NCBI GenBank assembly: GCA_037442105.1
Contig: JBBIQV010000002.1
Coordinates: 1-64,000, forward strand
Direction: 5' to 3'
Length of the DNA stretch: 64,000 nucleotides
DNA from: Nitrospiraceae bacterium
GTDB taxonomy: Bacteria; Nitrospirota; Nitrospiria; Nitrospirales; Nitrospiraceae
Both the position numbers and the translations under genes were made by a program. The notes below the pieces were generated by a model that saw nothing but the letters and a program-made list of their open reading frames with translations, was not told the origin of the DNA and ran no database searches. Positions 1-64,000 of the stretch are shown here, one piece after another; the stretch's first letter is position 1, and every line of letters begins with the position of its first letter.

Positions 1-7
1 TGGTCCA

Positions 8-1213
8 ATGAAGGTCAAGGTTGAGGCTAAGGTGAAGGGAGGGAAATGGACCGCTATAGGGATAGCGGGAACCTTGTTCTTTGTGTGCGCGGTATCAGCG
101 CTCTCCGAAGAAACTCAACCTCAGCCTGGACCTCAACCTGTGTCTTCGCTCGAGCGTCACCTTGCCAATATCCGCCAGCTTACGTTTGGCCGGCAGAATG
201 CCGAAGCCTACTTTTCTTTCGACGGTTCCAAGTTGATTTTTCAATCCACCAACAACTGGATGGCCGACACCTTTGCGGATGTGATGGCCCCTTCCGGGTC
301 TCCGCTCGGCTGCTATCAGATGTATGTGATGGATCTGGAGAGCAATAAGATCCGTCTCGTGAGCACCGGTGTTGGGGCGACGACCTGCGGGTATTTTTCC
401 CCCGGCGATCGCCGCGTACTATATTCCTCCACCCACTTGAAGGGTCCCAATTGCCCGCCCAAACCGAAACGGGAGGGCTCCTATCGTTGGGCATTGGATG
501 ACTACGATCTCTTCTCCGTGAGAATCGACGGGCAGGGGATGCAACGCCTCACGAATACGCCCGGCTACGATGCGGAGGCGACCGTCTCCCCGGACGGCAA
601 GACCATCGTGTGGACATCCGTGCGAGACGGGGACCTGGACCTCTACGCGATGAATCTCGATGGAACGCGCGTGCGGCGCTTGACCACCGAGATCGGCTAC
701 GACGGTGGTGCGTTCTTCTCGCCCGACAGTAAGCGCATCGTATATCGTGCGTCTCACCCACAGAATCAGCAGGAGCTGGACCGGTATCAATCGTTGCTGG
801 CGCAAAACCTGGTCGAACCGAACCGGCTGGAACTCTTCGTCATGAATGCGGACGGAACGGAGAAGCGCCAGGTCACCGCGAACGGCGCGTCGAACTTCGC
901 GCCGTTCTTTCACCCGGACGGGAGGCGGATTGTTTTCTCGTCCAATCTCCACGACGTAGACCGTTCCCCGTCTTCCGGTCCCCGTCCTCCGTTGACGGAC
1001 AACGGACAGCGGAAAACGGACGGGGGGCGCCCGGCCTTTCATCTCTATCTGATCAATGACGACGGGACCGGCATCGAGCGCATCACCTTCGACGGGACCT
1101 TCAACAGTTTTCCGATGTTCTCGCCTGACGGCAAACACCTCGTGTGGGTGTCGGACCGGCAGGCGAAGGAACCGGGTGAGTTCAATATTTTCTTGGCAGA
1201 CTGGGTGCCGTGA
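8..1213 (+). CDS. TolB-like PD40 beta-propeller periplasmic protein
   Basis: Repeated PD40 motifs (FSFDGSKLIF, SPDGKTIVW, FSPDSKRIVY, FHPDGRRIVF, FSPDGKHLVW) and an N-terminal signal-like hydrophobic stretch. Confidence 0.85.
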   Translation: MKVKVEAKVKGGKWTAIGIAGTLFFVCAVSALSEETQPQPGPQPVSSLERHLANIRQLTFGRQNAEAYFSFDGSKLIFQSTNNWMADTFADVMAPSGSPLGCYQMYVMDLESNKIRLVSTGVGATTCGYFSPGDRRVLYSSTHLKGPNCPPKPKREGSYRWALDDYDLFSVRIDGQGMQRLTNTPGYDAEATVSPDGKTIVWTSVRDGDLDLYAMNLDGTRVRRLTTEIGYDGGAFFSPDSKRIVYRASHPQNQQELDRYQSLLAQNLVEPNRLELFVMNADGTEKRQVTANGASNFAPFFHPDGRRIVFSSNLHDVDRSPSSGPRPPLTDNGQRKTDGGRPAFHLYLINDDGTGIERITFDGTFNSFPMFSPDGKHLVWVSDRQAKEPGEFNIFLADWVP

Positions 1214-1219
1214 AAAACT

Positions 1220-1320
1220 GGGCAATTGGCAATGGGCTAGAGGCTAGGGGCTAGGGGAAAGATGATCTGGCCCCGCGCCTCCGGTCACTTGCCACTCGCC
1301 TCTAGCCTATGGCCCTTCGC
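1220..1320. repeat. Heptamer family D (GGCTAGG/GGCAAGG) hairpin
   Basis: GGCTAGAGGCTAGGGGCTAGGGG..CCTCTAGCC; related copies near 3243-3322, 29505-29538, 41050-41108 and 52556-52630. Confidence 0.75.
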
Positions 1321-2335
1321 CTTCTCCTGCCTCGCCCTACTCGCCTCCTTCACCGTCCTCCTCCAGCTCGATATCCCCTTCGCCCGGTTTTTCCGATCCG
1401 TGCACAGCCTGCCGCTTGAGCGGATCGGCAACGTGGGCGATACACTGGGCAGCGGAGTCGCCCTCAGCCTGGTCAGCGTGGCCGCCTTCGTCGCCTGGCT
1501 GGTCTTCAAGAAGGACCTGGGTCGCAGGGTCGGCATCGAAAGCGCGGTGGCGCACGGCGTAGTGGCCCTGCTGGCGAATGGGTTGAAACATGCGATCGGC
1601 CGCCCGCGTCCGCGCCTGACCCATTCAGGCGAGTTTCAGTTCTGGCCCTCGTGGGATTCGGGGCTGGATTCGTTCCCGTCGGGACATACGTCTGCGTCCT
1701 TCGCGGTCGCGACGGTTCTGGCCCGGCATCTGCCGCGCACGGCGTGGGTGTGTTACGGGGTTGCCTCGTGGATCGCCGCCAGCCGAGTCTGGCGGGGGTC
1801 GCATTTCCCCACCGATGTGATGGCCGGGGTCGTTCTTGGGGTAGCGGTCGGGATGGTGGCGAGCAGTCCGCTTCGTGAGTGGCGCCATTCGCTCAAACAG
1901 GCCGTGGTGTCCGTGACCCCCTATGCGGTTGCTGGAACGGCATTATTATGGGTGGCCTGCCATGGAGCGCCGGAGGGGTGGGATGCGATGGCACTTATGG
2001 TTGCAGGGGTGCTGTGTCTCGCGATCGGCCTCGGCGCCGGCCTGTTGATGTCGCGGCAAGGGCGGTGGCCCTGGTTGCCCGATCGCCCGCTGGCCCGGAT
2101 GGTGACGGCGGTGGGGCTGGCATTCACGACCGGCTCGTACGTTGTTCTAGGACTGATCGGACTGACCGCGCTTGCGGCTTGGATCGAGACCTTGGGGGGA
2201 GTGGACCCCCGCGAAACCGGGCCATCGTCCCAAACCCATGTCAGGCCATTGGTGATCGAAGGCCTCTCTGTCGCAGCTGTCGTTCTGGCGGCGCTGCTCA
2301 TCCAGGGACTGAAAGGCGTCATTCCGATACAGTAA
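1262..2335 (+). CDS. PAP2-family membrane phosphatase
   Basis: PAP2 motifs K-x6-RP (KHAIGRPRP), SFPSGH and SRVxxGxHFPTDV; multiple TM segments. Confidence 0.9.
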   Translation: MIWPRASGHLPLASSLWPFAFSCLALLASFTVLLQLDIPFARFFRSVHSLPLERIGNVGDTLGSGVALSLVSVAAFVAWLVFKKDLGRRVGIESAVAHGVVALLANGLKHAIGRPRPRLTHSGEFQFWPSWDSGLDSFPSGHTSASFAVATVLARHLPRTAWVCYGVASWIAASRVWRGSHFPTDVMAGVVLGVAVGMVASSPLREWRHSLKQAVVSVTPYAVAGTALLWVACHGAPEGWDAMALMVAGVLCLAIGLGAGLLMSRQGRWPWLPDRPLARMVTAVGLAFTTGSYVVLGLIGLTALAAWIETLGGVDPRETGPSSQTHVRPLVIEGLSVAAVVLAALLIQGLKGVIPIQ

Positions 2336-2340
2336 GGAAT

Positions 2341-2415
2341 AGGCTAAGGTTGAGGCTGAGGTTCAGGATGAACATGCTTTTGCGCTCGGCCTTGACCTCA
2401 ACCTCAGCCTTCAGC
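2341..2415. repeat. Hexamer (AGGTTG/AGGCTG) hairpin between convergent genes
   Basis: AGGCTAAGGTTGAGGCTGAGG..CCTTGACCTCAACCTCAGCCT; related copies at 12-38, 114-139 and 31211-31287. Confidence 0.75.
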
Positions 2416-4207
2416 GGCCTGGTGTCGGCAGCGGTGGTGACGGAGGCGGCTCCTTACTCGCCGGCACATCCACCATCGGTTTGTTGGCCAGCAGGATATA
2501 GCCGAAACGCTGGAGGATGATGGGGAAGTCGGCTGTTTCACGGGGCAGCCTCGCGCGAAGAGAGGCCGGAAGTAGGATCATGGTGCGACCCGGCTGGTTG
2601 ACGTGCGGCAGAACGTTCGCTTCCTCTCCTGTTTGGATGAAGATGGTTTTTCGCCTCGCGTAGAAGACCGTTGAAGGTCTGGTGGAGCCATACACGATCA
2701 ATCGATCGGTCGGACTCAAATTTAACCCTGCCGCATAGGCCAGTTCCTGCGGCGGGGCGATGGCGTATCGATTGAGACGCGGCAGCATCACGACCACCAG
2801 AATGAGCGCGACGCAGGCCAGCGTCGCGCCGGCAGCCCAGAAGGCTCCGGCCCGGCGGTCCTCGCTAAGTCCGAAGTAGCTCACCAGTGCCATCCCGATC
2901 AATAAGACCGCTGCAGCAATGTATGGACCGCTTCCCAGATCGACTTGGGCAGCCAGCGGGAATTCCTTCACCAGCTTGTCCACGTTCGACGAATAGAGCG
3001 ACGGCAGCGCCGCGAATCCCAGAGCCAGGAGATAGCCAAGTCCCGTGGTCACATGGACCGAGACGCGGGTGCCCGACGTTCCTGGTTGGAGCAGCCCCCG
3101 CGACCAGTATGAGGCGGTCAGCAGGGCTGCGGCAGGGAACAGCGGGCCGATGTAGTGGGGCAGCCTCGTCGACGAGAGCGTGAAGAGGACCAGCACCGCA
3201 AGCACCCAGGCCGCGGCGAACCAATCCAGCTCGTCCTGAGCTGGCAGGCGCGAGGCACGAGGCACGAGGCTAGTGGTCGATTCGGATCTTACCTCTAGCC
3301 CCTTGCCCCGTGCCCCTTGCCAACTCTTGAACGCCTGATACCACGCCACCGGCAGCCAGCCGCTCCAGGGGAAAAATCCGAGGAGAAGTACCGGGATGTA
3401 GAAAAGGAAGGAAAACCCATGGCCTTCCATCGGGTTGAGAAAGCGCCCGACCGTATTGGCCTGTGCCGATTGAGAATAGTCCGTTCCATGGATCGAGAGC
3501 ATGGCCAGGTACCAGGGGAGAGCGAGTGCCAGAACGAGCCCGATCCCGGCCAGCGGGAAACCGGTCTGCCAGTAGTGACTCCAGCGCTTCGCCAGAGTCA
3601 GATAGACGGCGACGGTGAGCGCGGGGACCAGCACCCCGACCGGTCCTTTCGTAAGTGTCCCCAGCGCCATGCCGCCATAGAAAGCCCAGAGCCAGTAACG
3701 GCTCCGCCCTTCATCCGCGAATCCCAGCCAGAATCCGAACAGCGCGAGGGTCGTAAAAAAGATGAGGACACTGTCGGTTAGCGCCATGCGGCCGAGGCTG
3801 ATGATCTCCACATTCAACAGGAGCATCAAACTGCCGAACAGCCCGACCGCCGAGCCTCGCAGTCGGGTGAGAACAAGATACTGCATCGCAATCAGCCCCA
3901 GACCGAACAGCGCCGAGGGAAACCGTGCGGCAAATTCGCTCACGCCGAACAGGCGATAGGAGGCGCTCATCAGCCAGTACAAGAAGACCGGCTTGGCGTA
4001 GCGCGGTTCATAGTTGAAGGTGGGGCTGATCCAATCGCCGGTCTCGACCATCTCGCGACCGGCTTCGGCGTTCCGTCCTTCGTCCCGGTCGGTGAGACCC
4101 AAGGCGCCGAGGTTGAGAAAGAACAAGAGCCCGGCGAGCGCCAGCAAAGCCAAAAGGTGATGAGTGATGAGTGATCGGTGATGAGTGGGGAACGGTGTCT
4201 TACTCAT
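2411..4207 (-). CDS. ArnT-like GT83/PMT_2 polyprenyl-phosphate-sugar glycosyltransferase
   Basis: DRDEGRNAEAGREM, KPVFLYW, ARFPSA and LTKGPVG motifs; polytopic membrane protein. Confidence 0.9.
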   Translation of the reverse strand: MSKTPFPTHHRSLITHHLLALLALAGLLFFLNLGALGLTDRDEGRNAEAGREMVETGDWISPTFNYEPRYAKPVFLYWLMSASYRLFGVSEFAARFPSALFGLGLIAMQYLVLTRLRGSAVGLFGSLMLLLNVEIISLGRMALTDSVLIFFTTLALFGFWLGFADEGRSRYWLWAFYGGMALGTLTKGPVGVLVPALTVAVYLTLAKRWSHYWQTGFPLAGIGLVLALALPWYLAMLSIHGTDYSQSAQANTVGRFLNPMEGHGFSFLFYIPVLLLGFFPWSGWLPVAWYQAFKSWQGARGKGLEVRSESTTSLVPRASRLPAQDELDWFAAAWVLAVLVLFTLSSTRLPHYIGPLFPAAALLTASYWSRGLLQPGTSGTRVSVHVTTGLGYLLALGFAALPSLYSSNVDKLVKEFPLAAQVDLGSGPYIAAAVLLIGMALVSYFGLSEDRRAGAFWAAGATLACVALILVVVMLPRLNRYAIAPPQELAYAAGLNLSPTDRLIVYGSTRPSTVFYARRKTIFIQTGEEANVLPHVNQPGRTMILLPASLRARLPRETADFPIILQRFGYILLANKPMVDVPASKEPPPSPPLPTPGR

Positions 4208-4213
4208 CGCCCA

Positions 4214-4513
4214 TCACCCATCACCGAGTTTGCTGTCCGCTGTTCGCTGCTTGCTGTTGGTATAGATCAACATGAGGTTACGGAGATAGACGAATGTCCC
4301 CACCCCCTGACCGGCGATGAAGACAGGATCTTTGCGGTAAATCGCGTAGGCCAGGGTGATCAAACCGCCGATGAGACTCAAGTACCAGAACGTAATCGGG
4401 ATTTGGCTTTGGGCGCTCCGCTCGGATGCCCACCACTGGAACACCCAACGCATGAAGAACAGACCTTGGCCGAGAAAGCCGATCGCGATCCAGATGGTGT
4501 CGATGGAGATCAT
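4214..4513 (-). CDS. LAB_N (lipid A biosynthesis N-terminal domain) small membrane protein
   Basis: GQGLFFMRWVFQWWASER, FWYLSLIGG and DPVFIAGQ signature. Confidence 0.9.
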   Translation of the reverse strand: MISIDTIWIAIGFLGQGLFFMRWVFQWWASERSAQSQIPITFWYLSLIGGLITLAYAIYRKDPVFIAGQGVGTFVYLRNLMLIYTNSKQRTADSKLGDG

Positions 4514-4929
4514 GAAACAGGTGTGATGGGTGATGGGTGATGGGTGATGGGTTTGTGTTTCAAAGACCGGAGGAGACCGAGCAACATTTTCCGGATATGC
4601 TCGATCCGATCGAAGACGCTGCCGTCTGAAAACATCCCCATATCCCGTGCGAGCAGCAGTTGAGTTTCCAACTCAGCTATCGAGCCGAGGGATACATAAA
4701 GATACTGAACGAACTCCTTGCGCGACTTCCTGGCCGCCCCTTCTGCAATATTACTGGGTATCGAGACAGCGCAACGTCGTGTCTGTAAGGTCAGGCCATA
4801 GGTTTCTTCCTTTGGAAAGCCGGCGGTCAATTTGTATGTCGTTCGAGCGAGGGTCATCGCCTCCTGCCATACGTCCAGGTCCTTGTGGGTTCTCGGACGG
4901 TTCTTGTTCGTTTCCTCAAAACTCATCAC
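4510..4929 (-). CDS. Four-helix bundle protein (23S rRNA IVP / TIGR02436 family) #1
   Basis: HKDLDVWQ, FPKEETYGLT, SIPSNIAEG and GSIAELETQL motifs. Confidence 0.92.
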   Translation of the reverse strand: MMSFEETNKNRPRTHKDLDVWQEAMTLARTTYKLTAGFPKEETYGLTLQTRRCAVSIPSNIAEGAARKSRKEFVQYLYVSLGSIAELETQLLLARDMGMFSDGSVFDRIEHIRKMLLGLLRSLKHKPITHHPSPITPVS

Positions 4930-4932
4930 CCA

Positions 4933-5667
4933 TCACTCATCACGTACCCTGTACCTGAGAACCCGGGCCATCATCCACCGCACCGCGATCAGATCGTACA
5001 GGCCCTTGAAGAGACGGTTCCCGACGCCGTACTTCGAGACGCCGTGGGCGCGGGGGTGGTGGCGCACCGGCACCTCGGTCACGCGGAAGCCGTGCATCAA
5101 GGCCAGCGCCGGGAAAAACCGGTGCATGCCGTTAAACAACTGCAGCCGTTCCACCACCGCCCGCCGGAAGATCTTCAAGGAACAACCGGTGTCATGGACA
5201 CGATCGCCCGTGACGGCGCTGCGCACGGCGTTCGCGATGCGCGACGAGAGTTTCCGCACGAGGTTGTCGTGGCGGTCCTTCCGCCAACCGCACACCAGGT
5301 CGAACTCCCGAACATAGGGAAGCAGGGTACCGATGTCTGCCGGATCATTCTGCAGATCGCCGTCGATCGTGATGACCAGTTCGCCGGTAGAACGCTTGAA
5401 TCCCGCGTCGAAGGCGGCCGTCTGTCCGTAATTGCGATCGAAGTGCAAGACGGCGACGGAGGTGTACTGTTCAGCCAACTGATCCAGGATCTTGGCGCTC
5501 CCGTCCGTGCTCCCGTCGTCGATGAAGATGATTTCAAAGGGGGCCGTGCGCGACACTTCGCGGGATTGGAGAACTTTCAACAAATGTTCGGTCAGCGGCG
5601 CCAGGTTGTCCCGTTCGTCCTTGATAGGAATGATTACCGAGGCCCATGGGCGGGGAGAAACGGTCAT
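4933..5667 (-). CDS. GT2 polyprenol-phosphate glycosyltransferase (ArnC/Dpm1-like)
   Basis: DDGSTDGS, NYGQTAA, DGDLQNDP, DTGCSLK and MHRFFP motifs. Confidence 0.92.
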   Translation of the reverse strand: MTVSPRPWASVIIPIKDERDNLAPLTEHLLKVLQSREVSRTAPFEIIFIDDGSTDGSAKILDQLAEQYTSVAVLHFDRNYGQTAAFDAGFKRSTGELVITIDGDLQNDPADIGTLLPYVREFDLVCGWRKDRHDNLVRKLSSRIANAVRSAVTGDRVHDTGCSLKIFRRAVVERLQLFNGMHRFFPALALMHGFRVTEVPVRHHPRAHGVSKYGVGNRLFKGLYDLIAVRWMMARVLRYRVRDE

Positions 5668-5716
5668 GCGGAGCGACGGCTCATTTTGTACCGGCTAGGG
5701 GGACAACCACGAGGGC

Positions 5717-5745
5717 ATTGTACAGAAGGCTCTATGGACGGTCAA
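5717..5745 (-). promoter_or_regulatory. Putative sigma70 promoter for the GT2 operon
   Basis: Minus strand TTGACC-N17-TACAAT about 50 nt upstream of the GT2 start. Confidence 0.55.
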
Positions 5746-5814
5746 ACGAAGCGAAGAACACCGCTTCCAGTGATGGGGAACGGAGCGGTTCCTCATTCGC
5801 CAACCGTCATACAA

Positions 5815-6225
5815 TTACTGCTTCCAGTTGTCCACGACGAGGCTGGGAATCCGCTGAAAGTGGACGAGGTTGTTGGTAACCAACGTGCATTGGGCTTCCA
5901 GTGCCGTGGCGGCAATGAGGATATCCGCGTCCGGCAGCAGTCCGCCTCGGCGATACAGCTCTCCATATAGCGTGGCCGCCCGCTCAATGATCTGGTCGGT
6001 CAGCGGGAGGACGAAGCTGGCCTGGCAGAGTACCGCAAAGGCTGCTTCTTGCGCTTGCGCCTGCTTCGCTTTGAGCCCACGCAACAGTTCATACCGTGTA
6101 ATGATCGAAAAGGTGAGTCGCTCGTGCTCGGCAAGATAGCGCCGCACCCGTTGCGTCACGAGCGGGTGTTGCTTCAGGAGTTCGGAGAGGATATCGGTAT
6201 CGAGAAGCGCTGGCGGCTGGGGCAT
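5815..6225 (-). CDS. vapC: VapC-type PIN-domain toxin
   Basis: LLDTDILS, E, DILIAATA and LVTNNxxHF PIN acidic motifs. Confidence 0.9.
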   Translation of the reverse strand: MPQPPALLDTDILSELLKQHPLVTQRVRRYLAEHERLTFSIITRYELLRGLKAKQAQAQEAAFAVLCQASFVLPLTDQIIERAATLYGELYRRGGLLPDADILIAATALEAQCTLVTNNLVHFQRIPSLVVDNWKQ

Positions 6226-6461
6226 CAGGCGGCGGGCTCACGAAAGAAACGCTGCCGGTTCAAGGCGATGGCCTCCACCTGCTCGATCTCGTCTGCCGTC
6301 AATCCCTGGTAAACCCGCGCGGCGCGTTGCAGGATTTCGTCCGCCGGTACGGGAGTCTCGGTTTCGACCGTGACCTGCACTTCAGCTTCCTCATCGAGAG
6401 CCAATGGCTCCAAGGGGTGCAAGGCCCCATCATGGTATCGAGCTTTGACCGTCTGGCGCAT
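6225..6461 (-). CDS. AF2212/DUF104-type antitoxin
   Basis: VKARYHDGALHPLEPLALDE motif; stop overlaps vapC start; start taken at MRQTV. Confidence 0.8.
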   Translation of the reverse strand: MRQTVKARYHDGALHPLEPLALDEEAEVQVTVETETPVPADEILQRAARVYQGLTADEIEQVEAIALNRQRFFREPAA

Positions 6462-6567
6462 TGCGGTCGTGCTGTCCTGCGGCGTGGTCGAGTCAGGTTC
6501 GTGCCTCTCCGCCTGCTTGCTACGCATGATAATACAGGAAATTGGGAAGAATCGCACGTGTCGCCCG

Positions 6568-7143
6568 TCATCCCTTCTCGGTCACCGTGAAGCGCACCGT
6601 GCCCATGAGACTCAGTTCGTTGATCTGCTCGCCGACATGAATCTCGACTTTGTACCGGCCCGGTTTCCATCCGCCGGGCGGCGGGCTCAGTTTCAGGTAC
6701 CCGCTTTCGTCTTCCGTGGCGATGTACATAGAGTCCTGTGCGACGAGCATGGCCGGGTCGAGTCCTGCGACCTGCTCCGGGAAACAGCGCCCGAAGACGA
6801 GGAAAGATTGGTAGTGCTGGTGGAGCTGAAACACGAGGTAGACCGCGGGGGAATTCGGCCGAAACTGTTCGGTCGGGCGGACCGGAACCATTTCGTGCGT
6901 GCGGCGAAAGCCCAATTCTTCGTCGATATCCTCGGCGGCCTGAATCGCGCGGAACATCCCTTCGGGTGGCGCGTCGAAGTTGTAGGGCTTGATGTCTTGC
7001 TGGCGGTTCTGGAATTCGGGGATCGGGACGTTGGGCGTCAGCTTCAGCTCTTCGGCCTGGACGATTCCGGTGCAGGGCAACAGCCCCCAGACCGTGGCGG
7101 CCGCGACCAGCCGGCGCCGCATATCCTTTGCATGTCTTGCCAT
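6568..7143 (-). CDS. Hypothetical exported protein
   Basis: Signal-like N-terminus (RRRLVAAATVWGLL..VQA) and Ig-like C-terminus (PPPGGWKPGRYKVEI); start uncertain. Confidence 0.6.
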   Translation of the reverse strand: MARHAKDMRRRLVAAATVWGLLPCTGIVQAEELKLTPNVPIPEFQNRQQDIKPYNFDAPPEGMFRAIQAAEDIDEELGFRRTHEMVPVRPTEQFRPNSPAVYLVFQLHQHYQSFLVFGRCFPEQVAGLDPAMLVAQDSMYIATEDESGYLKLSPPPGGWKPGRYKVEIHVGEQINELSLMGTVRFTVTEKG

Positions 7144-7347
7144 AGGGTCTTGGTACACGTCACACAGCGTGGCTGTCAAGCGATGCTGACTACTGAACGC
7201 TCGTCGTGCCGATTGCACGTCAACGAAACCATCTGTTAGAATTCGCCTCCCTTGAGATACAGAAGCGAATAGCGAACAGCTAATAGCCGGCAGCCGACCA
7301 TGCAAAGCTATGAAGCCGTGAGCTATTCGCTACTCGCTCTATTCGCT

Positions 7348-8805
7348 ATGCTGCAAAACGAAGACGCGCTACCTCAACCGATCGGCGACTATAAGCCCGT
7401 CGATCGGTGGCAGGCGCATATCAACGAATTGTTCTATCGGCTTCGGGGAAACCAGCTCCGTCACTATTACCAGACCTTTGCGTCCGCCGATTATCGGCTC
7501 GCGCACGCGCTGGCCGCCGATTACTACGAGCGCGCATGCGCGCGCGAGAAAGTCGCAAGTCGTCAATCGGCAAACGTCAATCGTCAACCGACCGATCCCT
7601 CACCCATCACTCATCACCCATCACCTCTCACGATCCTGGAACTCGGCCCCGGCAACGGCAACCTCGCCGCCTGCTTCCTCACCCATCTGAAAAGCCTCGA
7701 TAAGGATGGGCGGATCTATCCGCGAGTGCGCTATGTGCTGGTGGATTCCCATCAGTCCACCTTGGACGGCGCCAAGGCTCATCCCGATCTCGCCCCCCAT
7801 CTGGATCGCGTGGACACGCTCTGCGCCGGCGTGGAGCGCCTCAGCTCCGTGGCGGACGGTACGGTCGATCGGGTGATCTGTAGCGAGCTGTGGAACGACC
7901 TGCCTACCAAGCTCATGGTTCGGAAAGAGGGCGAAATTGAAGAGGAGCATCTGCGACCCAACCTGAGCGAGACCAAGCATGCCGCGATCGAAGATTGGTC
8001 CGGGTTCGTCAGGGCCTTCGACGCCAAAGATACGGAGACGCTCAAGACGTTTCCTCCATTCTTCGAAGACCTTGTCTGGGAAAAGGAATATCACAAGGTC
8101 GAGTGGAAGGATGTACCCTACCGGAAGACCATCAGCGAGTTCTTGAAACAGATCGACGAGCAAGTGCTGGTGCCGGTCAATCTAGGCGCCTGCGCAACAG
8201 TCAAGGAAGCCAAGCGCGTGTTGGCAACCGATGCGATCGGCTTCAGCGCGTTCGATGCCGGCACCGTCGACATGAAAGTCTTGAACGATCCGGAGAAGCC
8301 CTGCTACGGGCAATTCGGCGGGCAGTACAGTTTCATGATCAACTTTGCCCTGGTGGAGGCGGTGGCGAAACAAGTGGGTGTTCCCAAAGTCGGCATCGAA
8401 ACCCAACGCGAGTTCGTCGGGCAAAGCTTGCGCACCAATGTCTTGCTGTTAGTCGATCTACTGGCGGTTCACCCCTCCGCCGGGGAAACGATGCAACCTT
8501 GGCAGCAGGATCGGCTGACGATCAAGACGATCGGCGCCTTGAACCGCACCTACCAAAGTCCCTATCGGCGGACGCTGGATTTCTCGCTCCACAAGGACAT
8601 GCCGGCGGAAGAACGGGAGGCGTTGCAAGGGATCGTGTCGTCGTTGAAGCGCGACGGGGTGCCGGATACCGTGGCCTACCTGACGGAAGAAGAGCTCTTC
8701 GCGGCGATGAAAGATCTCGAAGAACTGGGCTATGAACGCGACACCATCCTCATGGCCCTCAATGCTCCCCCTGCGCCGGTCGAGTATCGGCACTTTTCAT
8801 TTTGA
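7348..8805 (+). CDS. SAM-dependent methyltransferase (MidA/NDUFAF7-like)
   Basis: ILELGPGNGNLA SAM motif, YVLVD and ELWNDLP. Confidence 0.8.
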   Translation: MLQNEDALPQPIGDYKPVDRWQAHINELFYRLRGNQLRHYYQTFASADYRLAHALAADYYERACAREKVASRQSANVNRQPTDPSPITHHPSPLTILELGPGNGNLAACFLTHLKSLDKDGRIYPRVRYVLVDSHQSTLDGAKAHPDLAPHLDRVDTLCAGVERLSSVADGTVDRVICSELWNDLPTKLMVRKEGEIEEEHLRPNLSETKHAAIEDWSGFVRAFDAKDTETLKTFPPFFEDLVWEKEYHKVEWKDVPYRKTISEFLKQIDEQVLVPVNLGACATVKEAKRVLATDAIGFSAFDAGTVDMKVLNDPEKPCYGQFGGQYSFMINFALVEAVAKQVGVPKVGIETQREFVGQSLRTNVLLLVDLLAVHPSAGETMQPWQQDRLTIKTIGALNRTYQSPYRRTLDFSLHKDMPAEEREALQGIVSSLKRDGVPDTVAYLTEEELFAAMKDLEELGYERDTILMALNAPPAPVEYRHFSF

Positions 8806-8956
8806 ATAGCGAGTAGCGAACAGCTCTCGTAGCCGGAAGCTGGTAGCGAATAGCTGGCAGCAAGTAGCCCGGACCTCCGAGCTATTCGCTGTTCGTTATT
8901 GGCTGCTGGCTTTTTCCTCGCAATTGGCAATTGGCTATCCGCTCTCTAGAAACTGC

Positions 8957-8985
8957 TTGACTAATTGCAGAGACTTCTATAGCCT
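8957..8985 (+). promoter_or_regulatory. Putative sigma70 promoter for the tat genes
   Basis: TTGACT-N17-TAGCCT. Confidence 0.4.
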
Positions 8986-9104
8986 CTGCCCCGTTTATGG
9001 CGTAAAGAGTGAATAGCTAGAAGCTGGCAGCCAATAGCTGTAAGGGATTTGCTGCTCGCTTTTCGCTGTTACCTATCGGCTATTCGCTGTCTTGAGGTGT
9101 GGCG

Positions 9105-9398
9105 ATGTTCGGATCGTTCGGGTGGATGGAGCTCATGCTGATCTTGATCATCGTGTTGATCATTTTCGGCGCGGGCAAGTTGCCGCAACTCGGCGAAGGG
9201 CTCGGCAAGGCCATTAAGGGATTCAAGAAGACGGTGCATGAACCGGACGCGATCGATGTCACCGCCGCGCCGGCCGAGCAGGCGCCGGCAAGCCAGCCTT
9301 CTCAGCTCGCCCAAGCCACTCCAACGATGCAGCAACCGGCGCCCCCCGCAAGCTCCACGGCGGCGGGACAGCCGGGCGGACAGGCGAAACAGGGATAA
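9105..9398 (+). CDS. tatA: Twin-arginine translocase TatA
   Basis: [42 protein letters not shown]. Confidence 0.93.
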
Positions 9399-9499
9399 GG
9401 GTACAGTGAGCGGTGATGGGTGATGAGTGATGGGTAACGAGGACCGTCGAGACCGATCACTGATCACTCATCACCGATCACCCATCACAGGGTTGAGCT

Positions 9500-9796
9500 A
9501 TGTTCGGTCTCGGTGCCGGCGAAATATTGATCATCTTGATCATTGCTTTCCTGCTGTTCGGACCCAAGCAATTGCCGGAAGTGGGCCGGCAAGTCGGGAA
9601 GGCGGTCAAGGGATTTAAGGAAACGGCGGAAGATCTCCGGAAGACCGTCGAGCCGGAGCTCAATATGATCCAACAGGAGGTCAAGATGGCGGAGCAGGAC
9701 CTCCAGGCGTCGATGAAGGAGGCGGAAGAGGAGATCACCGCCGCCACGAAACCGGCTGAAGCGGCGAATAGCGAACAGAAAACAGCGAGCAGCTAG
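9500..9796 (+). CDS. tatB: Twin-arginine translocase TatB/TatA-family subunit
   Basis: MFGLGAGEILIILIIAFLLFGPKQLPEVGRQVGKAVKGFK with coiled C-terminus. Confidence 0.75.
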   Translation: MFGLGAGEILIILIIAFLLFGPKQLPEVGRQVGKAVKGFKETAEDLRKTVEPELNMIQQEVKMAEQDLQASMKEAEEEITAATKPAEAANSEQKTASS

Positions 9797-9994
9797 TAGA
9801 AAACAGCGAGCGGCGAGAAGCGAATAGAGAATAGCGAATAGCTCGGAGGTCCCGGCTACTCGCTACCGGCTACCAGCTATTCGCTGGTAGAAGCGAGCAG
9901 AAAACAGCGAATAGCAAGCAGCGGAAGAAGAGCCTCATACGCTACCAGCTATTCGCTGCTCGCTGCTAGCTACATGTGCTGAGCGACGAAGAGC

Positions 9995-10567
9995 ATGGCC
10001 ACACTCACATCACCGATGACAGTCGAACAATTCTGGAAGCTCTGTGGCGACGGGCGAGGGCGTGAACTTGTAGCAGGGGAGGTCGTCGAGGTGGCGCCGG
10101 GATCGGTCGAGCATGGAAGAGTGGCTCTCACAGCAGCCTTTCCTCTTCAGGTGTTTCTGCGGGAGCACCCGATCGGGGAAATTCTTGGGAACGACACCGG
10201 CTTTCTCCTCAGCCGCAATCCGGATATCGTCCGAGGTCCTGATATCGCGTTTGTGCGTCGGGAACGACTGGCGAATCTGCCACGCGAAGGCTTTTTCCCC
10301 GGCGCGCCCGATCTCGCTGTGGAGGTCGTGTCGCCGAACGATCTGGCGCAGGAGGTCGAACGGAAGGTGCAAGACTATCTCACGGCCGGTGCCGCGTTGG
10401 TGTGGGTGCTCTATCCCGAAACCCGGCATGTGATGGTCTATCGGCCGGGAGGAGAGGCGCGGGTCTTGAGCCGGAAGGACGCGCTGGAGGGGGCTGACGT
10501 GCTGCCTGGGTTTACGTGCAAGGTGGAGGAACTGTTCGGAAGGAACGAGCCGCTTCTTCGCAAATGA
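9995..10567 (+). CDS. Uma2-family (DUF820) endonuclease
   Basis: ELVAGE, H, GPDIAFV, GAPDLAVEVVSP, KVQDYL and LPGF motifs. Confidence 0.92.
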   Translation: MATLTSPMTVEQFWKLCGDGRGRELVAGEVVEVAPGSVEHGRVALTAAFPLQVFLREHPIGEILGNDTGFLLSRNPDIVRGPDIAFVRRERLANLPREGFFPGAPDLAVEVVSPNDLAQEVERKVQDYLTAGAALVWVLYPETRHVMVYRPGGEARVLSRKDALEGADVLPGFTCKVEELFGRNEPLLRK

Positions 10568-10576
10568 TGGTAATGA

Positions 10577-10852
10577 TTGACGGAAGACAGGAGTTCGATA
10601 CAGTACCAAAGCAATCGCTGAGATATTCTTCGCCGGGTGGAAAGAAGGGGGGTGACGCGCGATTGAAACATGCATGACCCGGACGTGCGGGTCACCCTGA
10701 AACAGAAGGCCATGAACAACGTTCGGAGGGCTGGGCACAACGCTCTCCGAAGTGAAGCAGGGAAAGAACAGGGACGGTGAGTTCATAGTGGGAAAGGTTG
10801 GATGGACCCAACCTTACGGGGAGAGAGGCACGTATCTAACAGGAGGAACGCT
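10577..10852 (+). promoter_or_regulatory. Putative promoter plus long structured 5' leader of porin gene 1
   Basis: TTGACG-N16-TACAGT at 10577-10604; hairpins at 10675-10694, 10722-10751 and 10794-10815; AGGAGG at 10841. Confidence 0.45.
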
Positions 10853-11842
10853 ATGAGAAGCATCCATGGAGGGAAGCGGTGGGCCGGTTTGGCCACCATC
10901 GTCGGTGCTGCAGTGGCTGCGGTCCTGCAATTGTTCACCCTACCTGCCTTCGCGGGGTTTGAGCTGCCCCCGGGCGAACGCATCACGAACCTGCCCCACA
11001 TTCCTCGGTCCATTCCGCAAAAGGAAGCCTACGAGATCTACGATCCGGTTATCGGCCGGAACTTTGACGTCAAGAACTTCTGGCTGCGCGCAGACCTGCG
11101 CGTCAGGCCGGAGTTCCGGACGAACGCCTGCTTCGGAGCAGCGCAAGGAGGAGGGGGGGCGTGCAACAGCTTTCAAGGCGGTGCCAATCCTGCTCAATCC
11201 AGACAGGCTGCAGGAAAAGCCAACGACATGTATGTCCAACAGTGGGTGCGGTTGGGCATCGGCTATGACCTGTCGCCGGACGTCAACTTCTACATGGAAA
11301 TTATCGACTCGGCCGTGTGGGGNNNNNNNNNNNNNNNNNNNNNNNNNNNNNNNNNNNNNNNNNNNNNNNNNNNNNNNNNNNNNNNNNNNNNNNNNNNNNN
11401 NNNNNNNNNNNNNNNNNNNNNNAGCGGCACTGGCTGTAAGTCAGCCAACACCTTTGAGAACTTCTTCCCGACAAACCACATCCACATGGGCTACATGGAC
11501 ATCCAGGCCTGGAAGAACATGTTGGCACCTCAGGCCAACTTACAGTTCCGTCCGAGCACCAGAGACCATGTGGAGTTCTGGTACAGCAATCTGAATCTGG
11601 CCAGCTCGAAGGACTGTTGGTATCGAGCCGCTCAAGGCTGTTACGTGAACTCGAAGGTGAACAACACGAAGACCCACATCGGCGACGAACTCGACATTAC
11701 CTGGACCCGCATGTTTGCCGATGGCAAGGTGGCGTTCCAAGCGACCTACGGCCATATGTGGGCCGGCGGCTACATCCAGGAGAACCTGGGACAGAGCAAA
11801 GACCAGTCCTGGGGCTTCGCCCAGATCTGGATGAATTTCTAG
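10853..11842 (+). CDS. Alginate-export-family outer-membrane porin, copy 1 (interrupted by assembly gap)
   Basis: N- and C-terminal parts align by eye with the 14173 gene; TFENFFPTNH motif; C-terminal Phe; 100 N at 11323-11422. Confidence 0.8.
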   Translation: MRSIHGGKRWAGLATIVGAAVAAVLQLFTLPAFAGFELPPGERITNLPHIPRSIPQKEAYEIYDPVIGRNFDVKNFWLRADLRVRPEFRTNACFGAAQGGGGACNSFQGGANPAQSRQAAGKANDMYVQQWVRLGIGYDLSPDVNFYMEIIDSAVWXXXXXXXXXXXXXXXXXXXXXXXXXXXXXXXXXXSGTGCKSANTFENFFPTNHIHMGYMDIQAWKNMLAPQANLQFRPSTRDHVEFWYSNLNLASSKDCWYRAAQGCYVNSKVNNTKTHIGDELDITWTRMFADGKVAFQATYGHMWAGGYIQENLGQSKDQSWGFAQIWMNF

Positions 11843-11994
11843 CTGCGAGCGAACAGCGAATAGCTGGTAGCGAACAGCTAGAAAGAGCGAGTAGCTAACA
11901 GCGGGTAGCGAATAGCTATGAAACAGAGAGCAGCGAATAGCCGGCGGTAAGCAGTCCGAGGCTATCAGCTACGAGCTACCTGCTATTAGCTTAG

Positions 11995-12363
11995 GTGATG
12001 CGCGATTTCAGACAATTCACCGTATGGAAGAAAGCGCGTAATCTCGTGATGGATGTGTACAAAGAATCAGCCCGGTTTCCTGTGTCGGAACAGTATGGGC
12101 TGACCAGCCAACTCAGAAGGGCTGCGGTGTCTGTTGCGGCGAATATCGCCGAGGGCTCAGGTCGGGGAAGCGATCAGGAGTTTGCGCGCTTCCTCGATAT
12201 GGCTCACGGCTCCGTGGCGGAAACCCATTCTCATGTGATGCTGGCCTGCGATCTTGGCTTCATGAAGCCTCAGGTCGCGGAACGCCTTTCCGAGAAAGTG
12301 GTGGAAATCAGACGAATGTTGAATGGACTGAGCGAGACGTTACGAAAGAAGAATGGTGAATAG
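11995..12363 (+). CDS. Four-helix bundle protein (23S rRNA IVP / TIGR02436 family) #2
   Basis: FRQFTVWKKA, FPVSEQYGLTSQLRRAAVSVAANIAEG and GSVAET motifs. Confidence 0.92.
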   Translation: MMRDFRQFTVWKKARNLVMDVYKESARFPVSEQYGLTSQLRRAAVSVAANIAEGSGRGSDQEFARFLDMAHGSVAETHSHVMLACDLGFMKPQVAERLSEKVVEIRRMLNGLSETLRKKNGE

Positions 12364-12472
12364 CCATGAGGCGAGTAGCTAATAGCGAGCAGCGGGTAGC
12401 TCGGAGGTCCGGGCTACTTGCTGCCAGCTATTCGCTATTCGCTACTCGCTATCAGCGTAAAAGGAGGACACG

Positions 12473-12874
12473 ATGAGAAAAGTGATGTTACTCGCGGGAG
12501 CAACCGCCATGGTGTTCATGTGGGTGCCGTTCGTCGCGCAGGCCGATCCGATCGCGCTCACCAACGAGGCGATCGTGGAATTGACCGATGCTCCCGGTCT
12601 GGGCAAGCGGACCACGGTGGATTTGAACAAGCGGTGGGGGTCGGACGTGGGCGTGATCAAGAGCGCAACCGCCAAGCTCCAGCAGGCTTTGAGCGAAGCG
12701 GGCGGCAATGCGAACGCCCGGCACCAACTCGAGATGGCGGTCGGTTATGGCAGTGCACAGTTACACAAGGAGGCCCGCTTGTCCGCACAGGGCGCGCTCT
12801 ATTATCTCTGTCAGGGCGCCTCAGGGCCAGGCTGCGATACGGTGCCCAAGTACGGCAGCTACGTGGCGCCGTAA
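12473..12874 (+). CDS. Small exported helical hypothetical protein
   Basis: AGGAGG RBS, signal peptide ending AQA, C-terminal Cys pair. Confidence 0.75.
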   Translation: MRKVMLLAGATAMVFMWVPFVAQADPIALTNEAIVELTDAPGLGKRTTVDLNKRWGSDVGVIKSATAKLQQALSEAGGNANARHQLEMAVGYGSAQLHKEARLSAQGALYYLCQGASGPGCDTVPKYGSYVAP

Positions 12875-13018
12875 AAGAGCGAATAGCTGATAGCTAGTAG
12901 CGGGTAGCCGGAAGTCTCTGAGCTACTCGCTACCAGCTACTTGCTATCTCGTCTGTTCGGGCAGATCCGTCCTCGCGTCAGATGGGGAGAGGGTTTGGGT
13001 GAAGGTAGAAGGACAAGC

Positions 13019-13273
13019 ATGGAAGGCCAGGAATTTAATTTCACGGTCATCTTCGAGCCTGCCGAGGAGGGGGGATATATCGTGATCTGCCCAGCCTTGC
13101 CTGGTCTGGTCACGGAAGGTGATACGCTGGAAGAAGCGCGTCAAATGGCGAGGGATGCGATCCGAGCTTATTTGGAGAGTCTCCATAAGGATGGCCTGCC
13201 AATCCCACCCGACAAGGAAATTATGCTCGAGCCTGTCAAGGAAAAAGTCAGCGTCACTCTTGAAGCCGCATGA
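13019..13273 (+). CDS. hicB: HicB-family antitoxin
   Basis: FEPAEEGGYIVICPALPGLVTEGDTLEEARQMARDAI. Confidence 0.9.
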   Translation: MEGQEFNFTVIFEPAEEGGYIVICPALPGLVTEGDTLEEARQMARDAIRAYLESLHKDGLPIPPDKEIMLEPVKEKVSVTLEAA

Positions 13274-13500
13274 GCCGGCGCCTGCCTGCGCTTCGGCCTC
13301 GTGCCGTGTTGCAAGCGCTCCAACGGGCCGGCTTCTTTCTCCATCACACCACAGGTAGCCACTAGATCCTCAAACATCCGGAGAAACCGAAGCTCAGAGT
13401 GTGCGTGGCCTATCACGGCAAGGATCTCAAGCGGAGAACGCTCGAGTCGATTATCGAACAGGTTGATCTGACCGCCGAAGAGTTTTTGAAACTGTTGTAG
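13270..13500 (+). pseudogene. hicA: HicA-family toxin with internal TAG at 13363-13365
   Basis: Manual translation MSRRLPALRPRAVLQALQRAGFFLHHTTGSH*ILKHPEKPKLRVCVAYHGKDLKRRTLESIIEQVDLTAEEFLKLL*; ATGA overlap with hicB. Confidence 0.85.
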
Positions 13501-13517
13501 GGGGCAATCGAGAAATT

Positions 13518-13556
13518 CCCTCTCCCCCGGCGGGAGAGAGGGAAGGGTGAGGGAGG
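13518..13556. repeat. REP-like palindrome CCCTCTCCC..GGGAGAGAGGG..GGGTGAGGG
   Basis: Related copies at 12984-13005 and 46663-46713. Confidence 0.7.
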
Positions 13557-13565
13557 CGCAACGAG

Positions 13566-14126
13566 CTATTCGAAAATCTGGAGAAGAGCGATCCGGATGT
13601 CTGGCAGTAGAGCAGTTGTGAGGGTGTCTCCCGCCTCTTGACTGAGTTCTGCAGCTCGAACGTAGCCCTGGTCGGCCATTCTGTACACTTTCACGGTTTC
13701 CAGTTCGGGGTCCACGATCCAGTATTCGGGGATGCCGAAGCGTTCATAGAGTTTACGCTTGATGATCTCGTCGGTTTTGCGGGTGGACTCGGAAAGAATC
13801 TCAACCACGAGATCAGGGGCGCCGTGAATGTGGGTTTCCGTGATGATCGAGGACCTGGAGGCGTTGACAAAGAGGAGATCCGGCTCGACGACATCCAGAT
13901 CCGAGAGGACGACATCGGTGGGCGCTGCAAAGACCCGCCCGAGACGGTGTTGGTGAACAAAGAGTCCCAAGATTCGGTGCAAGTTAGAGGAGACGATCTG
14001 ATGCTTGGTCCTGGGTGCTGGAGTCACAAAATGCTCTCCCTCGATGAGTTCGTGGCGTCTCCCGTCATCGGGGAACAGGAGATAGTCTTCGTAGGTAAAT
14101 TTGACACGTTGCGTTTGGGGTGCCAT
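13566..14126 (-). CDS. Uma2-family (DUF820) endonuclease
   Basis: TYEDYLLFPDDGRRHELIEGE, EPDLLFV, GAPDLVVEILS and EYWIVDP. Confidence 0.92.
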   Translation of the reverse strand: MAPQTQRVKFTYEDYLLFPDDGRRHELIEGEHFVTPAPRTKHQIVSSNLHRILGLFVHQHRLGRVFAAPTDVVLSDLDVVEPDLLFVNASRSSIITETHIHGAPDLVVEILSESTRKTDEIIKRKLYERFGIPEYWIVDPELETVKVYRMADQGYVRAAELSQEAGDTLTTALLPDIRIALLQIFE

Positions 14127-14172
14127 CTCAATCCTCGTTCGCTGAATCCACTATAGCAGAGGCACCGCGGGA

Positions 14173-15924
14173 ATGAAAGTTTTGACAGACGTGGGGGGGA
14201 CGATGACAATTTTGCGACCGTTCTGGAGGCTTATTCTCTTCTTGCCGCTGCTGGCCGGCTCACCAGTCGGCCTGCCGGCTTCCGCCGGCGCGGGGTTCGA
14301 ACTTCCCCCCGGCGAGCGCATCACCAATCTCCCCCACATTCCCCGCGCTATTCCCCAAAAAGAAGCCTACGAGCTCTACGATCCTGTCATCGGGCGCAAC
14401 TTCGATATCAAGAATTTCTGGGTGAGGGCCGATCTGCGCGTCCGGCCGGAATGGCGGCACGGGGTCTGCTTCGGCGGCGCTGCTCCGATCGGCGGAGCCT
14501 GCAACAGTTTCGGCGGGTTCAACGGGGCCGGTGGGTCCAGCGCTTCATCGAGTCCTTCCGCGAACGGACAAGCGGGTAGGGCAAACGTGGGCAAAAGCGC
14601 GAACGACTTTTATGTCCAGCAGTGGGCGCGTCTCGGTATCGGCTACGACCTGTCGGCCGATGTGAATTTCTATTTCGAGATGATCGACTCGGCCGTGTGG
14701 GGCGGAAACGGCAGCGCCACCAATGCGGGAAATGCGGGCGACCCATTGAACCACAATTGTTCGAGCACCGCGAACGGCGCATGCCGGCTCGGTGTCCGCG
14801 CCGCCTATGTCTTGGTCAGGAATCTGGGCGATATCCAGGGACTCAGTGTGAAGGCGGGCCGGCAATATATCGTCTTCGGCAACCACTCGCTCTTCGGCCA
14901 CTTCGACTGGGCCAACACCGGCTATTCCCATGATGGCGTCATGTTCCAATACTCGACGAAGGCTTTCGACTCGTACTTGGGATGGTTCCGCCACTCGGAG
15001 ACGGACCTCGCGCAAGGGTCCCCGGTCGGCAGCGGCGGTCCCAACGTAGCCGCAGCAGGATTCGGCGGGCCGGACGCCGGCGCCGATGCGAACATGTTTC
15101 TCTTCTACAACCAGATCAAAGCGGTGCCCGGATTTTTGATCGAGCCGTTTTACGTGTACTACGACAACAACATCCATGAAACCGGTAATTCCGCTCAAGG
15201 GCTCGGGACACCCAAGAAATCTCAGCAGCGCCGCCACATGATCGGGAATCGCACGGAAATGCGAAGGGGTGGCTGGGACTTCATCAACGAGACGGCCTGG
15301 CAGTTCGGCAGCATGGCGGACGGCCTGGGCACGGACAACCAGCGCAACGTGCACATCAACGCCTGGGCGACGAGGAACTGGCTGGGCTACACGGATTTCG
15401 GCCATGCGTGGAAGCCGCGCTTCGCCGTCGGATTCGATTATGCGTCCGGCGACGGAAATGCGAACTGCGCGGTAGGAGGCACGGGAGCGCCGGCCACCGC
15501 GCAAGCCGGCTATGCCTGCCGCACCGGCAACACATTTGAGAACTTTTTCCCGACCAACTACATCCATGCCGGCTACATGCTGAACGCCGCCTGGCGGAAC
15601 TCGGTCCAGCCGCAGGTGAACATCCAAGCGAGGCCCACGCGGCGCGACCATGTGGAGTTTTGGGGGCAACTGCACTACCTGGCCAACGCGCGGGACAACT
15701 GGTATCGCGGAGCCCAGGGTGTCCTCGTCTTCTCCAGACCGGACAACACCTCGAACCACGTCGGCGACGAAGTGGACTTCGCTTGGACGCACATGTTCGC
15801 GGACGGCAAGGTGTCCTTCACGGCCACGTATGGGCACTTCTTCGCCGGCGAGTACGTCAAGAACAACCTGGGCACGAACCAAGATCAGGATTGGGGCATC
15901 GTTCAGTTGTGGATGAACTTCTGA
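14173..15924 (+). CDS. Alginate-export-family outer-membrane porin, copy 2 (start uncertain)
   Basis: KAGRQYIVFG, FDWANTGYSHDG, FDYASGD and TFENFFPTNY motifs; C-terminal Phe. Confidence 0.85.
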   Translation: MKVLTDVGGTMTILRPFWRLILFLPLLAGSPVGLPASAGAGFELPPGERITNLPHIPRAIPQKEAYELYDPVIGRNFDIKNFWVRADLRVRPEWRHGVCFGGAAPIGGACNSFGGFNGAGGSSASSSPSANGQAGRANVGKSANDFYVQQWARLGIGYDLSADVNFYFEMIDSAVWGGNGSATNAGNAGDPLNHNCSSTANGACRLGVRAAYVLVRNLGDIQGLSVKAGRQYIVFGNHSLFGHFDWANTGYSHDGVMFQYSTKAFDSYLGWFRHSETDLAQGSPVGSGGPNVAAAGFGGPDAGADANMFLFYNQIKAVPGFLIEPFYVYYDNNIHETGNSAQGLGTPKKSQQRRHMIGNRTEMRRGGWDFINETAWQFGSMADGLGTDNQRNVHINAWATRNWLGYTDFGHAWKPRFAVGFDYASGDGNANCAVGGTGAPATAQAGYACRTGNTFENFFPTNYIHAGYMLNAAWRNSVQPQVNIQARPTRRDHVEFWGQLHYLANARDNWYRGAQGVLVFSRPDNTSNHVGDEVDFAWTHMFADGKVSFTATYGHFFAGEYVKNNLGTNQDQDWGIVQLWMNF

Positions 15925-16051
15925 TTGTGAGCGAACAGCGAATAGCTGGTAGCGAATAGCAGGTCGCCGTAGGGACTGAGGACCAATTTAAGGCTGCTCG
16001 CTATTCGCTGCTTGCCGTTCATCCTTTGCTTCTTTATACTGCGCCCCAGTC

Positions 16052-17953
16052 ATGCGTCATCTGTCCCTTGATCCTCCCGATTCCTTGAACGTCCAGCCTA
16101 TCTGTGATCTCAATCATCAGCTCCGCCAGCGATTCGGCTTTACGGAGTTCCGCCACGGCCAACGTGAAGCGATCGAGGCCGTGCTCGCCGGCCGTGACGT
16201 GCTGGCGGTGATGCCGACCGGTCGGGGGAAATCGCTCTGTTTCCAATTGCCGGCGACTCTGATGCAAGGTGTGACTCTCGTCATCTCTCCGCTCATCGCG
16301 CTGATGAAGGATCAGGTGGACGGATTGCGTGCGCGCGGTATCGCGGCGTCGGCCTTTCACTCCGGTCTGTCCGAGCATGAGCGGGATCGAGTGATTCAGG
16401 ATCTGCGACTGGGACGGATCCGGCTTCTCTATCTGGCGCCGGAGCGGGTCCAACATGAACGGTTCATCCGGCTGCTCCGGTCCCTGTGGGTGTCCCGGCT
16501 GGTGGTGGACGAGGCGCATTGCATCTCCCATTGGGGCCATGACTTTCGTCCCGACTATCTTCGACTGAACGATCTGCGACGCGAACTCGGCTCGCCGCCC
16601 TGTCTCGCTCTCACCGCGACTGCGACGAAGAAGGTGCAGGACGACATCTGCGAGAAGCTGAGGCTGAACGAGCCCCTGCGCGTGGTGACCGGATTCCGCC
16701 GGCCCAATCTGCGGTTTTCCGTTCGACCTTGTGGATCGAACGCCGAGAAACTGGCGGCGTTGGAGGCGCTTCTGAGCGATGCAGTCTCGGGAAGTATGTT
16801 GATTTACTGCGCGACCAGAAAGCACGTAGAACAGGTTGCTGCGCATCTTTCCCGTGATTCCGTTCTTTCACGCCTGACGCCTGACGCCTCACGCCGGGCG
16901 GTCGGTTTCTACCACGCCGGCCTGGCTGACGACGTGCGGGCGAAGGTCCATGAGCAATTTCTGAGCGGGCAGATTTCGATCCTCGTTGCGACGAATGCCT
17001 TCGGTATGGGGATCGACAAGCCGGACGTGCGCCTCGTCGTCCATTACGATGTGCCGGGGAGCGTCGAAGCTTATTACCAGGAAGCCGGCCGGGCCGGGCG
17101 AGACGGTGCGCCGGCCCGTTGCGTGCTGCTGTTTCAGCACCGGGATGTGAGCACGCAAGAGTATTTTATTCAGCAATCGCCCGGTGGACATGCAACAGCG
17201 CTCCGGGACCTGTTGCGTCAAATGGTCGCCTACGCCTCGGTCGAGATCTGCCGCCAGTTGGCCCTCCTGGACTATTTCGGCGACGTGGAAGAAACGGCGC
17301 TGGGCCCTTGCGGCCAATGCGACCGTTGCGTGGCAGATCCAGACTCCCGCGAGACCGACCACGATCTGCTCGCCGCAGCCCGGTCCGTGTTACAGGCGGT
17401 CGCCCGATTCCACGGTCGTTTCGGCGCAACCAAGATCGTGGAGGTGTTGCATGGCAGCCTGTCAAAGTCGGTGCTGGGGCTCGGTCTTCACACCACGCCC
17501 TCCTTCGGCCAACTCAAGTTCTTGACCAGACCGGCTATCGGCCGCGTGATCCGGTGTCTGACCGCGTCGGGGCATCTCCGTATCGAGGGGCTGGAATTCC
17601 CGCTGTTGGAGTTGACCGACAAGGGGGCCCGCGTCTTAGAAGGGTCTGTTCCGCTTCTGTGGGGGCCTGATTCCGAAGAACCTTCGGCTCAGCGGAATCA
17701 GCCACGCTCCGCGGCCCAGCTCACCAGTCGGCCGGATCCAGATCTGTTCGAACGGCTGCGTCGTTTGCGGACCGAGCTGGCGCACGAAGAAGGCGTCGCC
17801 CCGTTTCTGATCTTCCACGATAAGACACTCCGGCACATCGCCGGCCTCCGTCCATCTTCGGTCGTGGCCTTACAAGAAATCCCCGGCATCGGACCGGCCA
17901 AGCTGGAACGGTATGGGCGGAAAGTGTTGGAAGTGGTGAACGGGAGCGAATAA
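16052..17953 (+). CDS. recQ: ATP-dependent DNA helicase RecQ
   Basis: MPTGRGKS, VDEAHCISHWGHDFRP, ATNAFGMGIDK, QEAGRAGRDG, Zn-binding Cys, RQC and HRDC domains. Confidence 0.95.
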   Translation: MRHLSLDPPDSLNVQPICDLNHQLRQRFGFTEFRHGQREAIEAVLAGRDVLAVMPTGRGKSLCFQLPATLMQGVTLVISPLIALMKDQVDGLRARGIAASAFHSGLSEHERDRVIQDLRLGRIRLLYLAPERVQHERFIRLLRSLWVSRLVVDEAHCISHWGHDFRPDYLRLNDLRRELGSPPCLALTATATKKVQDDICEKLRLNEPLRVVTGFRRPNLRFSVRPCGSNAEKLAALEALLSDAVSGSMLIYCATRKHVEQVAAHLSRDSVLSRLTPDASRRAVGFYHAGLADDVRAKVHEQFLSGQISILVATNAFGMGIDKPDVRLVVHYDVPGSVEAYYQEAGRAGRDGAPARCVLLFQHRDVSTQEYFIQQSPGGHATALRDLLRQMVAYASVEICRQLALLDYFGDVEETALGPCGQCDRCVADPDSRETDHDLLAAARSVLQAVARFHGRFGATKIVEVLHGSLSKSVLGLGLHTTPSFGQLKFLTRPAIGRVIRCLTASGHLRIEGLEFPLLELTDKGARVLEGSVPLLWGPDSEEPSAQRNQPRSAAQLTSRPDPDLFERLRRLRTELAHEEGVAPFLIFHDKTLRHIAGLRPSSVVALQEIPGIGPAKLERYGRKVLEVVNGSE

Positions 17954-18365
17954 GCTATCAGCGTTCAGCCGTCAGCTTTCAGCTTCTGAACAAGAGAAGT
18001 GAGCATCCGCTTGATCTCAGTAACTTTTGGTGCCAACCGATCGTATTCTGTTTTTCTCAGAAAACCTAAATCATAGGAGAGTAACAAGTGGTACTCTAGC
18101 TCACTTGCCGAGCCCAAAGAAATGAGGAGAAATCGTGCGAGTTCAGCCTCTCCATCCCTGCCGCATCCCTCGGCGATGTTAGCCGCGATGGAGGCCGAGG
18201 AACGGCGAATTTGGGTCGTTAGGCTATACCGTTCTTCCTTTGGGAAGGCTACTGTCGCTTGATAAACGGCTAGCGTAAGTCTGTGTGCTTTGTCCCATAC
18301 TTTGAGATCCCTGAAGTTTCGCATTCTTCTTAGCTGATCGCTGAAAGCTGACGGCTGACTGCTAT
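17953..18365. repeat. Heptamer family C (TCAGCNN/NNGCTGA) inverted arms
   Basis: Perfect 19-bp inverted repeat 17965-17983 / 18340-18358; also near 49755-49785, 50872-50945, 55454-55485, 55938-56022 and 58088-58148. Confidence 0.9.
17965..18324 (-). CDS. Four-helix bundle protein (23S rRNA IVP / TIGR02436 family) #3
   Basis: MRNFRDLKVWDKAH, FPKEERYSLTTQIRR, SIAANIAEG and GSASELEYHL; visibly more AT-rich than its neighbours. Confidence 0.93.
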   Translation of the reverse strand: MRNFRDLKVWDKAHRLTLAVYQATVAFPKEERYSLTTQIRRSSASIAANIAEGCGRDGEAELARFLLISLGSASELEYHLLLSYDLGFLRKTEYDRLAPKVTEIKRMLTSLVQKLKADG

Positions 18366-18979
18366 ACAAAATTCCCGGCTTGAGCAAACCGTTCTTGCAA
18401 CTCCTCATAGGACATCGTCACGGGAAACTGGGGAAACTGCTTGGCGACGTGGTCCGGGGGTCGGAAGAAGAACCCCGCGTGGGCTTCGGCGAGCATCGCG
18501 GTGTCGTTGTAAGCATCGCCGGCGGCGAGGACATGGAAGTTGAGCGTCTTGAGTGCGGCCACCGAGTGCTTTTTCTGATTCTGCATCCGCATGTGGTAGT
18601 TGGCGATCCGGCCGGTGGCATCGACTTCCAGTTGATTGCAAAACAGCGTGGGATACCCCAACTGTTTCATCAGTGGGAGCGCGAATTCATAGAAGGTGTC
18701 GGAGAGGATGATGACCTGGCACCGCTCACGCAGCCATCCCAGGAATTCCGCCGCGCCTTCGAGCGGTCCCATCTTCTCGATCACCGCCTGGATGTCGGGC
18801 AGCGTCAGCTTGTGCCGGTCCAAGATCCCAAGCCGTCGTTTCATTAACAGATCATAGTCCGGGACTTCCCTGGTCGTGACTTTCAGTTCTTCGATCCCAG
18901 TCGTCAGGGCCACGTTGATCCAAATTTCCGGCACCAATACGCCTTCCAAGTCTAGACAGACGATGACTGGTTTCTGCAT
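18362..18979 (-). CDS. thrH: Phosphoserine phosphatase/homoserine phosphotransferase ThrH
   Basis: CLDLEGVLVPEIW, ILSDTFYEF and AAGDAYND HAD motifs. Confidence 0.93.
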   Translation of the reverse strand: MQKPVIVCLDLEGVLVPEIWINVALTTGIEELKVTTREVPDYDLLMKRRLGILDRHKLTLPDIQAVIEKMGPLEGAAEFLGWLRERCQVIILSDTFYEFALPLMKQLGYPTLFCNQLEVDATGRIANYHMRMQNQKKHSVAALKTLNFHVLAAGDAYNDTAMLAEAHAGFFFRPPDHVAKQFPQFPVTMSYEELQERFAQAGNFV

Positions 18980-19049
18980 TCAGTCCTCCTTCGCTGGTAG
19001 CGAACAGCGAATAGCGCGTAGCGAAAATCTCGGAGCTATTCGCTGTTCG

Positions 19050-19859
19050 CTATTTGCTACTCGCTCCTTTGGTGAATGCTTGGTCGAGGAGCCGCCAGAT
19101 TTTGTCGAGCGCCTTGTCCAGCAGTTCAGTCCCCTTCCACTCTTGTCGATTCGCATCCCGATGGCGGTCTGCCCAATCCAGTGCGAGAGGGAGCGGAATA
19201 AGCCGCGGCGCTTCTTTCGCGAGTTCGCTCCACAGCAGCCCTAAGGCCGTGCCGATCCGTACTGAAACCGGAAGCGGACTGACCGGGTTGCGCGCCAGAT
19301 CCTGACACAGTTCGGGTGGCGAGGTGACCAGGAGCTCGCGACAGGCGGCCGGGCGCTCGTCGTAGATGGAACAGACTTCGTTCTCCAAGAACGGGCAGGC
19401 CATGTGCAGCGCATAGTAGTCACGGTTCAAGGGTTCGAAGTCCTCATCGGTGAATGGGCGATCGGTTTCGGCGAGAGCTGTGAGTGGGCCAAGCAAGCCC
19501 GCCTGGTCCAGTTGCTTTTTCGCCTCGGCCACTTTGCTGAGCATGGCATGCCGCCGTTCCTCCGGAAGCGCATAGACCCTGTCGTACAGGACGAAAGCCT
19601 CGGGGGGCGAAACCGGGACGAGCATCCGGCAGCAAGCCGCGCAACCCTTCCGGCACGAGATCGGCGTTCCTGCTTCGACCGCGCGTTGCTCCTCCAACGC
19701 CTGTACTCCTTCCCCGATCCTCCGCATCAGCGGAACAATGGCGGTGATGGGCACAAAGCCGGCCGGCACCTCCATCGCGGTGGTGAGTTGACCGGCCGGG
19801 GTGTTCAGTGAAACTTCGAAACGTTCAGGCATGCGCCCAATCTTAGGAGAGGTTCCCAT
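19050..19859 (-). CDS. YkgJ-family cysteine cluster protein
   Basis: CRKGCAACC and CPFLENEVCSIYDERPAACR. Confidence 0.88.
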   Translation of the reverse strand: MGTSPKIGRMPERFEVSLNTPAGQLTTAMEVPAGFVPITAIVPLMRRIGEGVQALEEQRAVEAGTPISCRKGCAACCRMLVPVSPPEAFVLYDRVYALPEERRHAMLSKVAEAKKQLDQAGLLGPLTALAETDRPFTDEDFEPLNRDYYALHMACPFLENEVCSIYDERPAACRELLVTSPPELCQDLARNPVSPLPVSVRIGTALGLLWSELAKEAPRLIPLPLALDWADRHRDANRQEWKGTELLDKALDKIWRLLDQAFTKGASSK

Positions 19860-19941
19860 GATCGGTCAACCGCCGCGCCGTCCGAGGCGAGCAAGGCCTT
19901 GCCCCGTTCTCGCCGATCTCGGATAATGCCGCCAAGTTGTC

Positions 19942-21204
19942 ATGAGCCATTGGCTCACCCTTCGGCAGTCTTGGGGGAGACGCATGCGGCATGAGCACGA
20001 TCTCGATCCCTACAGTCCCCTCCTTATTCATATCATGGTGCCGGTTATCGGCCTCATCTGCTTCGCGATCGGGGGAAGCAGTTTCGTGGTCTCGTCTGCT
20101 CACAGCGCGGAGCCGGCGATTCAGCTCGTTCCCCTCGTCACCACAGGGTTACGGGAGCCGCTCTATCTGGCGCATGCCGCCGACGGCAGCGGCCGCCTCT
20201 TCATCGTGGAACAGGAAGGACGTGTCCGGATTGTCGATCACGGCGTGCTGCAGGCGAAGCCCTTTCTCGACATTTCAGATCGCGTGCTCAGCGGCGGGGA
20301 GCGCGGCTTGCTGGGGTTGGCGTTTCACCCCGACTATTCGCGCAACGGGCGCTTGTTTGTGAATTATACGCGCAAGCCTGACGGCGCGACCGTGGTGGCG
20401 GAATACCATCGGGGCGAGAGTCCGGCTCAAGCCCTTTCCAATGAACGACTGCTCATGCTCGTGGTGCAGCCGTACGCGAACCATAACGGCGGCATGGTTG
20501 CATTTGGGCCGGATAGGTACCTCTACATCGGATTTGGTGACGGCGGCTCGGCGGGCGATCCCCAAAATCGAGGCCAGAATCGGACGGGGCTATTGGGCAA
20601 AATTCTGCGGATTGATGTGGACCGGGGCGACCCCTATGGTATCCCCGGCGACAATCCCTTTGTATCGGGCGAAGGCCGCCCGGAGATTTTCGCTCTGGGT
20701 CTCCGTAACCCCTGGCGATTTTCGTTCGATCGGGAGACGGGCACTCTGTGGGTGGCCGACGTGGGCCAGGACAAATGGGAAGAAATCGATCTCGTTCACC
20801 GCGGAAAAAACTATGGGTGGCGCATCATGGAAGGCGCGCACTGTTATTCGCCGAAGTTCTCTTTGCCGAAGTTCTGGTGCGACACTACCGGCCTGACGTT
20901 CCCTGTTGCCGAGTACGGGCATCGGAGAGGGCGATGCTCGGTGACCGGCGGGTACGTCTATCGCGGGACGAAGAATCCCACACTGCGCGGCTGGTATCTG
21001 TTCGGCGACTACTGTTCAGGCGAGATTTTCGGGCTGAAACTGCCGGCGGGCGATCTGAGCGGTGACGCGCAGGAGCCGCAAGTGCTGCTCAAGACCGGCC
21101 TGCGGATTTCTTCCTTCGGCGAAGACGAAGAGGGCGAGCTCTATGCCGTCGGACATGGAGGGACCGTGCACCGGATCGCGACGGCGGTTCCTGCTCCACC
21201 ATGA
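19942..21204 (+). CDS. PQQ-dependent sugar dehydrogenase (GSDH family), start uncertain
   Basis: ERGLLGLAFHP, NHNGG, GDGGSAGDP, GLRNPWRFSFD and DVGQ. Confidence 0.9.
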   Translation: MSHWLTLRQSWGRRMRHEHDLDPYSPLLIHIMVPVIGLICFAIGGSSFVVSSAHSAEPAIQLVPLVTTGLREPLYLAHAADGSGRLFIVEQEGRVRIVDHGVLQAKPFLDISDRVLSGGERGLLGLAFHPDYSRNGRLFVNYTRKPDGATVVAEYHRGESPAQALSNERLLMLVVQPYANHNGGMVAFGPDRYLYIGFGDGGSAGDPQNRGQNRTGLLGKILRIDVDRGDPYGIPGDNPFVSGEGRPEIFALGLRNPWRFSFDRETGTLWVADVGQDKWEEIDLVHRGKNYGWRIMEGAHCYSPKFSLPKFWCDTTGLTFPVAEYGHRRGRCSVTGGYVYRGTKNPTLRGWYLFGDYCSGEIFGLKLPAGDLSGDAQEPQVLLKTGLRISSFGEDEEGELYAVGHGGTVHRIATAVPAPP

Positions 21205-21211
21205 TGATGGG

Positions 21212-22024
21212 CTAGAGTTTGCCGGTTGCCCAGTAAATCACTATGCCGGCGACTTCCGTGATGGCATCCGTGGTGAGGTCCAGGCTGTTGGCCGTAGGCA
21301 GGAACGCAAAGGGGTCCAGTGCATCCCATCCGTCCGGCAGACGGTTCCTGTTGATATATCCGCAGGGTGCCGGAGTGGGCGAGAATCCTTGATTCTTGAA
21401 GAGGGCGACGGCGCGAGGAAGATGGCTGGGCGACGTGACGAGGAGTATCGAGGCGTTCCCGATCAGGCGCTTGGTGTAGAGCGCGTTTTCATACGTGGTG
21501 CGGGATTGGTCCTCGATCACGATGGCCTGGTCGGGCACCCCCAATCGTTGTGCCCAACGGCGCATCTCGGGGGATTCCCGTGGCCCATTGCCGAACACCA
21601 TGGCATTGCCGCCGGAGAGAAGCAGCCTTGGCGCGAGACCTTGCAAATACAGCTCTGCGCCGCAGGTGGTACGGCGAACGGTCAGATCGCCCAGTTCATC
21701 AACGGGACGTAGCGTACCCTTGGCCCGTATGCCACCGCCGAGTACAACGATGGCATCGAAATGTTGGCCACGACCAGGGTCGAAGGGTGGGTACCGGCTC
21801 TCCAGGATTCCAAGGAGCGTGCTCCCCGTGATGGGGGCGGAGAGGACAGCAAGCAAGACCAACGTGCCTACCGACAGCCGGCGTATCCAGCAGAGTCGGT
21901 GCGGCGAGTGGGGCAGCAGAGCCATGAGCGCCAGCAGTGCCAGTAACAGAATGATCCAGGACAAGGGGTAAAGCCCATACTTGGCAAGCTTATACAGCCC
22001 GAACAGAAACGGGGTCATGTCCAT
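21212..22024 (-). CDS. YdcF/DUF218 (ElyC-like) membrane protein
   Basis: AIVVLGGG, LLSGG, SRTTYENA and LVTSPSHLPRA. Confidence 0.9.
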   Translation of the reverse strand: MDMTPFLFGLYKLAKYGLYPLSWIILLLALLALMALLPHSPHRLCWIRRLSVGTLVLLAVLSAPITGSTLLGILESRYPPFDPGRGQHFDAIVVLGGGIRAKGTLRPVDELGDLTVRRTTCGAELYLQGLAPRLLLSGGNAMVFGNGPRESPEMRRWAQRLGVPDQAIVIEDQSRTTYENALYTKRLIGNASILLVTSPSHLPRAVALFKNQGFSPTPAPCGYINRNRLPDGWDALDPFAFLPTANSLDLTTDAITEVAGIVIYWATGKL

Positions 22025-22101
22025 GAGGCACTCCTTTTAGAAGAGGAAATCACAACAGCATAGCGCGGCCGGTGTGTAAGACCAAAGAGGAGAATGGAAT
22101 A

Positions 22102-22581
22102 ATGGCAGCGGCACGGCAGTATTGGCTGATGAAATCGGAGCCTTCGGCATTCTCGATCGACGATCTTGCTAAGGCGCCCAGGCGAACGACCTGTTGGGAT
22201 GGGGTGCGCAATTACCAAGCGCGCAACTTTTTGCGACGCATGCAACGCGGAGATCAGGTGTTGTTCTATCACAGCAACGCCGACCCTCCCGCGGTGGTCG
22301 GCCTTGCCGAGGTTGTCCGCAAGGCCTATCCAGACCCGACCCAGTTCGATCGGCGCCACCAGCACTACGATTCTACCAGTCATCCGGCCGATCCACGGTG
22401 GGACATGGTGGACATCCGGTTGCTGCGGAAATTCTCCCTCCCTCTTTCGCTCGACATGCTCCGGGCGCAGCCGAAGCTCAAGGGTATGGAGCTGCTGCGG
22501 AAGGGGTCTCGGCTATCGGTTCAACCGGTGACACAAACGGAGTGGGCTCTCATCCTCGCGTTGGCAGAAGCGGAGAGCTAA
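22102..22581 (+). CDS. EVE domain protein
   Basis: YWLMKSEP, WDGVRNYQARNF, FYHS and SRLSVQPV. Confidence 0.93.
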   Translation: MAAARQYWLMKSEPSAFSIDDLAKAPRRTTCWDGVRNYQARNFLRRMQRGDQVLFYHSNADPPAVVGLAEVVRKAYPDPTQFDRRHQHYDSTSHPADPRWDMVDIRLLRKFSLPLSLDMLRAQPKLKGMELLRKGSRLSVQPVTQTEWALILALAEAES

Positions 22582-22589
22582 TGAGCGGG

Positions 22590-22838
22590 CTAGGTTCGGG
22601 CTTTGCCGTCATCGATGTAACGATGCTGCCAGTCGAGCCACGCATGGCCCAACTCATGTGCCAGAATGTAGCGGCGCCTCGTGACGGGGAGACGCTTCCG
22701 GATGTAGATCGTCTTCGTTTCGTTATCCCAGATCCCATCCGCATTCGGGTCCCGCCGGTCCATCTCCGTGTCCGGGACCTGACGGACTGTAATACGATAT
22801 CCAAATGGCAAGACGACCCGGGTCGGGATTCGCAACAT
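22590..22838 (-). CDS. Small HEXXH metallopeptidase-like protein (ImmA/IrrE-like)
   Basis: RRRYILAHELGHAW. Confidence 0.7.
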   Translation of the reverse strand: MLRIPTRVVLPFGYRITVRQVPDTEMDRRDPNADGIWDNETKTIYIRKRLPVTRRRYILAHELGHAWLDWQHRYIDDGKART

Positions 22839-23037
22839 GGCTACTACACTCCCGTTGAGCATGTTCAGTGGCCCTTGGCCCTCCACCAATATGATCCTTG
22901 CTAGCCTAACATAAATGAACAATCCCATTCCTCAGCTAATATAATTATATTTTTCCAATGGTTAGAAGCGCTCAGTTCTGTTGTCATCGTTTATTTGAGG
23001 GGTTTCGTCTCTATGCGAACTTGTGTATGATGCCGCC

Positions 23038-23781
23038 ATGCTTGAGAATCTCATAGCCCACGAACTCGCGCAGAACTATCCCCCGACTGTTCGACTGGCT
23101 GGTGTCAAGATCCGGGACAGGGGAGAGGTCAAAAAGATGGGCGCCGGTGCCGTAGCTCTCCGGGTTGGCGATCGGGTGATGCTCGATCTGGACGGGGAAC
23201 TGACCTATGGGGTCGTCTATACAGAGCCTTATCCTGCGCCGTTCACGCCCCCGATGCGGGTCATGTCATCAATCCTGAGGAAAGCGACGTCCGAGGAGGA
23301 CGCTGCCATCGGCCGGCATGAATACCTGGCCCGGGAAGCTATGACCATTTGCCGGCAACAGGCTTCTATCCTGGGTCTCAAGATGAAACTGGTGGAAGTC
23401 TACTGCTCCTTCCATCGTCGGCAGATGACGTTCGTGTACACGGCTGATGACCGAATCGATTTCCGTGAATTAGTCCGGGCGCTGGCCAGATGCTTCGGCG
23501 GCCGGATCGAGATGCGTCAGATCAGCGTGCGTGAGGAGGCGAGCCGTCTCGGAGGGATCGATACGTGCGGCTTGGTGCTCTGCTGCGCCAGCTTTCTCAG
23601 CGAGGTCCGGCCGGTCAGCGTGAAACAGGCCAGAGCGTTGGGATTGGCGGCGGAAGATCCCCGTTTGCTCGGCGTGTGCGGGCGCTTGAAGTGTTGTCTC
23701 CTGTTCGAAGCGATGGACACGCGCGCGAGCGCGCCTTCCGAGCGGGGCCTCATTACCCCTCCTACACCTCAGACTCCCTAG
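23038..23781 (+). CDS. PSP1/RicT (YaaT)-like protein
   Basis: RIDFRELVR, RIEMRQI, CGLVLCC and GVCGRLKCCL. Confidence 0.9.
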   Translation: MLENLIAHELAQNYPPTVRLAGVKIRDRGEVKKMGAGAVALRVGDRVMLDLDGELTYGVVYTEPYPAPFTPPMRVMSSILRKATSEEDAAIGRHEYLAREAMTICRQQASILGLKMKLVEVYCSFHRRQMTFVYTADDRIDFRELVRALARCFGGRIEMRQISVREEASRLGGIDTCGLVLCCASFLSEVRPVSVKQARALGLAAEDPRLLGVCGRLKCCLLFEAMDTRASAPSERGLITPPTPQTP

Positions 23782-23803
23782 CCCGCGCGTGCGTTTCTTT
23801 CCG

Positions 23804-24232
23804 TCACCTGTGCTCACTTGCGAATCGGCGGACTTGCCTTGCAATCTGATCGCGAATCGTGCGGAAGACCGCCAGCCGCTGCTCATAGGTGCCCTGAGCG
23901 GCCGCAGGGTCTTCGAAGCTCCAATGTAATTGGGCCGGGCTTCCCGGAAAAATAGGGCAGGATTCTTTTGCGCGGTCGCAGACGGTAATCACGTGATCGA
24001 AGGTTTCTCCGAGATAGGTGTCCACTCGCTCGGACACATGCTGGGAAATGTCCACGCCGATTTCGCGCATGGCTTCGACGGCGTAGGGGTTCAGCCCGGC
24101 AGGGTGGGTTCCGGCGCTGGCCACCTGGAAACGATCTCCCGCGAGATGACGCAACAGTCCCTCCGCCATCTGGCTACGGGCTGAGTTGCCGGTGCAGAGA
24201 AACAGCACTTTCTTTTTCTTTAGAGTTTCCAC
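23804..24232 (-). CDS. arsC: Thioredoxin-type arsenate reductase (LMW-PTP fold)
   Basis: CTGNSARSQMAE, VITVCD, CPIFPG and HWSFEDPA. Confidence 0.92.
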   Translation of the reverse strand: METLKKKKVLFLCTGNSARSQMAEGLLRHLAGDRFQVASAGTHPAGLNPYAVEAMREIGVDISQHVSERVDTYLGETFDHVITVCDRAKESCPIFPGSPAQLHWSFEDPAAAQGTYEQRLAVFRTIRDQIARQVRRFASEHR

Positions 24233-24239
24233 TCACGCC

Positions 24240-25340
24240 TCACGTTTCACGCCTGGCGCCTTGATCGAACCAATGTCGTGTGCGGTTGCATAGTGCGCAG
24301 ACGGACAGCATCACCGGACCCTCCACCAATACTCCCACGACGGTCGCGAGCGCGGCGCCTGAACCTGGTCCGAATAGGGCAATGGCCGTGGCCACAGCGA
24401 GTTCGAAGAAGTTGCTGGCGCCGATCAGGGCTCCAGGCGCAGCCACCGCATATTCTACGCTGAGCAGTTTCATCAATCCGTAGGCCAACGACGAGTTGAA
24501 ATAGACTTGGAGGAGGATCGGAATGGCGATCAGGAAGACATGAAACGACTTGTCGAGAATGTTCTCGGCCTGGAATGCGAAAATCAAGACCAGGGTGAAG
24601 AGAAGCGCTGCGAGGGTGACGGGAGCAAAACGCGGCAGAAGCGTCCCCTCGAACCACTCTCGTCCGTGCCGTCGGATCAACCAGGTCCGGAGGATCATGC
24701 CCACGACAAGCGGGATGACAATGAAGGCGAGGACGGAATAGAGCAGGACTTCGAACGGGACAGACAGGGAGGACGTACCCCTGACCAACAAGCCGACGAT
24801 GGGCGCGAAAAGAAAGAGCATGATGAGGTCATTGACGGAGACTTGCACGAGGGTATAGGCCGGATCGCCATCCGTCAGATAACTCCAGACAAAGACCATG
24901 GCGGTGCAAGGCGCTGCAGCGAGAATAATGGCGCCGGCGATGTATTGGTCGGCTTCCGCCGAGGTGATCCAGGGCTCGAATAGATAGCGGAAGAACAGCC
25001 AGGCGATGAGCGCCATCGAAAGCGGTTTCACGACCCAGTTGACCAGGAGTGTCACGAGCAGTCCTCGTGGCCGTTTGCCGACATGGCGCACGGCAGCGAA
25101 GTCCACCTTCATCATCATGGGAACGATCATGAGCCAGATCAGCACGGCCATCGGCAGATTGACATGGCTGCCACGACCGAACTCCAAGCTTCTGAATGTC
25201 TGCACGAAACCAGGGGCCCATTGTCCGATCCAGACGCCGGTTACCATGCAGAGGCCGACCCAGAGCGTCAGGTAGCGTTCAAAGAGGTTCAGTCGTTTGG
25301 CAACCGGCTGAGCCGGAGCCAGATCAAGCGCGAGTTCCAT
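24240..25340 (-). CDS. acr3: Acr3 arsenite efflux transporter
   Basis: FERYLTLWV, NWVVKP, APCTAMVFVW and ASNFFELAVA. Confidence 0.95.
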   Translation of the reverse strand: MELALDLAPAQPVAKRLNLFERYLTLWVGLCMVTGVWIGQWAPGFVQTFRSLEFGRGSHVNLPMAVLIWLMIVPMMMKVDFAAVRHVGKRPRGLLVTLLVNWVVKPLSMALIAWLFFRYLFEPWITSAEADQYIAGAIILAAAPCTAMVFVWSYLTDGDPAYTLVQVSVNDLIMLFLFAPIVGLLVRGTSSLSVPFEVLLYSVLAFIVIPLVVGMILRTWLIRRHGREWFEGTLLPRFAPVTLAALLFTLVLIFAFQAENILDKSFHVFLIAIPILLQVYFNSSLAYGLMKLLSVEYAVAAPGALIGASNFFELAVATAIALFGPGSGAALATVVGVLVEGPVMLSVCALCNRTRHWFDQGARRET

Positions 25341-25396
25341 CAATCTTCCTCCTTCTCACGCAACAATAATTCTTGATGAGTGAGGGCAAAAAAAGA

Positions 25397-25723
25397 TCAG
25401 CGGCAGTTGCGCGATTTTTTGGAGAGCCCTCGAGGTCTTGCTTTCCACGAATCGAGAATGTCGTGAATCTCCTCGATGCTTTCCTCTCTCAACGAGTAAT
25501 AGTTCCAGCGCCCGTCCCGCCGGTCCTGCACAATGCCTGCGTCTTTCAGAGTCTTCAAATGGAACGAGAGGCGGGACTGTCCGGTATCCAGAGCGTCGGT
25601 CAGATCGCAGACGCACTGCTCACCTCCACACAAGAACTCGACGATCTTCAGACGAATCGGATCGGCTAACGCATGGAACAATTGAGCAGCGCGTTCAATC
25701 TCGTGGAGGACGCCGGTAGGCAT
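25397..25723 (-). CDS. arsR: ArsR/SmtB repressor
   Basis: FHALADPIRL, EQCVCDL and SFHLKTLKDAG. Confidence 0.93.
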   Translation of the reverse strand: MPTGVLHEIERAAQLFHALADPIRLKIVEFLCGGEQCVCDLTDALDTGQSRLSFHLKTLKDAGIVQDRRDGRWNYYSLREESIEEIHDILDSWKARPRGLSKKSRNCR

Positions 25724-25728
25724 GGTTC

Positions 25729-25758
25729 TTTATATATCAACAAGACTTGATGAATCAA
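25729..25758 (-). promoter_or_regulatory. ars promoter/operator
   Basis: Inverted repeat ATCAA-N6-TTGAT (25736-25751) inside TTGATT-N18-TATAAA just upstream of arsR. Confidence 0.65.
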
Positions 25759-25795
25759 TAGCCTCTGCATTTTGGTTGCATAAGGATATAATGAT

Positions 25796-25929
25796 GATGG
25801 CTGTCTTGAAAATGTGGGTCCTGTCGGCGAGCAGCCCAACCGTGCTCGCACCCCCGCCCGGTGTAGGGCCCCCCGCTGCGCGCGCTTGGGCGCCCGCTCG
25901 CCGCCACCCGCATTTTCAAGACAGCCATC
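25796..25929. mobile_element. MITE-like palindromic element
   Basis: 24-bp terminal inverted repeats with 1 mismatch (GATGGCTGTCTTGAAAATG[T/C]GGGT), internal palindrome, flanking 5-bp direct repeat ATGAT. Confidence 0.65.
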
Positions 25930-25951
25930 ATGATAAAGCAACGGAGGAGTC

Positions 25952-27050
25952 ATGCCTCGGGTGCTGGTTCTTGGCGCTGGCAAGATCGGGTCCCTCATCG
26001 CCTGTCTTCTGGCTGACTCCGGTCGCTACTCGGTCCATCTTGGCGATGTCACGCTTGATATCTCGAAACGCGTGACCGCCGACCTGGGGCTCGACGGAGT
26101 GACACCCTGTGCCTTGGATGCTCGCGATCCTGACGCTGTCGCATCGTATCTCTCCGCCCATCCGTTCGATGCGGTCGTCTCGAGGTTGCCGTATTTTTGC
26201 AACGTTNNNNNNNNNNCCCATAGCCCAGCTTGCACAGATACACCGGCTGCACTATTTCGATTTGACCGAAGATATCGAGGTGACTAATCAGATCAAGGCC
26301 ATCGCCGGCAAAGCGGAACGTGCCTTCGTCCCGCAATGTGGCTTGGCGCCGGGCTTCATCAGCATCGTCACTCATGATCTGATGACCCGTTTCGAAACGC
26401 TCGACACGGTGAAGATGCGGGTCGGCGCCTTGCCGGTGAATCCCAGCAACGCGCTCAAATACTCCCTGACCTGGTCGACCGACGGGTTGATCAATGAGTA
26501 CGGGAACGTCTGTTACGGTATCGAGGGGGGGCAGAAAGTTCCCCTGCAACCGCTCGAGGGCTATGAAACCATAGAGGTAGACGGGCTTTTGTACGAGGCC
26601 TTCAATACCTCCGGGGGGTTGGGGACGCTGGCCGACACCTATGCGGGCAAGGTGCGGACGATGAACTACAAAACCCTGCGCTATCCGGGGCATTGCGAGA
26701 AGATTCATCTACTCATGAAGGATCTCAAACTCAACGAGGATCGCGAGACGCTCAAGCGGATTCTGGAGCGTGCCGTGCCGCAGACCTTGCAGGATGTCGT
26801 CTTGATCTATGCCTCGGTCACCGGACGACGCAGGGGAGAATTGTTTGAAGAAACCTACGTGAAGAAGATCTATCCGCAGACCATTGCCGGCCGGCTGTGG
26901 TCCGCCATCCAGGTAACGACCGCGTCGAGCCTCTGCAGCGTGCTCGATCTCGTGTTGAATGACTCGAAGGAGTACAAGGGCTTTGTCACTCAGGAATCGT
27001 TTCCCTTGGAGCGGGTGCTCGCCAATCCATTCGGGATCTGGTTCCGGTAG
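25952..27050 (+). CDS. Saccharopine dehydrogenase-family / lysine 6-dehydrogenase-like enzyme (10-N gap inside)
   Basis: VLGAGKIG, HYFDLTED, CGLAPG, WSTDGLINEY and KTLRYPGH; two track ORFs join across the gap at 26207-26216. Confidence 0.85.
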
Positions 27051-27180
27051 CGGAGAAGCTGATAGCCAATAGCGAACAGCGAATAGCTCAGAGCGACTGG
27101 CTGCCAGCTATTAGCTACTTGCTGGTAGCTCATGAGGCTGTTCGTTACGTGCTATTCACCGTAAGCTGCAAGTGCGATGT

Positions 27181-28698
27181 ATGAACATTCTCAAAGAACT
27201 CGGTATTGAGCCGACTAACCCCGGAGCCAGCACAGGGGCCGACTGGTGGCCGCCAGTCTCGGGGTCGGAGCTACTGGAGTCCATCAACCCGGCGACCGGC
27301 CAAGGGATTGCGCGGGTGGCTGCGGCGTCCTTAAGCGACTACGAGCGGGTCGTCCGAGATGCCCAGCATGCGTTTGAACGGTGGCGCATGGTGCCCGCGC
27401 CCAAACGGGGCGAACTCGTTCGGTTAATCGGTCAGGTGTTGCGCGAGAAAAAAGAGGCGCTGGGCACGCTCGTCTCTCTGGAGGTCGGCAAGATCAAGGC
27501 GGAGGGCGACGGCGAGGTCCAGGAAATGATCGATATGGCGGATTTCGCGGTCGGCCAATCCCGCATGTTGTATGGGCAAACCATGCACTCGGAACGCCCG
27601 CACCACCGGATGTATGAGCAATGGCATCCGCTCGGCCCGGTCGGGGTGATCACGGCGTTCAATTTTCCCGTCGCCGTTTGGGCGTGGAACGCCTTCGTCG
27701 CCGCGATTGCCGGCGATACCGTCGTCTGGAAGCCCTCGCCCAAGGCGCCACTCTGCGCCATAGCGGTACAAAAGATCTGTAATCAGGTCATGGCCCAGCA
27801 GGGGTACAGCGGTGTGTTCTCGTTGCTCATCACGAACGCCGCGCAGTTGGCGGAGACGATGGTGCGCGACCCACGGCTCCCCTTGATCTCTTTTACCGGC
27901 TCCGTCCCGGTCGGGCGTCATGTCGCGGAGGTTGTCGCGCAGCGGCTGGGCCGGGCGCTCCTGGAACTCAGCGGCAATAACGCGATCATTGTGGATGAGA
28001 CCGCCGATCTCGATCTCGCAACACGGGCGATCGTGTTCGGTGCGGTAGGGACGGCCGGTCAGCGATGCACGACTACGCGACGGCTCTTCGTGCACGAGTC
28101 GCGGTATGCGGACCTCGTGTCCCGGCTCGTATCGGTCTACAAACAGGTGCGAATCGGTAATCCGTTGGAGCCGGGTGTCTTGATGGGTCCGCTGATTGAT
28201 CGAGCAGCGGTCGAGGCCTATCGGACAGCGCTCGGCGAAGCGAAGAGCGAAGGTGGCGAAGTGCTCTATGGTGGCAGGGTTCTGGATGGTCCGGGCCATT
28301 TTGTCGAGCCGGCCATCGTGTGCGCGAAAAACCATTGGAAGGTCGTCCAGCGCGAAACCTTCGCCCCGATCTTGTACGTGATGACCTATGCCACGCTGGA
28401 TGAAGCGATCACGCTTCAAAATGATGTGCCGCAGGGCTTGTCCTCCGCGCTTTTCACCGGCAGCCTTCGGCATAGCGAGCAGTTCTTGTCCGCCGCAGGC
28501 AGTGATTGCGGGATTGCGAACGTCAACATCGGCACGTCAGGGGCGGAGATCGGCGGCGCATTCGGCGGCGAGAAAGCGACGGGCGGGGGACGGGAAGCCG
28601 GCTCGGATGCCTGGAAGGCATATATGCGACGGCAAACCAACACGATCAATTGGGGAACGGATCTGCCGTTGGCCCAAGGGATCAAATTCGAAGGGTAA
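27181..28698 (+). CDS. ALDH7-family aldehyde dehydrogenase (piperideine-6-carboxylate / aminoadipate-semialdehyde dehydrogenase-like)
   Basis: [43 protein letters not shown] and LPLAQGIKF. Confidence 0.9.
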
Positions 28699-28793
28699 AA
28701 CCGACGACCGCCATTCGTCAACCGAGCGCAACAGGCTGACTGCCTTTTCACGAATGGCGAGTGACGGAAATCCGAGGGAAAGGAGCGACCACC

Positions 28794-29393
28794 ATGTTGC
28801 AAGGAGCGGAACTTGACGCGCTGATCGGCCGGATGGCTCAGGACTATGTCACGAAGAATCGGGCGGCACGCATCATCCGGGATATGTTGGACGAGGCGGG
28901 CATTGGGTTGAGCCCCGTCGTGGATCATTACGCGATTCGAACCGTGGACATCGATGAGCGCGCGCAAGAGTTTGTCCGATTGGGGTATGTCTATACCGAA
29001 ACTTTGAATTACGACGATTGGTTTGCAAAGGTCTATCGGCTTCCCGGCTATCCGGCCTTATTTGTGGACCAAGCCTATCCTGACGAGCGGGGGCGGACGA
29101 GCGTCATTTCCGGTTGGGTGAAGACCTTCGGCGATCGCGGCTTCCACCACGCCGCGGTGCGGGTCGAGGACATCGAAAAAGCGATGCAGCAGTTGAAGGC
29201 CAAGGGCGTCGTGTTCGCGGGCGAGATCGTCGGCGCACGCGGCGGGAACCTGCGGCAGATTTTCACGGCGCCGGAAATGGTGGACGGCCATCCGTTCTCC
29301 GTGCTTGAGCTGGCCGAACGACACCGCGGGTACCAAGGCTTCTCTCCTCCGCAGGCCGACAGTCTGATGAAGTCCACGGTCAAAGGAGCGTGA
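28794..29393 (+). CDS. VOC-fold protein, DUF1338/HglS-like
   Basis: DHYAIRT, HHAAVRV, LRQIFT and ELAERHRGYQGF..ADSLMKST. Confidence 0.6.
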   Translation: MLQGAELDALIGRMAQDYVTKNRAARIIRDMLDEAGIGLSPVVDHYAIRTVDIDERAQEFVRLGYVYTETLNYDDWFAKVYRLPGYPALFVDQAYPDERGRTSVISGWVKTFGDRGFHHAAVRVEDIEKAMQQLKAKGVVFAGEIVGARGGNLRQIFTAPEMVDGHPFSVLELAERHRGYQGFSPPQADSLMKSTVKGA

Positions 29394-29600
29394 CGCGTGA
29401 TGGGTGATGCGTGACGAGTTTTAGGTTCTGAGGGAGCAACCTGCCATGCTCTGTTGATCCTCTCGATTCACGACACATCACTCATCACCAGGCGTCTTCC
29501 CACCGGCCTTTAGCCTCTCGCCTCGTGCCCCTTGCCCAGTTTCGTTGAATCTTTTCCCGCCGGCCCGTCTCTTATAGGCAGAACGGAAGGGGGGAACTGC

Positions 29601-29789
29601 ATGATACTCAATGAATGGTTGCGCCTGATCGCCGGCACGTTTGTGCTGTTTGCCATCGTCTTGGGAGCCGCGGTGCACCCGTATTGGAATTACTTCGCGG
29701 CATTTGTGGCCGTGAACCTGATCCAATCCGCATTCACCGGCTGGTGTCCGATGATGGCGCTGCTCCGGAAGCTCGGCGTGCGGGAGTAA
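29601..29789 (+). CDS. DUF2892 (YgaP-like) membrane protein
   Basis: RLIAG and NLIQSAFTGWCPM. Confidence 0.88.
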   Translation: MILNEWLRLIAGTFVLFAIVLGAAVHPYWNYFAAFVAVNLIQSAFTGWCPMMALLRKLGVRE

Positions 29790-29846
29790 AGCAATAACCC
29801 TTTGCCTATCGCCCATCGCCTTGTGCTTAATGAAAGGAGTTTACTG

Positions 29847-31223
29847 ATGCGAGCCGTCAAGCGACCGACTCCGGGATTATCCCTGTTTGCCTATTTGAGT
29901 CTGTTCGTTGCGTCCGCTCTGGCGTGGCCGACCGCGCCGGTGCATGCGGCTCGTGAGTTGACGCTGGAGCAGGCGCTGGAACTCGCCATGCAGCATAGCC
30001 CCGTGCTCAAGGCGTCCCGCCAGGATATGTATTCGGCCGAAGCCCAGCGCAAGATCGCGCAGGCGGCTTATCTGCCGAAGGTCGAGGCGGTTGAAGCCTG
30101 GGCCAATACGAATAATCCCGCCCAAGCCTTCGGCTTGCTGCTGAATCAAGGCCGTTTTACGCAAGCGGGCTTCGACATCAATACCTTGAATCGGCCGGGC
30201 TCGGTCGAGAACTATCGGTCGGCAGTGAACCTCACACAGCCGATTTACAACGGCGGGCGCGAAGGTCTGGGCGTCAAGATTGCCGACCTTGGGCACGTGG
30301 TTTCCGAGGAAAGCTTCGAGCACATGCGCCAGCGTGTGCTCTACATCGTGACGAAAGCCTATTACGATCTTGTTCTTGCCAAGGCGGTCCAAGGAATTGC
30401 CCGTGAGACGGTCCAGATCGCCGAGGTTAACGCAAAACAGATCGCGTCGCGGTTCAAAGGAGGGACGACGGTGAAGTCGGACTTGTTGCAAGCCGAGGTC
30501 CGCCTGGCGGCATTGCGGGAAGAAGCGATACGTGCGAACCAAGCGGTGCGGGTCGCGGGCGTGGCGCTCCGCCACGCCATCGGGCTGGATGAGCCGGTCG
30601 ATGTCACCGAAGGACTCTCATTGGCTCCCGGAATTCCTCAGGAACTGGAGGCGATCGTGGCAACGGCGCTGGAGACAAGACCGGACTACCGCGTGCTGGC
30701 AGCCGAATTACGGAAGGCGGAGATGCAGACGAGGCTGGCCAAATCCGCCTACCTGCCGAATTTCAATCTGCAGGGGACCTATGAAAACAACAGCACATTC
30801 CCGCTCGGGCCGAACGGGCAGAGCAACTACGGGGCGTTCGGTGTCGTGAGCGTGAATTTGTTCAACGGGATGAACGACGCGGCCCAGGTACGGAAAGCGC
30901 GTGCCCAGGAGGAAAAGGCGCGGGAGTTGCTCGCCGCCAAACGCCGGGAAATTGAAGTCGAAGTGGTAGAGGCCTACTATGGCCTGGCTGCGGCGCGCGA
31001 ACGCATTGCCGTGAGCGAGAGCGCGGTCGCGCAAGCGGAAGAAAACCTCCGCATCATTCGCAACCGCTATGAGTCCGGCATCGCGCCGGTGATCGATCTG
31101 TTGACCGCCGAGCTGGTCCTGAACCAGGCCAAGCAGAACCGCATGCGCGCGTTCTACGATGAGCGGGTCGGGTGGGCTCGCCAGGACTTGGTGACGGGCC
31201 AATTCCGGAAAGGTCAAGGTTGA
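29847..31223 (+). CDS. TolC-family outer-membrane efflux protein
   Basis: LTLEQALELA, AYLP, QPIYNGG, AYYDL and RYESG repeats. Confidence 0.9.
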   Translation: MRAVKRPTPGLSLFAYLSLFVASALAWPTAPVHAARELTLEQALELAMQHSPVLKASRQDMYSAEAQRKIAQAAYLPKVEAVEAWANTNNPAQAFGLLLNQGRFTQAGFDINTLNRPGSVENYRSAVNLTQPIYNGGREGLGVKIADLGHVVSEESFEHMRQRVLYIVTKAYYDLVLAKAVQGIARETVQIAEVNAKQIASRFKGGTTVKSDLLQAEVRLAALREEAIRANQAVRVAGVALRHAIGLDEPVDVTEGLSLAPGIPQELEAIVATALETRPDYRVLAAELRKAEMQTRLAKSAYLPNFNLQGTYENNSTFPLGPNGQSNYGAFGVVSVNLFNGMNDAAQVRKARAQEEKARELLAAKRREIEVEVVEAYYGLAAARERIAVSESAVAQAEENLRIIRNRYESGIAPVIDLLTAELVLNQAKQNRMRAFYDERVGWARQDLVTGQFRKGQG

Positions 31224-31240
31224 GGGCAAGGAAGTTCGAC

Positions 31241-32308
31241 ATGCGAGGTTCGAAATTCGCTCTTACCCTTAATCTGAGCCTCAGTCTGTTTCTGCTTGCC
31301 GGCTGCGGGCCGCGCGAGGAACCGGGTCCGCCGGCGACCCCGGCTACAAGAGTCACGGTCAAGGCGCCGGTGGACGAGGTCCGCTTAATGCAATTCCCGA
31401 TTGTGGTTGAGGTCACGGGGCAGGTTGCGGCGGTGGTGCGGGCCACGCTCTCAAGTCGTGTCCAGGGGACCGTGCAGGAAGTCCGTGTCCGCGAAGGCCA
31501 CGCCGTGTCGAAGGGACAGACATTGGTGGTTCTGGACAGCCGTGACCTGCGGGCCAGTCTCGCCAGGGCGGAGGCGGAGGCGGAGAACGCCAGAGCTTAT
31601 TTGGCGCGCATGAAGCGACTCTATACGGAAGAGTCGGTCGCCAAGCAGGAACTCGATAATGCGACTCGCGCCTATAAAGTCGCGGAAGCCGGAAAACAAG
31701 CGGCAGAAGTTCAGCTCAGCTATACAACGCTCAAGGCGCCGTTCGACGGGATCATCGCGGAAAAACATGTAGAGGTCGGTGAATTGGCGGCTCCGGGGCA
31801 GCCGTTATTGAAGATCGAGGATCCGAAACAGCTCCGGCTGGAAGCCACGGTCTCCGAGGGCGATTTGAAATCCGTGACCGTGGGTGACAAGACCACGGTC
31901 GTGATCGACGCGATCGGCGCCCAGCCGATCGCCGGTTCGATCGCCCAAATTCTGCCGTCCGGCGATCCCGTGACCCATACCTTCCTGGTAAAAGTGGACC
32001 TCGCGCCGGCCCCGGGACTGAAAACCGGCATGTTCGGCCGCATGCAATTGGGGAAAGGCTCCGGCCAGACGTTCGCGGTTTCCAAGTCCAGCGTCACGGA
32101 ACGGGGCCAGCTCACCGGCGTGTTTGTCGTCGGGCCGGATCAAGTGGCGCATCTACGATGGGTCAAGGTCGGACGCACGATAGGGTCGAGTGTAGAAATC
32201 CTCTCCGGCCTCAACGGGGGGGAGCAGATTCTGGCGGACGCGGCTCAGGGAGTGGACGGGGCACGGGTAGAGGTCACCGAAACGGTGGCTGCGCCGGTCA
32301 CTCGGTAA
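31241..32308 (+). CDS. RND efflux membrane fusion lipoprotein
   Basis: LAGC lipobox, VREGHAVSKGQTL, LKAPFDG and VEILSGL. Confidence 0.9.
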   Translation: MRGSKFALTLNLSLSLFLLAGCGPREEPGPPATPATRVTVKAPVDEVRLMQFPIVVEVTGQVAAVVRATLSSRVQGTVQEVRVREGHAVSKGQTLVVLDSRDLRASLARAEAEAENARAYLARMKRLYTEESVAKQELDNATRAYKVAEAGKQAAEVQLSYTTLKAPFDGIIAEKHVEVGELAAPGQPLLKIEDPKQLRLEATVSEGDLKSVTVGDKTTVVIDAIGAQPIAGSIAQILPSGDPVTHTFLVKVDLAPAPGLKTGMFGRMQLGKGSGQTFAVSKSSVTERGQLTGVFVVGPDQVAHLRWVKVGRTIGSSVEILSGLNGGEQILADAAQGVDGARVEVTETVAAPVTR

Positions 32309-32335
32309 AAGAGCATGATGGGTGATGGGTGATGC

Positions 32336-35300
32336 GTGATGAGTGAAACACAACTCAGCACTCAACACTCAGCACTCGGTGCTCGATTCGGCCTTTCCGG
32401 TCGCATCGCGGCGCTCTTCATCGGTAGCAAGCTCACCCCCTTGATCATAATCGGGGCGCTGTTGCTGGGTCTCTTTGCCGTCCTCCTCACGCCGCGCGAA
32501 GAAGAGCCGCAAATCGTCGTGCCGATGGCGGATGTCTTCCTCCCCTTTCCCGGCGCCTCCGCCAAAGTGGTCGAGGAACAACTGACCAAACCGCTGGAAC
32601 GGAAGATTTCTGAAATCAAAGGCGTCGAGTATGTGTACTCGTTATCCCGGCCCGGCGGAGCGTTGCTCATCGTCCGCTTTTACGTCGGCGAACAGATGGA
32701 GCAGAGCCTTGTCGATCTCTATGACAAGTTGATGTCGAATCAAGACCTGCTGCCGGCCGGAGCCGGGGCGTTCCAGGTGAAGCCCCGCGACATCAACGAT
32801 GTACCTATCGTGACGATCACCCTCTCCAGCGAGCGCTATTCGGATTTTCAACTGCGACAACTCGCGCAGCATGTGCTGGAGGAGGTCAAGAAAGTGCCGC
32901 ACACGTCCGGCGGATTCATTACCGGAGGAAGCCGCCGCGAACTGCGAGTCCAGCTCGACCCGAGTCGCATGAAGGCGTACGGGATGACGCCGCTTCAGAT
33001 CGCTTCGGTCATTCAGGAGGAGAATCTCGCGTTGCCGGCAGGCCGGTTTCAGAGCGAGAACCGGGACTATGTATTGGAGACCGGCCGGTTCATTCGCTCG
33101 CGCGAGGACCTGGAATCCCTGGTGGTTGGAGTAAGTGAGGGGCGTCCCATTTACCTCCGCCAAGTGGCAGAGGTGAAGGACGGTCCGGGCGAGGTCGCGA
33201 GTTATGTCTGGTTCGGGCACGGCTCTGTACCCTCGCCGTACACCTTGCGCCTCACGCATGACGAACATGACGTCTCACTCCTCACCCCTCACGAAACTAC
33301 AGCCGTCACCGTGGCGATTGCCAAGCAGCCCCGGACCAACGCGGTCGAGGTCGCACGCCACGTGATCCGGAAAGTGGACGAACTGAAAGGCACGCTGCTT
33401 CCGTCCGATATTCTCGTCACCGTCACGCGCGACTACGGGGAGACCGCCGATGAGAAAGCGAATGAGTTGCTCCGGCACTTGCTGATCGCGATCATCGCGG
33501 TTGTGGTCTTCCTGGGGCTGGCGTTGGGCCCTCGTCCCGCGCTCGTCGTCTCTCTCGCCATTCCCCTCACGCTTGCGTTGACGCTGTTCACCTCGATGAT
33601 GATCGGATACACGATCAATCGGGTCACGCTCTTCGCGCTGATTTTCTCCATCGGCATCTTGGTGGACGATGCGATCGTCGTGGTGGAGAACACGTACCGG
33701 CATCTCACGCTGCGCCGGCTTCCGCACCGCGAAGCCACGATCTTCGCCGTGGACGAAGTAGGCAATCCGACGATCCTGGCGACCTTCACGGTGATCGCGG
33801 CGCTGCTCCCGATGGCCTTCGTGTCCGGCCTGATGGGACCGTACATGCGGCCGATCCCGATCAACGCCTCCATCGCCATGTTCTTCTCGCTCCTCGTCGC
33901 CTTCGTCGTGATTCCCTGGTTCTGCCAGAGCTGCTATCGCGAGGGCGTCACGATGGCCGGTGTCGGGCATGAGGGAGATGACACAGGATGGACCGCTCGT
34001 CTCTATGACCGGCTTCTCACACCCATTCTGCTCCATCCTGTGCTCACCTATGCGTTTCTGGCCGTCATTGGGCTGCTCCTCATGGGCTCCCTTGCTCTCT
34101 TGTACAGTCGTCACGTCGTCGTCAAGATGCTGCCCTTCGATAACAAGAGTGAGTTGCAGCTCGTGATCGACATGCCGGAGGGAACGACGTTGGAAGAGAC
34201 GGCTCGTGTGGCCAAGGCGCTCGCGCGCTATGTCGCAACGGTTCCTGAGGTCCGCGACTATCAGGCATATGTCGGGATTCCGTCGCCGTTCAACTTCAAC
34301 GGGCTGGTCCGGCATTATTTCCTGCGGGACGAACCGAACCAAGCGGACATCCAGATCAATCTTGCGCCAAAAGACCGGCGCCGCGCTCAAAGCCACGAGA
34401 TCGCCCGGCGGATCAGGCCGGAGGTGCAGCAGATCGGGCGGCAGTATGGAGCCAACGTGAAGGTGGTCGAAGTCCCGCCCGGGCCGCCGGTCCAGGCCGT
34501 GCTTGTCGCGGAAGTGTACGGCCCGGACTACGAGCGCCAGATAGCGGTGGCGCGCGACCTGCGCCGGCTCTTTGAGAGTACGCCGGGCGTGGTTGACGTG
34601 GACGATTCGATCGAGGCCGACCAAGTTAAATATCTCTTTACGGTCGATCATGCCAAGGCGTCCCTGGCTGGAGTCCCGTCGGAAGACATCATCAAGACAA
34701 TCCGGATGGCACTGGAAGGCGCCAAGGTCGGGCTGGTACATCTGCCTCTGGAGAAGGAGCCGGTTCAAGTGGCGCTGCGGCTTCCCTTGGCCGAACGAAC
34801 CGGCCTCGAACATTTCGGCGAGATCGGGTTGCGGAATGCTTCAGGAGGCCTGATCCAGCTTTCAGAGCTGTTGAGGTTGGAGCAGACGGTGCAGGAGAAG
34901 ACGATCTATCACAAGAATCTGAAGCCGGTCGTCTACGTCGTCGGCGATGTCGGCGGGCCGGGTGCCGAACAAGCCGAAAGCCCGGTCTACGGAGTCCTCG
35001 GCGTAGGGAAGAAACTGGAAGCCTATCGCCCGCCCGAGGGGTATCAGGTCGAGCAACATTATGCCGCGCAACCCTGGTCGGAAAGCCGGCACTCGGTGAA
35101 GTGGGACGGGGAGTGGCACATCACGTACGAGACGTTCCGCGACATGGGTCTGGCCTTCGCGATCGCGATGCTCCTTATCTATTTGCTGATCGTCGGCGAG
35201 TTTCAGTCCTTTCTCACACCGATCATCATCATGGCGCCGATTCCACTCACGCTGATCGGTATTCTGCCCGGTCACTGGTTGACCGGCTCCTATTTCACCG

Positions 35301-35605
35301 CCACGTCGATGATCGGATTCATCGCCTTGGCCGGCATCATCGTACGGAATTCGATCTTGCTGGTGGATTTCATTCAACATCAGGAGGCGCAAGGGGTGCC
35401 GATTGCGCGGGCCGTGATCCGGGCCGGCGCGGTCCGGACGCGGCCGATCCTGCTGACGGCTGCGGCCTTGATGGTCGGTGCGTTCGTCATCATCCTGGAT
35501 CCCATCTTCCAAGGCCTGGCCGTCTCGCTGCTCTTCGGAGTCGGCGCCTCGACCCTGCTGACGCTTGTAGTCATCCCGGTGTTGTACTACAGTGCAAAAA
35601 AATGA
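32336..35605 (+). CDS. RND efflux permease (AcrB family)
   Basis: TPREEEPQI, GILVDDAIVVVEN, GIIVRNSILLVDF and RTRPILLT. Confidence 0.95.
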   Translation: MMSETQLSTQHSALGARFGLSGRIAALFIGSKLTPLIIIGALLLGLFAVLLTPREEEPQIVVPMADVFLPFPGASAKVVEEQLTKPLERKISEIKGVEYVYSLSRPGGALLIVRFYVGEQMEQSLVDLYDKLMSNQDLLPAGAGAFQVKPRDINDVPIVTITLSSERYSDFQLRQLAQHVLEEVKKVPHTSGGFITGGSRRELRVQLDPSRMKAYGMTPLQIASVIQEENLALPAGRFQSENRDYVLETGRFIRSREDLESLVVGVSEGRPIYLRQVAEVKDGPGEVASYVWFGHGSVPSPYTLRLTHDEHDVSLLTPHETTAVTVAIAKQPRTNAVEVARHVIRKVDELKGTLLPSDILVTVTRDYGETADEKANELLRHLLIAIIAVVVFLGLALGPRPALVVSLAIPLTLALTLFTSMMIGYTINRVTLFALIFSIGILVDDAIVVVENTYRHLTLRRLPHREATIFAVDEVGNPTILATFTVIAALLPMAFVSGLMGPYMRPIPINASIAMFFSLLVAFVVIPWFCQSCYREGVTMAGVGHEGDDTGWTARLYDRLLTPILLHPVLTYAFLAVIGLLLMGSLALLYSRHVVVKMLPFDNKSELQLVIDMPEGTTLEETARVAKALARYVATVPEVRDYQAYVGIPSPFNFNGLVRHYFLRDEPNQADIQINLAPKDRRRAQSHEIARRIRPEVQQIGRQYGANVKVVEVPPGPPVQAVLVAEVYGPDYERQIAVARDLRRLFESTPGVVDVDDSIEADQVKYLFTVDHAKASLAGVPSEDIIKTIRMALEGAKVGLVHLPLEKEPVQVALRLPLAERTGLEHFGEIGLRNASGGLIQLSELLRLEQTVQEKTIYHKNLKPVVYVVGDVGGPGAEQAESPVYGVLGVGKKLEAYRPPEGYQVEQHYAAQPWSESRHSVKWDGEWHITYETFRDMGLAFAIAMLLIYLLIVGEFQSFLTPIIIMAPIPLTLIGILPGHWLTGSYFTATSMIGFIALAGIIVRNSILLVDFIQHQEAQGVPIARAVIRAGAVRTRPILLTAAALMVGAFVIILDPIFQGLAVSLLFGVGASTLLTLVVIPVLYYSAKK

Positions 35606-35664
35606 CCGTAGGAAGGTTTCGGAGAATAACCCCGGTGCCTATAAACAGAAAGGGAGGACAATAC

Positions 35665-36741
35665 ATGATCCGCGATGCAAGACTCGGCCTCGGATTTGCC
35701 GCCATCATCACGGTTATCGCCGTAAGTGCCGGAGGAGTCTTCCTCTTTGCCTACGCCTCACCAGGGAGCTACGCGCCGCATGGCACGGTGACCGTTGACG
35801 GCGTGACAGTCCCCGATATCGGTCCGCTGCCGACCTCGGCGCCTATCCCCTCGACCAATCTCAACTACAAAGCCAAAATCGAACTGGGAAAGCAACTCTA
35901 CTTCGACGGCCGGCTCTCCAAGAATAATTCGGTCTCTTGTGCCTTCTGTCATACCCCTGGTTCCGGCTTTGCCGATCCGCGGCAAACGTCGATCGGTGTA
36001 GGCGGCGGCGTGGGTGGACGCCAGGCTCCCACCGTGATGAACAGCGCGTTCAACCACCTGCAATTCTGGGACGGACGAGCGAGATCATTGGAGGAGCAGG
36101 CGATCGGACCGATCCAGAATCCCATCGAAATGGCCGAAACGCATGAGAACGTCGTCAAGAAATTGAGCAGGATCAAGGGGTACCAACAGCAGTTCCGTGC
36201 AGTGTTCGGGACAGAGGTGAATCTGCAGGGCCTCGCTGAGGCGATCGCGGCCTATGAACGGACGGTAATCTCGACCAACTCCGCGTTCGACAAATACGCG
36301 ATGGGCGACCAGAAAGCGATGGATGAGGCAGCGGTGCGCGGCATGGCCCTTTTCAAAGGCAAGGCTCGCTGCATTGCCTGCCATAACGGGCCTAATTTCA
36401 CCGACAATCAATTCCATAATCTGGGCGTGCCCCAAGTAGGGCCGATGAAGGAGGACCTCGGCCGCTACTACGTGACTCGCGCAGAGAAAGACAAAGGCGC
36501 GTTCAAGACGCCGACCCTGCGGAGCATTATCGAGACGGCTCCGTACATGCATGATGGCGCTTTCAAAACGCTGGAGGAGGTCGTTGACTTTCTCAATGCC
36601 GGCGGAGGAGCGAATCCGAACCTCAGTGCGCTCATCAAGCCGTTGGGCCTGACGGCTGAAGAAAAGGCGGACCTTGTCGCCTTCTTGAAAGCCTTGACCG
36701 GGGAACCGATCAAATTTGAGATGCCGAAGTTGCCCCAGTGA
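35665..36741 (+). CDS. Diheme cytochrome c peroxidase (bCCP/MauG family)
   Basis: CAFCH, QFWDGRA, CIACH, FKTPTLR and APYMHDG; GGAGG RBS before ATG 35665. Confidence 0.92.
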   Translation: MIRDARLGLGFAAIITVIAVSAGGVFLFAYASPGSYAPHGTVTVDGVTVPDIGPLPTSAPIPSTNLNYKAKIELGKQLYFDGRLSKNNSVSCAFCHTPGSGFADPRQTSIGVGGGVGGRQAPTVMNSAFNHLQFWDGRARSLEEQAIGPIQNPIEMAETHENVVKKLSRIKGYQQQFRAVFGTEVNLQGLAEAIAAYERTVISTNSAFDKYAMGDQKAMDEAAVRGMALFKGKARCIACHNGPNFTDNQFHNLGVPQVGPMKEDLGRYYVTRAEKDKGAFKTPTLRSIIETAPYMHDGAFKTLEEVVDFLNAGGGANPNLSALIKPLGLTAEEKADLVAFLKALTGEPIKFEMPKLPQ

Positions 36742-36919
36742 AATGCCGGGTGTTGAGCGGCCGGAGCGTTTTAACGGTTTCGGACGGCGCTGTCCCAGGT
36801 CTCGTGCAAGTTTTTTGAATCCTTCTCTCTCGCCCTGCCTCTCATGGGAGGACAGAGCCTAGCGGATAGTACTGCGTGTCCGCCGGGCCGTGAACTAAAC
36901 CATTCACAGGAGGTAAGGT

Positions 36920-37432
36920 GTGATGAGGAAGGGATTTATTGCGATATGTGCTGCGACAGTGCTTGGTTGTGTAGGGCTCCTAGCTCAACAGGCCGCGAGC
37001 GGTGAACCGAAATCTCCCGTTGACGGGTATGACATTCACGTGCAGGCGCCGCATATGATGCCGGACGGCACTCCAGGCGGACCGTTCCATCACTATTGCA
37101 AAGGTATCTCCGACAAAATACTGCAGTGTCTGCTCTTTGAGTCCACAGATCCCAAGGCCAAGCTGGTTGCAATCGAATACTTCGTCGCGAAGGATCTCAC
37201 CCGCAAGCTGCCCTCCATTCAATGGCACCGGTACTTCCATGACCACAAGGTGGAGATCGCGACAGGGCGGGTGAAGGTTCTTGAGCCGGCTGACAAAGCG
37301 AAAGAAATAGCAGAGGCCGCGGCTGGGACCGACGGTGTCATCTATCATCTCTGGCAGAATGGGCAAGAATTTCCTGACGGGACCGTCACGTATCCGCAGT
37401 CGCTCGGGCATTCCTTTCCCCAGCCCAATTGA
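36920..37432 (+). CDS. Exported DUF1264/OBAP-like protein
   Basis: HHYC, QCLLFES, IEYFV and WHxxxHDH; signal-like N-terminus. Confidence 0.7.
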   Translation: MMRKGFIAICAATVLGCVGLLAQQAASGEPKSPVDGYDIHVQAPHMMPDGTPGGPFHHYCKGISDKILQCLLFESTDPKAKLVAIEYFVAKDLTRKLPSIQWHRYFHDHKVEIATGRVKVLEPADKAKEIAEAAAGTDGVIYHLWQNGQEFPDGTVTYPQSLGHSFPQPN

Positions 37433-37502
37433 ACCTCGGTTATCGGAGCGTGAGGGGGGCTCTTCATTGGGTCCCCCTCTATCCAGGTCGAAGGAAAAGG
37501 AA

Positions 37503-37964
37503 ATGAAAGGATTCCGGCGGTGTGTATTCCTCACGGCTGTGCTTATGCTGGGCCGGTCTGGAATTGTTCCGAGCACGGGGTGGACCGCTGATGCAGAGGT
37601 GCTCCAGCCTCGTGTTCCACCGGATCAGATAAATGAGGCCCGGATGTGGACTAATCCGCTTGCGGCTACCTCTGACAATATCGAAAAGGGCAAGGCGCTT
37701 TTCTACGGGAAGGCATTCTGCTCGACTTGTCATGGGAGAGACGGGAAAGGGCTTGGAGACATTCCGGGCCTTCGAGGTAAACTGCCACGGAACTTCACCG
37801 ACAAAGCCTGGCAGGCAGCGAGGACCGACGGGGAGTTGTTCTGGATTCTCAAGAACGGCAGTCCGGGTACGGACATGGCGTCGTTCATCCCGCTGATCCT
37901 CACTGAAGAAGAAGCCTGGCAGGTGCTCCTCTACGTCAGATCGTTTGCCGGCAGTGAGCCATGA
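37503..37964 (+). CDS. Monoheme cytochrome c
   Basis: CSTCHGRDGKG, PRNFT, TDGELFW and M ligand in GTDM. Confidence 0.88.
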   Translation: MKGFRRCVFLTAVLMLGRSGIVPSTGWTADAEVLQPRVPPDQINEARMWTNPLAATSDNIEKGKALFYGKAFCSTCHGRDGKGLGDIPGLRGKLPRNFTDKAWQAARTDGELFWILKNGSPGTDMASFIPLILTEEEAWQVLLYVRSFAGSEP

Positions 37965-37973
37965 TCCGGTCGC

Positions 37974-39881
37974 TCAACGTTTCTCTTTGGGCAGATAGTC
38001 CTTGAGACCACGCCCGATGATTCCGGCCGTGAGCCAAGGGTACTTGCTGCGGAGCGCATTCTTCCCGATGTCTGCGATGATCCGATCTCGGTTGTGGGTG
38101 AGTTCCCGAATGTTCTGCTCGACTCGTTCACGGGCATGCCGAAAGATTTCGTCGGCCAGGTCCCACGCTTCCGAGCGACCGGCGGTTCGCTCCCCCTGCT
38201 CGGCGGTGAGCGCCGTGGCGGCGATCGTCAGCAGGTCTTCGCCGACGGCCTCGATGCGGTTTTGCCGGCCCTGATCGTCCCGCAATGCCGCCCGATGCGA
38301 GACCATTGCGTAGAAGATGGCTCGCGCGAGGCGCCGGCTGGCTTGTTCCGCGTAACGGAGCTTCTCGCGGACCTTGGGGTGGTGGACTTCCGGGCGGGAC
38401 GACAGCGGGCGCGTTCTCCACTGGCCCGCAAACCACGGGACGTAGAAGGCGAGCAGCTTGAACAATTCGCGGAACCTCGCCGTCCAGCTCAGGCCTTCCG
38501 CAAGATAGGCACGAGCCCGCTCCAGGTGCGGGTTTAGTCCTTCTCGCGCGACGAATGGCCGCAGGATATCGGTCGCGCCCTCGCCGATGCGCGACATTTC
38601 GGCGTCGCGGACAAGCTGCTCGATGCCGAAGGCCGGTTCTCCGCGGAATCGCTTTGAATCGGCGGTTTCGTAACCTATTCCGCCGAAAATGATCTGGGCA
38701 TCTTTCAGGAATCGGATCGCCTGTTCCGAACAGAACATTTTGGCGACGGCGGCTTCGATGCGAATGTCGTAGCGGTGCTGATCAGCCAGATGCCAGGCAA
38801 GATAGGCGAGCGATTCCATGGCGAATAAAGTCGCCGCCATCTGACCGATCCGCATCTGTTGCGTCTGGCGATCGGCGAGCGGTTTTCCGAAGGTCAGGCG
38901 CGCCTTCGCCTGGTCCAGCGTGGGTTGCCAGGCTTGTTTGGCCATGCCGAGGCAGATGGCTGGAATGCTGATGGCACGCCCGACGTTGAGAATCGTCAGC
39001 GCATAGCGGAGACCTTTGCCGATCTCCCCGATCACATTGTCGGCGGGGACGCGGACATTCTGGAAGGTCATGTGGGCGTTCTCGATTCCCCGGCAACCCT
39101 CAAACTGGCAGCGCTGGCGGATCTGCACCCCGGGCAAGGTCATATCGAGGATGAAGGCGGTGTGTACGCGATCTTCGGCACCCGTTCCTCCTGGTACGGG
39201 CATCCAGACCGGCGTCCCGCCCTGTAGCGCCCGCTTCACCGGGACGCGAGCAACGAGTGTGACATAGCGTGCAATCGGTCCGTTGGTGCACCAGAGTTTT
39301 TCGCCGTTGACAATGAAGGCGCCGCCCGCTGGATCGAGCACCGCCTCCGTCTGAATGTTGGCGGCGTCGGAGCCGGTCATCGGTTCGGTCAGTGCGAAGG
39401 CGGAGATTGCTTCTCGCGCGACGCGCGGCAGATACGTCTTCTTCTGTTCCTCGCTGCCGAACATCAAGATGGGGATCGCGATCCCGATCGACTGGGGCAC
39501 GGCCACCGTGAGCGACAGGGTATTGCTCCAACTTGCCATGAGCATCAGCACGCGGCCGTAGTTCTTATATGAAAACCCCAGCCCGCCGTACTCTTTGGGG
39601 ATTTTCATCCCGAACGCGCCGAGTTCGAACAGACCTTTCAGCACGCTGCCGGGAATCTTGGCCGTCCGTTCGATTTCGTCAGGATCCACTTCGGTGGTGA
39701 GAAAGACTTCGATGGTCTTGCAGTATGCCTCGCCGATCGCCCGCTCTTCAGGAGGCTCATCCGGGGGAAGCAGGAGATCGAAGTTCGGCCGGCCCTCATA
39801 GAGACCTGCCATGAAGCTCAAACCGGCCAAATGCTCGCGAGCTTCTTCGATCCGCTCAAGCCCTGTGAACAGCCGGGACAT
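37974..39881 (-). CDS. Long acyl-CoA dehydrogenase (VLCAD/ACAD9-like)
   Basis: PKEYGGLG, AFALTEPMTGSDA, NGEKLWCTNG, GGIGYE and IGEGATDI. Confidence 0.92.
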   Translation of the reverse strand: MSRLFTGLERIEEAREHLAGLSFMAGLYEGRPNFDLLLPPDEPPEERAIGEAYCKTIEVFLTTEVDPDEIERTAKIPGSVLKGLFELGAFGMKIPKEYGGLGFSYKNYGRVLMLMASWSNTLSLTVAVPQSIGIAIPILMFGSEEQKKTYLPRVAREAISAFALTEPMTGSDAANIQTEAVLDPAGGAFIVNGEKLWCTNGPIARYVTLVARVPVKRALQGGTPVWMPVPGGTGAEDRVHTAFILDMTLPGVQIRQRCQFEGCRGIENAHMTFQNVRVPADNVIGEIGKGLRYALTILNVGRAISIPAICLGMAKQAWQPTLDQAKARLTFGKPLADRQTQQMRIGQMAATLFAMESLAYLAWHLADQHRYDIRIEAAVAKMFCSEQAIRFLKDAQIIFGGIGYETADSKRFRGEPAFGIEQLVRDAEMSRIGEGATDILRPFVAREGLNPHLERARAYLAEGLSWTARFRELFKLLAFYVPWFAGQWRTRPLSSRPEVHHPKVREKLRYAEQASRRLARAIFYAMVSHRAALRDDQGRQNRIEAVGEDLLTIAATALTAEQGERTAGRSEAWDLADEIFRHARERVEQNIRELTHNRDRIIADIGKNALRSKYPWLTAGIIGRGLKDYLPKEKR

Positions 39882-39900
39882 AACCTGCCTCCTCTCCTCC

Positions 39901-41622
39901 CTATGCGCGTTCCTTGAACTGGATGTCACGGTAGGCGGCGAGAGTCGGAGCCAGACGGGATTTCAGCTCCAACCTCTTGGGTTTTCCGGTCGAGGTGTAG
40001 GGGATTTCCTGCCCAAAGAGAATGACCTTGGGCCGTTTCGAAAAGGAAAGGTGGCCGCGGCAGTATTCCAGCAGCTCGGACTCTGTGGGAGGTGCACCGC
40101 AGTCGCGTGGAACCACATAGGCCGCGATCTCTTCACCGTAGTACCGGTTTTCGAACGGCACAGCCATCGCAAACTTGACGCCGGGATGGCCTTTCAATGC
40201 GTCGTCGATCTCGAGCGGGGAGATATTGATTCCTCCGCGAATGATCAGTTCTTTGAGCCGGCCTGAGATGAAGAAAAACTGGCGCCCCTTCTCGTCGCTC
40301 GCATAAAACCCTTCATCGCCAGAGCGGAACCATCCCCATCGGAATGCGGCCTCATTCGCGTCGTCACGTTTGAGGTATCCGGCGCAGACCGTCCGTCCGC
40401 GGATGCAAATTTCTCCTCGAACGTTTTCTGCGACACGACATCCTTTCTCATCGAGGATGGCCATCTCATTATGTTGGAGCGGAACCCCGATGGAGGGGAA
40501 CTCATAGTGAGTAAGCCAGCGGCGGTGCTGCGCCGGCGACAAGTCATTGGGCAGAAAGCAGGAGTAACAGGTGGTTTCGGAGAGACCGTATCCGTGCCGG
40601 ATGGGGAACCGAAACCGATCTTCGAATCGTACGGCGGTGTCTTTGAGCAACGGACCGGCGCCGCAGATAAATCCGCCGAAGCAGTCCAATTTGTACGGCG
40701 CGATATCCTCGTTCGCCTCGAGGAGGAATTCCAGTAGGGTCGGCACGACGCTCACGCAGGTCACCTGCTCCTCGTGCAGTCTCCGCCACAACGAACCCGT
40801 CTTGAATTTCCGATTGAGCACGATGCTGCCCTTGCAATAGAACGGAGTGACGAGCGTGACGACGGTTCCGTTGACGTGGTGGATCGGGAGCACACACATC
40901 AAGCGATCCTGCATCCCGAACGAGTGCCAACCGGCGATGGCATCGGCATCGATCAGGAGATTGTCCGCTGTAAGGATGACCCCTTTAGGCGGTCCGGTCG
41001 TGCCGGAGGTGTAGACGATCAGAGCTTCATCTTCCAACGAACAGGCATGAGGGGAGTGGCCGGAGGCGAGCGAGAGGTGTTTTCTCTTGCTCCTAGCCTC
41101 TTGCTTCTTGTCTATACACAATTCCTTGTCGCCGATCGCGATGACTTCGCGCAGGGCCGGGAGTTCCGCCTGAAGGCTTTTCAGCTCGTCGAGAGAGTCT
41201 TGCCAACACATGACCGCCGACGCCTCCGAATGTTCGAGGATGTAGCGTTTCTTGTCTGCCGGCTCCTCGATATTCATCGGGACCACCGTGATGCCTGAGG
41301 TCCAGGCTGCAAAATACAGAATGACGGTGAGGTCATGGTTGAACAAGACCGTGGCCAGGCGGTCCCCGCGCCGGAGACCAACCTGGTCGTGGAGAAAGGT
41401 CGCCGCTTGCTGGACGACCGTACCGAACTCCGCATAGGTGTAAGTACGATGGATCCGGCGGTCGTCGTCGTAATAAGTCAGGAAATTCCGATCGATCAGG
41501 GCTCGATCGAAGATGCGGGATTTGAAGAACTCGGCAAAGGAAGCCCAGGGCAGGGCGAATGGTGGGCCGTCCATTTGCCGAGCCTGCAAAATTCGGTCAT
41601 GCGCGTCGATCAATGGGCACAT
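39901..41622 (-). CDS. Acyl-CoA ligase (ANL superfamily)
   Basis: YTSGTTGPPKG, GYGLSET, WFRSGD, GRLKELII and TSTGK. Confidence 0.92.
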   Translation of the reverse strand: MCPLIDAHDRILQARQMDGPPFALPWASFAEFFKSRIFDRALIDRNFLTYYDDDRRIHRTYTYAEFGTVVQQAATFLHDQVGLRRGDRLATVLFNHDLTVILYFAAWTSGITVVPMNIEEPADKKRYILEHSEASAVMCWQDSLDELKSLQAELPALREVIAIGDKELCIDKKQEARSKRKHLSLASGHSPHACSLEDEALIVYTSGTTGPPKGVILTADNLLIDADAIAGWHSFGMQDRLMCVLPIHHVNGTVVTLVTPFYCKGSIVLNRKFKTGSLWRRLHEEQVTCVSVVPTLLEFLLEANEDIAPYKLDCFGGFICGAGPLLKDTAVRFEDRFRFPIRHGYGLSETTCYSCFLPNDLSPAQHRRWLTHYEFPSIGVPLQHNEMAILDEKGCRVAENVRGEICIRGRTVCAGYLKRDDANEAAFRWGWFRSGDEGFYASDEKGRQFFFISGRLKELIIRGGINISPLEIDDALKGHPGVKFAMAVPFENRYYGEEIAAYVVPRDCGAPPTESELLEYCRGHLSFSKRPKVILFGQEIPYTSTGKPKRLELKSRLAPTLAAYRDIQFKERA

Positions 41623-42763
41623 AGGTTTGCGGTGAAGGTCCTGTGTAAAGCGCGCGCGGTCTCATCAACCGATTATGGTCTTGCTGCTCGATCACATGTG
41701 CGCACCAGCCGGTGATACGCGAGCAGACGAACACCGGCGTATAGAGATCGCGAGGGATGCCCATCAGGAGGTAGGCCACGGCGGTGTAGAAATCCAGGTT
41801 CGGATAGAGCCCCTTCTCCTGCTGCATGACGCGATCGATGATCGTGGCGATCTCGTACCACCGGCTATCGCCGCAAATGCGGCTTAACGCCTCGGCGTGC
41901 CGTTGAATGATGAGAGAGCGAGAGTCGCCTTTCTTCAACACGCGATGGCCGAATCCCATCACCCGGCGTTTCGCCGCCAAGGTGCTCCGCACCCACTGCT
42001 CCGCCCGGTCGCGGCTCTTGATTTCCAGGAACATAGCGGCGACGGCCTCATTGGCGCCGCCGTGGAGCGGACCTTTAAGCGTCCCGATCGCCGCCGTGAT
42101 GGCCGAGTAGAGATCCGTCATGGTCGAAGCGGTGACGCGCGCGGCAAACGTTGACGCGTTAAACTCGTGCTCGGCATAAAGGATCAAGGACGCATCCAAT
42201 ACCCGAGCCATCGCCTTCGCCGCGGTGTCTCCATGGCGGTCGGTCAGGAGATAGAGCAGGTTTTCGGCGAAGGTGAGACCGGCCAGCGGCCGGATCTGCC
42301 GCTTGGCATGGGCAAGGCGGTAGGCTGTGGCGACGATCAGAGGAATCTGTGCCAACAGTCGGACTGCTTTGCGGATGTTGGCCTCATGAGAATTGTCCGC
42401 TGCCTCCGAATCGGTCATGCCGAGCAGCGAAACACCGGTTCTGAGGATGTCCATAGGATGGGCATTCGGAGGAACGACCCCGAGGAAGGCTTCGACGGGT
42501 CCCGGGAGAATCCAATTGGCAGTGAGCTGCGTGACGAAATCCTCCAGCTCTTTTCGCATCGGCAGTTTGCCGAACAGAAGCAGGTAAGCCACATCCTCGA
42601 ACGTCGCCTGTTCAGCCAGGTCGCCGATCGCGTACCCTCGGTATCGCAGACCGGCCTCGCCTTCGTCCACCAGGCACAGGGCTGATTCGCCGGCAAGCAC
42701 TCCTTCCAGCCCGGGGCTGTAGGCGGGGGCCTGGGAGCTCTCAGGTGCGAGATTCGCCGTCAT
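41597..42763 (-). CDS. prpC: 2-methylcitrate synthase / citrate synthase
   Basis: EHEFNAST, GPLHGGANE, MGFGHRV and PNLDFY; adjacent to prpB and prpD. Confidence 0.85.
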   Translation of the reverse strand: MTANLAPESSQAPAYSPGLEGVLAGESALCLVDEGEAGLRYRGYAIGDLAEQATFEDVAYLLLFGKLPMRKELEDFVTQLTANWILPGPVEAFLGVVPPNAHPMDILRTGVSLLGMTDSEAADNSHEANIRKAVRLLAQIPLIVATAYRLAHAKRQIRPLAGLTFAENLLYLLTDRHGDTAAKAMARVLDASLILYAEHEFNASTFAARVTASTMTDLYSAITAAIGTLKGPLHGGANEAVAAMFLEIKSRDRAEQWVRSTLAAKRRVMGFGHRVLKKGDSRSLIIQRHAEALSRICGDSRWYEIATIIDRVMQQEKGLYPNLDFYTAVAYLLMGIPRDLYTPVFVCSRITGWCAHVIEQQDHNRLMRPRALYTGPSPQTYVPIDRRA

Positions 42764-43655
42764 CGCGTGACCGGAATTGTTTTTCCTGTCGTTCATATTC
42801 CGCGTACCGTAGAAGTTCATACTGTTGTTGTCTCGTATGCATGCGACTCAACAGGTCGCGCTGCGAGCCGTGATTCATTAACTCAAGCAGCATTTCTTCG
42901 ATCGCTTTCGTTGCGACTCTGAGCGCCGTGACGGGGAAGAGCACCAGACGATAGCCGAGTTCTTCAAACTCGCTCACGCTCAGAAAGGGGGTCTTGCCGA
43001 ACTCGGTCATGTTGGCGACCAGGGGCACCTTGGCACCTTCCTTTGCGAGTCGTTCGGCAAAGGCGCGGAATTCTCCCGCCGATTCGAGAGCCTCCGGAAA
43101 AATCGCGTCTGCTCCTGCCTCGACGTAGGCGCGAGCCCGCTGCGCCGCCGCTTCCAACCCTTCGACTGCCCGGGCGTCGGTGCGCGCGATGATGAGAAAA
43201 TCCTGGTCATGGCGAGCTTCGACGGCAGCCAGAATCTTGCCGACCATCTCCTGTGTGGAAACCAGTCGCTTGCCCGGCAGGTGTCCGCACTTCTTGGGCA
43301 TCTCCTGGTCCTCCAGTTGAATCCCTGCCAGGCCGGCCCGTTCGAACTCGCGGACCGCCCGCATGACCATGAGGGGGGGGCCGAACCCCGTATCCGCATC
43401 GACCACGGCCGGAATCGTCACGGCATGGCCGATCGCGGTCGCGTCGGACACCACTTCGGTCAAGGAGAGCAAACCGATATCGGGCAACCCTCGTGATGCA
43501 GCCACGCCGGCGCCGGAGATGTACACGGCTTGGAAACCGGCCCGTTCGATCTGTATCGCGGTCAGCGCATTGAACGCTCCTGGCAGCACCACTGTCTGCC
43601 TGTCGAGCAGATCCCGCAGGCGCCGTGCCTTCGTATGTTGTTTGTCACCCGTCAC
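42741..43655 (-). CDS. prpB: Methylisocitrate lyase
   Basis: DADTGFG, KKCGHL, IARTDA and ANMTEFGKT. Confidence 0.92.
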   Translation of the reverse strand: MTGDKQHTKARRLRDLLDRQTVVLPGAFNALTAIQIERAGFQAVYISGAGVAASRGLPDIGLLSLTEVVSDATAIGHAVTIPAVVDADTGFGPPLMVMRAVREFERAGLAGIQLEDQEMPKKCGHLPGKRLVSTQEMVGKILAAVEARHDQDFLIIARTDARAVEGLEAAAQRARAYVEAGADAIFPEALESAGEFRAFAERLAKEGAKVPLVANMTEFGKTPFLSVSEFEELGYRLVLFPVTALRVATKAIEEMLLELMNHGSQRDLLSRMHTRQQQYELLRYAEYERQEKQFRSRDDGESRT

Positions 43656-43658
43656 TCA

Positions 43659-45071
43659 TCACCTGTTACGGACTTTTAGGAGCGGCATCAACGTTCCGAC
43701 ATCTTTCACCTGATCGAGCTTCCAGACCAGGTCTATGACCTTTGCGACTCGCGTTCGATCGAGAGTCCGTGAGGCGAGTCTGCGGAACTTGTCTTCCACC
43801 TCTTGGTCGGACATGGAGTTCTTGGGATGGCCAAGCGGATGATCCACCTGGTGCGCGTAGTCTTTGCCGGCCTTCGTGCGGATTGAGACACGTGTGGGCA
43901 TGGCGTGCGGATACCGACCGATGAAATCGGGCTGCTGAACGACGCGCACTTTCTGCATGAGTTCGTGAAGAATCGGATCGGCCAACCGCTTGTTGTCGAA
44001 CGAGCGGAAGGTTACCGTCCCGTCCAGCAATGCGACCGCCACGCAATAGGGGAAACTATGGTCGGCGGTTTCTCTGGTCTGCGGGCGCCACTTTTCGGGA
44101 TCGCGTCCGATGATTTCGATCGCGACATCGTAGCTGCCGATCTCGATGTCCGTGATGCCGGCACAGGCATCGGTTCCTTCCGCTTTCAACAATTCCTCCC
44201 TGAGCACCAGGGCTGCTTCCACCGCCGTTTGTGCGTGATACTCCACCGGGTAATGTTTGATGTAGGTATCCAGAATCTTGAACGAAGGGGACTGGCTCCC
44301 GCCCAGGGCGGGTGCCTGTCCCCGTTCGCCGCCGAATGCGGGCAAGTCCAACGGCCCCGACACCAGCTTCATAAAGCCTTTCTCGCCTTCAAAAAGCGGA
44401 GAAGGCCCCGTCATCCCTTGCTGAGCCAGCATTGCGGCAAAGACCCCGTTGCGAGCAGCATTGGAAAAGGCGCAGGCCTTCCACATAGAGAGGTCGCCGA
44501 CGCGCGTTTGCCTCAGCGCAACATTGGCCACTCCGGCCAGGTTGACCGCTTGGAGGGTCTGCGCTTCGGAGAGTTTCATGACCTTGGCGGCAGCCAACGC
44601 CGATGAGAACGGACCGTATGTGACATGGTCCCATCCACGTGGCCGCAGCGCGGCTGCGTCACAGAATCGGCACTGGACCTCGTATGCGAGCGCAATGGCC
44701 TGGATGACCCGCTGGCCGGAGGCACGGGCCGTTTCTCCCACTGCAAGAACGGCAGCGATGTTGTCCGACGGATGGGCCGGTTCTTGTGCGAGGTAGGTGT
44801 CGTTGAAATCCAGATAGCGGACGAGCGCGCCGTTAGCGAAGGCGGCGAGGTCCGGGAGCGTGGTGTGATTCGTTCCCCACAGGGTCGCGCCGTTGGGAAC
44901 TTTGACCGAGGCCGCGAGCCTGCGCGCGATCCTGCAAGGAGGCGAATGCCAGGCGCCAAAGGCGCAGCCGAGGCTATCGAGAACCCGCCGCTTCACCTCG
45001 TGAACGACGGCAGGGGGAAGGTCATCAAAGCAGAGATTCCGGCTGTAATGAGCGAGGCGATCCGCAAGCAT
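43659..45071 (-). CDS. prpD: 2-methylcitrate dehydratase (MmgE/PrpD)
   Basis: RYLDFNDT, HPSDN, GWDHV and ETADHS. Confidence 0.92.
   Translation of the reverse strand: MLADRLAHYSRNLCFDDLPPAVVHEVKRRVLDSLGCAFGAWHSPPCRIARRLAASVKVPNGATLWGTNHTTLPDLAAFANGALVRYLDFNDTYLAQEPAHPSDNIAAVLAVGETARASGQRVIQAIALAYEVQCRFCDAAALRPRGWDHVTYGPFSSALAAAKVMKLSEAQTLQAVNLAGVANVALRQTRVGDLSMWKACAFSNAARNGVFAAMLAQQGMTGPSPLFEGEKGFMKLVSGPLDLPAFGGERGQAPALGGSQSPSFKILDTYIKHYPVEYHAQTAVEAALVLREELLKAEGTDACAGITDIEIGSYDVAIEIIGRDPEKWRPQTRETADHSFPYCVAVALLDGTVTFRSFDNKRLADPILHELMQKVRVVQQPDFIGRYPHAMPTRVSIRTKAGKDYAHQVDHPLGHPKNSMSDQEVEDKFRRLASRTLDRTRVAKVIDLVWKLDQVKDVGTLMPLLKVRNR
44287..44323. repeat. REP-like palindrome in frame inside prpD
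   Basis: GGGGACTGGCTCCC-GCCCAGGGC-GGGTGCCTGTCCCC. Confidence 0.65.
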
Positions 45072-45109
45072 GTTCCCTCTCACGCGCGAAGCGGCAATGG
45101 TCACACCTC

Positions 45110-45880
45110 TCACTCCCCGAACTTCGGCGGTCGCTTTTCCAGGAAAGCCTGGACCCCCTCTTTCTTGTCCGGCGTTTCGAACAAATGTCCGAACAGCTCG
45201 GCTTCACGGGCGAGCCCTTCGGCAAGGGGGCTGTCCAGTCCGACCCTGATCGCCCTCAAAGCCGCCTGTGTCGCAATCCGTCCCTGCGCGACGATCGTTG
45301 TCGCCAAAGCCTGGGCTTCATTCATGAGGGCCTCGGCCGGAACAACCCGATTGACCAGCCCTATCGTTATGGCGTCCTCGGCGGTGATCGTTGCCCCCGT
45401 CAAGATCAACTCCGTTGCCTTTGCCGGTCCCACGATCCTGGGGAGTCTCTGAGTTCCTCCGAAACCGGGAATGAGGCCGAGTTTGGTTTCGGGCAGGCCC
45501 AGAGAAACCTTCGCTGCTGCGAGGCGCATGTGGCAGGCCAGGGCCAACTCAAGACCGCCGCCGACGCAGGTCCCGTTAATGGCGGCGATGACGGGTTTGT
45601 CGAATCGCTCGATGCGATTCAGTAGAGCCTGTCCGCGCCCGGCAAGCTCCGATCCCGCATAGGAAGTGTGGAGGTGCGACAGCTCGTTAATGTCGGCGCC
45701 GGCGGAGAAAAATCGCCCGGACCCGGTCACCACGATGACGCGGACATAGTCGTCGACCTCCAAATCGCTCAACACCTGATCGAGCTCTTTCAGCATTGAA
45801 TGGTCCAGGACATTTGCGGGAGGGTTGTGCAAGGTGATGCGGGCAATTCGATGCGACACCGTCAGCAATTCGTGAGGCAT
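45110..45880 (-). CDS. Enoyl-CoA hydratase
   Basis: FSAGADI, GGGLELALAC and PETKLGLIPGFGGTQRL. Confidence 0.93.
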   Translation of the reverse strand: MPHELLTVSHRIARITLHNPPANVLDHSMLKELDQVLSDLEVDDYVRVIVVTGSGRFFSAGADINELSHLHTSYAGSELAGRGQALLNRIERFDKPVIAAINGTCVGGGLELALACHMRLAAAKVSLGLPETKLGLIPGFGGTQRLPRIVGPAKATELILTGATITAEDAITIGLVNRVVPAEALMNEAQALATTIVAQGRIATQAALRAIRVGLDSPLAEGLAREAELFGHLFETPDKKEGVQAFLEKRPPKFGE

Positions 45881-45900
45881 GGTGACCACCTCTTTTTTTG

Positions 45901-46656
45901 CTAGCTGGCTGGTCTCCTATCCCGGTAGGTGCCGATCAGATCGACCAGCCTCTGGCGCTCGGCAATGGCCGACACCAGTTCGGGAACGCCGTCGCCTTTC
46001 ACCGCAACCGTGCAGAGCACCTGGGGATACCAGTCGCGCAAATCGCGCAGCGTGGCCGAGGCGCCTTCATGGTCTCCCTTGTTCACGACCACAATGTGGG
46101 CGACTTCCAATAAGCCGGCTTTCATGGCCTGCACTTCATCGCCGAGCCCCGGCGCCACCACCGCGACGACTGTCTGAGCCACATCGACAATATCGACTTC
46201 ACCCTGGCCGACACCGATCGTTTCGATCAGAATGACCTCGTACCCGGCTGCCTCCAGCGCCAGCGAAGCCTCTCGCGTGGCGCGGGCCAGTCCTCCGTGT
46301 TGGCCGCGCGTTGCCATGCTGCGAATGTAGACTCCCGGATCCAGCGCATGATCCTGCATGCGAATACGGTCGCCCAATATCGCGCCTCCCGTCACCGGAC
46401 TGCTGATATCCACGGCCAATACCGCGACCTTCTTGCCTTGTCGTCGATAGGTGGTCACGAGTTGATCGATCAGCGTGCTTTTGCCCGCGCCCGGGTACCC
46501 GGTGATGCCGATCACGGCCGACCGGTGTGGCACCGAAACCAGCAACCGAAGCGCCGCAATTCCATCCGGGTCTCGATTTTCCAGCAAGGTAATCAAGCGA
46601 GAAACCGCGCGGATATCGCCGGCCTTCACGTGATCGACCAATGCCGGCGTGTCCAT
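45901..46656 (-). CDS. meaB: MeaB-like acyl-CoA mutase-associated GTPase
   Basis: GYPGAGKST, GGAILGDRIRM, ETIGVGQ and VVNKGD. Confidence 0.92.
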   Translation of the reverse strand: MDTPALVDHVKAGDIRAVSRLITLLENRDPDGIAALRLLVSVPHRSAVIGITGYPGAGKSTLIDQLVTTYRRQGKKVAVLAVDISSPVTGGAILGDRIRMQDHALDPGVYIRSMATRGQHGGLARATREASLALEAAGYEVILIETIGVGQGEVDIVDVAQTVVAVVAPGLGDEVQAMKAGLLEVAHIVVVNKGDHEGASATLRDLRDWYPQVLCTVAVKGDGVPELVSAIAERQRLVDLIGTYRDRRPAS

Positions 46657-46673
46657 GACTATCCCCCCCTCCT

Positions 46674-47165
46674 TCACTCTCCCCCTCGAGGGGGGAGGGG
46701 TGGGCGGGGGTGGGCAGGCTCGAACCACACATCGGTCACCTTGAACGACGGTGTCTTGGCAAAGCAGGCGACCACCGGCAAGCCGATGCGAACCGCCTCC
46801 GGCTCGATCCCCTTCAGGCGGGAGAGAAACAGGGTGTTTGCGCCATCGAATTCCACGAGGATCAGAGTGAACGGCGTCTCATGGAGGAACAGCTCGCCGC
46901 CATAATAACACGTGGTAAAGGTGTGAACAGCCCCACGGTTCGGCAGCTCGTGCCATGCCGTGGAGGCGCCGCATTCCATGCAGTGGGATCGGGGCGTGGC
47001 ATACGTATACCCGCAGGCCGTGCAGCGAGAACCGAGGAGCTTCCCTTTTGTCAGCCCGACAAAAAACGGCGAGTCTTCGGCGTAGCTATGCCGGTAATCG
47101 ATCTCGTAATGATCGCGGATGACGAGAGGATCGACACCGAGTACCACCGTCCCTTTGTTATTCAT
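46674..47165 (-). CDS. DUF35 Zn-ribbon/OB-fold protein
   Basis: GSRCTACG..PRSHCMECG followed by OB-fold; adjacent to thiolase-like gene. Confidence 0.9.
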   Translation of the reverse strand: MNNKGTVVLGVDPLVIRDHYEIDYRHSYAEDSPFFVGLTKGKLLGSRCTACGYTYATPRSHCMECGASTAWHELPNRGAVHTFTTCYYGGELFLHETPFTLILVEFDGANTLFLSRLKGIEPEAVRIGLPVVACFAKTPSFKVTDVWFEPAHPRPPLPPRGGE

Positions 47166-47220
47166 TTTCGCCTCTCTTTTCCACGCCTCACCCATCACTC
47201 ATCACGTGTCACTGGCTCTC

Positions 47221-48504
47221 TCACGCCGCCTCAAGTATCGACACCGTAATATATGTCCCCGTACCGGCGTGGCTATGAATGAGACCCCGTTTCGGGTTCC
47301 TGATCTGAAGCGTGCCGTTGCCCAGATGTTTCCCAGTGGTTCCTTGCAATTGCCAATAGGCAAAGACCGCCTGCATCAGACCGGTCGCACCGACCGGGTG
47401 TCCGCAGGCCAGCAGTCCTCCCGATGGATTGACCGGCAAGCGTCCCTGCTTCGGGAGTTCCAGGCCATAGTCGATGCCGGGCATGAAGGGGATGCCGCTT
47501 TCCACAAAACGCCCGCCCTCGCCATATTTACAGAGGCCTAAATCTTCATAGGTCTGAATCTCGGAAGACGTGTAGGCATCATGCAGCTCGATGAAACTCA
47601 GATCCTCCACCGGATAGCTGATGCCCGCCATCTCATAGGCGAGTTTCGCCGCCATGCGCCCACCCCTGAATGAATGGACGCCGGGATATTTGAGATGTCG
47701 GTAGTCCTCTTCTCGCTCATGCGGCAGAAGGATCACTTTGCTGTGCGGACGGTCTGCCATCCGCATCGCGTCCGACCCCGAACCGACGCCGGTGATCTTT
47801 ACAGGACGGTCGCAAACCTTGAAGGCGACTGCCTCGGACGCCAGTAGACAGACCGCCGCGCCGTCCGACATGGTGCAGATGTCTTCCATCGTCAGTGGCG
47901 TGGCGACCATCGGAGACTCCCGTACCTGCTTGATCGTGAGCCGTTTGGCTTTCTGCGCGTAAGGATTGTAGAGGGCGTTCGCGTGGTTCTTGACCGACAC
48001 CATCGCCATCTGTTCCGCCGTGGTGCCGAATTCGTGCATGTGGCGCTGAACCATCATCGCGTAGTAGCCGGAATAGAATCCCCCCACCGGAAAGTCGAAG
48101 TTGGTGTCAGAAGCGAGGGCGATGAACTCGTTCCCCTTCCACGTGTTCACCCGCGACATGGTTTCGAAACCGAATGCCGCGCAGCAGTTCATGCGTCCGG
48201 ACGCCACGGCTTCCCAGGCGGATTGGAAGCACAGACCGCCGGTGGCGCCTCCCCCTTCAATACGTTTGGAGGGTTTCGGACAGAGGCCCAAATAGTCTTG
48301 CACCATGCTGGCCGCTTTGAGTTGCCGGGTGAAGTGGTCGGAGAAATAAGACCCCACTGCTCCGTCGATCATGTCTTTGGAGAAACGTGGTATGTCCCGC
48401 ATCGCATAGTCGAAGGCTTCTTTCACCATGAGCCGGAAGTCCTTGTCCGGATGAGCCTTCGCAAATTTGGTGATCCCGCCGCTGATCATGTAGACCGGTC
48501 TCAT
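47221..48504 (-). CDS. SCP2-type thiolase-superfamily protein (catalytic Cys absent)
   Basis: SDGAA, ELHDAYT and [24 protein letters not shown] where E-x-x-C-A-S-G is expected. Confidence 0.85.
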
Positions 48505-48902
48505 GATCGGAGCCCTTTCACAAAGTCCACGATCTCGCTCATGGGGGCTCCGGGTCTAAACAACGCCCGCACACCGGCCGCTTTCAGTTTCGGAACATCC
48601 TCATCCGGAATGATGCCTCCGCCGAAGACGGCAATGTCCTCCGCGTCCTGCTCCCTGAGTAACTCGATGACGCGAAGGAACAGGGTATTGTGGGCGCCGG
48701 AAAGAATGCTCAGGCCGATGGCATCGACATCCTCCTGAACTGCCGTATTGACCACTTGTTCGGGGGTCTGGTGCAGGCCGGTATAGATCACCTCCATGCC
48801 GGCGTCGCGGAGCGCTCGCGCGACAAGCTTCACCCCACGGTCATGACCATCGAGACCCACTTTGCCGATCAAGACACGGATCGGTTTCGTCGCTACTGCC
48901 AT
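48501..48902 (-). CDS. Cobalamin-binding small subunit of acyl-CoA mutase (IcmB-like)
   Basis: [15 protein letters not shown] and GGIIP. Confidence 0.93.
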
Positions 48903-49741
48903 GCGTTCACCTGCTCGAGGAAATACTTTCCTTCGGTGTCTCGACGGACATGCCCGGCCTGGATCAGCGGGTCATGCTCAAAGAGCAGCAGCCATTTTTC
49001 CTCAAAAGCCCGATCCAACACCCAGCGTTTGGTCTCGAGTGTTTGGAGGGGGTACAGGTCGTAGCCCATGATGTACGGAAGGGGAAGATGGGACACGGTC
49101 GGGATCAGATCACCGAGGAAGAAGGCCACCTTCCCTTCCGATTCAATCTTGACCGACTGATGGCAGCGAGTGTGGCCGGCGGTGACGACGACGGTGATAC
49201 CGGGGAGTACTTCCGTATCGCCGTTCAAGAATTCCCACTGATTCACGTGGGCGATCGGTGTGAAGTTGTCCCGCCGGTAACTGGCTCTGGTCCGTTCATT
49301 GGCGCGGGCGGCATCTTCAAACTCTCCATGCTGGATGACGTATTGAGCTTTAGGGAAGGTGGACCTGACCGCGCCGTCACCCTGTCTCAGCGTATTCCCG
49401 CCCGCATGGTCGAAGTGGAGATGGGTGTTGATGACCATGTGAATGTCGTTGCGAGTCAGTCCATGCTGTTCCAGCGACCTTAGCAAGGTGGGCGTGCGGT
49501 CGACAGCAAACAGGTGGTGAAACTTGCTATCCTCCTTGGAGCCCAACCCCGTGTCTACCAGGATGTTCTTCCCATGCGCCCGGATCAGCAGACAGGTGAG
49601 GCTCAACGAGATACGGTTCAACTCATCGGCCGCGCAACATTTCTCCCACAGGACTTTCGGCACGACCCCGAACATCGCCCCGCCGTCCAACCGGAAGCGT
49701 CCGTCGGTCACGGGATATATTTCAAACGCGCCGAGCTTCAT
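48893..49741 (-). CDS. MBL-fold metallo-hydrolase (YtnP-like)
   Basis: [26 protein letters not shown] and FEHD. Confidence 0.9.
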
Positions 49742-49783
49742 GTCTCCACCGAGCACTCAGCCGTCAGCAATCAGCATTCAGCC

Positions 49784-50038
49784 TCAAGCGACTTCCTCTG
49801 AAAACCGTACGACGGGCACGGTCATCGTCCGTAACTTCCTGAAACCCTTCCTGCCCGAAACCACCTCGGCGAGCTTTCGTCCGACCGCGGCCCGGACGAT
49901 TGTTTCGCCACAGCGGGTGCACACGCCGGCAGGGACATTTTCCACGACGATCAGCTTGCCTTTCACCCAAAAGTCCTGACGAATTTGTCTGCGCTCCACC
50001 TGCCCGCCGCACACGTGGCATTTGCCGTAGTCATACAT
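49784..50038 (-). CDS. YgiT/MqsA-type zinc-finger antitoxin-like protein
   Basis: CHVCGG..VENVPAGVCTRCGE. Confidence 0.85.
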   Translation of the reverse strand: MYDYGKCHVCGGQVERRQIRQDFWVKGKLIVVENVPAGVCTRCGETIVRAAVGRKLAEVVSGRKGFRKLRTMTVPVVRFSEEVA

Positions 50039-50052
50039 TGGTTGCACCTCTT

Positions 50053-50220
50053 CTACGCCGACTCCAGCGAATACGTTGTGATGAAGAGCCATTGAGAATT
50101 GCGCGTTCAATGTCCACGAACCGGAGGTCATCGTTGGCCATCTCTTCGAAGATAATGGGGAACCGCAAATTCGTAATCCTGATCCCGTATCTTCTTCCGG
50201 ATGACGTCAATAGCGACCAC
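50053..50220 (-). pseudogene. Degenerate DUF4258 toxin-like gene
   Basis: VVAIDVIRKKIRDQDYEFAVPHY, frameshift, FEEMANDDLRFVDIERAILNG, apparent deletion, FITTYSLESA*. Confidence 0.7.
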
Positions 50221-50227
50221 CAGTTCC

Positions 50228-50488
50228 TTACAACGAGTAAACCGGCATGCGAACTTCCCGCTTCGCCTTTTGACGTTTCCGGGCTGTCTCCTCAATGGTC
50301 TTGAGGAGCTTGGACGGATAGTACCGAGCGCCGCACTCTGCGCAGATGCCCACGTGGGCGTTTTCGATGAGCACAAATTTTCCTCGGACCTTTCGAGCAA
50401 GGTCCACCGTTTTCCCGATGATGCGTCCTTTGCAATACTCGCACCGCTCGCCCTCCCAAAAATCTTGTTTGGCCGGCATCTTTTTCAT
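50228..50488 (-). CDS. YgiT/MqsA-type zinc-finger antitoxin-like protein
   Basis: CEYCKG..IENAHVGICAECG. Confidence 0.85.
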   Translation of the reverse strand: MKKMPAKQDFWEGERCEYCKGRIIGKTVDLARKVRGKFVLIENAHVGICAECGARYYPSKLLKTIEETARKRQKAKREVRMPVYSL

Positions 50489-50757
50489 GTTGTCCGATCC
50501 TCGTATACGGTTATGATACGAACCTTTCCTCCCTGAGTGATCCGGCAGACGATCCCGATCCGTCGCCCGTCTATGGATGCGCCGACCACCTCATGCTTTC
50601 TCTCTTTCGGCCACGTCCGCCGAATCTTCCCGGTCAAAATACCATGCTCCACGTCATAGATGTCGAACCCTTCGGCTGCTGCCTCATCATCGGCGTGCTC
50701 CGTCAGATAGGAAAGGCCTTCTCGGACAAGAGACCGAATACGTTTGATTTTGCTCAA
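50485..50757 (-). CDS. DUF4258 (BrnT/RelE-like) toxin-like protein
   Basis: YLTEHADDE, DVEHGILTG and IITVY; ATGA-coupled to the YgiT gene. Confidence 0.8.
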   Translation of the reverse strand: MSKIKRIRSLVREGLSYLTEHADDEAAAEGFDIYDVEHGILTGKIRRTWPKERKHEVVGASIDGRRIGIVCRITQGGKVRIITVYEDRTT

Positions 50758-50864
50758 GTCTCAATGTTCCTCACAGGTTTCAAAAGCAGCCTGAACATGA
50801 CCCCGCCGTCCAGCCGAAACCGGCCGTCGATGATTGGATAGATTTCAAACGCGCCGAGCTTCAT
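50754..50864 (-). pseudogene. Duplicated 5' end of the MBL hydrolase gene (36-aa ORF)
   Basis: [24 protein letters not shown] versus [24 protein letters not shown]; 62/73 nt identity to 49670-49742. Confidence 0.85.
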
Positions 50865-50945
50865 GGGTTCATTCAGCCTTCAGCTATCAGCGTTCAGCCG
50901 AGAAGTGGCCGGAATTTCACGAATTCCAGCTGACCGCTGACCGCT

Positions 50946-52541
50946 CTATAGCACCACCGGCTCCCGATATGTTCCAAACACTTCCTTCAGCGACGCGCAA
51001 ATCTCGCCCAAGGTCGCCTTTGCCTTCACCGCCTCGATCAGATAGGGCATCAGATTCTCGCTGCATGAGGCGGCCTCCTGCAGTTCCTCCAGCGCGCCGG
51101 CCATCTTGAACGGATCGCGCGCTTTCCGCAGATCGGACAGGCGCGCCACCTGTTCTTGTTCCACCTCCGGGCCGATCTTGAGGATCGGGATCGGACGCCC
51201 CTCCGGCTCCGCATAGTCGCTGACGCCGACGACGATCCGTTCCTTCTGCTCCACCTCGCGCTGATAGCGTTGCGAGGCGTCGAGGATTTCCCGTTGAGGA
51301 TAACCTCGTTCGATGGCGTTCACCATGCCGCCCATCTCGTCCAGCTTGCGGAAATAGTCGCGCGCCCCTTCTTCCAATCGATTCGTGAGGGCCTCGACAT
51401 AGTACGATCCGCCCAGCGGGTCCACGCTGTTGGTCACTTCGCTCTCATGGGCGATGATCTGCTGAGTCCGCAGCGCCAGTTTGACCGCCTCCTCGGTCGG
51501 CAGCGCCAGCGTTTCGTCCATCGAGTTGGTATGCAGTGATTGGGTTCCGCCCAACACGGCGGCAAGGGCTTGCAATGTGGTGCGAACCACGTTGTTCATC
51601 GGCTGCTGGGCTGTGAGTGAACAGCCTGCCGTCTGGGCATGGCACCGGAGCTGGAGCGAACGCGGATCTTTGGGATGATAGCGGCGCTCCATCTCATGCG
51701 CCCACAAGCGCCGGGCCGCTCGGAACTTTGCAATCTCTTCAAAAAAGTCGTTATGCACGTTGAAGAAAAAGGAGAGCTGAGGGGCAAAGTCGTCTACCGC
51801 AAGACCGGCCCTCACTGCCGCCTCCACGTAAGTGAGGCCGTCGTACAGGGTGAAGGCAAGTTCCTGAACCGCATTCGAGCCGGCTTCCCGGATGTGATAG
51901 CCGCTGATGCTGATCGGATGCCACTTGGGGACATGGTTTGTGCAATAGGCGACCGTGTCCGTGATTAAACGAAGAGACGGTCCGGGCGGGAACAGCCATT
52001 CCTTCTGCGCGATGTATTCTTTGAGGATGTCGTTTTGCAGCGTCCCTCCGAGATGTTTGAACGGGATGCCCCGTTTCTCCGAGACGGCCAGGTACATGGC
52101 GAAGATAACGGCGGCCGGGCCGTTGATGGTCATGGACGTGGTCACCCGGTTCAGCGGGATGCCGTCGAAGAGCTGCTCCATGTCGGCCAGCGATGAGACA
52201 GCCACGCCGCAGTGACCGACCTCGCCATGCGCGCGGGGGTCATCCGCGTCGATCCCCATCAACGTCGGCATGTCGAAGGCCACGCTGAGGCCGGTCTGCC
52301 CGTGTTGGAGGAGATATTTGAACCGGCGATTGGTATCGTCGGCGGACCCGAATCCGGCGAATTGTCGCATCGTCCAGAGCCGGCCTCGATACATGGTGGG
52401 GTAGACGCCGCGCGTGTAGGGGAACTCACCCGGATTGCCCAGATCGCTTTCGGGCGACCAGTCTTTCAGATCGTCGCCCGAGTAGACGCGAGCGATGTCG
52501 AGTCCCGAGAGCGAGGTGAACCGAGGCTTGCGCTCTTGCAT
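50946..52541 (-). CDS. B12-dependent acyl-CoA mutase large subunit, isobutyryl-CoA mutase (IcmA) type
   Basis: [41 protein letters not shown] and GGTQSLHTN. Confidence 0.85.
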
Positions 52542-52585
52542 CGATCTGTTCCTCCGGCTAGGGGCACGAGGCGAGGGGGTAGAGA

Positions 52586-53485
52586 TCAGATCTTATTGCT
52601 CGTTGTCTCGCGCCGCTCGCCACTTGCCTCATACACATAGAACCCGTGACCGGTTTTGCGTCCTAGCCACCCGGCTTCGACATAACGACGCAGTAAAGGA
52701 CAGGGGCGAAACTTCGGATCGCCCAAGTCCTGGTACAGAACCTCGCAGATCGCGAGCACGGTGTCCAACCCGATCCGGTCGGCGAGCGCCAACGGTCCCA
52801 CCGGATGATTGGCTCCCGTCGTCATGGCCAGATCGATGTCTTCTGCCGACGCAACCCCTTCCTCCAACGTGAAGATGGCTTCGTTGATCATCGGCATGAG
52901 GACGCGATTCACGATGAATCCCGGGGCATCCTTCGCCACCACAGGGATTTTCCCCAAGCGCTTTGCCAGGTCAAGCGCAAGAGTCATCGTTCGCTCTGAT
53001 GTTTCGAGACCGCGGACGACTTCCACGAGCCGCATCACGGGGGCCGGATTCATGAAGTGCAGGCCGACCATCCGGTCCGGTCGGCCCGAGGCCGCGCCCA
53101 ATTTCGTGATTGAAATGGAGGAGGTATTGCTGGCGAGAATCGCCTGCGGTTGGCAGATCCGGCCCAGTTCGGCGAAGAGCTCCTGCTTCAGGGCGAGATC
53201 CTCCGGAATGGCTTCGATGACGAGCTGCACATCTCGCAACCGGTCGAGCTCAACCATCGGATGGATGAGTGCCAACACTGCTCCGGCTTGATGGTCGGTG
53301 AGACTTCCGCGCTCCACGGCTCGTCCCAGACCGACGCGGATCTTCTTGAGCGCCTCGGCTAACGGTGGCTCGGCAACATCCACGAGCAAGACTTGGTAGC
53401 CGGCTGTCGCGCAGACCTGGCTGATGCCGCGCCCCATCTGCCCGGCGCCGACGATGCCGATCGTCTTGATGTCGTCCGGTGTCAT
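52586..53485 (-). CDS. hbd: 3-hydroxybutyryl-CoA dehydrogenase
   Basis: [30 protein letters not shown] and LGRKTG. Confidence 0.9.
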
Positions 53486-53488
53486 GGA

Positions 53489-53574
53489 ATGCAAAATTCA
53501 AAATGAGAAATGCAAAATGGGCGAGACTTCAACGCCCTGCCAATTGTTCATTTTGCCTTTTTCATTTTTCATTT
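53489..53574. repeat. AT-rich heptamer (CAAAATG-like) hairpin
   Basis: TGCAAAATTCAAAATGAGAAATGCAAAATG..CATTTTGCCTTTTTCATTTTTCATTT; contains the thiolase stop codon. Confidence 0.75.
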
Positions 53575-54779
53575 CGGCGCTCGACCAGAAGCGCCAACGC
53601 TTCCCCGCCTCCAATGCAGAGGCCGGCCAACCCGCGCCTAACTCCGCGCGCCTCCATGGCATACAGCAGGGTCGTCAGGATGCGTGCCCCTGTGGCCCCG
53701 ATCGGATGGCCCAGCGCCACCGCGCCACCGTTCACGTTGACCTTCTTCTGGTCGAGCCCCAACTCTCGGTTCACCGCGAGCGACACGGCTGAAAAAGCCT
53801 CGTTGATCTCGAAGAGATCGATGTCGGCCAGCGAGAGGCCTGTCTTTTTGAGCACCAGCTTGATCGCCTCGACCGGCGCGATCGTAAACCACTCGGGTGC
53901 CAGCGCGGCTCCCGCGTAACCGATGATGCGAGCCAGGGGAGTCAGCCCCAAATTCGCCGCTTCCTCTTCAGCCATCACCACCAGCGCCGCTGCTCCGTCA
54001 TTACAGGACGATGAGTTGCCGCTGGTCAAAACGCCGTCTTCCTGAAACGCGGGCTTGAGGAACCGGAGTTTGCTGAGATCCACCCGATTCGGCTCTTCAT
54101 CCTCGGTCACGAGAAGAGGAGCGCCCTGCTTTCGCGGCACTTCGACCGGGACGATTTCCCGTTTGAAGGCGCCCGTGGCAGTCGCCTCACGAGCGCGGCG
54201 GTAGCTCTCCAGGGCAAAGTCGTCCAGCTCCTCGCGCGTCATGTTGTACTTGGCCGCGCAGAGCTCGCCGCAACCTCCCATATGAACGTTGTTGTAGACA
54301 TCCCACAAGCCGTCCTGAATCATGCTATCCCTGAGTTCACCGTGGCCCATCCGGTATCCCTGGCGCGCTTTCTCCAGCAAATACGGTGCTCGCGTCATGT
54401 TTTCCATGCCGCCGGCCACCACGATCCTCGCATCACCACCAGCGATGGCTTGGGCTGCCAAGATCACCGTCTTGAGGCTGGACCCGCAGACTTTGTTGAC
54501 CGTCGTTGCGCCGACTGAGTGCGGAATCCCGGCTCCAATCGAGGCCTGTCTGGCCGGTGCCTGTCCGAGCCCCGCGCTCAACACACAGCCCATGAAGACT
54601 TCGTCGACTCGATCGGGTCTCAGGTTGATCCGCTTCAAGGCTTCAGCAATGGCGATGCTGCCCAGTTTGGTGGCAGGAACTGAACCGAAGATTCCGTTGA
54701 AGCTGCCTATCGGAGTCCGCACGGCACTGACGATGACGGCATTCCGTTTCCCGTTGGCCGTGTTCCGTTTTCCGTTCAC
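53562..54779 (-). CDS. Acetyl-CoA C-acetyltransferase (thiolase)
   Basis: NKVCGS, NEAF, GHPIGATG and CIGGG. Confidence 0.95.
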   Translation of the reverse strand: MNGKRNTANGKRNAVIVSAVRTPIGSFNGIFGSVPATKLGSIAIAEALKRINLRPDRVDEVFMGCVLSAGLGQAPARQASIGAGIPHSVGATTVNKVCGSSLKTVILAAQAIAGGDARIVVAGGMENMTRAPYLLEKARQGYRMGHGELRDSMIQDGLWDVYNNVHMGGCGELCAAKYNMTREELDDFALESYRRAREATATGAFKREIVPVEVPRKQGAPLLVTEDEEPNRVDLSKLRFLKPAFQEDGVLTSGNSSSCNDGAAALVVMAEEEAANLGLTPLARIIGYAGAALAPEWFTIAPVEAIKLVLKKTGLSLADIDLFEINEAFSAVSLAVNRELGLDQKKVNVNGGAVALGHPIGATGARILTTLLYAMEARGVRRGLAGLCIGGGEALALLVERRNEK

Positions 54780-55927
54780 AGAAGTTTCTCCCAGTCGCTC
54801 TGTTCCAGATGCCTTTTCACCTTGGACATGAACTGATCGGCCGTCGCCCCGTCGATGACACGGTGGTCAAACGACAGACTGAGGTAGCCCATCGGGCGGA
54901 TCGCGATCGCGTCATTGATGACCACGGGGCGTTTCTGGACTGCGCCGACGCCAAGAATGGCGATCTGCGGCTGATGAATGATGGGCGTGCTGAACAGACT
55001 GCCGAATCCCCCGTGGTTCGTGATCGTAAAAGTGCCTCCTTGGACTTCTTCCGGATTGAGCTTCTTGTTTCTGGCTCGCTCGGCTAGGTCCGCCACCTCC
55101 TTGGCCAATTGCGTCAGTCCTTTTCGATCCGCATTCCGCACCACCGGTACCAGCAGGCCGTCGTCCAGTGCCACCGCGATGCCGATGTGAATACCTGTTT
55201 TGGTGATGATGCCTTCCTCTCCCCAGGACGAATTCACGATCGGGGCATCTTTGATGGCGCGGGCAACGGCGTTGATCACGAAAGGGAGATAGGTCAGATT
55301 CCGGCCTTCGCGAAACTTGGCGATTCCGGAAAAGTCGGCTTCGAAGAACGTCGCGACATGGGCGGACGTCTGCTTGCTCTTGACCATCCGATCGGCGATG
55401 GTCTTCCGCATCTGCGTCAAGGGCAACACTTCTTCAGTTGCGGCAATGGCCGAAGCTGATGGCTGATGGCTGATGGCTGATGGCTTTTGCGCCGCGACGA
55501 ACTCCAGTACGTCCTTCTTCGTGACACGGCCACCGGTGCCGGTCCCGGCGACCTGTGCGAGATCCACGCCATGCTCCTTAGCAAGCTGCCGAACTGCCGG
55601 CGAGTAGTGGTCTTCCTCACCGGGGGCCGGCTCCATGTGGCGGACCACCACGCCCCCGACGCGATTGATGACACTTGCACCAACCGAGACTTCACTTTCA
55701 AGACGAGCAAGGAGGGTCCCCACGGGGACCGTTTCACCGGACTGGATGAGAATTTCACCCAGCACCCCAGTGGCCGGTGAGGGGATTTCGAGCGATACCT
55801 TGTCTGTCTCAACCTCCAATAAGGGTTGATCCTTCTCAATCCGACCACCCTGAGGGACAATCCACTTCACGATCGTCCCCTCGGCGATGCTTTCCCCTAG
55901 TTGGGGCATGATGATGTCAGTCGGCAC
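54776..55927 (-). CDS. 2-oxoacid dehydrogenase E2 (dihydrolipoamide acyltransferase)
   Basis: Lipoyl ETDKV, E3-binding GTGTGGRVTKKDV and catalytic FDHRVIDGA. Confidence 0.95.
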   Translation of the reverse strand: MPTDIIMPQLGESIAEGTIVKWIVPQGGRIEKDQPLLEVETDKVSLEIPSPATGVLGEILIQSGETVPVGTLLARLESEVSVGASVINRVGGVVVRHMEPAPGEEDHYSPAVRQLAKEHGVDLAQVAGTGTGGRVTKKDVLEFVAAQKPSAISHQPSASAIAATEEVLPLTQMRKTIADRMVKSKQTSAHVATFFEADFSGIAKFREGRNLTYLPFVINAVARAIKDAPIVNSSWGEEGIITKTGIHIGIAVALDDGLLVPVVRNADRKGLTQLAKEVADLAERARNKKLNPEEVQGGTFTITNHGGFGSLFSTPIIHQPQIAILGVGAVQKRPVVINDAIAIRPMGYLSLSFDHRVIDGATADQFMSKVKRHLEQSDWEKLL

Positions 55928-56031
55928 TTGAACCTCCGGCTCTCAGCTCTCAGCTCTCAGCGGTCAGCTTCAGAGGCCTCAGAAATTCTCTTGCTGAGGG
56001 CTGAGGGCTGACTGCTGACAGCTTTTCCATT

Positions 56032-57030
56032 TCAATATGCTGCCAGCTTCCGCGCTGCCGAGACGATATCGCTGACCTTGGGGAGAAAATACTCTTCCAA
56101 CGGCGTGCTGAACGGCACCGGCGTATCCGGTGGGGCAATACGCATGATCGGCCCGTCCAAACAATCGAAACATTCCTCCGCCAACAGCGCGGCGATTTCT
56201 GCTCCAATCCCGCCGGTCTTGTTGTCCTCGTGTAATAGGATGGCCTTGCTGGTTTTCCGCACCGATCCATAAATAGTCTCTTTGTCGAGCGGTATCAATG
56301 TGCGTAGATCAACCACCTCCACATCGATGCCTTCTTTCGCCAGCGACTCGGCCGCTTCCAGCGCCAGGTGCACCATGGCGCCATAGGTGATGACGGAGAC
56401 GTCGTTGCCGGTGCGCTTGACGTCGGCTCTCCCGATCGGGACGATGAAATCCTCGATCGGGAGAACCGCTTTGATCCGGCGGTAGAGAAACTTGTGTTCG
56501 AAGTAAAGAACCGGGTTTGGGTCCCGAATCGCGGCCTTGAGGAGACCCTTCGCGTCGTAGGGTGTCGACGGTGCGACGATCTTCAACCCCGGTGAATGAA
56601 AGAACCAGCCTTCCGGACATTCGGAATGGAACGGACCGCCGTGGACACCGCCGCCAAAGGGGGCCCGAATGACCATCGGTACCGCGGCGCCCCAACGATA
56701 ATGGTTCTTCGCCGCTACTTCCGTGATCTGGTCGAACGCACAGGAGATGAAATCGGCAAACTGCATCTCGACGACCGGCCGCAGCCCCATCATCGCCGCG
56801 CCGATCGCCGCCCCCACGAAACCCGATTCCGCGAGAGGCGTATCGAGTACGCGCCATTCGCCGTACTTCTGCAGGAATCCCTCCGTGATCTTGAAGGCGC
56901 CACCGTAGGTCCCGATGTCCTCGCCCATGAGAAAGACGCGCTCGTCGCGAGTCATTTCCTCGTCCAGTGCTTGCGAGATGGCTTCAAGATATGTCACTTC
57001 CTGCTGTGCCTGTGCGGTTTCAGTCGTCAT
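56032..57030 (-). CDS. Branched-chain-type 2-oxoacid dehydrogenase E1 beta
   Basis: GEDIG, DTPLAES, EMQFADF and GGPFHS. Confidence 0.92.
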   Translation of the reverse strand: MTTETAQAQQEVTYLEAISQALDEEMTRDERVFLMGEDIGTYGGAFKITEGFLQKYGEWRVLDTPLAESGFVGAAIGAAMMGLRPVVEMQFADFISCAFDQITEVAAKNHYRWGAAVPMVIRAPFGGGVHGGPFHSECPEGWFFHSPGLKIVAPSTPYDAKGLLKAAIRDPNPVLYFEHKFLYRRIKAVLPIEDFIVPIGRADVKRTGNDVSVITYGAMVHLALEAAESLAKEGIDVEVVDLRTLIPLDKETIYGSVRKTSKAILLHEDNKTGGIGAEIAALLAEECFDCLDGPIMRIAPPDTPVPFSTPLEEYFLPKVSDIVSAARKLAAY

Positions 57031-57062
57031 GGAAACGCTCCTTCTTAGCGGTTGGCTAACGG

Positions 57063-58061
57063 CTAATAGCGGTCAGCTTTGTCCGCGAAGACTCCCTCCA
57101 ACACTTCGGGCCCCTCTGGGAGCGGGCTCCGTTCGGCAAATTCCACGCCCGCTTCGACTTCTTTTTTGGCTCGCTCTCCGACCTCACGGAAGTAGGCCTC
57201 ATCACCGTAGCCGAGCTGTTTCAACATCTGTTCCGCTTTGAGAATCGGGTCCTTCTTTTTCCACTCCTCCAGCAGTTCGCGAGGAACATACTTGGCCGGG
57301 TCGTGCTCCGAATGCCCGTGCATCCGCATCGTCTTGAATTCGAGGAAGGTGGGTCCCTCGCCGGCTCGGGCTTTGGCAATGGCGCGCTTGACCGCCAGAT
57401 ACACCGCCGCTACGTCGTTGCCATCTACGATTTCACCCGGCATGCCGTAAGCTTTGGCCCGTTCGGCGACATCCTGAATGGCCATCTGGTAACGAAGCGG
57501 AGTGGAATAGGCATATTGATTGTTGTTGCAGAAGAACACGACAGGAAGCTTCCGGACCGCTGCAAAATTCATCGCTTCATGAAAATCGCCGCGGCTGCTC
57601 CCACCATCGCCCGTCCCGGTGACCACCACGCGGGGTTCCCTTCTGATCGTGAACGCCAAAGCCGCCCCGGTCGCCACCGGAAGATTGTCGGCCAAGTGGC
57701 TGACAAATCCGATGATCCCACGCTTGAGGTCGCCCAGATGGACATTGCCGTCCTTGCCTTTCGTGGGGCCGGTTCGCTTTCCCAGGTATTGGGCGAGGAC
57801 CTCGCCGGGCGTGATGCCCCGAATCAGAAAGGCTCCCATGTCCCGATGAAAGGGCCCGATCACGTCGTCGCGCTCCAGCGCGGAGGCGTAGCCGACCGCG
57901 ATCGCTTCCATGCCGTGACTGGTGTAAACCCCGCCGACGATCCGCCCCTGCCGGTACAGCGCGGTTATCCGGTCCTCCAGCGTTCGCGTGAGCCGGAGGT
58001 AGTAATACATTTGGAGCAGATCGGCCCGTTTGATCTCCTTCGTAACGACGGCAAGATCCAT
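57063..58061 (-). CDS. Branched-chain-type 2-oxoacid dehydrogenase E1 alpha
   Basis: GDG..NN TPP motif and RMHGHSEHD. Confidence 0.92.
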   Translation of the reverse strand: MDLAVVTKEIKRADLLQMYYYLRLTRTLEDRITALYRQGRIVGGVYTSHGMEAIAVGYASALERDDVIGPFHRDMGAFLIRGITPGEVLAQYLGKRTGPTKGKDGNVHLGDLKRGIIGFVSHLADNLPVATGAALAFTIRREPRVVVTGTGDGGSSRGDFHEAMNFAAVRKLPVVFFCNNNQYAYSTPLRYQMAIQDVAERAKAYGMPGEIVDGNDVAAVYLAVKRAIAKARAGEGPTFLEFKTMRMHGHSEHDPAKYVPRELLEEWKKKDPILKAEQMLKQLGYGDEAYFREVGERAKKEVEAGVEFAERSPLPEGPEVLEGVFADKADRY

Positions 58062-58154
58062 GATGACCCCCCGAGTCAGGCGGCCAAAGCCATCAGCGTT
58101 CAGCCATCAGCCTTCAGGACTGACAGCTGACCGCTGAGAGCTGATCGCTTGTGT

Positions 58155-58907
58155 TTACAACTCCGGCATATCCATCCAGGACAGAAGCGGCTTGCGCTCT
58201 TTGCACATCGGACAGTCCTGCGGTTCCCACTGCGGCATGTCGAGGTCGGTCGCGTAATAGAACGGATACTTGGCCGTGAGCTCATGCATCAGTGGGAACT
58301 GGCCGCTGTCGCGGCGGGCGAACACCATCATGCCGGCCAGGATACCCTCGTTGTCCGTGATCACTTTACCGAGCTTGCCGACGCAGTTCCCGCGCGTGGT
58401 GATGTCATTGAGCGCCACGAACCGCTCGCCGGTTTTAATCGCGCCGATCTTGATGTCCGTCCCGATCCTTCCGGTCTCGCAACTATAGGGCGTCAGCGTC
58501 ACGCGCAGTCGCATCGTGTCGTGGAGCACATCGGCGATCCCTTCGGCGAGCAACTCAGCGGCTGATGTGGTGGCGACGATGCCGGTCAACGGATCGTTCT
58601 GAAACGTCCGTCTGATCCACTCGGCCATGTCGCGCGCCAGGAGTTTGATGAGTTCCGGAAAGCGGGCGACCGACTCAAATCGGAAATATGTCGCCGTATG
58701 ATGTCCCGATACGACTTCGACATGGGTGTCGAAGAAGACGGAGCGGGAAGTCCGAAGCAGTCTATGGATGTCCCAGCTCGACAGGTTCGTTTGGTGGCCA
58801 TCTCGAATAATGCGTTCGAGCTTGGAATCAATTTCCGGCCCATCGTACAGCGCGCAATGCCGCTGGACGAGTTCCATGAGGGCCTGCTCGTCCGTGATGA
58901 TGCTCAT
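58155..58907 (-). CDS. Divergent type I phosphoribosyltransferase (PyrE-like)
   Basis: HVEVVSGHHTATY, FVALNDITTRGNC (PRPP-loop-like) and C-terminal PQDCPMC. Confidence 0.65.
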   Translation of the reverse strand: MSIITDEQALMELVQRHCALYDGPEIDSKLERIIRDGHQTNLSSWDIHRLLRTSRSVFFDTHVEVVSGHHTATYFRFESVARFPELIKLLARDMAEWIRRTFQNDPLTGIVATTSAAELLAEGIADVLHDTMRLRVTLTPYSCETGRIGTDIKIGAIKTGERFVALNDITTRGNCVGKLGKVITDNEGILAGMMVFARRDSGQFPLMHELTAKYPFYYATDLDMPQWEPQDCPMCKERKPLLSWMDMPEL

Positions 58908-58935
58908 GCGCCCTTCCTTTCCTTTCTTTTTTTCT

Positions 58936-59919
58936 TTATGCCGCGCCCACCACACGGGTTCTCAGCGTACCGATGGGCTGAATCTCCAGCTCCACTTCAT
59001 CCCCTGGCTTCAAGTAGCGATCCATTTCGAGCCCGCATCCCCCCCCGACGGTTCCTGAGCCGAACATATCCCCTGGGTAGACCATCTCTCCCCTCGACAC
59101 GTGGGCGATCATCTGCGGGAACGACCAATGGATAGTTCCGAAACGGCCCTGTGACCATACCTCTCCGTTGACTCTGGCAATCATCGTAAGGGAGTTCAGG
59201 TCAGGAATTTCATCGGGGGTGACGAGACAGGGGCCGATGGCCGTCGCGAAATCTTTTCCCTTAGCCGGGCCTAAGCGGCAGGCCATTTCCTGAAATTGGA
59301 TGTCTCGAGCGCTAAAGTCGTTCATGACCGTGTATCCGGCGATATAGCTCGGTGCGTCTCGCTCCGAAATATCCTGGCCCTGGCGTCCAATGACGCAGGC
59401 GAGCTCTAATTCATAGTCGAGCTTCGTCGTGTTCAGAGGCCACCGTAAGTCTTCATCGGGGCCGAGGATCGTGCGATGGTTCCCTTTATAGTACACCGGC
59501 GCCTTGTACCACTCCGGCGGAATCGGTTGGCCTCGTCTCTTCGACGTGGCGGCGATGTGCTCTTCAAAGGCGATGAAGTCGCGCAGCGAAGGCGGATTGG
59601 GAAGCGGGGCGATGATCCGAACGCCGCCGACATCGTAAAAGACCGTCTCATCGGACGGGCCTTCGGTTGCAGGACCTAACGAGACGACGTAATCGAAGGA
59701 TCGGCGCGCGGCCGCCATGCTGGAAGGTCCGCCTTCCAGGAATTCGAGCATCGTGGAAGGGACCTGTGCATCGGCCAAGCGGTAGGGTTGTGCTTCCTTT
59801 TGATCGGCCAGGAAACGCGCACAGGCCATATTCAGGTCTACGAGGTGCCGGCCGCGAAGCTCGCCGATCCTCGTAAAGGTGCCCACGGGAGTCTTGACGC
59901 GAAAACTATACAGCTTCAT
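58936..59919 (-). CDS. Fumarylacetoacetate hydrolase-family protein
   Basis: RDFIAFEEH, LDYELE, NDFSARDIQ, KGKDF and GSGT. Confidence 0.92.
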   Translation of the reverse strand: MKLYSFRVKTPVGTFTRIGELRGRHLVDLNMACARFLADQKEAQPYRLADAQVPSTMLEFLEGGPSSMAAARRSFDYVVSLGPATEGPSDETVFYDVGGVRIIAPLPNPPSLRDFIAFEEHIAATSKRRGQPIPPEWYKAPVYYKGNHRTILGPDEDLRWPLNTTKLDYELELACVIGRQGQDISERDAPSYIAGYTVMNDFSARDIQFQEMACRLGPAKGKDFATAIGPCLVTPDEIPDLNSLTMIARVNGEVWSQGRFGTIHWSFPQMIAHVSRGEMVYPGDMFGSGTVGGGCGLEMDRYLKPGDEVELEIQPIGTLRTRVVGAA

Positions 59920-61025
59920 GCGCCGCTCCAACTCAGGGCGTAATCCTTCATTTCAACCGATTCAAGTTCCGGCATCACGGTAAACGGTCTCCGTGACTCG
60001 ATCATAATTGCCACTTCGTCCGTGTGCGTCTTGTTCTTGCTGGCCTCGACGGCTTGAGGCTGAGGCCCATGATGAATGCCTTGCGGGTGCAGGGTCAGCA
60101 TCCCCGGCTGAATCCCAGCGCGACTGAAGAAGTTCCCCTGATGGTAAAAGAGGACCTCGTCATAATCCATATTTCGATGATAGAAAGGTACGCGGAGCGC
60201 TTGGAGGTCGCTCTCCAGGGGGCGCGGCGCGAAAGTAGAAATCAACACGCCTCCCGCCTGGAACGTGGCGTGGACGCTCGGAGGCAGGTGATACCTGGGA
60301 CTTGTGACCGGGCGGAAATCGCGCACGTTGAGCTTAGCAACCCACAGGTCTCCTTTCCAGCCGACCACGTCCATTGGATAAAACGGGTAGATGACGTGCG
60401 TATGCTCCCTGTGGCGCTTGATCCGAACCTCCCATGCTCGACCTTCAGAGCGGTCGTGAGAGGCGCTGTCTAATTCGGGTACCGTGAGGACACCTCTGTC
60501 GAAGAGGGCGTGCTGACCCAGCAGACCGCGATCCGGCAGTTCAACCGGCTCAGGTGTTTCGGCAACGAGGAAGAGCGAAGGGCCTGCGTCCACGACCATT
60601 CGATATGTGGTCCCTTTGGGGATCACGATGTAGTCGCCAGGTTCATACGGGAGCACTCCATAGTCGGTTTCGAACCGTCCCATGCCGCTGTGGACAAAGT
60701 GTATCTCGTCTCCGTCGGAATTTCGCACGAAGTAAGGCATCGTCTGGGATCGGCGAGAGATGAAGACGGATGCGTCCTGACTCCGTAAAATCTCGACCGG
60801 GTAGGCATCGAGACTTTGCTGATCAGTGGTGGAGAGGGTTCCGCAGGAGAATGCGCGGGGACGAAGCGGACCGTCGATGCGCACCCAGGCTGTTGGTGGA
60901 TGTTTCCGATACAGATGCGAGGATGGGCCGCTAAAACCGTGGCGCCCGTGCTCTTCTTCGCAGAGACCTTCCGGGATTCCTACATGAGCCTGATTAGGAA
61001 TGTTTCCTTTCTTGATGAGATACAT
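59916..61025 (-). CDS. hmgA: Homogentisate 1,2-dioxygenase-family protein
   Basis: RNSDGDE, HLPPSVH, PFYHRNMDYDE and HPQGIHHGP. Confidence 0.9.
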   Translation of the reverse strand: MYLIKKGNIPNQAHVGIPEGLCEEEHGRHGFSGPSSHLYRKHPPTAWVRIDGPLRPRAFSCGTLSTTDQQSLDAYPVEILRSQDASVFISRRSQTMPYFVRNSDGDEIHFVHSGMGRFETDYGVLPYEPGDYIVIPKGTTYRMVVDAGPSLFLVAETPEPVELPDRGLLGQHALFDRGVLTVPELDSASHDRSEGRAWEVRIKRHREHTHVIYPFYPMDVVGWKGDLWVAKLNVRDFRPVTSPRYHLPPSVHATFQAGGVLISTFAPRPLESDLQALRVPFYHRNMDYDEVLFYHQGNFFSRAGIQPGMLTLHPQGIHHGPQPQAVEASKNKTHTDEVAIMIESRRPFTVMPELESVEMKDYALSWSGA

Positions 61026-61091
61026 TACCGGTCTCCTCCATTCCAACGCCGCGTACGCCGCAGCCTGGCGGCCTGGACATGACAAGTGTGG

Positions 61092-61685
61092 TCACGACGC
61101 CCGCTTGAGTGGTCGTTTCTCCCTCTCGGGGGGAACCGGTATCGAATCGAAATCAATGATCGTTTGCTCCACACCGGCGATCTGGTCGCGTTCGATGTCC
61201 TTATACAGCGCCTCGACGGTCTCTCGAACGAAGGTCTTCGACTTCTCTCCGCCGTGTTCCCGCTGCGTCAGTTCGATAAAAAGGCCGCTTGCAGGAAACA
61301 GCGGATAAGTGAACCGCTGTTTCAGCGGTCCGAAGCCGTCGCGCCCCTCTTTGAGAGGACCGCTGAACTTGACACCATGAGCTTCCCATTCCCGACACAC
61401 GGCTTCGATATCGTCGACCTCCAGCGCCACATGCTGGACCCCCTGGCCGTACTTCTCGATAAACTCATTGATCTGAGATTTGACGGTCTTGTCGCGCCCC
61501 TGCATGAGTGCGATCTTAGCGTCGCCTCGTTGTACCACGACCGTATTCATGGATGACTTCTCACTTCCCACATCCCGTGCCGACCAAATCACCTCAAAAC
61601 CAAGAATCTTGGTGAACAGGAATTCCGCCGCATCGAGGTTCTCCACACAGAGGGTGATGTGATCAAAACCGGTCGCGTCGTTCAT
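61092..61685 (-). CDS. Single-domain HPPD-like VOC dioxygenase
   Basis: FDHI, SQINEFIEKYGQGVQHVAL, LKQRFT, FIELTQR and ALYKDIERDQ. Confidence 0.75.
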   Translation of the reverse strand: MNDATGFDHITLCVENLDAAEFLFTKILGFEVIWSARDVGSEKSSMNTVVVQRGDAKIALMQGRDKTVKSQINEFIEKYGQGVQHVALEVDDIEAVCREWEAHGVKFSGPLKEGRDGFGPLKQRFTYPLFPASGLFIELTQREHGGEKSKTFVRETVEALYKDIERDQIAGVEQTIIDFDSIPVPPEREKRPLKRAS

Positions 61686-61999
61686 GATGGGGCCTCCTCT
61701 CAGCGATGCTGAATCAGCCTGAGTTTTTCGCCGTGTGTTCGCCTCTGTTATTCCCCAGGCTTCAAACTATAACATAAATTGACAATCAAATAATAATATT
61801 TTGTTAGCATTTGACGTTGCGACAGGTCTTAGCGTGGAAGTTCATTTTTCGTATATGCTGCATGATCTTAATTATTCTATGAACATACCGACTATTCATT
61901 GGTTGCTAACTTAATATAAAAAGTATATCATTGGATGTATCAAGGGAGTTTTCTTGGCGCCTATTGGGCTCATCTGCCGCCGGTATCTGGAGGTGACCT
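61686..61999. promoter_or_regulatory. AT-rich divergent promoter region
   Basis: Markedly AT-rich intergenic stretch between divergent operons, with TTGACA/TTGACG hexamers. Confidence 0.55.
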
Positions 62000-62737
62000 A
62001 TGACGTTTTACCAGGAAATGAGAGACTTCGTGCTTCGCCACGGCGCCATCAATAATTCGTATCTCGCTCGTTTTAAAAAGGGAGACCTCACCGATGAGGA
62101 GTTGCAAGAATTCGCAGTCGAATTTTACAACTTCGCCAGGTTTTTCCCGAAAATCCTGGTCTCGCAGCTCGTGAATACTGAGGACGAAGAGGTTGCCGAT
62201 GAACTCACCAAGGTCCTCTACTCAGAACTGGGTGATGGACACACCAAAAATCGCCACGAACTCCTCTATCGAGATTTCCTCCGGTCCATCGGAATCGACG
62301 TTCACGATGCCTTGACGCGTCCCATGCTTCCCTCAACTCGGGCCTATATCGACGGGATGGAACAACTTTACAGCGACGGTAATCATGCCAAAGCGCTTGG
62401 TGCCTCATTCGGTCTGGAAAACATGGCCATCACCATGTGGGAACATCTGATCCCAGGGCTTACATGCCTCAAAACGACTCGCTATACCCGGATGGACACG
62501 ACCTATTTCACTTTTCATCGACAACTGGAATCCACTCATGAAGAGGCCATGGAGCACGCGGTGGCTGCGGTGCAGGGTACGACCAACACGGGCATGTCCG
62601 ATCAAGAAAAGGATGACTTTCGGGGCGGTGTCAAAGCCGTACTAGACTATCTCGAAGGCTTCTGGATGGGGCTGGAGAAAGCGAAAGGCAGCTCGTTTGC
62701 CCTGCCGGCCCATAGCATGTCGCACCCGATTTCTTGA
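62000..62737 (+). CDS. Heme-oxygenase-like diiron enzyme (PqqC/CADD/HDO superfamily)
   Basis: SELGDGHTKNRH, GLE and YFTFHRQLESTH ligand pattern; GGAGG RBS. Confidence 0.8.
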   Translation: MTFYQEMRDFVLRHGAINNSYLARFKKGDLTDEELQEFAVEFYNFARFFPKILVSQLVNTEDEEVADELTKVLYSELGDGHTKNRHELLYRDFLRSIGIDVHDALTRPMLPSTRAYIDGMEQLYSDGNHAKALGASFGLENMAITMWEHLIPGLTCLKTTRYTRMDTTYFTFHRQLESTHEEAMEHAVAAVQGTTNTGMSDQEKDDFRGGVKAVLDYLEGFWMGLEKAKGSSFALPAHSMSHPIS

Positions 62738-62790
62738 GTGAGGAAAAGGCCTGCGGCGGTGAGCAGGCTCACAAAGCAGCGGGTGCTTGT

Positions 62791-64000
62791 ATGCAGCGTC
62801 CTTGGCTCAGCCGATACGATCCGAATGTTCCACCGAGCTGCCACTATCCCGACTGGACAGTGGCAGATCTCCTACGCCATTCGGCCGAGCGATTTCCCGA
62901 TCGACCGGCACTCTATTTCTCCGGGACCACCCTATCCTTCAGACAACTTGACGACCTCAGTACGCGGTTCGCCCACTCGCTGTGTCGCCTCGGGGTTCGA
63001 TCGGGAGAGCGGGTGGCGCTCATGCTGCCCAACTTGCCTCAGACCGTCATCGCCTATTGGGGCGCGCTGAAAGCAGGCGCCATCGTCGTCCACACCAATC
63101 CGCTCTATGTCCCGCGCGAGATCGAAACCCAACTGGTCGATTCCCGCAGCGACACCCTGGTGGCGCTGGATCTGTTCTACCCTCGCCTTCAGGCAGTCCG
63201 GGAACATGTCTCGTTGCCCAAGCGCGTCATCGTGACGAGCGTCAGGGATTTTCTCCCGCCGTTGAAGCGGTTTCTCTATCCCTTTAGAGCCAGACTGACC
63301 AACCGGTGGATCCGAATTCCGAAGGACGCTTCGACCTTCTGGTTTCTGGATCTGTTGAATGCAGAAACAGGAACTGGGGATGGTGAGTCCGCCCGGCTTC
63401 CTCACCTGCACCCTGACGATCTCGCGCAGCTCCAGTACACCGGCGGCACCACCGGCACACCCAAGGGAGCGATGCTCACCCATCGGAACGTGGTCACTAA
63501 CGCCTTCCAGGGACGGTATTGGGTATCGGATTTTCAAGAGGGCCGCGAGGTATTTCTGGGCGTCATTCCTTTCTTCCACGCGTACGGGCTCAGCAGTTGT
63601 CAAAACCTAGCCATACTCACGGGGTCGTTGCTGGTTCTCCTGCCCAAGTTTCAGGTCGAAGCGGCGCTGCGGGCGATCGAAAAACACCGGGTTACGATCT
63701 TTCCCGCGGTCCCCATGATGCTGTCGATGCTCGCGACCTACCCCGAAGCGCACCGGTATGATTTCCAGTCGTTGCGTATTTGCATGAGCGGGGGCAGCGC
63801 GCTCCACGCCGAGATCCAAGATCGGTTTGAGCGGCTCACCGGCGTAAGAGTAGCCGAAGGCTACGGCCTCACCGAAGCCGGTCCGGTCACCCACTGCAAC
63901 CCGATTTACGGTGATCATCCCTCCGGTTCCATGGGAATTCCGTTCCCGAATACGGATGCCCGGATCGTGGATCTCGACACAGGAGTGCGTGAGATGCCTA
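62791..64000 (+). CDS. Long-chain fatty acid-CoA ligase (runs off the window; not in the ORF track)
   Basis: Manual translation MQRPWLSRYDPNVP..LQYTGGTTGTPKG..EGYGLTEAGP, open to the window end. Confidence 0.9.
   Translation, partial: MQRPWLSRYDPNVPPSCHYPDWTVADLLRHSAERFPDRPALYFSGTTLSFRQLDDLSTRFAHSLCRLGVRSGERVALMLPNLPQTVIAYWGALKAGAIVVHTNPLYVPREIETQLVDSRSDTLVALDLFYPRLQAVREHVSLPKRVIVTSVRDFLPPLKRFLYPFRARLTNRWIRIPKDASTFWFLDLLNAETGTGDGESARLPHLHPDDLAQLQYTGGTTGTPKGAMLTHRNVVTNAFQGRYWVSDFQEGREVFLGVIPFFHAYGLSSCQNLAILTGSLLVLLPKFQVEAALRAIEKHRVTIFPAVPMMLSMLATYPEAHRYDFQSLRICMSGGSALHAEIQDRFERLTGVRVAEGYGLTEAGPVTHCNPIYGDHPSGSMGIPFPNTDARIVDLDTGVREMP

Follow-up and report, generated by a model that had tools for sequence, protein, structure and literature searches.

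Four-helix-bundle genes between inverted heptamer arrays, and gene-less hairpins of the same kind, in a Nitrospiraceae genome

Three small genes in a 64,000-nt stretch of a Nitrospiraceae genome (contig JBBIQV010000002.1, positions 1 to 64,000; "the window") raise the question of what links a single protein family to tandem repeats of 7 nt. An earlier note, made from the letters alone, had described four-helix-bundle genes, each beside arrays of its own repeat unit, and had proposed an mRNA-level intervening sequence or a pair of autonomous and non-autonomous elements.

The three gene cassettes of the window

Indeed, all three ORFs matched TIGR02436 (E values of 7.5e-33, 4.7e-36 and 6.5e-38; 113, 123 and 129 bits vs. 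a curated cut-off of 24), and each lies beside period-7 arrays of the family described for it. The cassettes comprise the following features (relatives are designated by G numbers):

4510–4926, minus strand: four-helix-bundle gene 1 (TIGR02436); neighbours are a glycosyltransferase gene and a lipid-A-disaccharide-synthase-like small gene
4915–4943, minus strand: 5' arm of cassette 1, GTGATGR family; contains the stop of the upstream gene
4523–4552, minus strand: 3' arm of cassette 1, inverted complement of the 5' arm
11844–11992, plus strand: complete hairpin upstream in cassette 2, AGCGAAT family, long 5' arm plus inverted arm
11998–12363, plus strand: four-helix-bundle gene 2 (TIGR02436), profile match
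12361–12455, plus strand: complete hairpin downstream in cassette 2
17965–18324, minus strand: four-helix-bundle gene 3 (TIGR02436), between thrH and convergent recQ
18333–18363, minus strand: 5' arm of cassette 3, TCAGC-NN family; begins at the thrH stop
17950–17985, minus strand: 3' arm of cassette 3; one extra unit in a strain contig

In the earlier note the arms directly flank the genes and can fold into a stem with the gene in its loop. Arrays do stand on both sides of the genes, but the arms partly overlap coding sequence: gene 1 starts inside its 5' arm, its reading frame crosses the 3' arm and its stop overlaps the start of the next gene. A gene-enclosing stem is predicted at 4510, where the arm duplex reaches −39.6 kcal/mol vs. 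−18.6 kcal/mol for shuffled sequence, and at 17965, but not at 11995, where the MFE fold consists of local hairpins. The layout of this locus is hairpin-gene-hairpin, which corrects the former description of its arms; a 41-nt stretch including the loop of the downstream hairpin has an inverted second copy near 8844–8884.

The cassettes are flanked by protein genes and not by an rRNA gene. An Rfam search of the window gave nothing better than E 1.1, the Gut-1 RNA motif (RF01706) had no window match to E 5 and none at gathering score in 20 loci, and the 23S gene is not present in this genome's assembly. As first noted, neither a nuclease nor a reverse transcriptase (RT) is encoded in cis with the four-helix-bundle genes; no RT was found among the window ORFs scanned, and no TR or VR near these genes.

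At orthologous sites in relatives the cassettes are present or absent, so the filled and empty sites sought since the first reading do exist. The site of cassette 1 is filled in G013 and G022 and empty in five other relatives, the junction of gene 2 carries gene-less hairpins of three families in G013, G022 and G011, and gene 3 was not found at the thrH/recQ site in 11/11 relatives in which recQ adjoins thrH.

Arrays and hairpins across the genome and its relatives

The "about 20" gene-less hairpins of the earlier note come close to our count, as 16 inverted pairs satisfied our criterion and single and chimeric arms add to these. They are not confined to junctions, and some lie in frame within genes (no strand assigned):

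1221–1314: gene-less hairpin, GGC family; its loop contains the start of the next gene; G001 and G022 have the GTGA family here
3246–3321: in-frame hairpin within an ArnT-like gene; a different family in the same loop in G001 and G013
4157–4225: gene-less hairpin, GTGATGR; 14 nt more in strain contigs
7264–7338: gene-less hairpin, AGCGAAT; spans a predicted start codon
7550–7631: in-frame chimeric pair, 5' arm CGTCAA, 3' arm GTGATG; other families here in relatives
8804–8911: gene-less hairpin, AGCGAAT; loop shared with cassette 2
9406–9488: gene-less hairpin at the junction before tatA; arrays in 7/8 genomes, families differ
9764–9971: compound gene-less hairpins, AGCGAAT
12875–12946: gene-less hairpin, AGCGAAT
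16870–16895: single in-frame arm within recQ; similar kind in G013, not in five other relatives
18999–19068: gene-less hairpin, upstream of thrH; G001, G022 and G009 have different families at the junction
27062–27123: gene-less hairpin, AGCGAAT; absent in G001 and G011
29388–29488: gene-less hairpin, GCGTGAT
32316–32385: gene-less hairpin; overlaps the start of an RND permease gene
50872–50945: gene-less hairpin, TCAGC-NN
53488–53574: gene-less hairpin, AAAATG; between thiolase and 3-hydroxybutyryl-CoA dehydrogenase genes
55939–56023: gene-less hairpin, TCAGC-NN
58093–58144: gene-less hairpin, TCAGC-NN

The link of gene and arms extends beyond the window. Period-7 arrays stand on both sides of 5/5 TIGR02436 genes vs. 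59 of all 2,822 genes (these five included), and 167 of 242 homologous loci, drawn from many phyla, have inverted arms vs. 12 of 2,001 control windows, which bears out the expected enrichment; at 14/188 loci an arm or a hairpin is duplicated around the gene, which we count among the marks of recombination. Whole-flank duplex energy proved a poor classifier for A+T-rich arms, the five family genes ranking 5, 25, 321, 388 and 2,422 of 2,822. At a score of at least 9, with N-runs kept in and counting at every lag, this genome holds 456 arrays at lag 7 vs. 30–56 at lags 4, 5, 8, 10, 11 and 13, an excess that excludes chance as their source; 363 of the 456 lie in junction zones, which make up 18% of the genome. 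The arrays have a fixed polarity: among 134 neighbouring pairs with less than 100 nt between them, 107 are in inverted and 7 in direct orientation, and 20 are unrelated. The genome contains 107 gene-less palindromic hairpins, many of them intergenic. Of 98 intergenic hairpins, 86 lie between co-directional genes (background 77%), mostly reaching from just past a stop to just before a start, and five are convergent, so that placement as terminators or convergent REP-like elements was rejected.

Comparison with relatives revealed turnover in place. In 48 of 69 co-occupied junction pairs the two genomes carry different heptamer families, other families likewise occupy the same junctions and loops inside genes, and some junctions hold arrays in 7/8 genomes. 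Filled and empty sites gave no shared termini and no target duplication of the IS or MITE type, in relatives too diverged for boundaries to be placed. Strains differ in array length by whole units, and the DNA contigs compared gave no credible joint skipping a cassette or hairpin, just short-sided repeat joints. Three family patterns matched in 22 of 25 genomes that carry the gene and in 1 of 16 that lack it, a co-occurrence confounded by kinship since 13 of these 16 come from other families. Gene-less genomes yielded 0 hairpins in 400 kb; G018, G009 and G011 possess the gene and have 0 strict period-7 hairpins in 180 kb. Arrays also occur without a cognate gene, with TCAGC arrays in 20/24 family genomes and 23 matches in the 99%-complete G001.

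Patches of 71–78 nt are 94–97% identical at three unlinked loci, and the hairpin at 53488–53574 shares 89% identity over 101 nt with that at a paralogous junction (C2:65711), where the genes on either side are much less similar. Hairpins this alike at sites that are paralogous or unlinked suggest copying by recombination; chimeric arms, in which the families differ within one pair, were seen as well. The near-identical copies were rejected as proof of protein-driven mobility, as many lie inside a separate REP-like element. A few hairpins ride within this RAYT/REP-like element, 31 of 558 arrays lie close to REP-like ends, next to a Y1 transposase system, and one PF01797 gene adjoins a REP-like element containing a degenerate heptamer hairpin. 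None of the genome's three PF01797 matches has a score-8 heptamer array within 1.5 kb, and its own RAYT-like gene goes with a different, non-periodic repeat.

Repeat unit, protein fold and known systems

Within the units, cores conserved at 87–100% stand beside free positions, with A-G in the core (78% and 77% across 142 loci). Cores per arm show a plateau at three to five and drop at six (AGC 135/122/132/31; TCAGC 56/64/13/1); most arrays end at five cores, and some arms at other loci have 10–17 units. Adjacent units are about as similar as random family members (0.13 vs. 0.09, 0.16 vs. 0.16, 0.04 vs. 0.03): TCAGC, GTGA, AGC and CGTCA are at family expectation, and GGC lies above it (0.12 vs. 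0.04). This departure of GGC, together with the whole-unit differences between strains, indicates that slippage does occur. Two other explanations of the units were discarded: that the arms serve to supply stop codons, since only 73/148 5' and 59/148 3' consensus units contain one, and that DGR-like adenine mutagenesis produced the free positions, since adenines are conserved on both strands.

The protein of gene 3 was modelled with a pLDDT of 96.9 and matched 2GSC (Z 21.1) and 2RLD (Z 17.9), for each of which five chains are listed. The suggested relationship to Avd of diversity-generating retroelements held at the level of predicted fold (Z 15.0–15.1, rmsd 1.6–2.0 A over 108–111 residues). 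However, identity is ~10%, gene 2 matches the Avd profile NF033474 weakly (E 4e-6, 27 bits vs. a cut-off of 80), Avd was not among the matches of a PDB sequence search, and RT, TR and VR are missing nearby. Judging from 2GSC, 2RLD and Avd, the protein probably forms an Avd-like pentamer. In Avd, flipped-out stem-loop bases are bound by an identical set of residues in the five protomers (10.1101/2023.10.23.563531), and these repeated base-reading crevices provide a precedent for binding.

Protein clades covary with heptamer type, as had been anticipated. With pairs stratified by identity, residue 54 ranks first for the base following A-G; glutamine at this position goes with T in 11/14 clusters vs. 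24/73, a link which follows clades, vanishes at 50% clustering and concerns a column picked after looking. The three to five tree-independent pairs for this residue were not significant. The fixed core with free positions, the stop at five cores and the tracking of base by residue fit candidate binding by an Avd-like pentamer.

Further known systems resemble the cassettes. The Coxiella 23S intervening sequence (IVS) is bounded by terminal inverted repeats, has variable-copy tandem heptamers upstream of its S23p ORF, and is cleaved by RNase III at the first repeat (PMC4990558). ORF-bearing 23S IVS (S23p or 23S_rRNA_IVP; Coxiella, Leptospira) share the protein family, the terminal inverted arms and the heptamers, whereas the cassettes described here lie between or overlap protein-coding genes, have more than 100 gene-less copies and several repeat families per genome, and lack a sign of selection on RNA pairing. 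In RAYT/REP-REPIN systems one small gene is flanked by its own cognate palindromic repeats, with many gene-less hairpins genome-wide. The cassettes are built likewise, but lack a Y1/HUH nuclease, and their repeats are tandem 6–9-mers. An autonomous/non-autonomous pair, as proposed in the earlier note, fits in architecture, but arrays persist in near-complete genomes devoid of the cognate gene. Period-7 intergenic repeats are also familiar as cyanobacterial STRR. GGGAATC of Xanthomonas (70–75 convergent inverted pairs) and GGGGAYT of Nostoc are intergenic with period 7 (PMC4692102), and TAACTGA of Beggiatoaceae lies upstream of start codons with a proposed regulatory role (PMC4679880). In the passages covered, these reports tie the heptamers to G-quadruplexes or translation and not to a TIGR02436 protein; matching units flank family genes among the homologous loci (e.g. 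L110, L165). In print are heptamers in one IVS (PMC4990558) and gene-less pairs in Xanthomonas (PMC4692102); a general protein-heptamer link was not found in the literature covered (mainly freely readable main texts).

A copied cassette and its alternatives

The model that we prefer, at somewhat less than even confidence, is a cassette biased by its ring protein and spread by recombination, with gene-less derivatives. Its unit would be a four-helix-bundle gene between two inverted 7-base arrays, plus hairpins derived from it. The pentamer probably contacts as many as five repeat cores in an arm, and host DNA recombination, likely favoured by this binding, would place copies of arms, of hairpins and occasionally of the gene at new junctions and within hairpins already there. 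ORF-bearing 23S IVS may represent this cassette after its arrival in an rRNA helix. We infer core binding, binding-promoted copying and action on DNA; it is likely that the protein assists the copying of the repeats through DNA recombination and that they are not excised from mRNA. Against the model count the arrays that lack a cognate gene, the gene-bearing G018, G009 and G011 with 0 strict hairpins, the arms of 10–17 units, the slippage seen and the fact that part of the near-identical copying is hitch-hiking in the RAYT/REP-like element. A bolder version, possible though not our leading expectation, is a selfish element without its own catalytic enzyme, whose pentameric ring protein would bind five-core arms, direct host repair so that hairpins are overwritten, and carry its gene along; clade would set the period of its recognition code, and residue 54 would read the base after A-G.

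Alternatively, the pentamer might bind cores in nascent mRNA, much as TRAP binds spaced triplets in RNA, and tune translation coupling or stability, the hairpins being kept for host benefit. Stop-to-start placement between co-directional genes, junctions that keep arrays in most genomes, RNA binding by Avd and the regulatory role proposed for TAACTGA (PMC4679880) all speak for such a regulon. We consider it unlikely, as families turn over at a site, gene or hairpin is missing at the same site in close relatives, hairpins lie in frame within coding loops and pairing has no strand bias.

Excision from mRNA, with RNase III cutting the arm stem, the protein packaging the gene-bearing RNA and an RT in trans mediating reinsertion, draws on the Coxiella precedent (PMC4990558), on arms that are ~80–85% Watson-Crick and on the fold shared with the RT cofactor Avd. 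However, a bias of G-U over A-C on the transcribed strand is absent (100:97 in gene-less hairpins, 164:184 in cassettes), and a hairpin's own arms pair no better than strangers (0.800 vs. 0.798). Without a sign of selection on RNA pairing, with hairpins in frame and with no enclosing stem at 11995, the intervening-sequence reading of the earlier note is weakened and appears improbable. The genome's sole RT match is weak and on another contig, a split frame beside restriction-type genes which we take to be AbiA-like, and was rejected as an RT in trans because it is unrelated in context; RT is present in 2/5 relatives, and PF00078 has no match in the hairpin-rich, 100%-complete G022.

Equally improbable is that the repeats sustain themselves through slippage, the repair of hairpins, gene conversion and hitch-hiking with REPINs, with the gene as an inert passenger, for although unit-number polymorphism between strains, arrays lacking cognate genes, arrays near REP-like ends and the clade-repeat covariation that cis inheritance alone would yield agree with it, it leaves unexplained why only the TIGR02436 family is repeatedly enclosed, the fixed cores beside free, unhomogenised positions, the drop beyond five cores, the A-G core across phyla and the missing hairpins of gene-less genomes.

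The recombination-spread cassette would merge two old puzzles, a widespread, structure-solved family without a function and unexplained bacterial heptamers, into one testable system, in which the window's three proteins, each with a cognate repeat of its own, form a built-in specificity matrix for binding assays. Annotation is affected too, since hairpins alter the termini and loops of proteins. Should a few residues suffice to program the binding, the protein would offer a compact repeat-reading scaffold, and the selfish element, if real, would explain ORF-bearing rRNA IVS, the excess of bacterial heptamers and, likely, the origin of Avd.

Heptamer arrays around TIGR02436 genes

The earlier note had assigned three ORFs of the window to a four-helix-bundle family, and membership in TIGR02436 holds for all of them:

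4510, gene of cassette 1
11995, gene of cassette 2
17965, gene of cassette 3

The assembly (2.81 Mb, 87% complete) contains five such genes. Period-7 arrays lie on both flanks of all five, as compared to 59 of the 2,822 genes that were called anew for this analysis and tested for flanking arrays, confirming the suspected enrichment. Throughout this genome, lag-7 arrays are about 10 times commoner than arrays at other non-triplet lags and cluster at gene junctions. Of 134 pairs of neighbouring arrays separated by less than 100 nt, 107 are inverted; polarity within inverted pairs is almost always fixed per family, while the loop is variable. By the same distance criterion the window holds 16 inverted pairs, in agreement with the claim of recurring gene-less hairpins. 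The proposal that arms enclose each gene stands in part: arrays flank all three genes, but at 11995 a complete hairpin is located on either side of the gene and the best fold is local.

Further features of the assembly are as follows (window coordinates unless a contig is named):

5815-6557, VapC-like toxin gene and small upstream ORF, without match at the site in the seven relatives compared
11323-11422, 100-N assembly gap within the gene upstream of cassette 2, a paralog of which is found at 14173-15924
49784-50757, gene for a YgiT-type zinc finger together with two small ORFs, bounded by TCAGC-family arrays at 49757 and 50872
contig C14, 86-3358 (locus L031), RT-like gene split in two overlapping frames, which from its appearance we take to be AbiA-like, with a type I restriction specificity-like ORF as neighbour

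The association of gene and heptamer arrays is real and widespread. Loci were sampled from 40 relatives and from single scans of the genome and the metagenome collections, each contributing its best 80 of about 600; 40 viral loci were added. This yielded 256 distinct proteins, of which 14 were left out for truncated flanks. Inverted arms at a score of at least 6 were present at 167 of the 242 scored loci, the non-relative sets of which were found by narrow alignment and are biased to one subfamily, versus 12 of 2,001 shifted control windows. Of the armed loci, 148 have a period of 7 and 17 a period of 8, with 6 and 9 occurring at one locus apiece. The period seems to follow the protein clade, a co-variation that the earlier note proposed to test for heptamer type: related proteins carry arms of period 8 (L064, L068, L341, L344, L346, L353, L356, L357), 9 (L005, L059) and 6 (L008, L354).

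Filled and empty sites and marks of copying

Orthologous loci comprise filled as well as empty sites, in line with the earlier proposal. Site 17965 is empty in 11/11 relatives having recQ beside thrH, and site 4510 in 5/7, including the sister genome G001. The latter site is filled in G013 by a protein with 64/102 identical residues and a related repeat, and in G022 by one of a different clade (37/91 residues identical) with a different repeat. At 11995, three relatives carry gene-less hairpins of three families, and across 26 orthologous junctions the family differs in 48 of 69 co-occupied genome pairs. In-frame arms inside the ArnT-like, TolB-like, recQ and 7300 genes likewise belong to different families in relatives, and in one pair the two arms derive from two families.

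A small gene flanked by a distinct GC-rich palindrome, presumably DUF559 endonuclease-like, occupies the thrH-recQ junction in relative G009 (L275) and the junction upstream of thrH in G013; in other genomes these junctions hold heptamer elements.

Hairpin 53482-53582 is 89% identical to that at a paralogous junction, the flanking genes having 50-73 matching positions per 100-column block. Three unlinked loci share a patch of 71-78 nt that includes a unique loop, and 41 nt of cassette 2 are repeated 3.5 kb away. At 14/188 loci an arm or hairpin is duplicated around the gene, as would be expected from recombination with a resident hairpin. A separate element was also detected:

contig C8, 19900-20719, plus some 37 further places outside the window, REP/REPIN-like family of 110-397 nt with non-periodic inverted ends

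It comprises 39 end pairs (37 within this size range), and a RAYT-like Y1 transposase gene lies next to one copy. The interiors are nested hairpins that vary between copies, some of which contain AGCGAAT hairpins; only 31/558 arrays lie near its ends.

Repeat cores and the predicted protein

Every array family consists of a fixed core plus free positions. In four families a unit resembles its neighbour about as much as it does a random member of the family, GGC being the exception. The distribution of cores per arm shows a plateau from three to five and a steep drop at six, and after phasing an A-G core is common to 142 non-redundant loci at 78% and 77%. An arm thus looks like a row of sites separately selected for a ring protein. 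Slippage also acts, since four arrays vary by whole units between strain contigs.

The predicted structure matches the solved family structures 2GSC (Z 21.1) and 2RLD (17.9), and also Avd (15.0-15.1), whereas unrelated bundles reach at most 13.5, which supports the claimed relatedness to Avd. In the DGR complex, a stem-loop is touched by each of the five Avd protomers, which read flipped-out bases by the same residues (10.1101/2023.10.23.563531). Residue 54, where helix 2 ends, co-varies with the base that follows A-G (Q together with T, 29/33; C with C, 15/26) and ranks first for this base once stratified by identity. The Q-T association survives clustering at 60% (p 0.002) and 55% (p 0.008) but is lost at 50%, and tree-independent pairs are too few. 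As the column was picked after looking at the data, this link is suggestive only.

Candidate mechanisms

The cassettes can be likened to ORF-bearing IVS; tandem heptamers and RNase III cutting are reported for the Coxiella IVS (PMC4990558). Other reports describe inverted heptamer pairs in Xanthomonas with no general association with mobile elements (PMC4692102), TAACTGA arrays before start codons (PMC4679880) and TIGR02436 members in cas loci (PMC3936711). A general gene-heptamer link was not found described in the literature covered, mostly openly available main texts.

An mRNA regulon is unlikely. Selection for mRNA stems would predict more G-U than A-C in the transcribed strand, as well as better pairing of own arms than of arms of different hairpins. 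Neither signature is present: G-U:A-C is 100:97 in 90 hairpins and 164:184 in 167 cassettes, and pairing is 0.800 for own versus 0.798 for different-hairpin arms (82 hairpins). The notion of mRNA-level intervening sequences is not upheld by these data, although single-stranded RNA binding or incidental RNase III cleavage may be compatible with them. Excision by RNase III with reverse transcription in trans is still less probable; G022, which carries a filled site, has no RT match.

Purely passive repeats, equally improbable, would agree with the many genomes that have an array family without cognate gene. Three family patterns were matched in 22/25 gene-bearing versus 1/16 gene-less genomes, counts confounded by kinship; in G039, the sole gene carrier of the five genomes in its genus, 15 contigs bear arrays, and no hairpins occur in 400 kb from five gene-less genomes. 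Families without cognate gene, together with the lack of strict period-7 hairpins in 180 kb from three gene-bearing genomes, speak against strict dependence of arrays on the gene.

The best reading, which we hold tentatively, is a cassette whose product would form a pentamer binding the arm cores. Once bound, it would bias host recombination or hairpin repair toward copying of arms, hairpins and gene, and junctions and surface loops would merely be places tolerating insertion.
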